Shown: positions 1-64,000, numbered from the stretch's first letter. The stretch is DNA of 64,000 nt from Paraspadella gotoi (GCA_051294375.1 CM119270.1:17482893-17546892), one strand, 5' to 3'. Notes: generated by a model not told the origin, from the sequence alone. Numbers and translations are program-made.

Positions 1-517
1 AGAATGAGACTCGTAAGTCAAACATTAGGGAAGAGAGAAAGGAGGAGGAAGAGGAAGAGAGAGGAGGAGGAAGGGGGAGGAAGGGGGGAGTAGGAGGAAG
101 GAGGAGGGGAGAGGGGAGGAGGGGAGAAATAGGACGGAAGAGGAAAAAGAAAAAAAGGAGATTTCTTCAATTGAGAAATAGAGGAGAGAGTTGAGAGAGA
201 GACGAGAGATGAGAGAGAGAGCAGGAGAGAGTGAGAGGAGGATGAGAGACGATTTAGCAAGAGAAAACTTGGACTTAAAAAAAGAGAGAAATAATGGAAA
301 AGAGAAGTAAAGAGAAAAATGGAAAATAAATAAAAAAGAAAAAAATGAAGAAGACAGAGAAATAAGAAAATAACGAGAATAAAGCGACAAAGCGAATGAC
401 AATGAGAAAGAAACGGGGTCATTGTCCTCATCCATTGAGGACAACGATTGTCCTTCAAAAATTCTCATTAATCTTTTCTTTTCTTTCGTCCTTCGGTTTT
501 CAAGAAGATGACGACAC

Positions 518-562
<45 letters not shown>

Positions 563-1105
563 CGACACGGATCCGATTCATATCACCATTTCATCACCAG
601 ATCATCACAATTTCACAAACAGTTCATAACCTTTTCACCACTATCTAATCATCATTTCATCACTATTTTATAACCAATTAAAAAATAAATGAGTTGATCT
701 GGCGCGACAACCACAGTCAACCCGGCGAGATGACTCAATTTTCTCAACACTTAATCACCAGTTCATTACCATTTCATAATCATTTCATTACCATTTCATC
801 ACTATTTTATCAGTATTTCATTACAATTGTATCAACATTTTCTTGATATTTCTTCACCGTTTTATCAACATTTTATAACCATATCTTTTACCAAACCTCA
901 AACCACCATCTTCATTCATCCCACCTCTCACCAGCGCCACCCTCTCACCACCCACCACCCTCTCACCACCTGTCATCTCTCTCCACCCCTACATTTGCAT
1001 CACCCCTACATTTGCACCAAACACCACCCACTCATAACCCACCACCCATTCACTACCCACCAACCATCTCATCAACCTCTCACCACCACCCACCAACCCT
1101 CTCAC

Positions 1106-1183
1106 CCCAATTCTTGATGGCGATGATCTTCTGCATCAACGGTTCCCCGGGGACAAACAGTTCGTCGAGGAAGTTGACCCCAA

Positions 1184-1220
<37 letters not shown>

Positions 1221-1599
1221 TCCCGTCGTCGCTTCGTCCATCTGATATTCGTCATCGGCCAAAGCGAAGGAATCGTCGGCCAAATAGTCGTTGTTGTTGT
1301 CCTCGTTGTTGTTGTCGTTTTCATCGAAGAAATCTCTGTAGTTGTCGTCCAACGAGATGTCAAGATGATTGTTGTCGTTGTTGTTGTTGTCGCCATTCCA
1401 CCAACGCGATTCTCTCTCTCGGTGCCGCAATCTGTCCCATTCGCGGCGCCACTCGCGCCAGGTGCGACGCTGCAGGCGCCGACCCGTCGAGCGGCGCGAT
1501 TCTAGTCGACGCCGGGAGGATAAGCGGCGTCGCGAGGAATCAGCGTCGGATTCCGGCGTCGAAGATTTTCGATTCGTCGGTTGAAGATCGACGCCGAAT
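1106..1599 (-). CDS. Chitin-binding protein, probable coding exon C (Arg-rich, then Asp/Asn-rich)
   Basis: Polypyrimidine tract plus CAG acceptor at 1602-1600. In phase with exon B (AG|A TTC GGC GTC = RFGV). Open frame ...RRTWREWRREWDRLRHRERESRWWNGDNNNND...DDDDVGVNFLDELFVPGEPLMQKIIAIKNWG. Candidate GTGAG donor at 1105; otherwise the frame stops at 1080. Confidence 0.6.
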
Positions 1600-1697
1600 C
1601 TGAAGAGGGAAGAGAAGTATTTTTAATTACATTTACATTACTAGATTAATGAATAAGTGTTTACAAAATAGCTGGAGAACATAATGCTCGTAAATAT

Positions 1698-1957
1698 TTA
1701 TGAAATTGGTACAACCAAAATAAAAATTATCCATTCATTTCATGAATAAGCTATCTTGCCCCTGACTTTGGACAGGCTTTGGTGGTTTAAGGCCTCCATC
1801 ACTCTTACAAGATAATGACATAGCAGGTCCTTACAAGCTTTCAATCAAGACTCTCTCAGTCTCGTTTATTTGCTCCCTGAGTACCTGGCTTCCCTATCAA
1901 TGAAGTGGTAAAATTTTTCAAAGAATGTTTCAATTGTATGAAAAAACCACTCCCTTA
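1698..1957. repeat. About 260-bp direct repeat, left flank of the HEPN gene
   Basis: tatgaaattggtacaacc...aaaccactccctta matches 4268-4528 and 22982-23242, with about a dozen substitutions and indels. Confidence 0.9.
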
Positions 1958-2207
1958 GGTATTAGATCGGAGAATATTATATTGTACTCTGCCCAGCATC
2001 AAAATACAAGGAGCTGAATTTTATATTTTTTCATATTTTTCATGCTAAATTTTTAGTTTATTAAATTTTATTATTTTCAGTGTTAGGCTGTTGGGGGCAT
2101 CAAACCCTAAAAGACCACTTTTTTCTACTTGGCGCGATTAATCTAAAAACGGGGAAAAATTTAAGAATTAATTAAATACTACACTTAAGTTTCTCTCTCT
2201 CTCTCTT

Positions 2208-2241
<34 letters not shown>

Positions 2242-2394
2242 AAACAGCAAACTCGTCTATTCAAACCGGTTTCCCAAAATTTGGGAAATGATAAAATCTT
2301 AAAATTGAATGGAATTTACCAGAGCATTGAAAAATACTTAGTATGTACAATTCGTAAAATCGTGATCGCTTTCAATTTTTCAATTTCTGGGACA

Positions 2395-4014
2395 ATGGCT
2401 TCTCAACGTCCTCATACGCCACCGTTTTATCCCATCGACCAGGACCAAGAGGTGACCGCGCGCCATCTATTAGTGTCCGCCGAACGTACTCTCTTTCGTC
2501 TTTGTCGGTTTATGGGCGTGACCGAATACGGGGATGACTTTTCTTCGTTGGCTCAAGCTTTGCTGGAACCGGAAATGCAATCTAAATTGAAGAAGGAACA
2601 AAAGACAGCGCTTTGGCATCTGAGGAATGCGCGCAATGATTATGCTCACCATTGGAATCAAAGCGACGAATCCAAGAGAAATACGATCATAAACAAATTG
2701 AATGTGTCAAGGAATAAACTGATCATCGAGGAAGAAGAAAAGGATGTGAACTACGACGTTAATTTTAAGAGGAAGTACAGAAAAAACCGCGGCCTTCAAA
2801 GAGCTGCTTCAGAACCACACCCTCGAACGTTAGAAAAGGCTTCTGAACGACCTGTGACTCCAACTTTCTATGATATCATCGAGGAACAAGAAGTAGCAGC
2901 ACGAAATCTGTTAGTCACTGCTGAAGTAACTGTTTTTCGTCTCTGTCGGTCCATGGATGTGTCAAACTTTGATAATGAGCTTTTATCAATGGCGGATGCT
3001 TTGCTGAAATCCGAGTATCAACAAAAAGGGGCCCTTTGTTCGCTAAAGAAGGCGCGCAATGATCACGCCCACTGTTGGAACCGGAGTGACAAATCTGAGA
3101 GGAAAAAAATTTTAGAAGATTTGAAATCGGCGATTGGAAGATTGAATGACGAAAGGAATAAAAAGAATAACGCGGGCTTCAGAAAACACGACAATTCAAA
3201 ACCGGGAAATGCTGCCAAAGCACAAAATAGTTTTAAAAAAGAAATTGCGGCTAATCGGAGGCTTATGCAGAAATCACAGGAAGGTCCCCATACAAGTCAA
3301 TCATTAAAACAAAGTCAATTAGCTAAGACAGGACGCTTACCCTGCGGATGCATCAGACCAATATCTCAAATTGGAAGTTCCGAATTGTCTACATCGCCCA
3401 AGAGAATTTCTCTGCCTTTACCATCCCTTCCATCTTCTGAAGTCTCAAAAATGCATTCCACTCACAAAGTTCCATCAATTGAACAAAGTCAATTCCCTAG
3501 GAAAGATTTCCAAAGAGGCAACTCACCCTATCGCACCCAAATATCTGAAAAACGAAGATCCGAATCGATAACAACAATTAATAACACTCATCCCTTACCC
3601 TTACACTCAGGAACGCATTCCACTCTTCCCAAAACACAACAATCACGTACACCTAACCAGATTGGATATATACAATCACAATATAACAATAGGCACCTTC
3701 CTGAACCTACCAATGCAACATTCGACGAAGAAAGATCGAGAAGAATCTCTCACTCTTTCCCGAATACGTCAATCACCTCCCAAGAGCCAGATCGCGTGAA
3801 GAAACCTCCCGGAAAAACAAATATTCATGTCAACAATGGCCAACCATATTCTCAACGGCAAAAGGTTTACGATGACGTCCAGGATTACAGAGCGAGACCG
3901 CCTTATATGATGGCGGATCAAGAAAGAACGGAAACGAAAAGAGAACCGAATTTTTTCCAAAAGTTTTTACGTTCTTTTAGACAATGTTTTTGTTGTCAAT
4001 ATATTCCAGACTAA
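2395..4014 (+). CDS. Intronless tandem-HEPN-domain protein (putative ribonuclease), 539 aa, with a disordered S/T/Q/P-rich tail and a C-terminal basic/Cys cluster
   Basis: The only long non-repetitive ORF (track ORF 2281..4014). First ATG at 2395 is in good context (ACAATGG). Internal duplication of about 100 aa: TPPFYPIDQDQEVTARHLLVSAERTLFRLCR...ALWHLRNARNDYAHHWNQSD vs TPTFYDIIEEQEVAARNLLVTAEVTVFRLCR...ALCSLKKARNDHAHCWNRSD. Each repeat has an N-terminal helix Glu and an R-x4-H motif (RNDYAH 2632-2649, RNDHAH 3055-3072) typical of HEPN nucleases. AATAAA at 4192. The ORF is solid; the HEPN call is by motif only. Confidence 0.8.
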   Translation: MASQRPHTPPFYPIDQDQEVTARHLLVSAERTLFRLCRFMGVTEYGDDFSSLAQALLEPEMQSKLKKEQKTALWHLRNARNDYAHHWNQSDESKRNTIINKLNVSRNKLIIEEEEKDVNYDVNFKRKYRKNRGLQRAASEPHPRTLEKASERPVTPTFYDIIEEQEVAARNLLVTAEVTVFRLCRSMDVSNFDNELLSMADALLKSEYQQKGALCSLKKARNDHAHCWNRSDKSERKKILEDLKSAIGRLNDERNKKNNAGFRKHDNSKPGNAAKAQNSFKKEIAANRRLMQKSQEGPHTSQSLKQSQLAKTGRLPCGCIRPISQIGSSELSTSPKRISLPLPSLPSSEVSKMHSTHKVPSIEQSQFPRKDFQRGNSPYRTQISEKRRSESITTINNTHPLPLHSGTHSTLPKTQQSRTPNQIGYIQSQYNNRHLPEPTNATFDEERSRRISHSFPNTSITSQEPDRVKKPPGKTNIHVNNGQPYSQRQKVYDDVQDYRARPPYMMADQERTETKREPNFFQKFLRSFRQCFCCQYIPD

Positions 4015-4267
4015 ACCCTCTTTTGGTTCAAATGTTAAATATAATTCACTGGTTTGTAAAATTATTGGAGCAGATTATAGAATTTTAGAAAAACCACTAA
4101 TGTTTGTTACCTAATTGAGTAGGAAATTAGTTCTGAGTCACATAATTTAGAAAGACCACTGATTAACCTATTGTCTGTTATTTAACTAAGTAATAAATTG
4201 GTTCTGTATCGGAGAAATTCTGGAACTCTTAATTAATGAAAAAACACTATTTAGACGTTTCCTTATT

Positions 4268-4528
4268 TATATGAAATTGGTACAACCAATATAAAAATTA
4301 TCCATTCATTTAATAAATAAGCTATCTTGCCCCTGACTTTGGACAGGCTTTGGTGGTTTAAGGCCTCCATCACTCTTACAAGATAATGACATAGCAGGTC
4401 CCTGCAAGCTTTCAATCAAGACACTCTCACAGTCTCGTTTATTCACTCCTAGAGTACCTGGCTTCCCTATCAATGAAGTGGAAAATATTTCAAAGAATGT
4501 TTCAATTGTATGAAAAGACCACTCCCTT
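4268..4528. repeat. About 260-bp direct repeat, right flank of the HEPN gene
   Basis: Same sequence and orientation as 1698-1957. Confidence 0.9.
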
Positions 4529-5572
4529 ATATAATAGAATTGTAAATTGGTTCCAACCAATACTTTGACAGAAGATAGTATCATACAGATAAAGCCAGCT
4601 TTTGAGCGTTCAACCTGACGCAACACGTTCTCTATATCAATATAAATTTGACTAAAAGCGCCAAAAAATTGATTTCCTTTTCTATAAGCTAAGATAATCA
4701 AGAAAAATTCGTCTGCGTCTAAATCATGAGGTGAGAAAGGAGGTGAGAAGGATAAACACAAGGGGGTAGGGGGGCGGGTGAGGAAACCATGGAAACGAGG
4801 ATGGAAAGACGGGACCGACAACCAGACTGACCGACCATGCCAGAAAAGTGTGAAGGGCGAGATGTGAGATGATCCGTGATTTTTTTGGCGAGTTAGGTCG
4901 AATCCTCTGACCATGATGACGAGAACGATCATCCGTTGACGTCTCGAGTTCTTTCGCCAATTAACCTCTTGACGCTCATTGACTTCAAAGGTTATTGCAG
5001 ATGGAACGTACGGTGAGATGGATGGGAAAATATATGGTAAAGCATCGACTGTATGAAATAACATTTGATGCGAACAAACACAGAATAATCAGTGTTAGGG
5101 AATAAAAAAGATGTCTTTCAGATTCAAATTTAATACGGAGAAAGTTTTGCCAAAGCCTATTTTGATGGAGCGTTTCGTAAGGAATGACGAGAAAAGAAAA
5201 GAGGGTAAAAGGAACAAATAAATAAAAAAAAGGAAAGAAAAAGAAGAAAATAAAAAAGAAGGGGGGTGGAAAGAGAGATAAAGTAAAAAAGAATGTGAAA
5301 GAATAAAGAAGGAAAAGAAAAGGGAAACTACTTTGAGAGGAAGGGACAGAAAAAGAAAGAAGGCAGAAAAAAGTAAAAAAGAAAGTAAATTAAAAAAGTG
5401 AAAATTTAAAAAAAAAAAGAAAGAAAAGTAGAATAGAAAGAAAAGAAAAGGTTAAAGATAGGAAGAGGATCTAAAAGTGCGGTGAGGAATTTACGAGAGA
5501 TGAGAACAGACGGAAAGGAAAATTACGAGTTGTTTTCTGGCGGAAGAGGAAACGACGGCGTCACTTCGCGCC

Positions 5573-5668
<96 letters not shown>

Positions 5669-5826
5669 GGCGCCGAATTGGCGGCGAGGGGGGGGGGCGA
5701 GAGGGAGAAGGGGAGAGGCGCCGGGAGGTGGGGCGCTGCGGCGTCGATTTAAGAGGGGGACGGGTAGTTGCGAGCGCAATCTCGAGGAGTGCCTAGTGGA
5801 GTGGTGCAAATTGTAGGCGCGCATGA

Positions 5827-5992
5827 TAGAGGGCCGCTGGTTAGAGGGGCGCAGGTAGGGGCGCACAGGATAGAAGGGCGCAGGTCAGAGGTGCACAAAA
5901 TAGAGGGGTGTGGGTTAGATGGGCGCAGGATAGAGGGGTGCAGGTTAGAGGCGCACAGGATACAAGCGCAGGTGAGAGGGTACAGAATAGAG
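5827..5992. repeat. About 30-bp (2 x 15) G-rich minisatellite; also at 24445-24612
   Basis: Units such as agaagggcgcaggtcagaggtgcacaaaat and agaggggtgcaggttagaggcgcacaggat. Confidence 0.75.
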
Positions 5993-6666
5993 CGGAGTCT
6001 GGTATACGAGCGATAAGTTGATAGACGCCTGGTAGAATGGCGCCGGCTTTGACGACGACGACCACAACTGCGACGACAATGACGATGAAGGTGACGACGA
6101 CGACGACGACGACGGCGAAAATTCTGAGCTTTTATGTTTGCCGAATTTGGGTCACTCCTTCAAGCGCCTCATTTTTCTTGATCGCTATTCTCGTCTTCAG
6201 TCAGAATTTATGATCGCGACTAAGCGATTACTTGAATAATGTCTCTTCAGTGTTATTTGAAATTCTTAAATACATTTGCATATTGAAGATTTTAATGTTT
6301 AGGCGAATTGTCGAAAAATTAATGTTCAAAAAAGTTGTGTTAATTTACGTTAATCATCGTTACTTTTAATTATAAATTTTAAACTATTTTTTATTTTAGT
6401 TTTACAAGTATTATTTTACAATATTGGTATTCGCGATTACATATTAAATGTTTTTTTGTCTTAGTTAGTTAGAAATCTGCTTTCGGAAGTGGTTTTTGAA
6501 GCTCATAAAAACAAAATTTCCCGTCTTATTGACAAATTGATTCTATCGGTTATCGTAAAATGAACAGGAATTTAATGTGTTACGTTGTTTAGTCATCCGG
6601 TATTAATGCAATAAAAGTAAATTAAATTACATATTACATTTTCTACCCGAATCAAAGTAAACTTAC

Positions 6667-7105
6667 CTTCTCATTTTCTCTTCTCCGGCCGCAGACGCCG
6701 TCGCCGATTCGTCAAACGACGCCGCGGCGTCACCGGCGCCACTTCCGCTTCCGTCTCTATCGGCGCCGACGACGGAACGCGCGCGCGATGAGAACGAGGC
6801 AGAGAGGATCCTCGTCCGAGAGTCGAGTCGGTCGTCAGAGACGGAGCGACATCTTCCGGCTTTGGAGCTGAAGTAGTGGAAGTCTTCGTTGCTACTGCTG
6901 CCGTTGATGCTGCCGCTGCCGCTTCTTCCGTCTGCTGCTCCCGTTTATCCCCCGATGTCCGTTCGTCCATTCGGCGCCGCAAAGACCAGACCTTGCGGCG
7001 CCGCGGGAATCTTCATCGGCGCCGCAAGAGGGACGATCGTCGGAGCCGCAGTATCGTGAAGCGGCGAGGACGACGCCGGTTTCGTCTCGTTGGCACGAGT
7101 AGAAT
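6667..7105 (-). CDS. Chitin-binding protein, coding exon B (copy 1)
   Basis: TAG acceptor at 7108-7106 and GTAAGT donor at 6666. Phase-compatible with exon A (ACC AA|A TTC TAC TCG TGC = TKFYSC). Continues [15 protein letters not shown]...[14 protein letters not shown]...DPLC...[14 protein letters not shown] in the three-copy consensus; this copy has small indels. Confidence 0.7.
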
Positions 7106-7152
7106 CTAAATTTGGGGGGGGGGGTAATGGAAAGTGAGAGGAAGCCAGTCCT

Positions 7153-7234
<82 letters not shown>

Positions 7235-8522
7235 CTTTTTATCTCTCACAACGATTCGTAAAGTGTAAACTTGATTTAAATCCAGAAAACTATTTTTTTT
7301 TTAAAAAGGCGAGAGAAAAAAAATCTCATTACAATGAAGGCTCGAATGGGACTTGGACTAATTCGATCGTAAAACGCATCGTTTACGACAGAAAATTTAT
7401 TCGAATCGGAAAAAAATATTTTTTTTTGAAAAAAAAAAGCACTAATGATAATAATCGTAAATTTCCTCTCCCTTTCTTAATTTTCCTTCACCACCTTCAC
7501 CACCTTCAACCTTCACCACCTTCACCACCTTCGCCCCAAAACCCACCACCCTACCACACCGCCGATAAAAAAAAAACCCGGGTCGGACCGGGGTTCGATC
7601 CTTTAACACCTCCGACGGCGTGTCTCGGCCCCAAAACAAATCAATCAATCAAAAACCGAAGGCATGTCGCTCTTTAACCTCCTACCCGCCGTCCCGCCCA
7701 CCCCCCCCCCTTTCGGTCTTTTTTCTTTCCGAACGAAAAAGAAAAAAAAATTAAAAGTGAAAAACAAATTTGTTCGCGTCTCACGAATCGTAAAGCGCGT
7801 TGGGAACGTGACCTATCACGAGCCAATCACGAATGGAATCACAACGTGTGGTTAGGAACTTAGGATAAAAGGTATCACAAAATGAATGCAAATAGAAACA
7901 TAAGGAATAGTGAAATTAAGATCGAATCCTACTTTTAATTCTCTAAAAAAAAGAACGGTTATACAAATGTGTTGCGCTTGACTGCCTTCTCACGTATATT
8001 TCTCGTGACATGACATGACGTGACATAACATGACATGACGTGACATGACTACAATAACTTTCTTAGCCCGTGTATTTATGACACGCACTGCATCGGAAAT
8101 TCGTCTTTATAGTTAGTTATAGGATTTCCTAAAGGCGGCGCTATCAGTCACTTAGATTTGATGTTTTTTCCTGCCTTAACAATGAGCAACCAACTATAAG
8201 CAAATTATATGCATTTTTAACGTAAGTGGGACAGACCGACAAACAGACAGACCGACCGAAAAGTGACGAGTACTCGCGATGCAACTAAAAACCCGAATGA
8301 TTATCAACGAAAAATGAATTTTGTCGTTAAAAAACTCAGCGGAAATCCGTGAGAAAATTGACAGGACAAAAATGAAGACTTATGTCATGTTCTCTTTTTT
8401 TTTCCAGTGAGATTTTTCCGGAAAATATTGGCCAACCGCCAACGCTGATCTCATAAATCAAAGTTTTGTGCCGAACGAAACGCCGGGGGTGGAGCGGAGA
8501 GAGAGAGAGAGAGAGAGAGAGA

Positions 8523-8569
<47 letters not shown>

Positions 8570-8974
8570 TAGAGAGATGAGGATAATAGGGTAAATGTTG
8601 GAGCAGGGAGGAAGGAGAATATTAATTTCACTCTTGTGAAACTGGTGACTTTTACGGTTAAAAAGGGGAGGGTTGTTTCGTCCACTTTTTCATTTTGACG
8701 ATTTTCATAATCGTCAAATTGATATTATTTTTTCGTCACGAATCACGGGCCTCACATCTGTGAAAGCTTCACAACCGTCGCCCAGATGGAAAAGGAAATC
8801 GATTCTTAGCGATTAAATTATAATCGTGAAGGATGAAAACAGAATAAAATGGAATATTGAATAATGGATGACATAATACAAAAAAAAAAAAAAAAAATTC
8901 AATGTAAAATATTTTATTTTTTTATAAGAAATTAAACTAGTCTTCATTTTATTATATTTTCTTTCACAACTCAC

Positions 8975-9175
8975 TTGGTACAATCCCATGGATCACCGAA
9001 GATGCCCTCAGCTGGACACCGGAAGTTGCCCCCGAACCCTCCTCCTCCTCTTCCTCCTCTTTCATGACCGGAAATGACGTCACTTCCGGTCTGTTTGACG
9101 CCAAAGTTTGACGACGACGACGACGACGACGACGACGAAGGGAAATCGTCGCGTCGTTGGGCGTCGAGAGGACAT
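8975..9175 (-). CDS. Chitin-binding type-2 (CBM14/peritrophin-A)-like secreted protein, coding exon A (copy 1)
   Basis: Consensus with copies 2 and 3 reads [67 protein letters not shown]: a signal-peptide-like start followed by the C-P-x-x-G-x-F-x-D-P-x-D-C start of a ChtBD2 domain. GTGAG donor after 8975; CAG acceptor before 9179. This copy has a 1-bp insertion near 9106. Confidence 0.7.
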
Positions 9176-9181
9176 CAATCT

Positions 9182-9395
9182 GAATGAATGGAAACTTGGA
9201 TGGTTGGATGGATGTATGATTGGATGGATGGATGAAAAGTTGAAAAGTTGAACGGATGGATGAATGGATTAAAGAATGAAAAGTAGGATGGATGGTTAAA
9301 TGAAAAGTTGAACGGATGGAAGATGTTTTCAAGAATGAATGAATGAAAAGTAGGATGGATAGGAGAATGGATGGATGGTTTAAATGAAAAGTTTT
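9182..9395. repeat. Degenerate (GGAT/GAAT)n microsatellite with a tgaaaagt subrepeat, intronic
   Basis: Direct inspection; immediately upstream of the exon A acceptor. Confidence 0.8.
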
Positions 9396-10344
9396 AAAAA
9401 ACTCATTGAATTTTTATGAGAGATTGGGGATTTGTTGAATCTTTGAAACGACGAATGAAACGAAACGCATTATATATCTTTATTCGCTAGCATTAAAAAC
9501 TTTAAATTTATATAGTTAAAATTATTATAATGCAATATACGACTGACTAGATGACAGATTGAGAGAAAAACGGAAAGATTAATTCCGATGTTCAGACGTT
9601 TATTCCGGACTACAACAAAAGCCAAACCGACTTGAAAACAAAGGAACATTTTAAGCAGCGAAAAATTAGAATTGATTTATCGTCGTCTCTCAGCCAAATG
9701 TACTTAAAAATATTTGAGTAGGTATATAGGGGCTAAGATAATGGTCGTGAGCTGATGATGACTTGACGCAATGAGCCACAGAAGTTGTCATGAGTAAAGT
9801 CGATGTCAACTTTGTAATGTCCGACGACAAATAAATTCCCCGTCTGTTTCAAGTTATGCGAATTTACGAAAAAGTTGCAGTTTTAAAACCAAGATTTAAA
9901 AGAAAGGAAAAAGAAAAAGTCCATAATTTAATAATAAAAAGGAAATTCGTACACCCTCCTCTCGTTGCAAAAAAGTATTGGAACATTTACTGTCGTCACA
10001 AGAAGCAACATTAGTTCGTAAAATCTTTTTTTTTCACTTTTAAGATTTTTTTTGACCAGGTTCATTTCGCCGCCATTTTGTTTTTTTTTTTTGGTGAAAC
10101 CGATTTTATTTTTTTTAAATAATTTTCTTTTGTTTTTGTTTTGATCGTAGAAAAAAAAAGTTTATCGCGTCGATTGAATATTTCATGCAACTTTTTGGAT
10201 CCGATGTTGTGTTTGTTGCGTTTCGATTTTGCTCCTATTTTTTGTTCGAGATGTTTTTGCGTTTCTGGTCAAAAATTAATCATTCACTCTTGGAGATGAA
10301 TTATTCAAATGGATTTTTAAAAAGAGGGAGGGTTGGTGGGGGAA

Positions 10345-10458
<114 letters not shown>

Positions 10459-10971
10459 CAGAGTTTTTTTCGTCAAGTATGACAGCAGTTTTGCCAGGAC
10501 GTTTTTATGAATAATTATTGGAATCTGCGGTGAAGAGAGAAATGGCTTATAAAAAGTCCATGAAGTAATAAATATCCAACGATTACGAATGAGCACAATA
10601 ATGCCTAAAAAAACCGAAAACCCATTACTAAAATGGGATTACAAACGTAGTGTAATATTTTTAGAAGTCCGATGCTCCATAACAAAATCAAAACTGAAAG
10701 AAAAAAAAATCAATTCGCCGAAACTTATTGTTGCGACTTAAATAAATAAAGATGAGTAATAGTAATATTTAATATGAAACATTAATCAAAAATGGATGAA
10801 GAGAGAGACCCATGGATCGAAAAAAAATATCGATGAATTGTAATAAATTGTAATAAATTGTAATAAATAGTGAAAAGGATTTTAGGAAGGAAATCGACTG
10901 GGACGTCAATGACCAATAAAACCGTCAAGAAAATTTATCTCAAAGGATCGAAAATGAAGAGGGATTTTAAG

Positions 10972-11600
10972 TATTTTTCTTTTTTTTTTCTTTTTTTTTC
11001 TTATTCTTTTTCTTTTTCTTTCTTATTCTTTTTCTTTTTCTTTTTATTCTTTTTCTTACTTATTCTTTTCTTTTTCTTTTTTTTTCTTATTTTTTTATTT
11101 ATTTTTTTCTTTTTCTTTCTCATTCTTTTTCTTTTCTTTTTTTCTATTTTTTTTTCTTTTCTTTCTTATTCTTTTCTTTTTTCTTTCTTATTTTTTTCTT
11201 TTTCTTTTTTTAAATTATTTTTCTTTCTTATTCTTTTTCTTTTTTTTTTTTTTTCTTTTTTATTTCTTTTTCTTTTTCTTGGTTCCGATTCCATCTGTGA
11301 TACTTAAAATTTTGTTTTCCTTTTATTTCTGTTTCTTTTTTTATTCGTTTTCTATTTCTTTTACTTCCCTTTGCTCTTTCTTCATCTCTCGTTTTATACT
11401 TTTTATTTCTTTTTCTTTCTTATTCTTTATCTTTTTCTTTCTTTTACTCTTTCTTTTCTTTTTTCTTTCTTTTTTTTCTTCACTGACCTTTTCTTCTATT
11501 TCTACTTTTTTGGGGGGTATTTCATCTTTCTATTATTCTCTTTTCTTTCCTTCCTTTTTTTCTTTCTAATTTGTTTTCTTATTATCTTTTTTTTCTTTAA
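10972..11600. repeat. T/C-rich low-complexity tract (also 18095-18720 and 29715-30320)
   Basis: Degenerate (TTTTC/TTATTC)n. The Phe-rich ORFs here are artefacts. Confidence 0.9.
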
Positions 11601-12149
11601 CATGAACGTAAAGAACCTATTTTATGTTTTTTTCAAGCATTTGAAACTTATATTAGTTTTTGGGGCAGAGTGATTTCTCAGTATTAGTTTGGAGTAAATT
11701 TAATTCACTTGGTAACTCGCCAAAGTTACTGACTTTTACTATCGTTGTTTAAATGTCATCTTTTTGAAAAGTTATATATATATGTATTTTCACGAACAAA
11801 ATATATGAAGTTAAAAAGTGGAAAACGTTAAATTGACCAATAATGAAAATAAGATAAGCTAAACATAAAAAATAAAGCGAAAATGGAAGAAACATTACTA
11901 TTACAATACATTACATTACAATACTAAAAATGAAATAAAGATCAACCTTTGATCCACGATTGAAACGAACAACGACCTGATGTAAACAACAACAACACAA
12001 ACAACAGAAATCGAAATTGGAATCAAAGACCAAACATTTTTCGTCTGATTCTTTGAAATTATATTGGGATTTTGTGAATGAGAATGCGTTACTTATTCAC
12101 AACGTTATACTTTCAAGTTTATTTTTAAATTCGAAAAAAAGAGAGGGAA

Positions 12150-12238
<89 letters not shown>

Positions 12239-13026
12239 TTGTTCCTGAAGCCATGTAACCTTGAAAGAAAATGATAATCCATTCCACCATCCTTGCGAAA
12301 ATAAAAAAAAGAAGTAAAATAAATAAAAACGAGGGAAGTTTGAACATTTAAAAAAATGTTTCAAAATATATTCGTCTTTTTATTTCGCAAAAAAACTTGG
12401 ACGAGGATAACTTTTAAGGGAAACGAGGAGTCGTCAAACAAAAGTCGTCCCGCGCTAATCGCAAAAAAAATTTAAGGGGAGAGGAGAATCCCGAGTTTAC
12501 AAACGGCGCCGCGACGGAGGGACGACTTTTTATGGCCCCTTAAACCTTTTTTTTCGCCAGATATTTTTTTCAGGAGAGTTTTAATCGGGTTCGATTTTAA
12601 TGTTGCTTCGTCGTTTGGGCGTAAAAATTGTCCAGTAATGTTCGAGTGGAAAAAAATATTTGTAAGCTGGTGAAACTAAATAGTAAGAAAAACACAATAG
12701 CTGTTTTTGATTTTTTTTTTTAACTAAGAGAATTTGGGATTATTCGTTTTCAAAGCCACATTTGCATCAACTTCTCTCCACTTTTCCTCCTAATATTTTT
12801 GTCTTTTTTTTTCCTTCTTTAAATTTTTTTCCTCTTCAGTCATTCGAGCTTTTTTAATCCCTTAAGATTAAACTTAAGTTTATTTCCCGCTTTTTTTTTT
12901 CATCTTAGTTTTTTTAGAATTTTTGGAGTAGGAATGATTTAAAAAAAACAAAAAACAACGGTACTCAAAAATTTAACCTACATATACTTAAAAGTGATAT
13001 ANNNNNNNNNNNNNNNNNNNNNNNNN

Positions 13027-14229
13027 AGAGGCGCACAGGATATACAAGCGCAGGTGAGAGGGGTACAGAATAGAGCGGAGTCTGGTATACGAGCGATAAG
13101 TTGATAGACGCCTGGTAGAATGGCGCCGGCTTTGACGACGACGACCACAACTGCGACGACAATGACGATGAAGGTGACAACGACGACGACGACGACGGCG
13201 AAAATTCTGAGCTTTTATGTTTGCCCGAATTTGGGTCACTCCTTCAAGCGCCTCATTTTTCTTGATCGCTATTCTCGTCTTCAGTCAGAATTTATGATCG
13301 CGACTAAGCGATTACTTGAATAATGTCTCTTCAGTGTTATTTGAAATTCTTAAATACATTTGCATATTGAAGATTTTAATGTTTAGGCGAATTGTAGAAA
13401 AATTAATGTTCAAAAAAGTTGTGTTAATTTACGTTAATCATCGTTACTTTTAATTATAAATTTTAAACTATTTTTTATTTAGTTTTACAAGTATTATTTT
13501 ACAATAATTGGTATTCGCGATTACATATTAAATGTTTTTTTTGTCTTAGTTAGTTAGAAATCTGCTTTCGGAAGTGGTTTTTGAAGCTCATAAAAACAAA
13601 ATTCCCGTCTTATTGACAAATTGATTCTATCGGTTATCGTAAAATGAACAGGAATTTAATGTGTTACGTTGTTTAGTCATCCGGTATTAATGCAATAAAA
13701 GTAAATTAAATTACATATTACATTTTCTACCCGAATCAAAGTAAACTTACCTTCTCATTTTCTTCTTCTCCGGCCGCAGACGCCGTCGCCGATTCGTCAA
13801 ACGACGCCGCGGCGTCACCGGCGCCACTTCCGCTTCCGTCTCTATCGGCGCCGGACGACGGAACCGCGCGTCGATGAGAACGAGGCAGAGAGGATCCTCG
13901 TCCGAGAGTCGAGTCGGTCGTCGAGAGACGGAGCGACATCTTCCGGCTTTGGAGCTGAAGTAGTGGAAGTCTTCGTTGCTACTGCTGCCGTTGATGCTGC
14001 CGCTGCCGCTTCTTCCGCTGCTGCTCCCGTTTATCCCCCGATGTCCGTTCGTCCATTCGGCGCCGCAAAGACCAGACCTTGCGGCGCCGCGGGAATCTTC
14101 ATCGGCGCCGCAAGAGGGACGATCGTCGGAGCCGCAGTATCGTGAGCGGCGAGGACGACGCCGGTTTCGTCTCGTTGGCACGAGTAGAATCTAAATTTGG
14201 GGGGGGGGGGTAATGGAAAGTGAGAGAAG

Positions 14230-14278
<49 letters not shown>

Positions 14279-14285
14279 CTCTCTC

Positions 14286-14326
<41 letters not shown>

Positions 14327-15597
14327 CTATCTTTTATCTCTCACAACGATTCGTAAAGTGTAAACTTGATTTAAATCCAGAAAACTATTTTTTTTTTAAA
14401 AAGGCGAGAGAAAAAAAATCTCATTACAATGAAGGCTCGAATGGGACTTGGACTAATTCGATCGTAAAACGCATCGTTTACGACAGAAAATTTATTCGAA
14501 TCGGAAAAAAATATTTTTTTTTGAAAAAAAAAAAGCACTAATGATAATAATCGTAAATTTCCCTCCTCCCTTTCTTAATTTTCCTTCACCACCTTCACCA
14601 CCTTCACCACCTTCACCACCTTCACCACCTTCGCCCCAAAACCACCACCCTACCACACCGCCGATAAAAAAAAAACCCGGGTCGGACCGGGGTTCGATCC
14701 TTTAACACCTCCGACGGCGTGTCTCGGCCCCAAAACAAATCAATCAATCAAAAACCGAAGGCATGTCGCTCTTTAACCTCCTACCCGCCGTCCCGCCCAC
14801 CCCCCCCCCCTTTCGGTCTTTTTTCTTCCGAACGAAAAAGAAAAAAAAATTAAAAGTGAAAAAACAGAATTTGTTCGCGTCTCACGAATCGTAAAGCGCG
14901 TTGGGAACGTGACCTATCACGAGCCAATCACGAATGGAATCACAACGTGTGGTTAGGAACTTAGGATAAAAGGTATCACAAAATGAATGCAAATAGAAAC
15001 ATAAGGAATAGTGAAATTAAGATCGAATTCCTACTTTTAATTCTCTAAAAAAAAGAACGGTTATCAAATGTGTTGCGCTTGACTGCCTTCTCACGTATAT
15101 TTCTCGTGACATGACATGACGTGACATAACATGACATGACGTGACATGACTACAAATAACTTTCTTAGCCCGTGTATTTATGACACGCACTGCATCGGAA
15201 ATTCGTCTTTATAGTTAGTTATAGGATTTCCTAAAGGCGGCGCTATCAGTCACTTAGATTTGATGTTTTTTCCTGCCTTAACAATGAGCAACCAACTATA
15301 AGCAAATTATATGCATTTTTAACGTAAGTGGGACAGACCGACAAACAGACAGACCGACCGAAAAGTGACGAGTACTCGCGATGCAACTAAAAACCCGAAT
15401 GATTATCAACGAAAAATGAATTTTTGTCGTTAAAAACTCAGCGGAAATCCGTGAGAAAATTGACAGGACAAAAATGAAGACTTATTGTCATGTTCTCTTT
15501 TTTTTTTCCAGTGAGATTTTTCCGGAAAATATTGGCCAACCGCCAACGCTGATCTCATAAATCAAAGTTTGTGGCCCGAACGAAAGCCCGGGGGTGG

Positions 15598-15676
<79 letters not shown>

Positions 15677-17484
15677 AGAGAGAGAAGAGATAGAGAGAGA
15701 TGAGGATAATAGGGTAAATGTTGGGAGGCAGGGAGGAAGGAGAATATTAATTTCACTCTTGTGAAACTGGTGACTTTTACGGTTAAAAAGGGGAGGGTTG
15801 TTTCGTCCACTTTTTCATTTTGACGATTTTCATAATCGTCAAATTGATATTATTTTTCGTCACGAATCACGGGCCTCACATCTGTGAAAGCTTCACAACC
15901 GTCGCCCAGATGGAAAAGGAAATCGATTCTTAGCGATTAAATTTAATCGTGAAGGATGAAAACAGAATAAAATGGAATATTGAATAATGGATGACATAAT
16001 ACAAAAAAAAAAAAAAAAAATTCAATGTAAAATATTTTATTTTTTTATAAGAAATTAAACTAGTTCTTCATTTTATTATATTTTCTTTCACAACTCACTT
16101 GGTACAATCCCATGGATCACCGAAGATGCCCTCAGCTGGACACCGGAAGTTGCCCCCGAACCCTCCTCCTCCTCTTCCTCCTCTTTCATGACCGGAAATG
16201 ACGTCACTTCCGGTCTGTTTGACGCCAAAGTTGACGACGACGACGACGACGACGACGACGAAGGGAAATCGTCGCGTCGTTGGGCGTCGAGAGGACATCA
16301 ATCTGAATGAATGGAAACTTGGATGGTTGGATGGATGTATGATTGGATGGATGGATGAAAAGTTGAAAAGTTGAACGGATGGATGAATGGATTAAAGAAT
16401 GAAAAGTAGGATGGATGGTTAAATGAAAAGTTGAACGGATGGAAGAATGTTTTCAAGAATGAATGAATGAAAAGTAGGATGGATAGGAGAATGGATGGAT
16501 GGTTAAATGAAAAGTTTTAAAAAAAATCATTGAATGAATTTTATTGAGAGATTGGGGATTTGTTGAATCTTTGAAACGACGAAATGAAACGAAACGCATT
16601 ATATATCTTTATTCGCTAGCATTAAAAACTTTAAATTTATATAGTTAAAATTATTATAATGCAATATACGACTGACTAGATGACAGATTGAGAGAAAAAC
16701 GGAAAGATTAATTCGCGATGTTCAGACGTTTATTCCGGACTACAACAAAAGCCAAACCGACTTGAAAACAAAGGAACATTTTAAGCAGCGAAAAATTAGA
16801 ATTGATTTATCGTCGTCTCTCAGCCAAATGTACTTAAAAATATTTGAGTAGGTATATAGGGGCTAAGATAATGGTCGTGAGCTGATGATGACTTGACGCA
16901 ATGAGCCACAGAAGTTGTCATGAGTAAAGTCGATGTCAACTTTGTAATGTCCGACGACAAATAAATTCCCCGCTCTGTTTCAAGTTATGCGAATTTACGA
17001 AAAAGTTGCAGTTTTAAAACCAAGATTTAAATAAGAAAGGAAAACAAGAAAAAGTCCATAATTTAATAATAAAAAGGAAATTCGTACACCCTACTCACTC
17101 GTTATGCAAAAAAGTAGTTGGAACATTTTACTGTCGTCACAAGAAGCAACATTAGTTCGTAAAATCTTTTTTTTTCACTTTTAAGATTTTTTTTGACCAG
17201 GTTCATTTCGCCGCCATTTTGTTTTTTTTTTTTTGGTGAAACCGATTTATTTTTTTTAAATAATTTTCTTTTGTTTTTGTTTTGATCGTAGAAAAAAAAA
17301 GTTTATCGCGTCGATTGAATATTTCATGCAACTTTTTGGATCCGATGTTGTGTTTGTTGCGTTTCGATTTTGCTCCTATTTTTTGTTCGAGATGTTTTTG
17401 CGTTTCTGGTCAAAAATTAATCATTCACTCTTGGAGATGAATTATTCAAATGGATTTTTAAAAAGAGGGAGGGTTGGTGGGGGA

Positions 17485-17573
<89 letters not shown>

Positions 17574-19276
17574 TTTTTTCCACAGAGTTTTTTTCGTCAA
17601 GTATGACAGCAGTTTTGCCAGGACGTTTTTATGAATAAATTATTGGAATCTGCGGTGAAGAGAGAAATGGCTTATAAAAGTCCATGAAGTAATAAATATC
17701 CAACGATTACGAATGAGCACAATAATGGCCTAAAAAAACCGAAAACCCATTACTAAAATGGGATTACAAACGTAGTGTAATATTTTTAGAAGTCCGATGC
17801 TCCATAACAAAATCAAAACTGAAAGAAAAAAAAATCAATTCGCCGAAACTTATTGTTGCGACTTAAATAAATAAAGATGAGTAATAGTAATATTTAATAT
17901 GAAACATTAATCAAAAATGGATGAAGAGAGAGACCCATGGATCGAAAAAAAATATCGATGAATTGTAATAAATTGTAATAAATTGTAATAAATAGTGAAA
18001 AGGATTTAGAAAGGAAATCGACTGGGACGTCAATGACCAATAAAACCGTCAAGAAAATTTATCTCAAAGGATCGAAAATGAAGAGGGAATTTTAAGTATT
18101 TTTCTTTTTTTTTTCTTTTTTTTTCTTATTCTTTTTCTTTTTCTTTTCTTATTCTTTTTCTTTTTCTTTTTATTCTTTTTCTTACTTATTCTTTTCTTTT
18201 TCTTTTTTTTTCTTATTTTTTTATTTATTTTTTTTCTTTTTCTTTCTCATTCTTTTTCTTTTCTTTTTTTTCTTATTTTTTTTTCTTTTTCTTTCTTATT
18301 CTTTTCTTTTTTCTTTCTTATTTTTTTCTTTTTCTTTTTTTTAAAATTATTTTTCTTTTCTTATTCTTTTTCTTTTTTTCTTTTTTATTCTTTTTCTTTT
18401 TCTTGGTTCCGATTCCATCTGTGATACTTAAAATTTTGTTTTCCTTTTATTTCTGTTTCTTTTTTTTCGTTTTCTATTTCTTTTACTTCCCTTTGCTCTT
18501 TCTTCATCTCTCGTTTTATACTTTTTTATTTCTTTTTCTTTCTTATTCTTTATCTTTTTCTTTCTTTTACTCTTTCTTTTCTTTTTTTCTTTCTTTTTTT
18601 CTTCACTGACCTTTTCTTCTATTTCTACTTTTTTGGGGGGTATTTCATCTTTCTATTATTCTCTTTTCTTTCCTTCCTTTTTTTCTTTCTAATTTGTTTT
18701 CTTATTATCTTTTTTTTCTTTTAACATGAACGTTAAAAGAACCTATTTTATGTTTTTTTTCAAGCATTTGAAACTTATATTAGTTTTTGGGGCAGAGTGA
18801 TTTCTCAGTATTAGTTTGGAGTAAATTTAATTCACTTGGTAACTCGCCCAAAGTTACTGACTTTTACTATCGTTGTTTAAATGTCATCTTTTTGAAAAGT
18901 TATATATATATGTATTTTCACGAACAAAATATATGAAGTTAAAAAGTGGAAAACGTTAAATTGACCAATAATGAAAATAAGATAAGCTAAACATAAAAAA
19001 TAAAGCGAAAATGGAAGAAACATTACTATTACAATACATTACATTACAATACTAAAAATGAAATAAAGATCAACCTTTGATCCACGATTGAAACGAACAA
19101 CGACCTGATTAACAACAACAACAACAACAACAGAAAAATCGAAATTGGAATCAAAGACCAAACATTTTTCGTCTGATTCTTTGAAATTATATTGGGATTT
19201 TTGAATGAGAATGCGTTACTTATTCACAACGTTATACTTTCAAGTTTATTTTTAAATTCGAAAAAAAGAGAGGGAA

Positions 19277-19363
<87 letters not shown>

Positions 19364-21260
19364 GAGAGAGAGATTGTTCCTGAAGCCATGTAACCTTGAA
19401 AGAAAATGATAATCCATTCCACCATCCTTGCGAAAATAAAAAAAAGAAGTAAAAAATAAATAAAAACGAGGGAAGTTTGAACATTTAAAAAAAATGTTTC
19501 AAAATATATTCGTCTTTTTATTTTCGCAAAAAACTTGGACGAGGATAACTTTTAAGGGAAACGAGGAGTCGTCAAAACAAAAGTCGTCCGCGCCGCTAAT
19601 CGCAAAAAAAATTTAAGGGGAGAGGAGAATCCCGAGTTTACAAACGGCGCGCGGACGGAGGGACGACTTTTTATGGCCCCTTAAACCTTTTTTTTTCGCC
19701 AGATATTTTTTTCAGGAGAGTTTTAATCGGGTTCGATTTTAATGTTGCTTCGTCGTTTGGGCGTAAAAATTGTCCAGTAATGTTCGAGTGGAAAAAAATA
19801 TTTGTAAGCTGGTGAAACTAAATAGTAAGAAAAACACAATAGCTGTTTTTGATTTTTTTTTTTAACATAAGAGAATTTGGGATTATTCGTTTTCAAAGCC
19901 ACATTTGCATCAACTTCTCTCCACTTTTCCTCCTAATTATTTTTGTTCTTTTTTTTTCCTTCTTTAAATTTTTTTCCTCTTCAGTCATTCGAGCTTTTTT
20001 AATCCCTTAAGATTAAACTTAAGTTTATTTCCCGCTTTTTTTTTTTGTATCTTAGTTTTTTTAGAATTTTTGGAGTAGGAATGATTTAAAAAAACAAAAA
20101 AAACAACGGTACTCAAAAATTTAAACCTACATATACTTAAAAGTGATATTTTAATTTTTTTATATATTTATAATTTGATTTAATATTACTAAGTACTACG
20201 TCAGACACCTCTCAGTCAAAAACTTAACCGATCGTAACCATCTTTCCAATTACGACGGAAATATCGCAGAATCTCTCTCGAAATAATAATAAATGTTTAA
20301 ATCAAATTTTTTACCTTATTCCTCGTTTATTTTATCTTAACAACTTCCAAGACAAAAAAAAAACGCATTTAAAAAAATAAATACAAAACGGCTTCTCGCC
20401 TATTTTTTCCCCCAATTAAAATAAAAAAAATAATTCTTAGAGTCTTATCGTGAAATTTTTTTCGAGCCTTCCGGAACGAAAGGGGGGCGAGTGGGGGGGG
20501 GGAGAAGAATGCAGATAAGGCAAGCCGATGAAGGGAAGGCAGAAGAAAAACAGGAGCCACGGGATCGAATGAGAGAGATGGGACAAGCAAAGCATATAAA
20601 TTATCAAGTAGAAAAAAGATGATTAAAGAAGGGACTAGCAGCGCTTTTAAATCATTAAGATCAAAGAATTAGGATTTATATAAATCGTTCTTCAGAAGAA
20701 AAAAAAAAGATGACAAAGATGAGACAATGAGAACATCCTGAAAGAAAGCTTCGGGAAGGAGCAGACCAGCAACAGCGGGTACTTGGTAAGTGATGATGAA
20801 AGAGCGAGTACATTGCCAGGAGCGTTTTTGGCAGCTTGACAGAGGGCGCTCGAGAGACGTGAAGAGACGCGGAAGACCCGCCACATTTCTCCAATTAGTC
20901 GACACAAAAAATTCCGCGAAGATAAAAAATATTTGAGAAAATGTAAAAAAAATGTAAAAAAAGTTTTGGTTTTTTTTTTTTCGTTTTTTTTTCCCCGGTC
21001 TGTTTTTTATTATTTCTAGGGCAAGCAAAAAATGAAGATGATATCTTTTTTTGAAGACAATTTTTTTTTTAAATTTTTTCTTATTCTCTTATCGATGTTA
21101 AGAATCACGGTGAAAAAATAAAAAAAGAGAGAAATGATCTTCCGGTATTTTTATTTTTTTTTAAAATTCGAGTTTTAGTGTCGGAAAAAAAAAAGAGGTT
21201 TAAAGGCATATTTCGTGGTTCTTTGAAACCTGGGCTCGAAATTAAAAAAACCAGAGAGAG

Positions 21261-21306
<46 letters not shown>

Positions 21307-21437
21307 GGGGGGGATTTGCTAGCCGCGGTTTTTTAAATCAGGGAAAAAAATCGAACCTGCTCATTTACCAATAAGACATTTAATAAAAGGTTAGTACGGG
21401 ACATCAGTCGTAAAGTGAGTCTTTATTTCTAGTTGAT
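13027..21437. repeat. Segmental block copy 2, bounded by 25-N gaps
   Basis: Starts just after the gap at 13002-13026 and ends at the gap at 21438-21462. Differs from copy 1 mostly by homopolymer indels. Confidence 0.9.
13751..16298 (-). CDS. Second copy of chitin-binding gene exons A (16099-16298) and B (13751-14190)
   Basis: Near-identical to 6667-9175. Exon A is intact (track ORF 16095..16301); exon B has a 1-bp deletion near 14146. Probably an uncollapsed assembly duplicate. Confidence 0.55.
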
Positions 21438-21569
21438 NNNNNNNNNNNNNNNNNNNNNNNNNCTCATTACAATCAAGGCTCGAATGGGACTTGGGCTAAT
21501 TAGATCGTAAAACGCATCGTTTACGACAGAAAATTTATTCGAATCGGAAAAAAAATATTTTTTTTTGAT

Positions 21570-22880
21570 AGTCCGGGAGTGATTGTATCGTACCGCTTTA
21601 GGCAAGCGCTTCACCGTGATCGTACGGGGTTGGTGCTTCTTGAAGCTGATGGTGATGACGCAGTGGCGAGACGAAAATGCCAAGGCTTAGTAGCCTGTCC
21701 TTGATGACATGAATATGGAACCAGCCGTTTATTGATGCATCCTCAGATGATGCTCCTGGCGGTCAGCAGATGGAGGGGGAAGCCCCAATCCACGACGGCC
21801 AGTTGAGGCTAGTGCCTGCTCGCTCCACGACGGCGGTGGACACAAATGGAAGCAACCTCCGCCCCCCCTTGATCGTGATCTGCTCGATCAGCCACCGGCA
21901 ACTTCGGAAGTTTGTCGACGGCGGTAGATTGATTACTCTAGATGCTCGGCATGCTATGATAGTGCTTGTTGCATTTGACGGCATTTCGTTTTGCTGCTTG
22001 ATTTGATTTATTAATTTGATTTAGATCGGTATTTTAGACTGGCATAAGTGATTTCAAATATGATTTTGGCTTATGGATTGGTTTTAGACATCGAGATTCG
22101 TTGCTTTTTTATTGATTTAATTGATTTTCTGTAGATTGGATCTGGTGTCGGATATTGGAGAGAGATCGATTTCTGGACCAAGTGGGTCTGTGATGGAGGG
22201 GGAATTGTTACCTTCCCTTAATTGACTCTTTTTGAAGCCTTCCTGATCCACTTTTGCCTCACTTCTCTCCCCCCTGTCCGTTGCCTGTGATTGGCAACAG
22301 GACGGGTCTCGGAGACGGTAAGGAGTTGGCCGCTTAATCCATTTTTCAGGTCAGTGAAGACGCAGTAGTGGACTTCAGCGCGGCCTCCGACAAAGCGGTC
22401 TTGCGGGAGGGGGTGTATCTGTGTTGGGCGCGCGGTTACCCTTCGCGTTTGGATGCAAAATGCAAGCTTCTTCCCTGCGGTCCTGGATATGGCGGGCCTG
22501 GACAACTCACCGTCGAGAATTGGGAGAAGATAATTCACTACTTTTTACGCCGCGGTTTCCGCGCGCACCATTGAGGAAAACGCGTTGTCGTCGTATTATA
22601 GTGGATGCATTGATCTTGTAAAACGGACGGACCAACCGTTATTCAACCCAGTAGAGGTTTATTTTACTTATGATGCACGAATTTTTTAACTTGTTTTTTA
22701 AAGTGTTTTTTTAATATGTTTTTACCCTGTTTTAACTGGTTTTACATTGTTTATTTGATTTTAATACGTTTATTTCGTGGCCTTTTTACTTGAACTAATA
22801 CATTGTATCTTATTAACCTCAACTAACCTTACGAATTCGTGGCCGAGCAATTTAGGTTAATTTGAGTACAAGATCAAACA
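21570..22880 (+). mobile_element. 3' end of an LTR retrotransposon: internal remnant, polypurine tract and 3' LTR (22206-22880)
   Basis: The purine tract GGAGGGGGAA (about 22195-22204) precedes TGTTA at 22206. The segment ends ...GATCAAACA at 22880, exactly where homology to 4165 resumes. TGTT...AACA termini are typical of Bel/Pao or Gypsy LTRs. No recognisable pol motif. Confidence 0.6.
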
Positions 22881-24192
22881 AACCTATTGTCTGTTATTTA
22901 ACTAAGTAATAAATTGGTTCTGTATCGGAGAAATTCTGGAACTCTTAATTAATAAAAAACACTATTTAGACGTTTCCTTATTTATATAAATTGGTACAAC
23001 CAATATAAAAAATTATCCATTCATTTAATAAATAAGCTATCTTGCCCTGACTTTGGACAGGCTTTGGTGGTTTAAGGCCTCCATCACTCTTACAAGATAA
23101 TGACATAGCAGGTCCCAGCAAGCTTTCAATCAAGACACTCTCACAGTCTCGTTTATTCACTCCAGAGTACCTGGCTTCCCTATCAATGAAGTGGAAATAT
23201 TTCAAAGAATGTTTTCAATTGTATGAAAAGACCACTCCCTTAAGTATAATAGAATTGTAAATTGGCTCCAACAATACTTTGACTGAAGATAGTATCATAC
23301 AGATAAAGCCAGCTTTTGAGCGTTCAACCTGACGCAACACGTTTCTATATCAATATGAGGTGAGAAGGAGGTGAGAATGATAAATACAAGGGGGTAGGGG
23401 GGCGGGTGAGGAAACAATGGAATCGAGGATGGAAAGACGGGACCGACAACCAGACTGACCGACCATGCCAGAAAAGTGTGAAGGTGAGATGTGAGATATC
23501 CGTGATTTTTTTGGCGAGTAAGGTCGAATCCTCTGACCATGATGACGAGAACGATCATCCGTTGACGTCTCGAGTTCTTTCGCCAATTAACCTCTTGACG
23601 CTCATTGACTTCAAAGGTTATTGCAGATGGAACGTACGGGTGAGATGGATGGGAAAATATATGGTAAAGCATCGACTGTATGAAACTAACATTGATGCGA
23701 ACAAACACACAGAATAATCAGTGTTAGGGAATAAAAAAATGTCTTTCAGATTCAAATTTAATACGGAGAAAGTTTGCCAAAGCCTATTTTGATGGAGCGT
23801 TTCGTAAGGAATGACGAGAAAAAAAGAGGGTAGAAGGAACAATAAATAAAAAAAAGGAAAGAAAAAGAAGAAATAAAAAAGAAGGGGGTGGAAAGAGAGA
23901 TAAAGTAAAAAAGAATGTGAAAGAATAAAGAAGGAAAGGAAAAGGGAAACTACTTAGAGAGGAAGGGACAGAAAAAGAAAGAAGGCAGAAAAAAGTAAAA
24001 AAGAAAGTAAATTAAAAAAGTGAAAATTTAAAAAAAAAAGAAAGAAAAGTAGAATAGAAAAGAAAGAAAAGGTTAAAGATAGGAAGAGGATCTAAAAGTG
24101 CGGTGAGGAATTTACGAGAGATGAGAACAGACGGAAAGGAAAATTACGAGTTGTTTCTGGCGGAAGAGGAAACGACGGCGTCACTTCGCGCC

Positions 24193-24284
<92 letters not shown>

Positions 24285-25766
24285 GGCGCCGAATTGGCGG
24301 CGAGGGGGGGGGGCGAGAGGGGAGAAGGGGAGAGGGCGCCGGGAGGTGGGGCGCTGCGGCGTCGATTTAAGAGGGGGACGGGTAGTTGCGAGCGCAATCT
24401 CGAGGAGTGCCTAGTGGAGTGGTGCAAATTGTAGGCGCGCATGATAGAGGGCCGCTGGTTAGAGGGGCGCAGGGTAGGGGCGCACAGGATAGAAGGGCGC
24501 AGGTCAGAGGTGCACAAAATAGAGGGGTGTGGGTTAGATGGGCGCAGGATAGAGGGGTGCAGGTTAGAGGCGCACAGGATATACAAGCGCAGGTGAGAGG
24601 GTACAGAATAGAGCGGAGTCTGGTATACGAGCGATAAGTTGATAGACGCCTGGTAGAATGGCGCCGGCTTTGACGACGACGACCACAACTGCGACGACAA
24701 TGACGATGAAGGTGACGACGACGACGACGACGACGGCGAAAATTCTGAGCTTTTATGTTTGCCCGAATTTGGGTCACTCCTTCAAGCGCCTCATTTTTCT
24801 TGATCGCTATTCTCGTCTTCAGTCAGAATTTATGATCGCGACTAAGCGATTACTTGAATAATGTCTCTTCAGTGTTATTTGAAATTCTTAAATACATTTG
24901 CATATTGAAGATTTTAATGTTTAGGCGAATTGTCGAAAAATTAATGTTCAAAAAAGTTGTGTTAATTTACGTTAATCATCGTTACTTTTAATTATAAATT
25001 TTAAACTATTTTTTATTTAGTTTTACAAGTATTATATTTACAATAATTGGTATTCGCGATTACATATTAAATGTTTTTTTGTCTTAGTTAGTTAGAAATC
25101 TGCTTTCGGAAGTGGTTTTTGAAGCTCATAAAAACAAATTCCCGTCTTATTGACAAATTGATTCTATCGGTTATCGTAAAATGAACAGGAATTTAATGTG
25201 TTACGTTGTTTAGTCATCCGGTATTAATGCAATAAAAGAAATTAAATTACATATTACATTTTCTACCCGAATCAAAGTAAACTTACCTTCTCATTTTCTT
25301 CTTCTCCGGCCGCAGACGCCGTCGCCGATTCGTCAAACGACGCGCGGCGTCACCGGCGCCACTTCCGCTTCCGTCTCTATCGGCGCCGGACGACGGAACC
25401 GCGCGTCGATGAGAACGAGGCAGAGAGGATCCTCGTCCGAGAGTCGAGTCGGTCGTCGAGAGACGGAGCGACATCTTCCGGCTTTGGAGCTGAAGTAGTG
25501 GAAGTCTTCGTTGCTACTGCTGCCGTTGATGCTGCCGCTGCCGCTTCTTCCGCTGCTGCTCCCGTTTATCCCCCGATGTCCGTTCGTCCATTCGGCGCCG
25601 CAAAGACCAGACCTTGCGGCGCCGCGGGAATCTTCATCGGCGCCGCAAGAGGGACGATCGTCGGAGCCGCAGTATCGTGAAGCGGCGAGGACGACGCCGG
25701 TTTCGTCTCGTTGGCACGAGTAGAATCTAAATTTGGGGGGGGGGGGTAATGGAAAGTGAGAGGAAG

Positions 25767-25864
<98 letters not shown>

Positions 25865-27209
25865 AACAACGATTCGTAAAGTGTAAACTTGATTTAAATC
25901 CAGAAAACTATTTTTTTTTTAAAAAGGCGAGAGAAAAAAAATCTCATTACAATGAAGGCTCGAATGGGACTTGGACTAATTCGATCGTAAAACGCATCGT
26001 TTACGACAGAAAATTTATTCGAATCGGAAAAAAATATTTTTTTTTGAAAAAAAAAACACTAATGATAATAATCGTAAATTTCCCTCCTCCCTTTCTTAAT
26101 TTTCCTTCACCACCTTCACCACCTTCACCACCTTCACCACCTTCGCCCCAAAACCCACCACCCTACCACACCGCCGATAANNNNNNNNNNNNNNNNNNNN
26201 NNNNNAAAAAAAACCCGGGTCGGACCGGGGTTCGATCCTTTAACACCTCCGACGGCGTGTCTCGGCCCCAAAACAAATCAATCAATCAAAAACCGAAGGC
26301 ATGTCGCTCTTTAACCTCNNNNNNNNNNNNNNNNNNNNNNNNNNNNNNNNNNNNNNNNNNNNNNNNNNNNNNNNNNNNNNNNNNNNNNNNNNNNNNNNNN
26401 NNNNNNNNNNNNNNNNNNNNNNNNNNNNNNNNNNNNNNNNNNNNNNNNNNNNNNNNNNAAAAAAAAATTAAAAGTGAAAAACAGAATTTGTTCGCGTCTC
26501 ACGAATCGTAAAGCGCGTTGGGAACGTGACCTATCACGAGCCAATCACGAATGGAATCACAACGTGTGGTTAGGATAAAAGGTATCACTAAATAAATACA
26601 AATAGAAACATAAGGAATAGTGAAAATAAGATCGAATCCTACTTTTAATTCTCTAAAAAAAAGTGTTGCGCGTGACTGCCTTCTCACGTGTATTTCACGT
26701 GACATGACATGACGTGACATAACATGACATGACGTAACATGACTACATGACCACAATAACTTTCTTAGCCCGTGTATTTATGACACGCACTGCATCGGAA
26801 ATTTGTCTTTATAGTTATAGGATTTCCTAAAGGCGGCGCTATCAGTCACTTAGATTTGATGTTTTTTCCTGCCTTAACCAATGAGCAACCAACTATAGGC
26901 AAATTATATGCATTTTTAACGTAAGTGAGACAGAACGACGGAAAGACAGACCGACCGAAAAGTGACGAGTACTCGCGATGAAACTAAAAACCCGAATGAT
27001 TATCAACGAAAAATGAATTTTTGTCGTTAAAAACTCAGCGGAAAATCCGTGAGAAAATTGACAGGACAAAAATGAAGACTTTATTGTCATGTTCTCTTTT
27101 TTTTTTCCAGTGAGATTTTTCCGGAAAATATTGGCCAACCGCCAACGCTGATCTCATAAATCAAAGTTTTGTGCCCGAACGAAACCGCGGGGGGATATAG
27201 GGGTGGAGC

Positions 27210-27287
<78 letters not shown>

Positions 27288-29101
27288 GGATTAATAGGGT
27301 AAATGTTGGGAGGCAGGGAGGAAGGAGAATATTAATTTCACTCTTGTGAAACTGGTGACTTTTACGGTTAAAAAGGGGAGGGTTGTTTCGTCCACTTTTT
27401 CATTTTGACGATTTTCATAATCGTCAAATTGATATTATTTTTCGTCACGAATCACGGGCCTCACATCTGTGAAAGCTTCACAACCGTCGCCCAGATGGAA
27501 AAGGAAATCGATTCTTAGCGATTAAATTTAAATCGTGAAGGATGAAAACAGAATAAAATGGAATATTGAATAATGGATGACATAATACAAAAAAAAAAAA
27601 AAAAAAATTCAATGTAAAATATTTTATTTTTTTATAAGAAATTAAACTAGTTCTTCATTTTATTATATTTTCTTTCACAACTCACTTGGTACAATCCCAT
27701 GGATCACCGAAGATGCCCTCAGCTGGACACCGGAAGTTGCCCCCGAACCCTCCTCCTCCTCCTCCTCTTCCTCCTCTTTCATGACCGGAAATGACGTCAC
27801 TTCCGGTCTGTTTGACGCCAAAGTTGACGACGACGACGACGACGACGACGACGAAGGGAAATCGTCGCGTCGTTGGGCGTCGAGAGGACATCAATCTGAA
27901 TGAATGGAAACTTGGATGGTTGGATGGATGGATGATTGGATGGATGGATGAAAAGTTGAAAAGTTGAACGGATGGATGAATGGATTAAAGAATGAAAAGT
28001 AGGATGGATGGATGGATGGATGGTTAAATGAAAAGTTGAACGGATGGAAGAATGTTTTCAAGAATGAATGAATGAAAAGTAGGATGGATAGGAGAATGGA
28101 TGGATGGTTAAATGAAAAGTTTTAAAAAAATCATTGAATGAATTTTATTGAGAGATTGGGGATTTGTTGAATCTTTGAAACGACGAATGAAACGAAACGC
28201 ATTATATATCTTTTTTCGCTAGCATTAAAAACTTTAAATTTATATAGTTAAAATTATTATAATGCAATATACGACTGACTAGATGACAGATTGAGAGAAA
28301 AACGGAAAGATTAATTCCGATGTTCAGACGTTTATTCCGGACTACAACAAAAGCCAAACCGACTTGAAAACAAAGGAACATTTTAAGCAGCGAAAAATTA
28401 GAATTGATTTATCGTCGTCTCTCAGCCAAATGTACTTAAAAATATTTGAGTTGGTATATAGGGGCTAAGATAATGGTCGTGAGCTGATGATGACTTGACG
28501 CAATGAGCCACAGAAGTTGTCATGAGTAAAGTCGATGTCAACTTTGCAATGTCCGACGACAAATAAATTCCCCGTCTGTTTCAAGTTATGCGAATTTACG
28601 AAAAAGTTGCAGTTTTAAAACCAAGATTTAAATAAGAAAGGAAAACAAGAAAAAGTCCATAATTTAATAATAAAAAGGAAATTCGTACACCCTACTCACT
28701 CGTTATGCAAAAAAGTAGTTGGAACATTTTACTGTCGTCACAAGAAGCAACATTAGTTCGTAAAATCTTTTTTTTTTCACTTTTAAGATTTTTTTGACCA
28801 GGTTCATTTCGCCGCCATTTTGTTTTTTTTTTTTTGGTGAAACCGATTTTATTTTTTTTTAAATAATTTTCTTTTGTTTTTGTTTTGATCGTAGAAAAAA
28901 AAAGTTTATCGCGTCGATTGAATATTTCATGCAACTTTTTGGATCCGATGTTGTGTTTGTTGCGTTTCGATTTTGCTCCTATTTTTTGTTCGAGATGTTT
29001 TTGCGTTTCTGGTCAAAAATTAATCATTCACTCTTGGAGATGAATTATTCAAATGGATTTTTAAAAAGAGGGAGGGTTGGTGGGGGAAAGAGAGAGAGAG
29101 A

Positions 29102-29200
<99 letters not shown>

Positions 29201-30874
29201 CAGAGTTTTTTTCGTCAAGTATGACAGCAGTTTTGCCAGGACGTTTTTATGAATAAATTATTGGAATCTGCGGTGAAGAGAGAAATGGCTTATAAAAAGT
29301 CCATGAAGTAATAAATATCCAACGATTACGAATGAGCACAATAATGGCCTAAAAAAACCGAAAACCCATTACTAAAATGGGATTACAAACGTAGTGTAAT
29401 ATTTTTAGAAGTCCGATGCTCCATAACAAAATCAAAACTGAAAGAAAAAAAAATCAATTCGCCGAAACTTATTGTTGCGACTTAAATAAATAAAGATGAG
29501 TAATAGTAATATTTAATATGAAACATTAAGCAAAAATGGATGAAGAGAGAGACCCATGGATCGAAAAAAAATATCGATGAATTGTAATAAATTGTAATAA
29601 ATTGTAATAAATAGTGAAAAGGATTTTAGGAAGGAAATCGACTGGGACGTCAATGACCAATAAAACCGTCAAGAAAATTTATCTCAAAGGATCGAAAATG
29701 AAGAGGGAATTTTAAGTATTTTTCTTTTTTTTTCTTTTTTTTTCTTATTCTTTTTCTTTTTCTTTCTTATTCTTTTTCTTTTTCTTTTTATTCTTTTTCT
29801 TACTTATTCTTTTCTTTTTCTTTTTTTTTCTTATTTTTTATTTATTTTTTTTCTTTTTCTTTCTCATTATTTTTCTTTTCTTTTTTTTTCTTATTTTTTT
29901 CTTTTTCTTTCTTATTCTTTTTCTTTTTCTTTCTTATTTTTTTCTTTTTCTTTTTTTTTAATTATTTTTCTTTCTTATTCTTTTTCTTTTTTTCTTTTTT
30001 ATTCTTTTTCTTTTTCTTGGTTCCGATTCTATCTGTGATACTTAAAATTTTGTTTTCCTTTTATTTCTGTTTCTTTTTTATTCGTTTTGCTCTTTCTTCA
30101 TCTCTCGTTTTATACTTTTTTATTTCTTTTTCTTTCTTATTCTTTATCTTTTTCTTTCTTTTACTCTTTCTTTTTCTTTTTTCTTTCTTTTTTTCTTCAC
30201 TGACCTTTTCTTCTATTTCTACTTTTTTGGGGGGTATTTCATCTTTCTATTATTCTCTTTTCTTTCCCTTCCTTTTTCTCTTTCTAATTTGTTTTTCTTA
30301 TTATCTTTTTTTTCTTTTAACATGAACGTTAAAGAACATATTTTATGTTTTTTTCAAGCATTTGAAACTTATATTAGTTTTTGGGGCAGAGTGATTTCTC
30401 AGTATTAGTTTGGAGTAAATTTAATTCACTTGGTCACTCGCCCAAAGTTACTGACTTTTACTATCGTGGTTTAAATGTCATCTTTTTGAAAAGTTATATA
30501 TATATGTATTTTCACGAACAAAATATATGAAAGTTAAAAAGTGGAAAACGTTAAATTGACCAATAATGAAAATAAGATAAGCTAAACATAAAAAATAAAG
30601 CGAAAATGGAAGAAACATTACTATTACAATACATTACATTACAATACTAAAAATGAAATAAAGATCAACCTTTGATCCACGATTGAAACGAACAACGACC
30701 TGATGTAAACAACAACAACAACAACAACAGAAATCGAAATTGGAATCAAAGACCAAACATTTTTCGTCTGATTCTTTGAAATTATATTGGGATTTTTGAA
30801 TGAGAATGCGTTACTTATTCACAACGTTATACTTTCAAGTTTATTTTTAAATTCGAAAAAAAGAGAGGGAAGGT

Positions 30875-30934
<60 letters not shown>

Positions 30935-32787
30935 GAGACGAGAGAGAGAGAGAGATTGTTCCTGAAGCCATGTAACCTTGAAAGAAAATGATAATCCATT
31001 CCACCATCCTTGCGAAAATAAAAAAAAGAAGTAAAAATAAATAAAAACGAGGGAAGTTTGAACATTTAAAAAAAATGTTTTAAAATATATTCGTCTTTTT
31101 ATTTTCGCAAAAAAACTTGGACGAGGATAACTTTTAAGGGAAACGAGGAGTCGTCAAAACAAAAGTCGTCCCGCCGCTAATCGCAAAAAAAATTTAAGGG
31201 GAGAGGAGAATCCCGAGTTTACAAACGGCGCGCGACGGAGGGACGACTTTTTATGGCCCCTTAAACCTTTTTTTTTCGCCAGATATTTTTTTTCAGGAGA
31301 GTTTTAATCGGGTTCGATTTTAATGTTGCGTCGTCGTTTGGGCGTAAAAATTGTCCAGTAATGTTCGAGTGGAAAAAAATATTTGTAAGCTGGTGAAACT
31401 AAATAGTAAGAAAAACACAATAGCTGTTTTTGATTTTTTTTTTTAACTAAGAGAATTTGGGATTATTCGTTTTCAAAGCCACATTTGCATCAACTTCTCT
31501 CCACTTTTCCTCCTAATTATTTTTTTTGTTCTTTTTTTTTCCTTCTTTAAATTTTTTTCCTCTTCAGTCATTCGAGCTTTTTTAATCCCTTAAGATTAAA
31601 CTTAAGTTTATTTCCCGCTTTTTTTTCTTCTTAGTTTTTTTAGAATTTTTGGAGTAGGAATGATTTAAAAAAACAAAAAACAACCGGTACTCAAAAATTT
31701 AACCTACATATACTTAAAAGTGATATTTTAATTTTTTTATATATTTATAATTTGATTTAATATTACTAAGTACTACGTCAGACACTCTCAGTCAAAAACT
31801 TAACCGATCGTAACCATCTTTCCAAATTACGACGGAAATATCGCAGAATCTCTCTCGAAATAATAATAAATGTTTAAATCAAATTTTTACCTTATTCCTC
31901 GTTTATTTTATCTTAACAACTTCCAAGACAAAAAAAAACGCATTTAAAAAAAATAAATACAAAACGGCTTCTCGCCTATTTTTTTCCCCAATTAAATAAA
32001 AAAAATAATTCTTAGAGTCTTTATCGTGAAATTTTTTCGAGCCTTCCGGAACGAAAGGGGGGCGAGTGGGGGGGGAGAAGAATCAGATAAGGCAGCCGAT
32101 GAAGGGAAGGCAGAAGAAAAACAGGAGCCACGGATCGATGAGAGAGATGGGACAAGCAAGCATTAAATTATCAAGTAGAAAAAGATGATTAAAGAAGGGA
32201 CTAGCAAGCCTTTTAAATCATTAAGATCAAAGAAATTAGGATTTATATAAATCGTTCTTCAGAAGAAAAAAAAAAGATGACAAAGATGAGACAATGAGAA
32301 ACATCCTGAAGAAAGCTTCGGGAAGGACAGACAGCAAGCGGTACTTGGTAAGTGATGATGAAAGAGCGAGTACATTGCCAGGGCGTTTTTGGCAGCTTGA
32401 CAGAGGGCGCTCGAGAGACGTGAAAGACGGAAGACCCGCCACAGTTCTCCAATTAGTCGACAAAAAATTCCGCGAGATAAAAAATATTTGAGAAAATGTA
32501 AAAAAAATGTAAAAAAAAGTTTTGGTTTTTTTTTCGTTTTTTTTTCCCGGTCTGTTTTTATTTCTAGCGCAAGACAAAAATGAAGATGATATCTTTTTTG
32601 AAGACAATTTTTTTTTAAATTTTTCTTATTCTCTTATCGATGTTAAGAATCACGGTGAAAAAATAAAAAAAGAGAGAAATGATCTTCGGGTATTTTTATT
32701 TTTTTTAAATTCGAGTTTTAGTGTCGGAAAAAAAAAGAGTTTAAAGCATATTTCGTGTCTTTGAACCTGGGCTCGAATTAAAAAACC

Positions 32788-32833
<46 letters not shown>

Positions 32834-32961
32834 GGGGGGATTTGCTAGCCCGGTTTTTAAATCAGGGAAAAAAATTCGAACCTGCTTCATCCAAATAAGA
32901 CAATTTAATAAAAGGTTAGTACGGACATCAGTCGTAAAGTGAGTCTTTATTTCTAGTTGAT
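22881..32961. repeat. Segmental block copy 3 (probable alternative haplotype)
   Basis: Homologous to 4165-13001 plus 20150-21437, but carries multi-base indels and substitutions not seen in copies 1 and 2. Confidence 0.85.
25287..27891 (-). CDS. Third copy of chitin-binding gene exons A (27686-27891) and B (25287-25726)
   Basis: Exon A is intact (track ORF 27682..27894). Exon B reads [19 protein letters not shown]... in frame until a 1-bp deletion near 25342. Carries variants suggesting an alternative allele. Confidence 0.55.
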
Positions 32962-33171
32962 TCACAAATTAGAAGTCTTAGTGATGAAAGGTAGGATCGG
33001 AATCACATAATGTTTTTTTTCGGTAAGGTAAGGCCATTTTGATAAGTCCAACTAAGTTTAAAAAAATGTCATCACCTTGACAATAAACTAAATGTGGCCC
33101 CGAATGTAGCCACTGACGCGTCTGGCATTTATGTTTTGAATCGATGTAAAAAAAATGAAATGGAAAAGAAC

Positions 33172-33288
<117 letters not shown>

Positions 33289-33309
33289 CAAAAAACCAGA
33301 GCGGTAATT

Positions 33310-33550
33310 CAAATGTGTTGCGCCCCACTGATTTTCTTTTCACGTGTATTTTATGACATGCATTGCATCTGAATCTTGTCTTTTATTCTTCGAAGTTTTA
33401 GGATTTCCTGAAGGCGGCGCTAGAAGTCAGATTTGAGGTTTTTTTCCTGTCCTAACAAATGAGCAATCAACTATAGGCGAATTATATGCATTTTTAACGT
33501 AAGTGGGACAGACGGACGGACAGACGGACAGACATACCGACCGACAGACA
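33310..33550. repeat. Dispersed short repeat ending in a (GACG/GACA)n tract; also at about 7965-8260, 15067-15360 and 26660-26960
   Basis: Shared blocks aaatgtgttgcgc...ggatttcct(a/g)aaggcggcgcta...gagcaa(c/t)caactata...aattatatgcatttttaacgtaagtgggacagac occur in unrelated flanks. The GACA/GACG tract recalls DINE-1/HINE-type elements (inference). Confidence 0.55.
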
Positions 33551-33720
33551 TCATTTTTCTTTAGTCGAATAAAAAAAATGTGAGAAACGATGTGAGACGT
33601 GAGATGTTAGAATTCGTTCGGTCTCAGCGTAGAAATGAATTTCACGCCCGGCCTCTAACGCGTTGCGTGATTTCTCTTTATGTCGTATGAGTGAGTCTGT
33701 GAAAGAGAGGGAAAGGGATT

Positions 33721-33837
<117 letters not shown>

Positions 33838-34888
33838 GTCGTCAGTGAGATTCAGAATGTATGTTTTTTACCAGTGAAGTGAGGTCATTTCTCTCTATTC
33901 GTATTAACTTTCCATTTGACTTATCTAATCTTGTCTAATCTAATTTTGTCTTGTCTAATCATGTCTAACTCTGCCATTTGCCATCTTTGCCATCTGATTC
34001 TTCCCTTCGACATATTCGACTTTCGACTCCGCCATCTGGATGTGAAATTACGACGCCTAAAATTTCTGTTTTCATAATTTTGTTAAAATCTGTTTTTGTT
34101 TTAGTTTTTTATTGTTCAGAAGAAAAAAAATGTTTCTAAAATTACAATTTAAGATTAACTGCGACTAATTTTAATATTTGTTTCGCATTTTTAATGTGAA
34201 CCTGATTAGACTATGGGTTTCACCGAATTTTTTTTCGCATCGAATTTTGTGACGCGAGTGATGCTCTTCTTCCTCTCACATCTGTCTCACTCGAACGAGT
34301 CTAACCCACATCGTTTCTGTGATCAATGATCAGCGAAGGTGTGAGAATTATCGGTGAAAACTCCACCGTGCGGGGGCGGGAAAAAAAATGGGCATGGCTT
34401 TATAAATTTGACTGAAATAAACTGAAAACAAAAGACAAACGCGAGACAAACAAAAATCGACGGGTTTGAAATGAGAAAAAACAATCTTTTTTCTTGTTTA
34501 AATTTACAAATTTACGAAATAAAAGGAAATTAACAAAGTCTGGCTTATAAAAATATACCGTTTAACACAATCATAGTAATTTTACCATAAATACAAGGGT
34601 TCACCACTATTCTAAAAAAATGTTTCGATTATTTAAAACGACGTCGAGGGTTTTGATCCCCGGACCTCGATCTTTAGATTCGTTGATCCTTTCATCCTCT
34701 TTTTTTGTTCCACAAGACGATCATTCGATCATTCAAGAAGGAGAGAAGAGAGAGAGGAGAGAGAGAGAGAGAGAGAGAAGAGGAGAGAGAGAGAGAGAGA
34801 AAGAGAGAGAGATGTTTCATTCACGAATGGGCGTACAGACGATGGAATATCTCTGTTCCTTGGGGTCTCGTGGGTGATTAGGTGCTGC

Positions 34889-34961
<73 letters not shown>

Positions 34962-35168
34962 GGCTAGACAGACAGCATGACAAATATCATTCTCTCTCCC
35001 TTCGTGATTATTTGATTATCGGGATCACGTTAGAAAACGATGAGCAAAGCTTCGGAGGTCGAGACGCCTTCACAGAAAAACTTGAAAAACTCAAAAGAAG
35101 GAGAGATATAACGTTCTCGGTTCATCCTTTGCGTTAATCGACTTACGAAGGGAGGTCCCTCTTTTTTA

Positions 35169-35267
<99 letters not shown>

Positions 35268-35429
35268 TGTTTTTTCCCCGGAATTATCAGTCCTTAGGGC
35301 AGCGAAACCTTTGACTTTTCGGTCGACGCCATGATCGGGAGAAACTGCGATAAATTTGGCTTCTCTTATCTTATGCCGTTTTTTTTTTTTTAAAGTTGAC
35401 CGAGGGTTTTTTTACACACACACACCATC

Positions 35430-35492
<63 letters not shown>

Positions 35493-35921
35493 CTCTCTCT
35501 TATCTCAGTAATCAGTTGTAATGTTAAGTAAAATTGAAAAAATGTAAATTCTTAATTACTTCCTACTTAAGCCGAAGCGAAAGCCATAATGTCATAAAAG
35601 TTATCTTTACTTTGACCTTTAGGTTATTCATTGAAGGACCAAGATTATGTGACCTTAAAGTTAGACTTTATATTTCACATTCTGAGTAACTAACTTTAAG
35701 TAACTAACAATTTTTATATTTTAAAACATTTTTTCAATTTTCCTAATTCCGAAAATTAACTTAAATTAAAAACTTAATTTTAACTTAAATTTAAACTTTT
35801 TCAAAGATTTCGTTCTCGTTCTAGATTTTACTTAGGGTCTAAAAAGAGAATCTTGACGGTTTTTTAGCTTTAACTTCCCGCTTGGGAATAAGAAGGGGGA
35901 AAAATAAGGAAAGAATTAGGC

Positions 35922-35995
<74 letters not shown>

Positions 35996-36400
35996 AGTAG
36001 AGAGAGAGAGAGATGAGAAAGAGAGAGAGAGAGAGAGAGAGAGATTAAGCCCTTGGCAATCAATCACTGGCAACCGCCTCTTTGCTAGAGAAGCTTCACA
36101 CTCGCCATGTTCCTCACTATTCTTTTTCTTCCTTTGTTCATAAACAATTTCTGTTAACTATATTTTACAAAAACTTTATTTTTTTGGATTAAAAAGCCAA
36201 CAATCGTTTTCAGATTTTTCTCCAATTTGAGGCTTTCAAGTCTCAAATTTCTTTCCGATCCAAATATTTTTTTTTCCCCGCCTTTCGCTTTTAAAAAGCG
36301 AGGACAGAAAAAAAATGTATTTTAGTTAATTGAAAAGTTTGTTTTTTTATTCTTTATTTTAAAAATTTTTTTTTTNNNNNNNNNNNNNNNNNNNNNNNNN

Positions 36401-36457
<57 letters not shown>

Positions 36458-36579
36458 CTCTCAATCTCCTTAAAGTGACAATAAGTAATTGAGCAATAAA
36501 ACAAAGCAAATAAACCTTCAAAATTAACGTTCTCGGTTCATCCTTTGCGTTAATCGACTTACGAAGGGAGTCCCTCTTT

Positions 36580-36665
<86 letters not shown>

Positions 36666-36827
36666 AGAGCGTGTTTTTTTCCCCGGAATTATCAGTCCTT
36701 AGGGCAGCGAAACCTTTGACTTTTCGGTCGACGCCATGATCGGGAGAAACTGCGAATAAATTGGCTTCTCTTATCTTATGCCGGTTTTTTTTTTTTAAAG
36801 TGACCGAGGGTTTTTTTACACACACAC

Positions 36828-36877
<50 letters not shown>

Positions 36878-36884
36878 TCTCTCT

Positions 36885-39800
36885 CAGTATTAGTGTTCCG
36901 ATAACCGTTAACTGTTCAACGGTTATTAACGGCTTAAAAAATAATTTTAAACTTAAACCGTAATACATTCATTTTAACGCAGTTAAATTCGGTAATTTTC
37001 AAATATGAAATTTTTTTCATTTTTGGTATGAAACTAAGTTGTAGAGGTGTGCTGTCCTTGACAACTAACTGTCTGAGCTGGATCCGTGCGCTATCAAAAC
37101 GAGAGGTAATTCGAGTTGAGATGGCGCGACGAGACGTGGGCCGCCCGGTCTTGACGCTCAAGATGATCTGACGACAAATCTAAAGGCCAGCACTTTCAAT
37201 CTAAAGTAGAGTTGATGAGGTGGCAAGCTTAGGAGTTAGAAGTCCTGGGCAAAGAAATAACAAAAACATTCAATACACACTCAGCAAATATATATATAAG
37301 TTTAAAGAATCCATCTTACTTGTTTCTGAAGCCAAATTTGTAGAATGGGGTTGCCTCTATCACAAGGAAAGCCACCAATCCAGCGATCACTAGTTTTCTT
37401 TAAAAAAAAGGTTTCCGAGATATCTTAATTAGCGATTAATTTATCTTTAAAAAAAGTATTAAAACGCATTGCAAGACTGAACAAGATCTGAGAGGTTACA
37501 CGGTCGATAGAAATCAAGGCTGAGATCTATCGAAACGGCGGGAAACAATCAGAAACAGCCATGCGTAGCCACTCGGAGAACTGTACTTAAGTATATACTA
37601 TAATTACATAATTAGAAACTAGAGATGTCACTTGTGATTCGCCGAGAAACAGAGTTTCCTTGCGTTAGTTTAAATAGAAAATAAAAGGCATCGTGGTGAA
37701 AGTAAGAAGCTTGGGATTTCCTCGAGATATATTGATAATGATTATCGTAAAAACACCCCCGCTATCTCAGGGCATGCCAACATGCCATACTGGGATACCC
37801 GAGCATGTTAGAAATAATCATCAATATAAAACCGTTCGCAGGGGATGGAAAGTAAGAAGGAAGAAATTTTAAGCTGGAGTATTGCAAAAAAGGCGCCAGG
37901 GACTTACTTGCTAAGCCTGAAAATAAACTGTGCGGATTTCCATTAAAGCAGGGAACCGTTTCGCTCAAAAAAGCCGACAAAACGGAAGAGACGAGCACGG
38001 CGGCAGACGACAAAACTGACCGGCGCAAGCTCTTCTTCCACACAGCGGTTTGTACTTCAAGTCTATGATGGTTGAAGACGAACAGTGAGCTACAAAGACA
38101 CGAATAATGATCCAAAATTTACGAGATGAAAAAATACAATTAAGCGCGTAATAATTCAATTCTCTTGTCTGACTCAAAAAAACACCGGCTTCGAAGTTCG
38201 ATTTTACGAACGGTTCACGTGTACATGCCGAAGATACCGCCTCATCAAGAACCCGCGCAGTCGCGAAGCGCCGTTGTTACGGTTACCCAAGCGTACCAAA
38301 CCTGACCTGCGAAATAAAAAAGGGTAAAATCCTGACTCGAACGGAACTGTGTTTCAGTACACCCGTTAAACAACCATACTTAAATACAACGAAACACGAA
38401 AAAGCTGGACTTCATTTTGCTCTTAAAAACACTTGCCCGGCTAACTGAAAAATGACACAATAAAAGAATCCTAGAAATAAATTGACCAAGGCAGGGCGGA
38501 ATGAGACATTGGGAGCTAAATAACATCTAACTGACTAACTGACAAAACATAGAATTTCGGTTTACTAGCTTCGGGCCATAGTTACTATAACCAATACTAA
38601 CTAACATATAAGAGTCAAAGCGGCTAAAACAATAAGGCCTTTATCGAAATCTAAAGTCGGTTATAACTGACCCCGTGTGGCCGAACTTTTTAAACCCGCA
38701 TATGTTTTCACTTAGGTCGAAGACGCGAAGACGGTTGTAACTGACCCCCGTTGGCCGATCTCGAGGCCACAGTATGTTACCCCGCGGACCTCCGTAAAGT
38801 TAGCCAACTAAAGGACAAGAAGCGTGAATTATTAATGGAAGCCCGCAATTGTAACGGACATACGCACCGCCGAACCAAATCGAATCAAAAGAATCGGAAA
38901 GGCTAAAAAGAAAAAAATGATAAGTTGTCGATCCATTGGGTAAAGCGACTATACACGCTTTAACCGAAATGCATCTATCCGCCCCCCGCAGGAACGAAAT
39001 AGGATCTCGAGGTTTAATGTTCGAAACCGGCTAAGAACGATATCAACCCTTCGACCCTCAAGCGAACATGGCGAGGGCGAAAAAGAGTGCTTTCATGGTC
39101 ACGAACCCAACCTGAGGCGATAATAACACAATCTCCAACAATATTCAAATTTTCCTTACCGCAGGTGGGCCGCATCAGAGAAACGTCAAGGCATTTTTCA
39201 GACACTGTCACAAGCATCTTCAAGCAATCCATCTACGGATTCTCGATGAGGACCCGATACGGAAGACCGATTTTGAAGATCTTGCGTATATTTGCGGACT
39301 CCCTTACAAAAAATATTAGAGACGCACAACCGTTACTACGGACACAAAAAAAACCTTAAACTACTCCTACGGGAAAAAAATAGTAAATCTGACATATCCA
39401 TAATCGACAATTTGGTTACTTTAACTTAATTCTTCGCCGTTCGAATCTGTAAATCTTCGTTCTTCGCTTGAGTAATGAATCTTGAACCATAACACATCTC
39501 GAACATATAAACAAACCCTCGATACACTGTAAAGTCAAAAATAAGTAAAATTCCCTCTTATCATTACCTCTATGTCGTTCTAGTCTAGGTCTTGGCCAAA
39601 AGTAACAAAACTGTGTTTAGACTAGACCTAAAAAACGAAGATCAATACCGAAACAAAACCCGAAAATACGAAAAACCTAATTAATCTATTAATCTAAAAA
39701 ACGTAATCAATGGCTAAAATGCGCTGAAGGAAGTTCATTTTATGGTTTATACCCTTACTTTAAGCATCCGAATGCCGAAGGCAACGAGATCAAGTATTTC

Positions 39801-42800
39801 GCAAAGCAAAAAGCAAAATATGACACGGATGGGGCGAGACCTCAAAACCCTGCCAAAAAGTAAGCCAAAGCATAATATGATAAAACCTTTCTCGTCGGCT
39901 GGCTCCCTAACCCAGCTCCCTGCTAACTTATTTAAAGGGAGAAAAACACAAAAAAGGTGGGCGTACAAATTATACAAACGAATACGAAAACGATTTACTC
40001 TGCCATCAGAGAACCGCGTCGTAACGTTCGATAGGGTAGTACTTAAAGGGTTTTCCGAGTAAAGTTGTTCGACGCCAAGAAGGAGGCGGAAGGTCAAACA
40101 AACAACTTATGCTAACCGATTTAGGAAAAATTTCGAAGTTCCCACGACTTTTCCAAACCAATTCTGAATGGAATCAGCTATACGTAAAGGAAAGCCTCCC
40201 GCCTACAGCGCGGCAGGGAGACAGTCGTGAAACAGAGGAGACCGTCACTCCGAAGGCCTAAATAATTTGTGATATTTAGCGTCGACTCGCCGAAAGCTTC
40301 CGTCCGTCTAGAGACTTTCGAAAGTCGAAGCCAAAAAATTTTTATAAAAAGCTGAAAAACGTTAGGGGCAAATTATGAATAATATAACGATCAAAGAGGA
40401 GATAATCATATTATTCTTACCTACGTCTATATTGTCGCCATCTTCTCTTGAGCTATCAAAAAAAATACAAAGCTGAATAAATACAAAAAATAGGGACAGA
40501 TCGGGGCGTTCCTATGCAGTGGGTGGTGGCACACCGCTCCGAAGAGTGGTATTTGTTCTTCCGTCTTGTTTCCTGGTCGGCTAAGAACACGCTTTTGGCG
40601 AGCGTTGGTTGTTATTGTCCTCCTCTCGCCTTAACCCAGAAGCCTTGACCTTGGGGCCAATTTCACCTTTTTTCTCAACCGTCCTACGAAAAACCTTGAA
40701 AAGAAAACTTAAAAATTAAACTTTGAATTTCAATGGTTAGTTAACCTTAATCTAAATAAATCGAAAAAATTACCAATTTTCTAAAAACGAACAAAGTATT
40801 ATTTAAAAAAATATTTTTTCTAAAAAATTACTAAATATCCTTATCGGAAAAATTGTCGTTACCCCCCGCACGACGGATGAGGAACGAAACCTGTCGTACA
40901 AAAGAAAAAATTTAGCAAAAAAATCCGCTAAGGTCCCAAAAAATACAAAGGGAGTACTACGCGTAGTTTATTTGTAAATGCATTGGGGAGAAATTTTTTC
41001 CCCAACGGAGGAAAATCGCAAATTTCCCCCGAGCGTAAAGTTACGAAAAGATCTGGGAAAAAGGCAGGATGGAAATAAACACTTTTCCCGGAGATATCGA
41101 AGCCGTACAATCGGATTGAAAATTGAGGTAACCTTACCGAAAAACCAAACACACAACAATAACCAAAACCTAAAAAATCTAAGATATTTTAACTAAAGCA
41201 ATAAAAAAAAAAAATAATGTAAAAAATGCTAAAATTAAATATTAAAAATTAAGAAAAAAGAAAGCACACGGCCCACTTATCTCAGAAATGTCCGCCTCAT
41301 CAAGTTCCTCTTACGCTCGACGGCCACTGTTCGAAATCGCAAGCTTTAACCCTGTGACCGTCCCCACGATTCGAGCGTCGGCCGGCGAAACCGGAAGTGT
41401 CGTCGCACGCAGTGCGAAACCGGATGTTGCGTGCATTCACCACACGTGGGGAAAATTTGGGGAAAAAATTCGCCGCGTGAGAAAAAATGGGTGTAACCGG
41501 CACTCGCCATCGGACGATTGCATCGAAAAAATCGATGGCTGCGGGGAAAACTAAATATCGATGAGTCAATATAACGCAATATTACGGGGGACGTAACGAA
41601 ATATGATGAAATATAACGTTATCCCACCGGAACATCGCGAAATAGAGACGAACAGACAACGAAATTAAAAAATATTAAAATACTCTAAAAAAAGGGAAAA
41701 AGGCCAAAAAAATATTGAGATTTAAGTAAGGTCAAAAAGACGGTTAAATACTGTGTGTTAGCGGTAGAGAGGCTGGAACGGGCCGACTCTCCGTCTCAAC
41801 GGACACAGCCTTCCCACGGACCTCCCCGCCAGCCCATGAAGGTAACACCCTCTCGACATGTTCCCTTTAGTTCACAAGTGACGGACGTTCAACGCAAAAG
41901 AAGCAAGTGAGACTCCGTTCCCAAAGCGCGCCCCTATGCCGATCAAGTCGACATAGTGCAGAAATACACGAAACAAAACACAATAAACAAAACTATAAAT
42001 AATTGATCCAAAAAAAAAATTTTGGCATTGAAGCGGGGCACCCCCATAAAAAAGTGTAGCTAAGGGCAGAAAAAATTACGGGAATCCGCCGTCTGTGAAC
42101 GCGACTAAAGAAAATAAATTAATAAATAACAACTTTTCGCCGCGCTTTTACGGAACCGAATCCGTATTTCGGCAGTCCCAAACCCATACTCCCGCACAGG
42201 AGATCCAGCTTTCAGCTGAGATTTGAATAAAGCAGAAAAAAGCGAAAATAAACGAATGTAAAAAATAACTATTGAATTAAAATGAAAAAATAGTTTAAAT
42301 CGAAGACGAGCTTTTCAGCTCCCAGGAAAGGAGAAAAACTAGCCTTCAGAAGGCTTGAGCGCCACGTCAAATAAACAAAAAAAGACCGAACCTTTCAGGC
42401 GCGGGGGCCTGTTAACCATTTGAGTAAATCCCGAAAAAGAGCCAAGGCGGGCTCGCGCTCTAAGAGGCTTTAATATACAAAATAAAAAAGAAAAAAATCA
42501 TATAAAAAATTAACAATTTCAATTTTTAAGAAATTAAAACCCCCTTATAAAAACGTTCGGAATTAAATTTTAAATACTCAAATGGAGTAGTTTATAAAAA
42601 CAATCTAAACGCTCTAAAGCGTTTCCAAGAACTAAACATTCCAACCATTTCCTCCTTTACTGCGCGACCGCGGCCATCGCTTCTGAAAATAAAGGAAAAA
42701 ATTGCCGTACAACAAAAAACAAAACAGAAAAAGACAATACTACAAAACTACGAATCAGTTGACGTTCTTTTTTCCCGTTATTTCAAATACAAAAAAAAGA

Positions 42801-43715
42801 AAAACAAAAAAAAAAAAAAAAAAAATAATCCACGCTACTCGGAAAAACTTTAGATAAAAAAATCTGGTCGTTAGGACGGAACGCAGATTGTAAGAAATCC
42901 TGGCCGCGGTTACGACGGCAGGACAAAGAAATTAATTACCTGGCCGCGGTTACGGACGCAGGTCTTTCGGGACGGCACCCGGAAAACAAAAGTTATAAAT
43001 ATTTTGTCTGGCGATATAGAACGGACGCAGACGAAACATTTAAATATTGAAACATAGGTCTGGCCGCTATAGAACGGACGCGCACGAAAAAAATAATTTG
43101 AAAAAGCCTATAATCTAATAGCGACTAACCTTCGTCGAACGTTCGTCAGATGAAATTCCCAAGAAGAAGAAGAACCCACTGACCTTTTGAGAACGACGAG
43201 CCAAAACCTTCTGTTGTGTTCTGAATTAAAAAGGGGCACGAAATAAAACAGTAGAAAATAAACAATAATAACGTATATACAAGTGTGCGGAAAAATGTAG
43301 ATAAAAACCAGCCATTGGTAATTTATAATCAAAGGCTACATTTTGCGACTATTATCTTACCTAAGCACATTTAATAATTGTTTTAGGATGCCTGACTGGG
43401 AAAAGAAACCCGTTAGACCGACACAAACGCGCAATATTAGCTTAAACTACTGTGCCAAGTTAAGCAAGTAAATCACGTGACATATAACTACCCATATTTA
43501 AAATAGCCTCAGTAAAGCTAGTTGTGTCTCAACAGGGGAGGGAGCTTTTCGTACACCCCAAACCTTTTACAATGATTCGATGTGCCTAATAAGATTTTAG
43601 CCCCCATATCTTCCAGAAGGAGGATTAGGGCTGTATACTAAACCGTCCCGGCAAACAACTAAAAAAAAAAAGAAAAATCAAAATCTCAATATCTCCCCGC
43701 CGGGACCCCTACGGA
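36885..43715. other. Compositionally distinct, microsatellite-free island of about 6.8 kb (probable decayed mobile or foreign DNA)
   Basis: No (AG)n tracts, unlike both flanks, and a strong A-skew on the + strand. It sits between (CT)n and (GA)n tracts and has short subterminal repeats at 42860-43090. No ORF over about 120 aa. Confidence 0.45.
37040..37362. mobile_element. Candidate solo LTR (about 323 bp)
   Basis: Begins TGTAGAGG and ends CCTCTATCA (terminal inverted repeat with one extra base; TG...CA). Contains an A-rich poly(A)-signal-like zone. Flanks TAAGT/CAAGG match only partly as a TSD. Confidence 0.45.
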
Positions 43716-44739
43716 CAGAGAGAGAGAGAGAAAATTTATGTCTTTCCCACTTCGCCCACATTCTAACCGGAAGTTGTGACGTCAAGGACGTGCATCACTG
43801 GCGTGGAAGACGACGACGAAGACGACAACAACGACAAAGTCGAAGATGATGGAGACAGAGTCATTTTCAGGGTCGCTCAAGTCAATTTAAAGGCATCAAT
43901 CAATTTTTTTTTCTCTCTCACTTACGCTTTGGGCTTTAGCATTAACACTTGGCGAAACGTTTACTGTTGTCTTGTTACGCCTTTTTACGTCCAATTACCT
44001 ATTTCCATCTCTTTTTAAACGTTTGCATCGACATCCGATTCGACCAATCACAACAACCGTCCAACTTTCACAACTTCACCTTTGTTCCTCACGCCAATTA
44101 CTAATCAGTTCGCAGCCACCGGCCGTTCACCGACGAATCACTATCCACACCGATCACCGATCACTCCCACCGACCAATCATCACCGCCGCTGACTTACCT
44201 CGACCTTACCTTTTTCCAACGTTCGGACTTGAAACGACGTCCACCAATCATTTCTAAATCCTTCGTCGACGGGAGAGAAAATTGACGGAGACGAGAGATC
44301 GAGCGGTGGTCACCGACTCAAGACTTCACCCTTATTCACAGCACTCCCTTATTCACCAGTCACCGGTCAAACCTCACCCCTCGCTAGTCAGTAGTCACCC
44401 TTCACCAGTTACCAGTTACGTGACCCGGCTCACCCCTCGTTTCTCACCACTCACCACCATTCTTTTTGGTAGCCCTTACCAATTCCTCTAGCCCTTCCCC
44501 AATCTCTCAATCGGCACGCCACTTTTGACTACCATCCACCCTTCCACCCTTCCACACTGCAACTCGCCTTTCCCCACCTGCCCATTTGCCTCACCCATTT
44601 TCGTCGCTTCTCCCCGCCTTACCTGAGCTCACGCCGCTTTCAACCAAACCTTTTCCGGGGCCTTTCTTATGCGCGTCTTGACTGATCTCCTATTCGCTTG
44701 CATCGAGTCGGACCGAAATGTTTATATCCCGAGTTCAAT

Positions 44740-45119
44740 GTCTGGTCTTCCACCATCTGGGCATTGCAGAAGAACGTCTTCGGCATCGGAAATCTGGACA
44801 AAGTCGTCGGTTTTTCTCAATTCGGCGGCGGAGTCATGATTCTCATCAGCGCGGCCGATTGGGTGAGGGATTGGTCAGTCAATCGAATCAATCGATCTAT
44901 CAATCAATTGAGGAATCTACCCACCAATCAATCAATAAAATCAATAAATAAATTCGATTCATTAGTCAACGATTCAGTCGATCATTCAATGATACTATTA
45001 AATTTGGTCGACCCTGTCACTACTTGGATGACCTTGTTGGTATGTTACGATTCCGGTTCACCCTGTAATCCTCTAAAGTCTGTTCTGAACTCATGAACGT
45101 CATATCCTTAACTAGTACT

Positions 45120-45201
<82 letters not shown>

Positions 45202-45557
45202 ACTCTAAATCCTCTCGCTGCTGACAGAAAAAATTCCTCTTGTTTTCTATTCATTTATTAACAATAGATAAAACTGTCTATCGAATAAATCTATTTATTA
45301 TTATAAATTGCTCGATAAAACTATCGATCAATTTAACACGTCGATCGAATAATGAAAAGCAGGGAATATCACCAATAAAATTTTCCCGTTAACGGAGATG
45401 CATCCACTGATTTATTCATTAATCCCCCTTTTAAAGATGCAGAGACGCATGCACCGACTTTCCAATCAACTTTCCGCCGACGAAGAAGATGAAAAAAAAA
45501 AAAACCCGCTTTTCTTCACGCGGGTCTTCTCGCTTCCCCTCATTAACAGAGGTCACG

Positions 45558-45638
<81 letters not shown>

Positions 45639-46199
45639 TCTGACCTTTACGTTTGCCTCAATCTATCTGAAATAAAAAAAATAACCATGAAAGTTAAACT
45701 CGCTCACGAGCCTTTCATTTAAAATCTGTTGCCCATCTTTATACAAACCCCTACACTTTTTTTATTTTCACAATTCTATACTTTGATGCATTTCAATAAA
45801 ATATTATCAAGTCGGTCGGTTCGTCAATAGTCAATATATTTGGGTCAGTCTGTAAATGTAACCTAATTGTAAATTGTAAAATCATCGTGATCGCATTTTC
45901 CCATTTCCCCCCCCTCATTTTTTTTATCGGCCCCCTTCCCACAGGGCTTTTCTGGAAGAGAAGGAGGGCAACGGTGACACAGTGATTTTCATGGCGGCGG
46001 CGATGAATTTGACGGCGTCCATCTTTCTCGCTCTCATGATCGTCTATTCGCTTTACGAGAGAAGAGGGGAGGAGAGAGGCAGGGAGATGAGGAAGAGAAG
46101 GGAGAGAGGCAGGGAGCGAAGGGAGAAGGGCAGGTGGGTTTAAATGGGGGAGTTTGGGATTGTGGGGAGAAAAGTTGTGATCATGAAAGATTGAAATGA
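44740..46199 (+). pseudogene. Inverted, 5'-truncated duplicate of the SLC16-like exons (44740-44862, 45945-46199); likely assembly duplicate
   Basis: Reverse-complement copy of 59005-60470. The first exon lacks its acceptor and the VLFGFFRG codons, and several 1-bp indels are present. Confidence 0.5.
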
Positions 46200-46249
46200 A
46201 ATAGAATATTTAGGCGTTTAGGAATTTTTGGTAATTTGTAATTTAATTT

Positions 46250-46349
<100 letters not shown>

Positions 46350-46391
46350 AGAGAGAGAGAGTTAACAGACAAAAGACAGACAGGCAGACGC

Positions 46392-46463
<72 letters not shown>

Positions 46464-47259
46464 AGCGAAACAAAGATAAGACTTTAAAAAATCTTATGAA
46501 GAAAATAAAAAATAAGTGAAAAACAAGAAACAGATGTGAAGTGAAAGATTTTCGATCGAGAATCGATGGTGAGACTCGATTGTGAAAAGGATGGAGTCGG
46601 TGATATTGTCAAGTGTGAAGTGAAAGTGAAAGTCAATAATCAAATGAAAAAAATTTAAAATTATATTACATTAATATTTTAAAAGACTGATGAAGAAAAG
46701 TGAGGGATAGGACAAGACTCAGGAATGAATAAAATTTTAAAAAATTTGAATGTCGTTATTCATCTTATTCTCATTTTAATGTAATAGTTATTGTTTAATT
46801 TTCTCTCTTTTCCTTGTTGTATTTAATTAGCGAATTTGAAAACGAGAGTTTTTGTTATTTTTACAACGATTATTACTGTTATTAAATCCTTGTAAAAAAA
46901 ATAAAAACTATCGTTTTCAAATTCGCTAATGTAATAGATTAATAGTTATAAAAAAATAATATTATGAAACTTCATATGAGCGTAATAAACTGTGCTTAGG
47001 CGCTGTACTGAATTCAAATATGAAATGACGAAAAGAAATCCAAAGATAAATAAACAAATATAGAAAAATTAAGAACTAAATATTAAAAAAAAGTAAACAA
47101 AGGGAGAAAAAAAAAGGAAAAAGATAATTGAATCCCGGACAAAATTCGGGGGAAAGATGAGAGGTCAAATCGAGAAGAAAGTCGAAGAACAGAATGTTAT
47201 TGAAAAAACAAAATGAGTAAACAATGTTAAACTGTCTCTTTCTTTCTTTCTTTTTCTTT

Positions 47260-47315
<56 letters not shown>

Positions 47316-48864
47316 TTTTTTTTCTTTCTTTCTTTCTTTCTTTTTTTTATCCTTCTTTAGTTTTCTCTCTCTCTGTCTCTCTCTCTCTCTCTGTCTCTCT
47401 CTCTCTCTCTTCCCCCTCCCTCTCTCTCTCTCTCTCCCCCCCTCCCTCTCTCTCTCTCTCCCCCCTCCCTCTTCCGCTCTCTTTCACAGCCACCCTTCAC
47501 CACTAACTATCATTCTCATAGCAATCTGTGTCACAACAATTACTAAGGAATCGATTAAGTACTTACCTTCACAATTCGACTCGCCACCCAATCTCATCGC
47601 GACTTACCCTAACCTTACCTCCCTCTTCCCTCCATTCACCATTTACCTCCCCCACCACCCTATTCTCTCTTCCCCTTTTGTTATTTCCCTCCTTCCCGAT
47701 ACTTTAGCTAATGGAGGCCAGAATCTGGGATCTTAACCAGATGGCGCGGTCATAACTCAACGCCCGTTAATGGAAAGCATTAATATGATTCTCTCGACAT
47801 TGGATGCCAAAAAATGTCAGCGAGCGTTCGTTTAATTAAATGAATGGCATTTGACGCAATATTTCATTGTAGTCGATTGCCTTTTTAAGTCTAGACGGTA
47901 GCATAATGTTGTATTCATTGAGCTTATTTTGTTTTATCAATGTTTCAGTCGAGGCTGTGATTGTTTATTCAAAGTTGTGATCGCGTTTATTGTTTTATAA
48001 ATATATGTAAAATATTGTCTCGCCTCCGGTCAATCTTTTGACTTGACCATAAATGACCGATTCTTTAGGCTGCTGGTCACCTTTATTTGGTTTCTTTTAG
48101 TCACAGTTTTGAGAAAATGATCATTCGCGAATAAACCAGGTATAAAAAATAGTACGGCCGTCAGTAACAATATTTTCACCGGTTCCACAGTTTTCACATT
48201 TTGAACCACAATTTCTTGATTTATTCTTCATAAAATAGAACGTTTTCGGAATTTATACTACGTTTTCGAGATTTATTTCCACTCTCAAGATTTAGAGAGC
48301 CAGATAGAACTTGCGGACATATGTTCAAAGGGGTCCTCGGACGGCGCTAACCGAACGCTCGACCTTGCGGAGCGTAGAAAATAAGAGACATTTTCTACAA
48401 TATATATTATCGTTTATATATTTATCGTTTATTGTTTTCATTCAAGGTTGTGCTTGTTTAGCAACGGTCGTTCTTTTGCCAATATCGTCGTCGTCGTCGT
48501 CGTCGTCGTCGTTAGTTGTCGTTGTTTGTAGATTTCCTTGTTTTGTTGTTGATCTTTGTTTGTCGTTGCCATCATTGATTCCCTCATCTGGAGCCATCGT
48601 CGTCGTTATCATCGTTGTGGTTGTTGTTGTTGTTGTTGTTCCATCTTCCAGCGACATCTGTCGTCGCTGTCATCGTCGTTTTGTCGTCGTTTTTTGTTCG
48701 TCGCCGATGACGATAGACCCTCTTCCCATTTTTTATTTACTTTTCAAAAATCGACTCATTTTTTTCGGCCGCGTGTTTTTAGGCTTCTTTTTCGCCGATA
48801 AAACAGTTTTTAAATGTCACTAAATTGAGTTATGTTACATGGAAATTTGTATTAATATTGCAAC

Positions 48865-49036
48865 TGAAGAGACAGTAATTATTGTATGTGTTAGTGACAG
48901 AACCGTTCAATATAAGCAGTCCCTGAGCTTCGGATCAGGCTGTAACACCATGTTACAGGCGGGTAAGCGCCCCGTCCCTCTTTACTGCATAGACGACCAC
49001 GGGCTAGAACCCCGGACCTTTGGGTTGGGAGGCGAA
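48865..49036 (-). mobile_element. tRNA-derived SINE-like repeat (5'-truncated), copy 1
   Basis: The minus strand begins TTCGCCTCCCAACCCAAAGGTCCGGGGTTCTAGCCCG, resembling a tRNA-Gly(CCC) anticodon arm plus B-box/T-arm. Repeated at 49288-49458, partially at about 49750-49800, and inverted at 55763-55933 and 56181-56347. Confidence 0.5.
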
Positions 49037-49287
49037 TGATTGCCTCCGGCACGAATGGCCGCTGATGAACCGTTGGTGGATTTTGTCCAGCCATACAATC
49101 CCCTCCCGTAGGGAGAAGTCTGTTTGCGTCTCTTCAGTGAATTGTTTGTTGTTGTTGGGTGGAAAGTTCGTCACCAGTTGAGGCATGGTCGCCTGATGTG
49201 TTGTGGGCGGAAGTGCATCGCCAGGTGAGGCATGTCGCCTGAAAGTGTTGTTGTTGCTGTTGTGTTCGGACAAGTCGGGCTCACCAA

Positions 49288-49458
49288 TGAAGAGACAGTA
49301 ATTATTGATATGTGTTAGTGACAGAACGTTCAATATAAGCAGTCCCTGAGCTTCGGATCAGTCTGTAACACCATGTTACAGGCGGGTTAAGCGCCCCGTC
49401 CTCTTAACTGCCAGAACGACCACCGGGCCAGACCCGGGACTTTGGGTTGGGAGGCGAA
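49288..49458 (-). mobile_element. tRNA-derived SINE-like repeat, copy 2
   Basis: Direct repeat of 48865-49036, about 423 bp downstream. Confidence 0.5.
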
Positions 49459-50119
49459 AAATGTTGATTGTTGTGGGTCGCGGGTCAGTCTACGCAAAAA
49501 ACCTTTGATGTTATAATTTATTTTTAGCCGTGTCGTAGATTTGAAAGTTATGAATATATAGCGTTAAATATTATTAAAGTTGTAATTCAACTAGAATTTA
49601 AGCACTAAAATCCCGCACATCTTTTTATTTAAAAAAAAATCTGACATAAATATATTTCTTGCAAGTCTAGCGGAGCAAAGTAANNNNNNNNNNNNNNNNN
49701 NNNNNNNNGTTGATTAAGCTTACAGTGGAAATTTGTATTAATATTGCAACTGAAGAGACAGTAATTATTGTATGTTGTTAGTGACAGAACCGTTCAATAT
49801 GTGGGATTCGTTCCCGAATTTTTCCGGCTCGCGGGACTCGGACGGAATATAATCCTCAAATTGAGGCCACAAGAACTATATCATTATAAATATTTATATT
49901 AGAAGAATTAAATTAAACTAAATCAAACAGGGAAGGATCGAGATTCGATCCTGGAACCTTCTCGCACCATGGGTGAATGATTTGTAACAATCACCATATG
50001 TAGGTTTATGAGACAGTGGTAGATGTATTGCAACTTGTATTATTGTCATGTTATGAGCCTCGGTGTGGAAGTGAGATCTATTGCAAAGACAAATGCGTCT
50101 CTCTTGGGTGTGGTGGTAA

Positions 50120-50440
50120 CTCAATTTAGTGACATTTAAAAACTGTTTTATCGGCGAAAAAGAAGCTAAAAACACGGCGGCCGAAAAAAATGAGTCGATT
50201 TTTGAAAAGTAAATAAAAAATGGGAAGAGGGTCTTATCGTCATCGGCGACGACAATAAAAAATGACGACAAAAACGACGATGACAGCGACGACAGATGTC
50301 GCTGGAAGATGGAACAACAACAACAACAACAACCACAACGATGATAACGACGACGATGGCTCCAGATGAGGGAATCAATGATGGCAACGACAAACAAAGA
50401 TCAACAACAAAACAAGGAAATCTACAACAACGACAACTAA

Positions 50441-50472
<32 letters not shown>

Positions 50473-52020
50473 TATTGGCAAAAGAACGACCGTTGCTAAA
50501 CAAGCACAACCTTGAATGAAAACAATAAACGATAAATATATAAACGATAATATATATTGTAGAAAATGTCTCTTATTTTCTACGCTCCGCAAGGTCGAGC
50601 GTTCGGGTTAGCGGCCGTCCGAGGACCCGTTTGAACATATGTCCGCAAGTTCTATCTGGCTCTCTAAATCTTGAGAGTGGAAATAAATCTCGAAAACGTA
50701 GTATAAATTCCGAAAACGTTCTATTTTATGAAGAATAAATCAAGAAATTGTGGTTCAAAATGTGAAAACTGTGGAACCGGTGAAAATATGGTTACTGACG
50801 GCCGTACTATTTTTTATACCTGGTTATTCGCGAATGATCAGTTTCTCAAAACTGTGACTAAAAGAAACCAAATAAAGGTGACCAGGCAGCCTAAAGAATC
50901 GGTCATTTTATGGTCAAGTCAAAAGATTGACCGGAGGCGAGACAATATTTTACATATATTATAAAACAATAAACGCGATCACAACTTTGAATAAACAATC
51001 ACAGCCTCGACTGAAACATTGATAAAACAAAATAAGCTCAATGAATACAACATTAGCTACCGTCTAGACTTAAAAAGGCAATCGACTACAATGAAATATT
51101 GCGTCAAATGCCATTCATTAATTAAACGAATCGCTCGCTGACATTTTTTGGCATCCAATGTCGAGAGAATTCATATTAATGCTTTCCATTAACGGGCGTT
51201 GAGTTATGACCGCGCCATCTGGTTAAGATCCCAGATTCTGGCCTCCATTAGCTAAAGTATCGGGAAGGAGGGAAATAACAAAAGGGGAAGAGAGAATAGG
51301 GTGGTGGGGGAGGTAATGGTGAATGGAGGGAAGAGGGAGGTAAGGTTAGGGTAAGTCGCGATGAGATTGGGTGGCGAGTCGAATTGTGAAGGTAAGTACT
51401 TAATNNNNNNNNNNNNNNNNNNNNNNNNNNNNNNNNNNNNNNNNNNNNNNNNNNNNNNNNNNNNNNNNNNNNNNNNNNNNNNNNNNNNNNNNNNNNNNNN
51501 NNNNNNNNNNNNNNNNNNNNNNNNNNNNNNNNNNNNNNNNNNNNNNNNNNNNNNNNNNNNNNNNNNNNNNNNNNNNNNNNNNNNNNNNNNNNNNNNNNNN
51601 NNNNNNNNNNNNNNNNNNNNNNNNNNNNNNNNNNNNNNNNNNNNNNNNNNNNNNNNNNNNNNNNNNNNNNNNNNNNNNNNNNNNNNNNNNNNNNNNNNNN
51701 NNNNNNNNNNNNNNNNNNNNNNNNNNNNNNNNNNNNNNNNNNNNNNNNNNNNNNNNNNNNNNNNNNNNNNNNNNNNNNNNNNNNNNNNNNNNNNNNNNNN
51801 NNNNNNNNNNNNNNNNNNNNNNNNNNNNNNNNNNNNNNNNNNNNNNNNNNNNNNNNNNNNNNNNNNNNNNNNNNNNNNNNNNNNNNNNNNNNNNNNNNNN
51901 NNNNNNNNNNNNNNNNNNNNNNNNNNNNNNNNNNNNNNNNNNNNNNNNNNNNNNNNNNNNNNNNNNNNNNNNNNNNNNNNNNNNNNNNNNNNNNNNNNNN
52001 NNNNNNNNNNNNNNNNNNNN

Positions 52021-52055
<35 letters not shown>

Positions 52056-52850
52056 GACAGTTTAACATTGTTTACTCATTTTGTTTTTTTCAATAACATT
52101 CTGTTCTTCGACTTTCTTCTCGATTTGACCTCTCATCTTTTCCCCCGAATTTTGTCCGGGATTCAATTATCTTTTTCCTTTTTTTTCTCCCTTTGTTTAC
52201 TTTTTTTTAATATTTAGTTCTTAATTTTTCTATATTGTTTATTTATCTTTGGATTTCTTTTCGTCATTTCATATTTGAATTCAGTACAGCGCCTAAGCAC
52301 AGTTTATTACGCTCATATGAAGTTTCATAATATTATTTTTTTATAACTATTAATCTATTACATTAGCGAATTTGAAAACGATAGTTTTTATTTTTTTTAC
52401 AAGGATTTAATAACAGTAATAATCGTTGTAAAAATAACAAAAACTCTCGTTTTCAAATTCGCTAATTAAATACAACAAGGAAAAGAGAGAAAATTAAACA
52501 ATAACTATTACATTAAAATGAGAATAAGATGAATAACGACATTCAAATTTTTTAAAATTTTATTCATTCCTTTCGAGTCTTGTCCTATCCCTCACTTTTC
52601 TTCATCAGTCTTTTAAAATATTAATGTAATAATAATTTTAAATTTTTTTCATTTGATTATTGACTTTCACTTTTCACTTCACACTTGACAATATCACCGA
52701 CTCCATCCTTTTCACAATCGAGTCTCACCATCGATTCTCGATCGAAAATCTTTCACTTCACATCTGTTTCTTGTTTTTCACTTATTTTTTATTTTCTTCA
52801 TAAGATTTTTTTAAAGTCTTATCTTTGTTTCGCTCTCTATCTCTCTCTCT
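50120..52850 (-). repeat. Inverted duplicate of about 46455-48830
   Basis: Reverse-complement match, e.g. aactcaatttagtgacatttaaaaactg (50119) vs cagtttttaaatgtcactaaattgagtt (48804). Contains a gap of about 600 N. Confidence 0.85.
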
Positions 52851-52859
52851 CTCGGAGCC

Positions 52860-52955
52860 GAGAGAGAGAGAGAGAGAGAGAGAGAAGAGATGTTCATTCA
52901 CGAAGGGTCGCGTGGAATCTCTTTCCTTGGGGCGTTCGTTGGTGATTAGGGCTGC

Positions 52956-53000
<45 letters not shown>

Positions 53001-54236
53001 GAGAGAGAGAGAGAGACGAGAGAGAGAGAGAGACGGCTAGAAGACAGCAATGTACAAATAATCATTCTCTCTCCCTTCGTTGATTATTTGATTTATCAGG
53101 GATCACGTTAGAAAACGATGAGGGCTTCGGAGGTTCGAGACGCCTTCACAGAAAAACTTGAACCTGATTTTAAAAATAAAGAATAAAAAAAAAACTTTTC
53201 CATTTAACTAAAATATCATGTTTTTTCTGTCCGTCGCTTTTAAAAAAGCGACAAGGCGGGGAAAAAAGATGTGGATCGATGAAAGGAAATTTGAGACTTT
53301 GAAAGCCTAAGATTGGATGACTGAAAACGATTGTTGGCTTTTTAATCCAAAAAATAAAGTTTTTGTAAAAATATATTAACAGAAATTGTTTATGAACAAA
53401 TGCCGAAGAAAAAGATAGTGAAAGGAATGGCGAGTGTGAAGCTTCTCTGCAGAGGCGGTTGCGTGGAATTGATTGCCAATGGCTTTTCTTACTCTCTCTC
53501 CTTCTCTCTCTCTCCTTTCTCTCTCTCTCCTCTTTTATCTCTTCTTCTCTCTTCTCTCTCTCTCTCTCTCTCTCTTCTCTCATTCTCTCTTCTCCGCCCT
53601 AATTCTTTCCTTATTTTTCCCCCTCTCTATTCCCAAGGCGGAAGTTAAAGCTAAAAAACCGTCAGTTCTCTTTTTTAGACCGTATCTAGAAGCGAGAACG
53701 AAAATCTTTGAAAAAGTTTAAATTTAAGTTAAATTTAAGTATTTAAATTGTTTATTTCGGTTAGGAAAATTGAAAAGTTTAAAAAATTAAAAAGTTAGTT
53801 ACTTTAAAGTTTAGTTACTCAATGTGTTGTCTAACTTTAAGGTCACATTAATCTGGCCGTTCATGATAACCTAAGGTCAAAGTAAAGATAACTTTTATGA
53901 CATTATTGGCTTTCGCTTCGCTTAAGTAGGAAGTAATTAAGAATTTACATTTTTTCCAATTTTACTTAACATTACAACTGATTACTGAGATAGAGAGAAG
54001 AGAGAGAGAGAGAGAGAAGAGGAGAAGGAGAGAGAGAGAGAGAGATAGTGAGTGTGTGTGTGTGTAAAAAAACCCTCGGTCAACTTTAAAAAAAAAAAAA
54101 CGGCATAAGATAAGAGAAGCCAAATTTATGCAGTTTCTCCCGATCATGCGTCGACCAAAAGTACAAAGGTTTCGCTGCCCAGGACTGATAATTCCGGGGA
54201 AAAAAAACACGCCTCCCTCTCTCTCTCTCTCTCTTC

Positions 54237-54291
<55 letters not shown>

Positions 54292-54420
54292 TCTCTCTCT
54301 TAAAAAAAGAGGGACTCCCTTCGTAAGTCGATTAACGCAAAGGATGAACCGAGACGTTAATTTTTGAGGTTTATTTGCTTGTTTATTGCTCAAATACTTA
54401 TTGTCACTTTTAAGGAGATT
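52860..54420. repeat. Error-rich duplicate of 34800-35090 (direct) and 35110-36530 (inverted)
   Basis: gatgtt(t)cattcacgaa...cagaaaaacttgaa is direct; 53220-54420 is the reverse complement of 36310->35110 joined to 36530->36460. Confidence 0.75.
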
Positions 54421-54503
<83 letters not shown>

Positions 54504-54549
54504 GACACAGACTAAGAAGGAAACGCGAGAAACTGTGAGAGAGAGAGAG

Positions 54550-57500
54550 CGAAAAATTTATGTCTTCCCACTTCGCCCAATTTCTAACCGGAAGTTGTGA
54601 CGTCAAGGACGTGCATCACTGGCGTGGAAGACGACGACGAAGACGACAACAACGACAAAGTCGAAGATGATGGAGACAGAGTCATTTCAGGGTCGCTCAA
54701 GTCAATTTAAGGCATCAATCAATTTTTTTTTCTCTCTCACTTACGCTTTGGGCTTTAGCATTAACACTTGGCGAAACGTTTACTGTTTCTTGTTACGCCT
54801 TTTTACGTCCAATTATACCTATTCCATCTCTTTTAAACGTTTGCATCGACACCCGATTCGACCAATCACAACAACCGTCCAACTTTCACAACTTCACCTT
54901 TGTTCTCACGCCAATTACTAATCAGTTCGCAGCCACCGGCCGTTCACCGACGAATTCACTATCCACACCAATCACGATCACTCCACCGACCAATCATCAC
55001 CGCCGTGACTTACCTGACCTTACCTTTTTCCAAAGTTCGGACTTGAAACGACGTCCACCCAATCAATTTCTAAATCCTTCGTCGACGGAGAGAAAATTGA
55101 CGGAGACGAGAGATCGAGCGGAGGTCTCGACTCATGACTTCACCCCTTATCACAGCACTCCCTTATTCACACAGTCACCGGTCAAAACCTCACCCCTCGC
55201 TAGTCAGTAGTCACCCTTCAACCAGTTACCAGTTACGTGACCCGGCTCACCCCTCGTTTCTCACCACTCACCACCATTCTTTTTGGTCGCCCTTACCAAT
55301 TCCTCTAGCCCTTCCCATCTCTCAATCGCACGCCACTTTTGACTACCATCCACCTTCACCCTTCCACACTGCAACTCGCCTTTTCCCCACTCCCATTTGC
55401 CTACATTTTCGTCGCTTCTCCCCGCCTTAACCTGAGCCCACGCGCTTTCAACAAACCTTCCGGGCCTTTCTTTATGCGCGCCTGGCCTGATTTCCTATCC
55501 AGCATCGAGTCGGACCGAAATGTTTATATCCCAGTTCAATTTACTTTGCTCGCTTAGACTTGCAAGAAATATATTTATGTCAGATTTTTTTTTAAATAAA
55601 AAGATGTGCCGGGATTTTAGTGCTTAAATTCTAGTTGAATTACAACTTTATATATTTAACGCTATATATTCATAACTTTCAAATCTACGACACGGCTAAA
55701 AATAAATTATAACATCAAAGGTTTTTTGCGTAGACTGACCGCGACCCACAACAATCACATTTTTCGCCTCCCAACCCAAAGTCCCGGGGTCTAGGCCCGG
55801 TGGTCGTTCTGGCAGTTAAGAGGGACGGGGCGCTTAACCCGCCTGTAACATGGTGTTACAGCTGATCCGAATCAGGACTGCTTATATTGAACGGTTCTGT
55901 CATAACACATATCAATAAATTACTGTCTCTTCATTGGTGAGCCCGACTTCCGAACACAACAGCAACAACAACACTTTCAGGCGACATGCCTCAACCTGGC
56001 GATGCACTTTCCGCCCACAACACATCAGGCGACATGCCCTCAACTGGTGACGAACTTTCCACCAACAACAACAACAATTCACTGAAGAGACGCAAAACAG
56101 ACTTCTCCCTACGGGAGGGATGTATGGTGGACTAAAATCCACCAACCGTTCATCAGCGGCCATTTGTGCCGAGGCAATCATTCGCCTCCCAACCCAAGGT
56201 CCGGGGTTCTAGCCCGGTGTCGTCTGGCAGTAAGAGGGACGGGGCGCTTACCCGCCTGTAACATGGTGTTACAGCTGATCCGAAGCTCAGGGACTGCTTA
56301 TATTGAACGGTCTGTCACTAACAATACAATAATTACTGTCTCTTTCAGTTGCAATATTAATACAAATTTCCATGTAACATAATCAATTTAGTGACATTTA
56401 AAAACTGTTTTATCGGCGAAAAAGAAGCTAAAAACACGGCGGCGAAAAAATGAGTCGATTTTTGAAAAGTAAATAAAAAATGGGAAGAGGGTCTGATCGT
56501 CATCGGCGACGAACAAAAAACGACGACGAAAACGACGATGACAGCGACGACAGATGTCGCTGGAAGATGGAACAACAACAACACAACAACCACAACGATG
56601 ATAACGACGACGATGGCTCCAGATGAGGGAAATCAATGATGCAACGACAAACAAAGATCAACAACAAAACAAGAAATCTACAAACAACGACAACTAAGAC
56701 GACGACGACGACGACGACACGATATTGGCAAAAGAACGACCGTTGCTAAACAAGCACAACCTTGAATGAAAACAATAAACGATAAATATTATAAACGATA
56801 ATATATATTGTAGAAAATGTCTCTTATTTTCTACGCTCCGCAAGTCGAGCGTTCGAGTTAGCGCCGTCCGAGGACCCCTTTGAACATATGTCCGCAAGTT
56901 CTATCTGGCTCTCTAAATCTGAGAGTGGAAATAAATCTCGAAAACGTAGTATAAATTCCGAAAACGTTCTATTTTATGAAGAATAAATCAAGAAATTGTG
57001 GTTCAAAATGTGAAAACTGTGGAACCGGTGAAAATATTGTTACTGACGGCCGCTACTATTTTTTTATACCTGGTTTATTCGCGAATGATCATTTTCTCAA
57101 AACTGTGACTAAAAGAAACCAAATAAGGTGACCAGACAGCCTAAAGAATCGGTCATTTTATGGTCAAGTCAAAAGATTGACCGGAGGCAGACAATATTTA
57201 CATATATTTATAAAACAATAAACGCGATCACAACTTTGAATAACAATCACAGCCTCGACTGAAACATTGGATAAAACAAAAAATAAGCTCAATGAATACA
57301 ACATTATGCTACCGTCTAGACTTAAAAAGGCAATCGAATACAATGAAATATGCGTCAATGCCATTCATTTAATTAAACGAAGCGCTGCTGACATTTTTTG
57401 GCATCCAATGTCGAGAGAATCATATTAATGCTTTCCATTAACGGGCGTTGAGTATGACCGCGCCATCTGGTTAGATCCCAGATTCTGGCCTCCATAGCTA

Positions 57501-57884
57501 AGTTCGGGAAGGAGGGAAATAACAAAAGGGGAAGAGAGAATAGGGTGGTGGGGAGGTAAATGGTGAATGGAGGGAAAGAGGGAGGTAAGGTTAGGGTAAG
57601 TCGCGATGAATTGGGTGGCGAGTCGAATTGTGAAGTAAGTACTTTAATCGATTCCTTAGTAATTGTTGTGACACAGATTGCTATGAGAATGATAGTTAGT
57701 GGTGAAGGGTGGCTGTGAAAGAGAGCGGAAGAGGGAGGGGGGAGAGAGAGAGAGAGGGAGGGGGGGAGAGAGAGAGAGAGGGGAGGGGGAAGAGAGAGAG
57801 AGAGAGACAGAGAGAGAGAGAGAGACAGAGAGAGAGAAAACTAAAGAAGGATAAAAAAAAGAAAGAAAGAAAGAAAGAAAAAAA

Positions 57885-57945
<61 letters not shown>

Positions 57946-58734
57946 AAGAAAGAAAGAAAGAGCAGTTTAACATTGTTTACTATTTTGTTTTTTTCAATAA
58001 CATTCTGTTCTTCGACTTTCTTCTCGATTTGACCTCTCATCTTTCCCCCGAATTTTGTCCGGATTCAATTATCTTTTTCCTTTTTTTTTCTCCCTTGTTT
58101 ACTTTTTTTTAATATTTAGTTCTTAATTTTTCTATATTTGTTTATTTATCTTGGATTTCTTTTCGTCATTTCATATTTGAATTCAGTACAGCGCCTAAGC
58201 ACAGTTTATTACGCTCATATGAAGTTTCATAATATTATTTTTTTATAACTATTAAATCTATTACATTAGCGAATTTGAAACGATAGTTTTTATTTTTTTT
58301 ACAAGGATTTAATAACAGTAATAATCGTGTAAAAATAACAAAAACTCTCGTTTTCCAAATTCGCTAATTAAATACAACAAGGAAAGAGAGAAAATTAAAC
58401 AATAACTATTACATTAAAATGAGAATAAGATGATAACGACATTTCAAATTTTTTTAAAATTTTATCATTCCTGGAGTCTTGTCCTATCCCTCACTTTTCT
58501 TCATCAGTCTTTTAAAATATTAATGTAATATAATTTTTAAATTTTTTTCATTTGATTATTGACTTTCACTTTCCACTTCAGCACTTGAAATATCACCGAC
58601 TCCATCCTTTTCACAATCGAGTCTCACATCGATTCTCGATCGAAAATCTTTCACTTCACATCTGTTTTCTTGTTTTTTCACTTATTTTTTATTTTTCTTC
58701 ATAAGATTTTTTAAAGTCTTATCTTTGTTTCGCT

Positions 58735-58796
<62 letters not shown>

Positions 58797-58857
58797 CTTT
58801 CTCTCTCTGGTCCTGCCTGTCTGTCTTTTGTCTGTTAACTCTCTCTCTTTTCTCTTT

Positions 58858-58954
<97 letters not shown>

Positions 58955-59591
58955 AAATTAAATTACAAATTACCAAAAATTCCTAAACGCCTAATATTTC
59001 TATTTCATTTCATCTTTCATATCACAACTTTTCTCCCCACAATCCCAAACTCCCCCATTTAAACCCANNNNNNNNNNNNNNNNNNNNNNNNNCCTGCCCT
59101 TCTCCCTTCGCTCCCTGCCTCTCTCCCTTCTCTCCCTCATCTCCCTGCCTCTCTCCCTCCCCTCTTCTCTCGTAAAGCGAATAGACGATCATGAGAGCGA
59201 GAAAGATGGACGCCGTCAAATTCATCGCCGCCGCCATGAAAATCACTGTGTCACCGTTGCCCGTCCTCTCTTCCAGAAAAGCCGCTGTGGGAAGGGGGCC
59301 GATAAAAAAAATGAGGGGGGGGAAATGGGAAAATGCGATCACGATGATTTTACAATTTACAATTAGGTTACATTTACAGACTGACCCAAATATATTGACT
59401 ATTGACGAACCGACCGACTTGATAATATTTTATTGAAATGCATCAAAGTATAGAATTGTGAAAATAAAAAAAGTGTAGGGGTTTTGTATAAAGATGGGCA
59501 ACAGATTTTAAATGAAAGGCTCGTGAGCGAGTTTAACTTTCATGGTTATTTTTTTTATTTCAGATAGATTGAGGCAAACGTAAAGGTCAGA

Positions 59592-59671
<80 letters not shown>

Positions 59672-60021
59672 TGACCTCTGTTTAATGAGGGGAAGCGAGA
59701 AGACCCGCGTGAAGAAAAGCGGGTTTTTTTTTTTTCATCTTCTTCGTCGGCGGAAAGTTGATTGGAAAGTCGGTGCATGCGTCTCTGCATCTTTAAAAGG
59801 GGGATTAATGAATAAATCAGTGGATGCATCTCCGTTAACGGGAAAATTTATTGGTGATATTCCCTGCTTTTCATTATTCGATCGACGTGTTAAATTGATC
59901 GATAGTTTTATCGAGCAATTTATCAATAAATAGATTATTCGATAGACAGTTTATCTATTGTTAATAAACTGAATAGAAAACAAGAGGAATTTTTTCTGTC
60001 AGAGCGAGAGGATTTAGAGTT

Positions 60022-60093
<72 letters not shown>

Positions 60094-60470
60094 AGTACTA
60101 GTTAAGGATTATGACGTTCATGAGTTCCAGAACAGACTTTAGAGGATTACAGGGTGAACCGGAATCGTAACCATACAACAAGGTCATCCAAGTAGTGACA
60201 GGGTCGACCAAATTTAATAGTATCATTGAATGATCGACTGAATCGTTGACTAATGAATCGAATTTATTTATTGATTTTATTGATTGATTGGTGGGTAGAT
60301 TCCTCAATTGATTGATAGATCGATTGATTCGATTGACTGACCAATCCCTCACCCAACGGCGCGCTGATGAGAATCATGACTCCGCCGCCGAATTGAGAAA
60401 AACCGACGACTTTGTCCAGATTTCCGATGCCGAAGACGTTCTTCTGCAATGCCCAGATGGTGGAAGACCA
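54550..60470. repeat. Duplicate of 43730-49683: 54550-55540 direct, 55541-60470 inverted relative to 44740-49683
   Basis: Both copies share sequence up to ...gttcaat (44739 / 55540), then continue with opposite ends of the same 4.9-kb segment. Confidence 0.85.
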
Positions 60471-60498
60471 GACTCCACGAAAGAAGCCGAAGAGGACG
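59005..60498 (-). CDS. MFS transporter, SLC16/monocarboxylate transporter-like, last exons (60353-60498 and about 59005-59284; TM10-TM12); 5' exons not identified
   Basis: Exon 60498-60353 (CAG acceptor, GTGAG donor) encodes VLFGFFRGVWSSTIWALQKNVFGIGNLDKVVGFSQFGGGVMILISAPL. It splices in phase to the exon starting at 59284: AAFLEERTGNGDTVIFMAAAMNLTASIFLALMIVYSLYERR. This matches the SLC16 C-terminal pattern (GFFxG...FGxxxL...G...P..G.L.[DE].TG...F). A 25-N gap interrupts the 3' exon. Confidence 0.7.
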
Positions 60499-60674
60499 CT
60501 GGAGAAAGATGGGGAGGTGATGGGGTGAGAGGAAGTGTTGATGTTGTATGGAGAAGATGTAAGGAGGAAAGTGAGAGCGTTTATATTCTAGAGCAGTTGA
60601 TGGAGTGGTTTGACACTGTTCGGCAAAGACAAATAAAATCCAAATTCCAAACGAAAGCTTGAATTAAAGAATTA

Positions 60675-60957
60675 GAGTGATGTGTCTATCACAAAGTCAC
60701 ATTTGACTTACCGTGAGGTGTCTATCACAAAGCCACAATCGACTAACAGTGATATTTCTTTCACAGAGTCACAATGGACATACAGTGATGATTCTATCTC
60801 TAAGTTACATTGAACTTACAGTGATGTATCTATCACAAAGTCACAATCGACTAACAGTGGTGTTTCTTTCACAGAGTCACTATCGGCATACAGTGATGTG
60901 TCTATCACAAAGTCCCATTGGACTTACAGTGATGTGTCCATCACAAAGTCACAATCG

Positions 60958-60960
<3 letters not shown>
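60675..60960. repeat. 36-bp minisatellite, about 8 units
   Basis: Consensus CAGTGATGTGTCTATCACAAAGTCACAATCGACTTA, head-to-tail with no spacers. Confidence 0.9.
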
Positions 60961-60993
<33 letters not shown>

Positions 60994-61799
60994 AAACAAT
61001 CGTCAGGGCCGATTAAGGGTTTTATTTCTCTCGTAAATCTCCAGCATTTGAATCGCGAAACCTTATTTTCCACTCGCGTCGACTTTCAAATTCCTTTTTC
61101 GCCCTTTTGAAAAGAGGAAACTCTTTAAATCCGGGGCGACAGCCGCCTCGCCCCGGATGGAGGGGGGGGGAGAAATTCGAGAGAAAGTTTGAGGAATTTA
61201 GGAAGGGGAAAAATGTTGTCTCCTCGAGGAGGAAATTAGAAAATTAGGACGAGAAAGTTAAAAATAGAATTTTTAGGTAGTATATGTTAAACTCGCGGGA
61301 AGTCGCGGAAGGAAGGCAATTGTGGAAGGGAAGGAAGGAAGGAAGGAAGGAAGGAAGAAGGAAGGAAGGAAGGAAGAGAAAGGAACAGGAAGGACGGAAG
61401 GAAGGAAGGCAGGAAGGACAGGAAATGAAAGGAAGGAAATGAAATGAAAGGGAGTATAACCCTTGTGGTGGCAAGAGAAATGTTAAGAGGAAAAAAAGTT
61501 TGGCAGACGTTAAGAACAAAAAAATGTTAAAAAAAGGTGTACAGGTTTTGTAAAGACAAGAGACGAGAGAGAGAGAGAGGAGAGAGAGAGGAGAGAGGAG
61601 AGAGAGAGTAGAGACGAGAGAGAGAGGAGAGAGAGAGAGAGAGAGGAGAGTGAGGGTGGGAACGTAATGCGGGAGATTCAAGTCACAGATTCCAGTGAAA
61701 AGTCCGATCGACAAGTCCGTTCGCAAAAAAACGGGGAAACAGGGAGGGGAGGGGCAGAAAAGAGAAGGAAGAAAGAAAAAAGCAGAGGAAGAAAGAAAA

Positions 61800-63100
61800 A
61801 CGAGATGGTAAAAAAGAAAGAAGAGAGGGAAGAAAAGAAACAGAGGAGGAGAGGGAGGAAATCCGGAGGGAGAGAAGGAAGGAAAGGGACGAGGAGAGAA
61901 AATGGTGAAGGAGGAAAATCCCCGCTCATGCCTTCGAGTTTGGGTTTATTTATCGCTCCAGTGAGAGAAAAGTACTCGTCAACTCCTACTACCCAGCAGT
62001 AGCGACTGGGTCGATTTTGCGGTCAAACAACATAATTTGTGTCGGAGGACAGGCATCAACTTTTTTCGTCCGGTTTATAATTTTCTAAGTTTAATAAATA
62101 AATTAAAAATGTTACTAAGGATTTTTGGATATGAATGTTCTATGGGAAAAGCGTGAAATTCTATTCGGCGAGGTTGGTTGTTGTTGTTGTTGTTGTTAGT
62201 TATCAACTTTTCCGTGGCGGCCCATGCCAAGATAAAACACGAAATAAGTAAACAGAAGAAAAAGATTTTCGAGATTAAAGGTGTCAATGGCTAAAAATAG
62301 AACCGTACAACGGCGAGAATACAGTAAGTTAAAATAGGAAATAAGAAAATATTAAAATGGCAAATAGGGATTAACATGGAAAAAGAAGAAAAAGAAACAA
62401 GGGGAAAAGAGAGCAAGGCGAGAGAGGAGAGAAAGAGGAGAGAAGAGAGAGAGGAGAGTAGTAGAGAGCAGAGAGAAAAGAGAGAGGGAGAGGCGGCAAG
62501 CAGGAGAGCGAGAAGAAGGAGAGAGGAGAGGACGGGAAAAAAGAGAGCACTGAGAGAGAGAGAGAGAGAGAGAAGAGAGAGAGAGGAGGAGANNNNNNNN
62601 NNNNNNNNNNNNNNNNNGAGAGGAAGAAAGAAAAGAGAGGAAGAAAGAAAAGAGAGGGAGGGAGGAATCCGGAGGAGAGGAAGGAAGGGACGAGGAGAGA
62701 AAATGGTGAAGGAGGAAAATCCCGCTCATGCTCGAGTTTGGGTTTATTCTCCAGTGAGAGAAAAGTACTCGTCAATCATACCAGTAGACTGGGTCGATTC
62801 GGTCAAACACATAATTTTGTCGGAGGAGGCATCAACTTTTTCGCCGTTTATTTCTAAGTTTTAAATGTTACTAAGGATTTGGATATGAATGTTACTAATG
62901 GAAAAGCGTGAATTCTTATTCGGCGAGGTTGTTGTTGTTGTTGTTGTTGTTGTTATCAATCGTGGCGCCATGCCAAGATAAAAACACGAAAGTAAAAGAA
63001 GAAAAAAGATCGAGATTAAGTGAATGCTAAAAATAGAACCGTAACGGGAGAATACTAGTAAGTTAAAATAGGAAATAAGAAATATAAAATGGCAGGGATA
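61800..63100. repeat. Tandem, error-rich duplication (about 61830-62370 and 62620-63100) across a gap
   Basis: aaatggtgaaggaggaaaatcc...gagtttgggttta...ctaaaaatagaaccgta...aaaataggaaataagaaa occurs twice with many indels. Confidence 0.8.
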
Positions 63101-64000
63101 NNNNNNNNNNNNNNNNNNNNNNNNNNNNNNNNNNNNNNNNNNNNNNNNNNNNNNNNNNNNNNNNNNNNNNNNNNNNNNNNNNNNNNNNNNNNNNNNNNNN
63201 NNNNNNNNNNNNNNNNNNNNNNNNNNNNNNNNNNNNNNNNNNNNNNNNNNNNNNNNNNNNNNNNNNNNNNNNNNNNNNNNNNNNNNNNNNNNNNNNNNNN
63301 NNNNNNNNNNNNNNNNNNNNNNNNNNGAGTCGAGTTTCTTTCGGTTTTCGACTTTCGGCTCAACGCGTTTTTACGATCTACCAAAAACTCTGCATTGAGA
63401 AAGGGAAGTTGTCGTCGTCGTCGTCGTCGTCGTCGTTGTCATTGTCGTGTGGAGGACGTCATTGTCGTCGTCATATAATCCTTCTCATCGTCGTCATCGT
63501 ATGACCGTCGTCGGCGTCGTCGTTCTCATCGTCGTTTTCGTCATCGTCGCTGTCTTATGTCGTCTTCATTGTCGTCGTCGTGTGGTCGCGTGTGGTCTCG
63601 TCATTGTCGGACGTTGTCGTTCCATCGTAGGTCGATTGTCGTCTCATCGACCTTGTCGTCCACTTGATAGTCGATAATCGTCATCGCTTTATTNNNNNNN
63701 NNNNNNNNNNNNNNNNNNNNNNNNNNNNNNNNNNNNNNNNNNNNNNNNNNNNNNTCGTCGTCGTCGTCGTCGTCGTCGTCGTGCGAGTGTTATTATCGTC
63801 CTCGACGTCGTCGTTTTCGTCAACGTCGTCGTCGTCGTCGTCGTCGTCGTCTTTCGTTACTTTCGTCTCAGTCATAACAATGAAATAAACAATCGCCCGA
63901 ACGATGTTGGGTCCATTTAACAAACAATCAACGATGGGAACAACTTGATATAAATAAGACGAACAATGAAAACATCAAAGAAACGAACAAACTTTTATTA

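What the first reader, a model, noticed from the sequence alone, without database searches (positions are those of the whole stretch)
2395..4014. Single-chain tandem-HEPN protein in an animal-like genome: candidate self-contained ribonuclease effector
Seen: two homologous helical-looking repeats of about 100 aa (nt about 2416-2720 and 2857-3150). Each keeps an upstream Glu (SAERTL / TAEVTV) and an intact R-N-D-x-A-H motif although much of the rest has diverged. Established: HEPN RNases (Swt1, Las1, the KEN domain of RNase L/IRE1, DZIP3-type HEPN, bacterial Abi/toxin HEPNs) build one active site from two R-x4-6-H motifs, usually by homodimerisation, whereas Cas13 carries both on one chain. Inference: this protein could form an intramolecular HEPN pseudo-dimer and act as a stand-alone RNase in antiviral, transposon-control or stress/cell-death pathways. 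No sensor domain (NACHT, ankyrin, kinase, PIN) is visible, an architecture I do not recognise from described eukaryotic HEPN proteins.
Basis: partly seen in the sequence, partly recalled or inferred. Interest (0 to 1): 0.9.

Follow-up and report, generated by a model that had tools for sequence, protein, structure and literature searches.

The report
Orphan eukaryotic double-HEPN RNase candidate
An intact gene of an unidentified eukaryote carries two duplicated copies of a predicted RNA-cutting (HEPN) domain on one chain, which likely pair into one enzyme held at a membrane by a predicted lipid anchor; double-domain proteins of this kind are already listed from water fleas and other animals, so it is a new variant and not a new principle.

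Summary
ORF 2395-4014 (539 aa, intronless) has two ~105-aa repeats, 52 of 93 aligned residues identical, dN/dS about 0.2. Each keeps E...R-N-D-x-A-H. HEPN homology is likely (about 0.9). Repeat 1 folds confidently (pLDDT 89.5); its best Foldseek match by probability and TM-score is HEPN protein 1wwp; PADLOC Csx1 matches weakly. All scores are below formal thresholds, and canonical helix 1 seems missing. No homologue was found in any collection. New here: a C-terminal amphipathic helix plus CFCC (likely lipid anchor) after a 260-aa basic disordered tail; a probable position antisense in another gene's intron; contig cover in one probable RNA run; and flanking high-copy repeats with a twister-ribozyme-like motif. 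Pairing of the two domains and RNase activity are untested. The novelty claim fails in part: Yoon et al. 2024 (Table S2) list 8 eukaryotic clusters among 12 with an intramolecular HEPN dimer, including stand-alone Daphnia proteins. The scan had no earlier look-alike of this protein; its other HEPN findings are sensor-fused. Verdict: new variant of a known kind.

The parts
2395..4014 (+). Intronless ORF, 539 aa (P0001)
   Evidence: held by runs of 3 studies, one of which may be the source; contigs of probable RNA run X9 cover 2322-2479, 2498-3289 and 3312-3935
2398..2727 (+). HEPN-like repeat 1 (aa 2-111); predicted helices aa 16-39, 49-56, 59-62, 67-89, 92-110; E30; R80-N81-x-x-A84-H85
   Evidence: Pfam DUF4145 E 0.0069 and HEPN_Swt1 E 0.052, both below cut-off
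2632..2649 (+). Motif 1, RNDYAH
2728..2838 (+). Charged linker; 54 aa lie between the end of repeat 1's last conserved helix and the first helix of repeat 2 (aa 108-161)
   Evidence: no significant similarity to the stretch after repeat 2
2839..3159 (+). HEPN-like repeat 2 (aa 149-255); E177; R221-N222-x-x-A225-H226
   Evidence: PADLOC Csx1 E 3e-4 on this repeat alone; not folded on its own
3055..3072 (+). Motif 2, RNDHAH
3175..3948 (+). S/P/Q/R/K-rich tail, likely disordered (aa 261-539 carry net charge +21); holds an in-frame 81-nt indel polymorphism at 3337-3417
   Evidence: composition; indel; disorder inferred from composition
3949..3996 (+). C-terminal amphipathic helix (aa 519-529) followed by CFCC (aa 531-534): likely S-acylated membrane anchor
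   Evidence: highest hydrophobic moment of all 11-residue windows in the protein, 0.89; no transmembrane helix, maximum hydropathy 0.96; lipidation inferred from general knowledge
1106..1599 (-). Probable exon of a host gene on the opposite strand; the ORF likely lies in the intron upstream of it
   Evidence: acceptor- and donor-like sites; X9 contig 24 leaves the window at 1601 with 598 unlike letters while contigs of three DNA runs run through
1695..2021 (-). Left copy of a high-copy repeat with a type-P5 twister-like motif at 1761-1803
4268..4538 (-). Right copy of the same repeat, same orientation, 93% identical; twister-like motif at 4332-4374

Best explanation
This is an intact nuclear gene whose two duplicated repeats are predicted HEPN domains that likely pair within one chain into a single RNA-cutting site, probably tethered to a membrane by a predicted lipid-modified C-terminal helix at the end of a long, likely disordered tail. 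Shown: the ORF, the duplication, constraint on the repeats, both intact R-N-x-x-A-H motifs, the terminal amphipathic helix and cysteine cluster. Predicted: HEPN-like fold of repeat 1 (about 0.9). Inferred: cis pairing, because HEPN sites need two motifs and a 54-aa linker is ample (about 0.7 given HEPN); metal-independent RNA cleavage by R/N/H (about 0.65); S-acylation and membrane tethering (about 0.6); a defence or stress role, as proposed for lineage-specific eukaryotic HEPNs (about 0.5). With no sensor domain, control would come from expression, location, or release from the tether; this step is speculation.
For: Purifying selection between repeats: dN 0.31, dS 1.53, dN/dS 0.20, 0 of 2000 bootstraps reach 1; codon-position identity 0.70/0.83/0.45 over 93 codon pairs. 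Repeat-1 model pLDDT 89.5, pTM 0.78, with the motif in the last turns of the helix before the final helix, about where PMC3710099 places it. Foldseek: HEPN protein 1wwp is rank 2 by E-value and has the best probability (0.91) and TM-score (0.58) of the rows shown. VIA-align: 2hsb Z 7.7 (rmsd 3.0, 93 aligned), 1wwp 7.6 (3.4, 91), Csm6 4rgp 7.6 (3.5, 94). Of the 12 rows out of 50 that align 89 or more residues, 7 are HEPN by title or by PMC3710099 Table 1 and 3 more by my recall; this cut-off was chosen after seeing the list. PADLOC: Csx1 E 3e-6 for both repeats and 3e-4 for repeat 2 alone, plus DUF3644 and a CARF_HEPN model among 5 families, against 0 of 10 control ORFs with any hit. Asn at position 2 and a small residue at position 5 fit active HEPNs (10.1101/760058). 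That paper also built a Las1 HEPN-HEPN fusion with a short Gly-Ser linker for its assays (methods passage). None of the 8 listed single-base variants touches the E, R, N, A or H of either motif, and the one indel in the ORF keeps the frame. Probable RNA run X9 has contigs over 2322-3935.
Against: No match passes a formal threshold: Pfam hits are below cut-off, Foldseek E is 0.58, and the best VIA Z is 7.9 for a non-HEPN protein (WeiTsing), in a range the tool calls common for helical bundles. The matches begin at residue 19-23 of 1wwp and 2hsb, so the fragment appears to lack canonical helix 1. The acidic motif reads Ex4R, not Ex3[KR]. Repeat 2 was not folded alone. Within-species variants are 6 non-synonymous to 2 synonymous, near the neutral ratio (small, truncated sample). 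One of them, H86N in run X7, sits next to catalytic H85, although H86 is Cys in repeat 2. With no homologues, motif conservation across species cannot be tested. Contigs cannot show strand, so X9 cover could be intronic RNA of the host gene.
Confidence: 0.5

Rival explanations
1. Both repeats are active HEPN domains but pair in trans (repeat 1 with repeat 1 of another chain, or head to tail), so clustering at the membrane switches the RNase on, as oligomerisation does for Ire1 and RNase L.
For: Trans homodimers are the usual HEPN arrangement. The repeats are still about half identical, so like-with-like surfaces may persist. A membrane anchor would concentrate chains. This gives a switch without a sensor domain.
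Against: A covalently linked partner on a 54-aa linker should outcompete a free one (inference). Predicted intramolecular dimers are listed for other tandem animal HEPNs.
Confidence: 0.2
2. The protein has HEPN folds but little or no nuclease activity today: an RNA-binding scaffold, or a young lineage-specific gene now under relaxed selection.
For: Near-neutral ratio of variants, 6 non-synonymous to 2 synonymous; apparent lack of helix 1; inactive eukaryotic HEPN dyads exist, as in Swt1.
Against: Inactive HEPNs usually lose the motif, yet both copies here keep R, N, A, H and the upstream E after synonymous sites diverged strongly (dS about 1.5). No nonsense or frameshift variant is listed.
Confidence: 0.17
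3. The repeats are an unrelated small helical bundle, and the RNxxAH motif is coincidence duplicated once.
For: All profile and fold scores are sub-threshold; top VIA row is not a HEPN; Foldseek has no match with E of 0.001 or less.
Against: Strict motif chance is about 1%. Pfam, PADLOC, Foldseek and VIA-align each point to HEPN families, and control ORFs give no PADLOC hit.
Confidence: 0.08
4. The gene is cargo of a composite mobile unit bounded by two twister-bearing repeats (a retrozyme- or Penelope-like arrangement), which moved or retro-copied it into the intron.
For: Intronless ORF flanked on both sides, 2.57 kb apart and in one orientation, by 93%-identical repeats whose 71-nt ribozyme-like cores are identical.
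Against: The repeat is very abundant (summed contig depth up to tens of thousands of times that of the ORF), so two nearby copies can be chance. The ORF lays as long contigs with 0-4 differences at a depth like neighbouring unique DNA (the tool warns that depth is no copy number). The ribozyme motifs are antisense to the ORF. No transposon gene among 71 window ORFs. Target-site duplications were not examined.
Confidence: 0.05

Closest known systems
Daphnia tandem-HEPN proteins E9GBY7, E9GQ59, E9HS57, A0A162SAE3 (Yoon et al. 2024, PMC12165695 Table S2); compare the 46-copy Swt1-like HEPN expansion in Daphnia (PMC3710099)
   Same: Animal proteins listed with a predicted intramolecular HEPN dimer and no other annotated domain; compact repeats; by eye similar ARND/RN..H motifs. 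A0A162SAE3 (545 aa) by eye also adds a long low-complexity region and a hydrophobic terminus.
   Different: No sequence relationship was detected in database searches, and a direct comparison was not run. Here the repeats are still about half identical (recent duplication), lie at the N-terminus, and are followed by a basic tail ending in an amphipathic helix plus CFCC. No expansion is seen in the window.
Cas13 (type VI CRISPR effector)
   Same: Two R-x4-H HEPN motifs on one chain; in Cas13 these form one site in cis (PMC12165695; 10.1101/760058).
   Different: No recognition lobe or large helical domains; 539 aa with a disordered tail; eukaryotic. It may work like the Cas13 catalytic core but is not a Cas13.
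C6orf70/ERMARD (DUF4209) family
   Same: Eukaryotic, predicted active, membrane-associated HEPN RNase (PMC3710099); three DUF4209 proteins are among the intramolecular dimers in PMC12165695 Table S2.
   Different: No DUF4209 match and no transmembrane helix here; ERMARD is ancient and conserved, while this protein is an orphan.
Swt1
   Same: HEPN dyad in a eukaryotic protein; weak HEPN_Swt1 match (E 0.052).
   Different: Swt1's dyad is described as inactive and fused to a PIN nuclease; here both motifs are intact and there is no PIN.
Compact prokaryotic HEPNs: DUF4145, HEPN-T (1wwp, 2hsb), Csx1/Csm6 HEPN
   Same: Best profile and fold matches; domain size; R-N-x-x-A-H motif.
   Different: These are single domains that homodimerise under control of an antitoxin or CARF sensor; identity is only 9-16% and scores are sub-threshold.

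Membership tests
HEPN superfamily | All-helical domain of about 100-120 aa | tested here: met
   104-aa model of repeat 1, pLDDT 89.5, helices only; definition in PMC3710099 section 6
HEPN superfamily | Rx4-6H motif at the end of helix 3, polar residue after R, small residue at position 5 | tested here: met
   R80-N-D-Y-A-H85 in the last turns of helix aa 67-89; R221-N-D-H-A-H226 in repeat 2 by alignment (criteria)
HEPN superfamily | Upstream acidic residue, typically Ex3[KR], in the helix near the motif | tested here: inconclusive
   E30 and E177 are conserved in the first long helix but read Ex4R; distance to the motif in the model was not available
HEPN superfamily | Four-helix up-down fold with an insert between helices 2 and 3 | tested here: inconclusive
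   Three long helices plus a helical insert match 1wwp, 2hsb and Csm6 (TM 0.58; Z 7.6-7.7), but alignments start at their residues 19-23, so helix 1 has no counterpart in the fragment; Z under 8 is common for bundles
HEPN superfamily | Profile match to a HEPN family above its cut-off | tested here: inconclusive
   DUF4145 16.9 bits vs 23.1; HEPN_Swt1 14.3 vs 27.5; PADLOC Csx1 E 3e-4 on one repeat, no curated cut-off given
HEPN superfamily | Motif-dependent RNase activity | not testable with these tools
   needs a bench assay
Single-chain (cis) HEPN dimers | Two intact motifs on one chain | tested here: met
Single-chain (cis) HEPN dimers | The two motifs face each other in one site | tested here: inconclusive
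   two-domain single-sequence model pLDDT 41, pTM 0.24; no complex prediction was available
Cas13 | crRNA-binding lobe and helical domains around the HEPN pair | tested here: not met
   only two repeats, a 54-aa linker and a low-complexity tail; no Cas13 profile among Pfam, PADLOC or NCBIfam hits
Daphnia-type Swt1-like tandem HEPN | Sequence homology to the Daphnia proteins | tested here: inconclusive
   no hit; whether these entries are in those libraries was not checked; direct pairwise comparison not run
C6orf70/ERMARD (DUF4209) | DUF4209 domain and a single transmembrane helix | tested here: not met
   no DUF4209 hit at E up to 10; maximum 19-residue hydropathy 0.96
Swt1 | PIN domain with an inactive HEPN dyad | tested here: not met
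   no PIN match; both motifs intact

The most novel reading that the evidence does not exclude
An independently born, guide-free 'Cas13-like core' in a eukaryote: a compact HEPN gene duplicated recently enough that the step from homodimer to one-chain heterodimer is still readable. It would be a pre-assembled RNase on a lipid-anchored disordered leash, armed by release from the membrane rather than by a sensor domain. I found no HEPN RNase with a lipid anchor in one search (listing only).
Probability: 0.2. Interest if true: 0.75.

Novelty: new variant of a known kind. Interest (0 to 1): 0.48.

Why it matters
If active, it is a 260-residue one-chain HEPN RNase in which each half-site can be mutated separately. 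That makes the open question of whether both motifs are needed directly testable; they are in Cas13 and Las1, but not in Ire1 or RNase L (10.1101/760058). It would also be an independent, recent origin of the Cas13-type cis dimer. Eukaryotic stand-alone tandem HEPNs appear in a supplementary table of a CRISPR paper, and my searches turned up no functional test of one, so the class is under-studied. The limits are that the architecture has precedent, the gene is an orphan from one unnamed species, and nothing here shows activity or a role in defence.

Tried and rejected
Homologue searches, all empty. 5.8-billion-protein index: aa 1-260 at near lengths, 0 of 2448 candidates; repeat alignment against longer proteins, 0 of 1802; near lengths, 0 of 55. 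1.84 billion representatives: 0 at E up to 0.001. Metagenome, genome and viral contigs: 0 of 224, 9 and 7 pattern matches confirmed. ESM Atlas: no usable hit for aa 1-260 or 10-110. PDB sequences: one chance hit. Plasmids and phages: one chance hit each. NCBIfam and PHROGs: only weak unrelated hits. Runs X10 and X11 of two other organisms: nothing laid at 80% (no proof of absence).

Structure. The two-domain single-sequence model was uninformative. The viral fold library gave nothing. The complex prediction of repeat 1 with repeat 2 and the pdb_via second look were not available, so there is no verdict on pairing.

No whole genome is held, so paralogues elsewhere are untested; tblastn finds none in the window. 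A 41-nt match at 3089-3129 to another contig in X9 and X6 has flanks without the motif and was rejected as a paralogue.

The frame is open upstream to 2176 and an acceptor-like site lies at about 2247. An N-terminal coding extension was judged unlikely because a 5-nt insertion at 2262 is seen in three runs; a 5' exon cannot be excluded.

LTR reading of the flanking repeats: rejected, as they are high-copy interspersed elements. Bacterial contamination: rejected, as the ORF lies in gap-free sequence with a spliced exon and host repeats and is polymorphic across studies.

X9 has no cover at 2115-2320 and 3990-4262, where DNA runs cover most of these stretches; this is noted only, not used as evidence. 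No listed holder is on record as RNA.

A duplication extending into the linker or inside the tail is not significant at protein level. The idea that 36.9-43.7 kb is a reversed assembly block was rejected. PD-T4-2_B was not confirmed as a HEPN (listing only), so it is not counted as support.

Full report
Observation. The ORF 2395-4014 is real: 539 codons, with 22-34 stops in each other frame and a chance of 2e-16. It is the only long, complex ORF in the window; 71 other ORFs gave no informative Pfam match. Two repeats align at 51% identity, E 2e-36, each with a conserved Glu (E30, E177) and R-N-D-x-A-H (80-85, 221-226). Over 93 aligned codon pairs dN is 0.31 and dS 1.53 (dN/dS 0.20; none of 2000 bootstraps reaches 1), with identity 0.70, 0.83 and 0.45 at codon positions 1-3. 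The duplicate was therefore kept under protein-level selection for a long time.

Is it HEPN? Likely, but below formal thresholds. Pfam gives DUF4145 (E 0.0069) and HEPN_Swt1 (E 0.052), both under cut-off. PADLOC gives Csx1 (E 3e-6 for both repeats, inflated by the duplication; 3e-4 for repeat 2 alone) and four weaker families including DUF3644 and a CARF_HEPN model; 0 of 10 control ORFs hit anything. DUF4145, DUF3644, Swt1 and Csx1 are HEPN families in PMC3710099 Table 1. Repeat 1, folded with repeat 2 as its only alignment row, reached pLDDT 89.5 and pTM 0.78. Foldseek found nothing at E up to 0.001, but HEPN protein 1wwp had by far the best probability (0.91) and the best TM-score (0.58). 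VIA-align over 48,161 chains put 2hsb, 1wwp and Csm6 at Z 7.6-7.7 with 91-94 residues aligned, tied with non-HEPN WeiTsing (7.9, 84 aligned). Of the 12 rows out of 50 that align 89 or more residues, 7 are documented HEPNs and 3 more are by my recall (Cas RNP 9fcv, Roquin, HepS); this cut-off is post hoc. Against: Z under 8 is common for bundles; the alignments skip the first 18-22 residues of 1wwp and 2hsb, so canonical helix 1 seems absent; the acidic motif is Ex4R, not Ex3[KR]. The strict motif alone has about 1% chance per repeat.

Rest of the protein. Residues 261-539 are S/P/Q/R/K-rich with net charge +21. The last 21 residues hold the most amphipathic helix of the protein (aa 519-529, moment 0.89) followed by CFCC, and there is no transmembrane helix. 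From general knowledge (recalled, no call), such ends are S-acylated membrane anchors; this is inference.

Genomic setting. Nine of 11 listed runs, from 3 studies of one organism, hold the stretch; one study may be its source. It lays as long contigs with few differences at a depth like neighbouring unique DNA. Listed variants in the ORF are 6 non-synonymous and 2 synonymous (one table was cut by 16 rows) plus an 81-nt in-frame indel in the tail. None hits a motif residue; H86N lies beside H85 at a position that is Cys in repeat 2. This ratio is near neutral and is the main hint of relaxed or diversifying selection, on very small numbers. Run X9 is probably RNA: one contig leaves the window at 1601, at a minus-strand acceptor-like site, with 598 unlike letters, where contigs of three DNA runs go on. 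This defines a probable minus-strand exon at 1599-1106 and places the HEPN gene antisense in an intron. X9 contigs cover 2322-2479, 2498-3289 and 3312-3935, consistent with transcription, though strand is unknown. A high-copy repeat flanks the gene on both sides and carries a weak type-P5 twister match (25.8 bits, gathering score 37.6; E 0.066 on 13 kb, 0.0023 on 451 nt). It has a 9-bp closing stem but an unremarkable folding z-score of -0.64. I treat it as a neighbour, not part of the system.

Relatives. None were found in any collection, and there is no earlier look-alike in this scan. No genome is held, so paralogues are untested beyond the window.

Mechanism. HEPN RNases build one site from two motifs, in trans or in cis (10.1101/760058, passages). 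Two intact motifs, a 54-aa linker and long-term constraint favour a cis dimer. This could not be tested: the two-domain model had pLDDT 41 and no complex prediction was available. The tail and anchor suggest a tethered enzyme controlled by location or release. A defence role rests on analogy with lineage-specific eukaryotic HEPNs (PMC3710099). Overall 0.5; trans pairing 0.2; inactive or relaxed 0.17; not HEPN 0.08; mobile cargo 0.05.

Comparison and novelty. In 2019, cis heterodimers were said to be seen only in Cas13. PMC12165695 then reported 12 AlphaFold clusters with an intramolecular HEPN dimer. Its Table S2 shows that 8 of the 12 are eukaryotic and 7 animal: four Daphnia proteins, one mussel protein, and three DUF4209 proteins from sea urchin, midge and a fungus. 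PMC3710099 lists HEPN dyads in Swt1 and archaeal Csx1 and solo active HEPNs expanded in Daphnia; PMC11090510 notes two HEPNs in bacterial CnuE. So the architecture has precedent. What differs is an orphan compact family, a recent duplication with both motifs canonical, and a likely lipid-anchored tail.

Papers seen. PMC3710099: sections 5, 6, 7, 16 and passages. 10.1101/760058, PMC11090510, PMC6765202: passages. PMC12165695: passages, Table S2 in full (long cells cut) and parts of Table S1; its supplementary text and fig. S1 could not be read and may discuss the eukaryotic hits. All others: search listings only. These ten searches showed no functional study of a eukaryotic stand-alone tandem HEPN; the library lacks most subscription journals.

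Verdict. Observation confirmed; interpretation partly supported; new variant of a known kind; interest 0.48.

Noticed in passing
window 1761-1803, 4332-4374 and about 23047-23089, minus strand: High-copy repeat (about 270-320 nt) with a type-P5 twister-like motif lacking P3, below Rfam's gathering score; by eye a 9-bp closing stem and a compensatory change in one pseudoknot. Contig joints 2021 to 4270 at high depth suggest head-to-tail copies elsewhere, as in retrozyme-like elements.
   Followed up: partly
window 1106-1599, minus strand: Probable spliced exon of an unidentified gene (R/S-rich then acidic, ending ...KIIAIKNWG); no Pfam, NCBIfam, PHROGs or PADLOC match of note; its 598-nt upstream part in run X9 was not located.
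   Followed up: partly
window 4165-13000 vs 13027-21437 vs 22881-32961; 43717-49683 vs 54538-60473: Multi-kilobase blocks recur two or three times at 95-97% identity, separated by N gaps: uncollapsed haplotypes or segmental duplications. The copy starting at 22881 has different DNA (21463-22880) upstream, where the first copy has the HEPN gene.
   Followed up: partly
window 3297-3565: Short direct similarities inside the tail (3297-3331 vs 3471-3505, 77%; 3360-3385 vs 3540-3565) hint at an old duplication of about 58 codons; not significant at protein level.
   Followed up: yes
window 3089-3129: A 41-nt, 35-of-41 match to a different contig in runs X9 (2636 nt) and X6; the flanks lack the HEPN motif, so probably chance.
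   Followed up: partly
window 36900-43700: About 7 kb of non-repeated, purine-skewed, CpG-rich DNA with no ORF above 119 aa and no Pfam match of note; possibly a decayed element.
   Followed up: partly
whole window: CpG is not depleted (observed/expected 0.9-1.8 in nine stretches) and AG microsatellites are dense; no tRNA genes.
   Followed up: no
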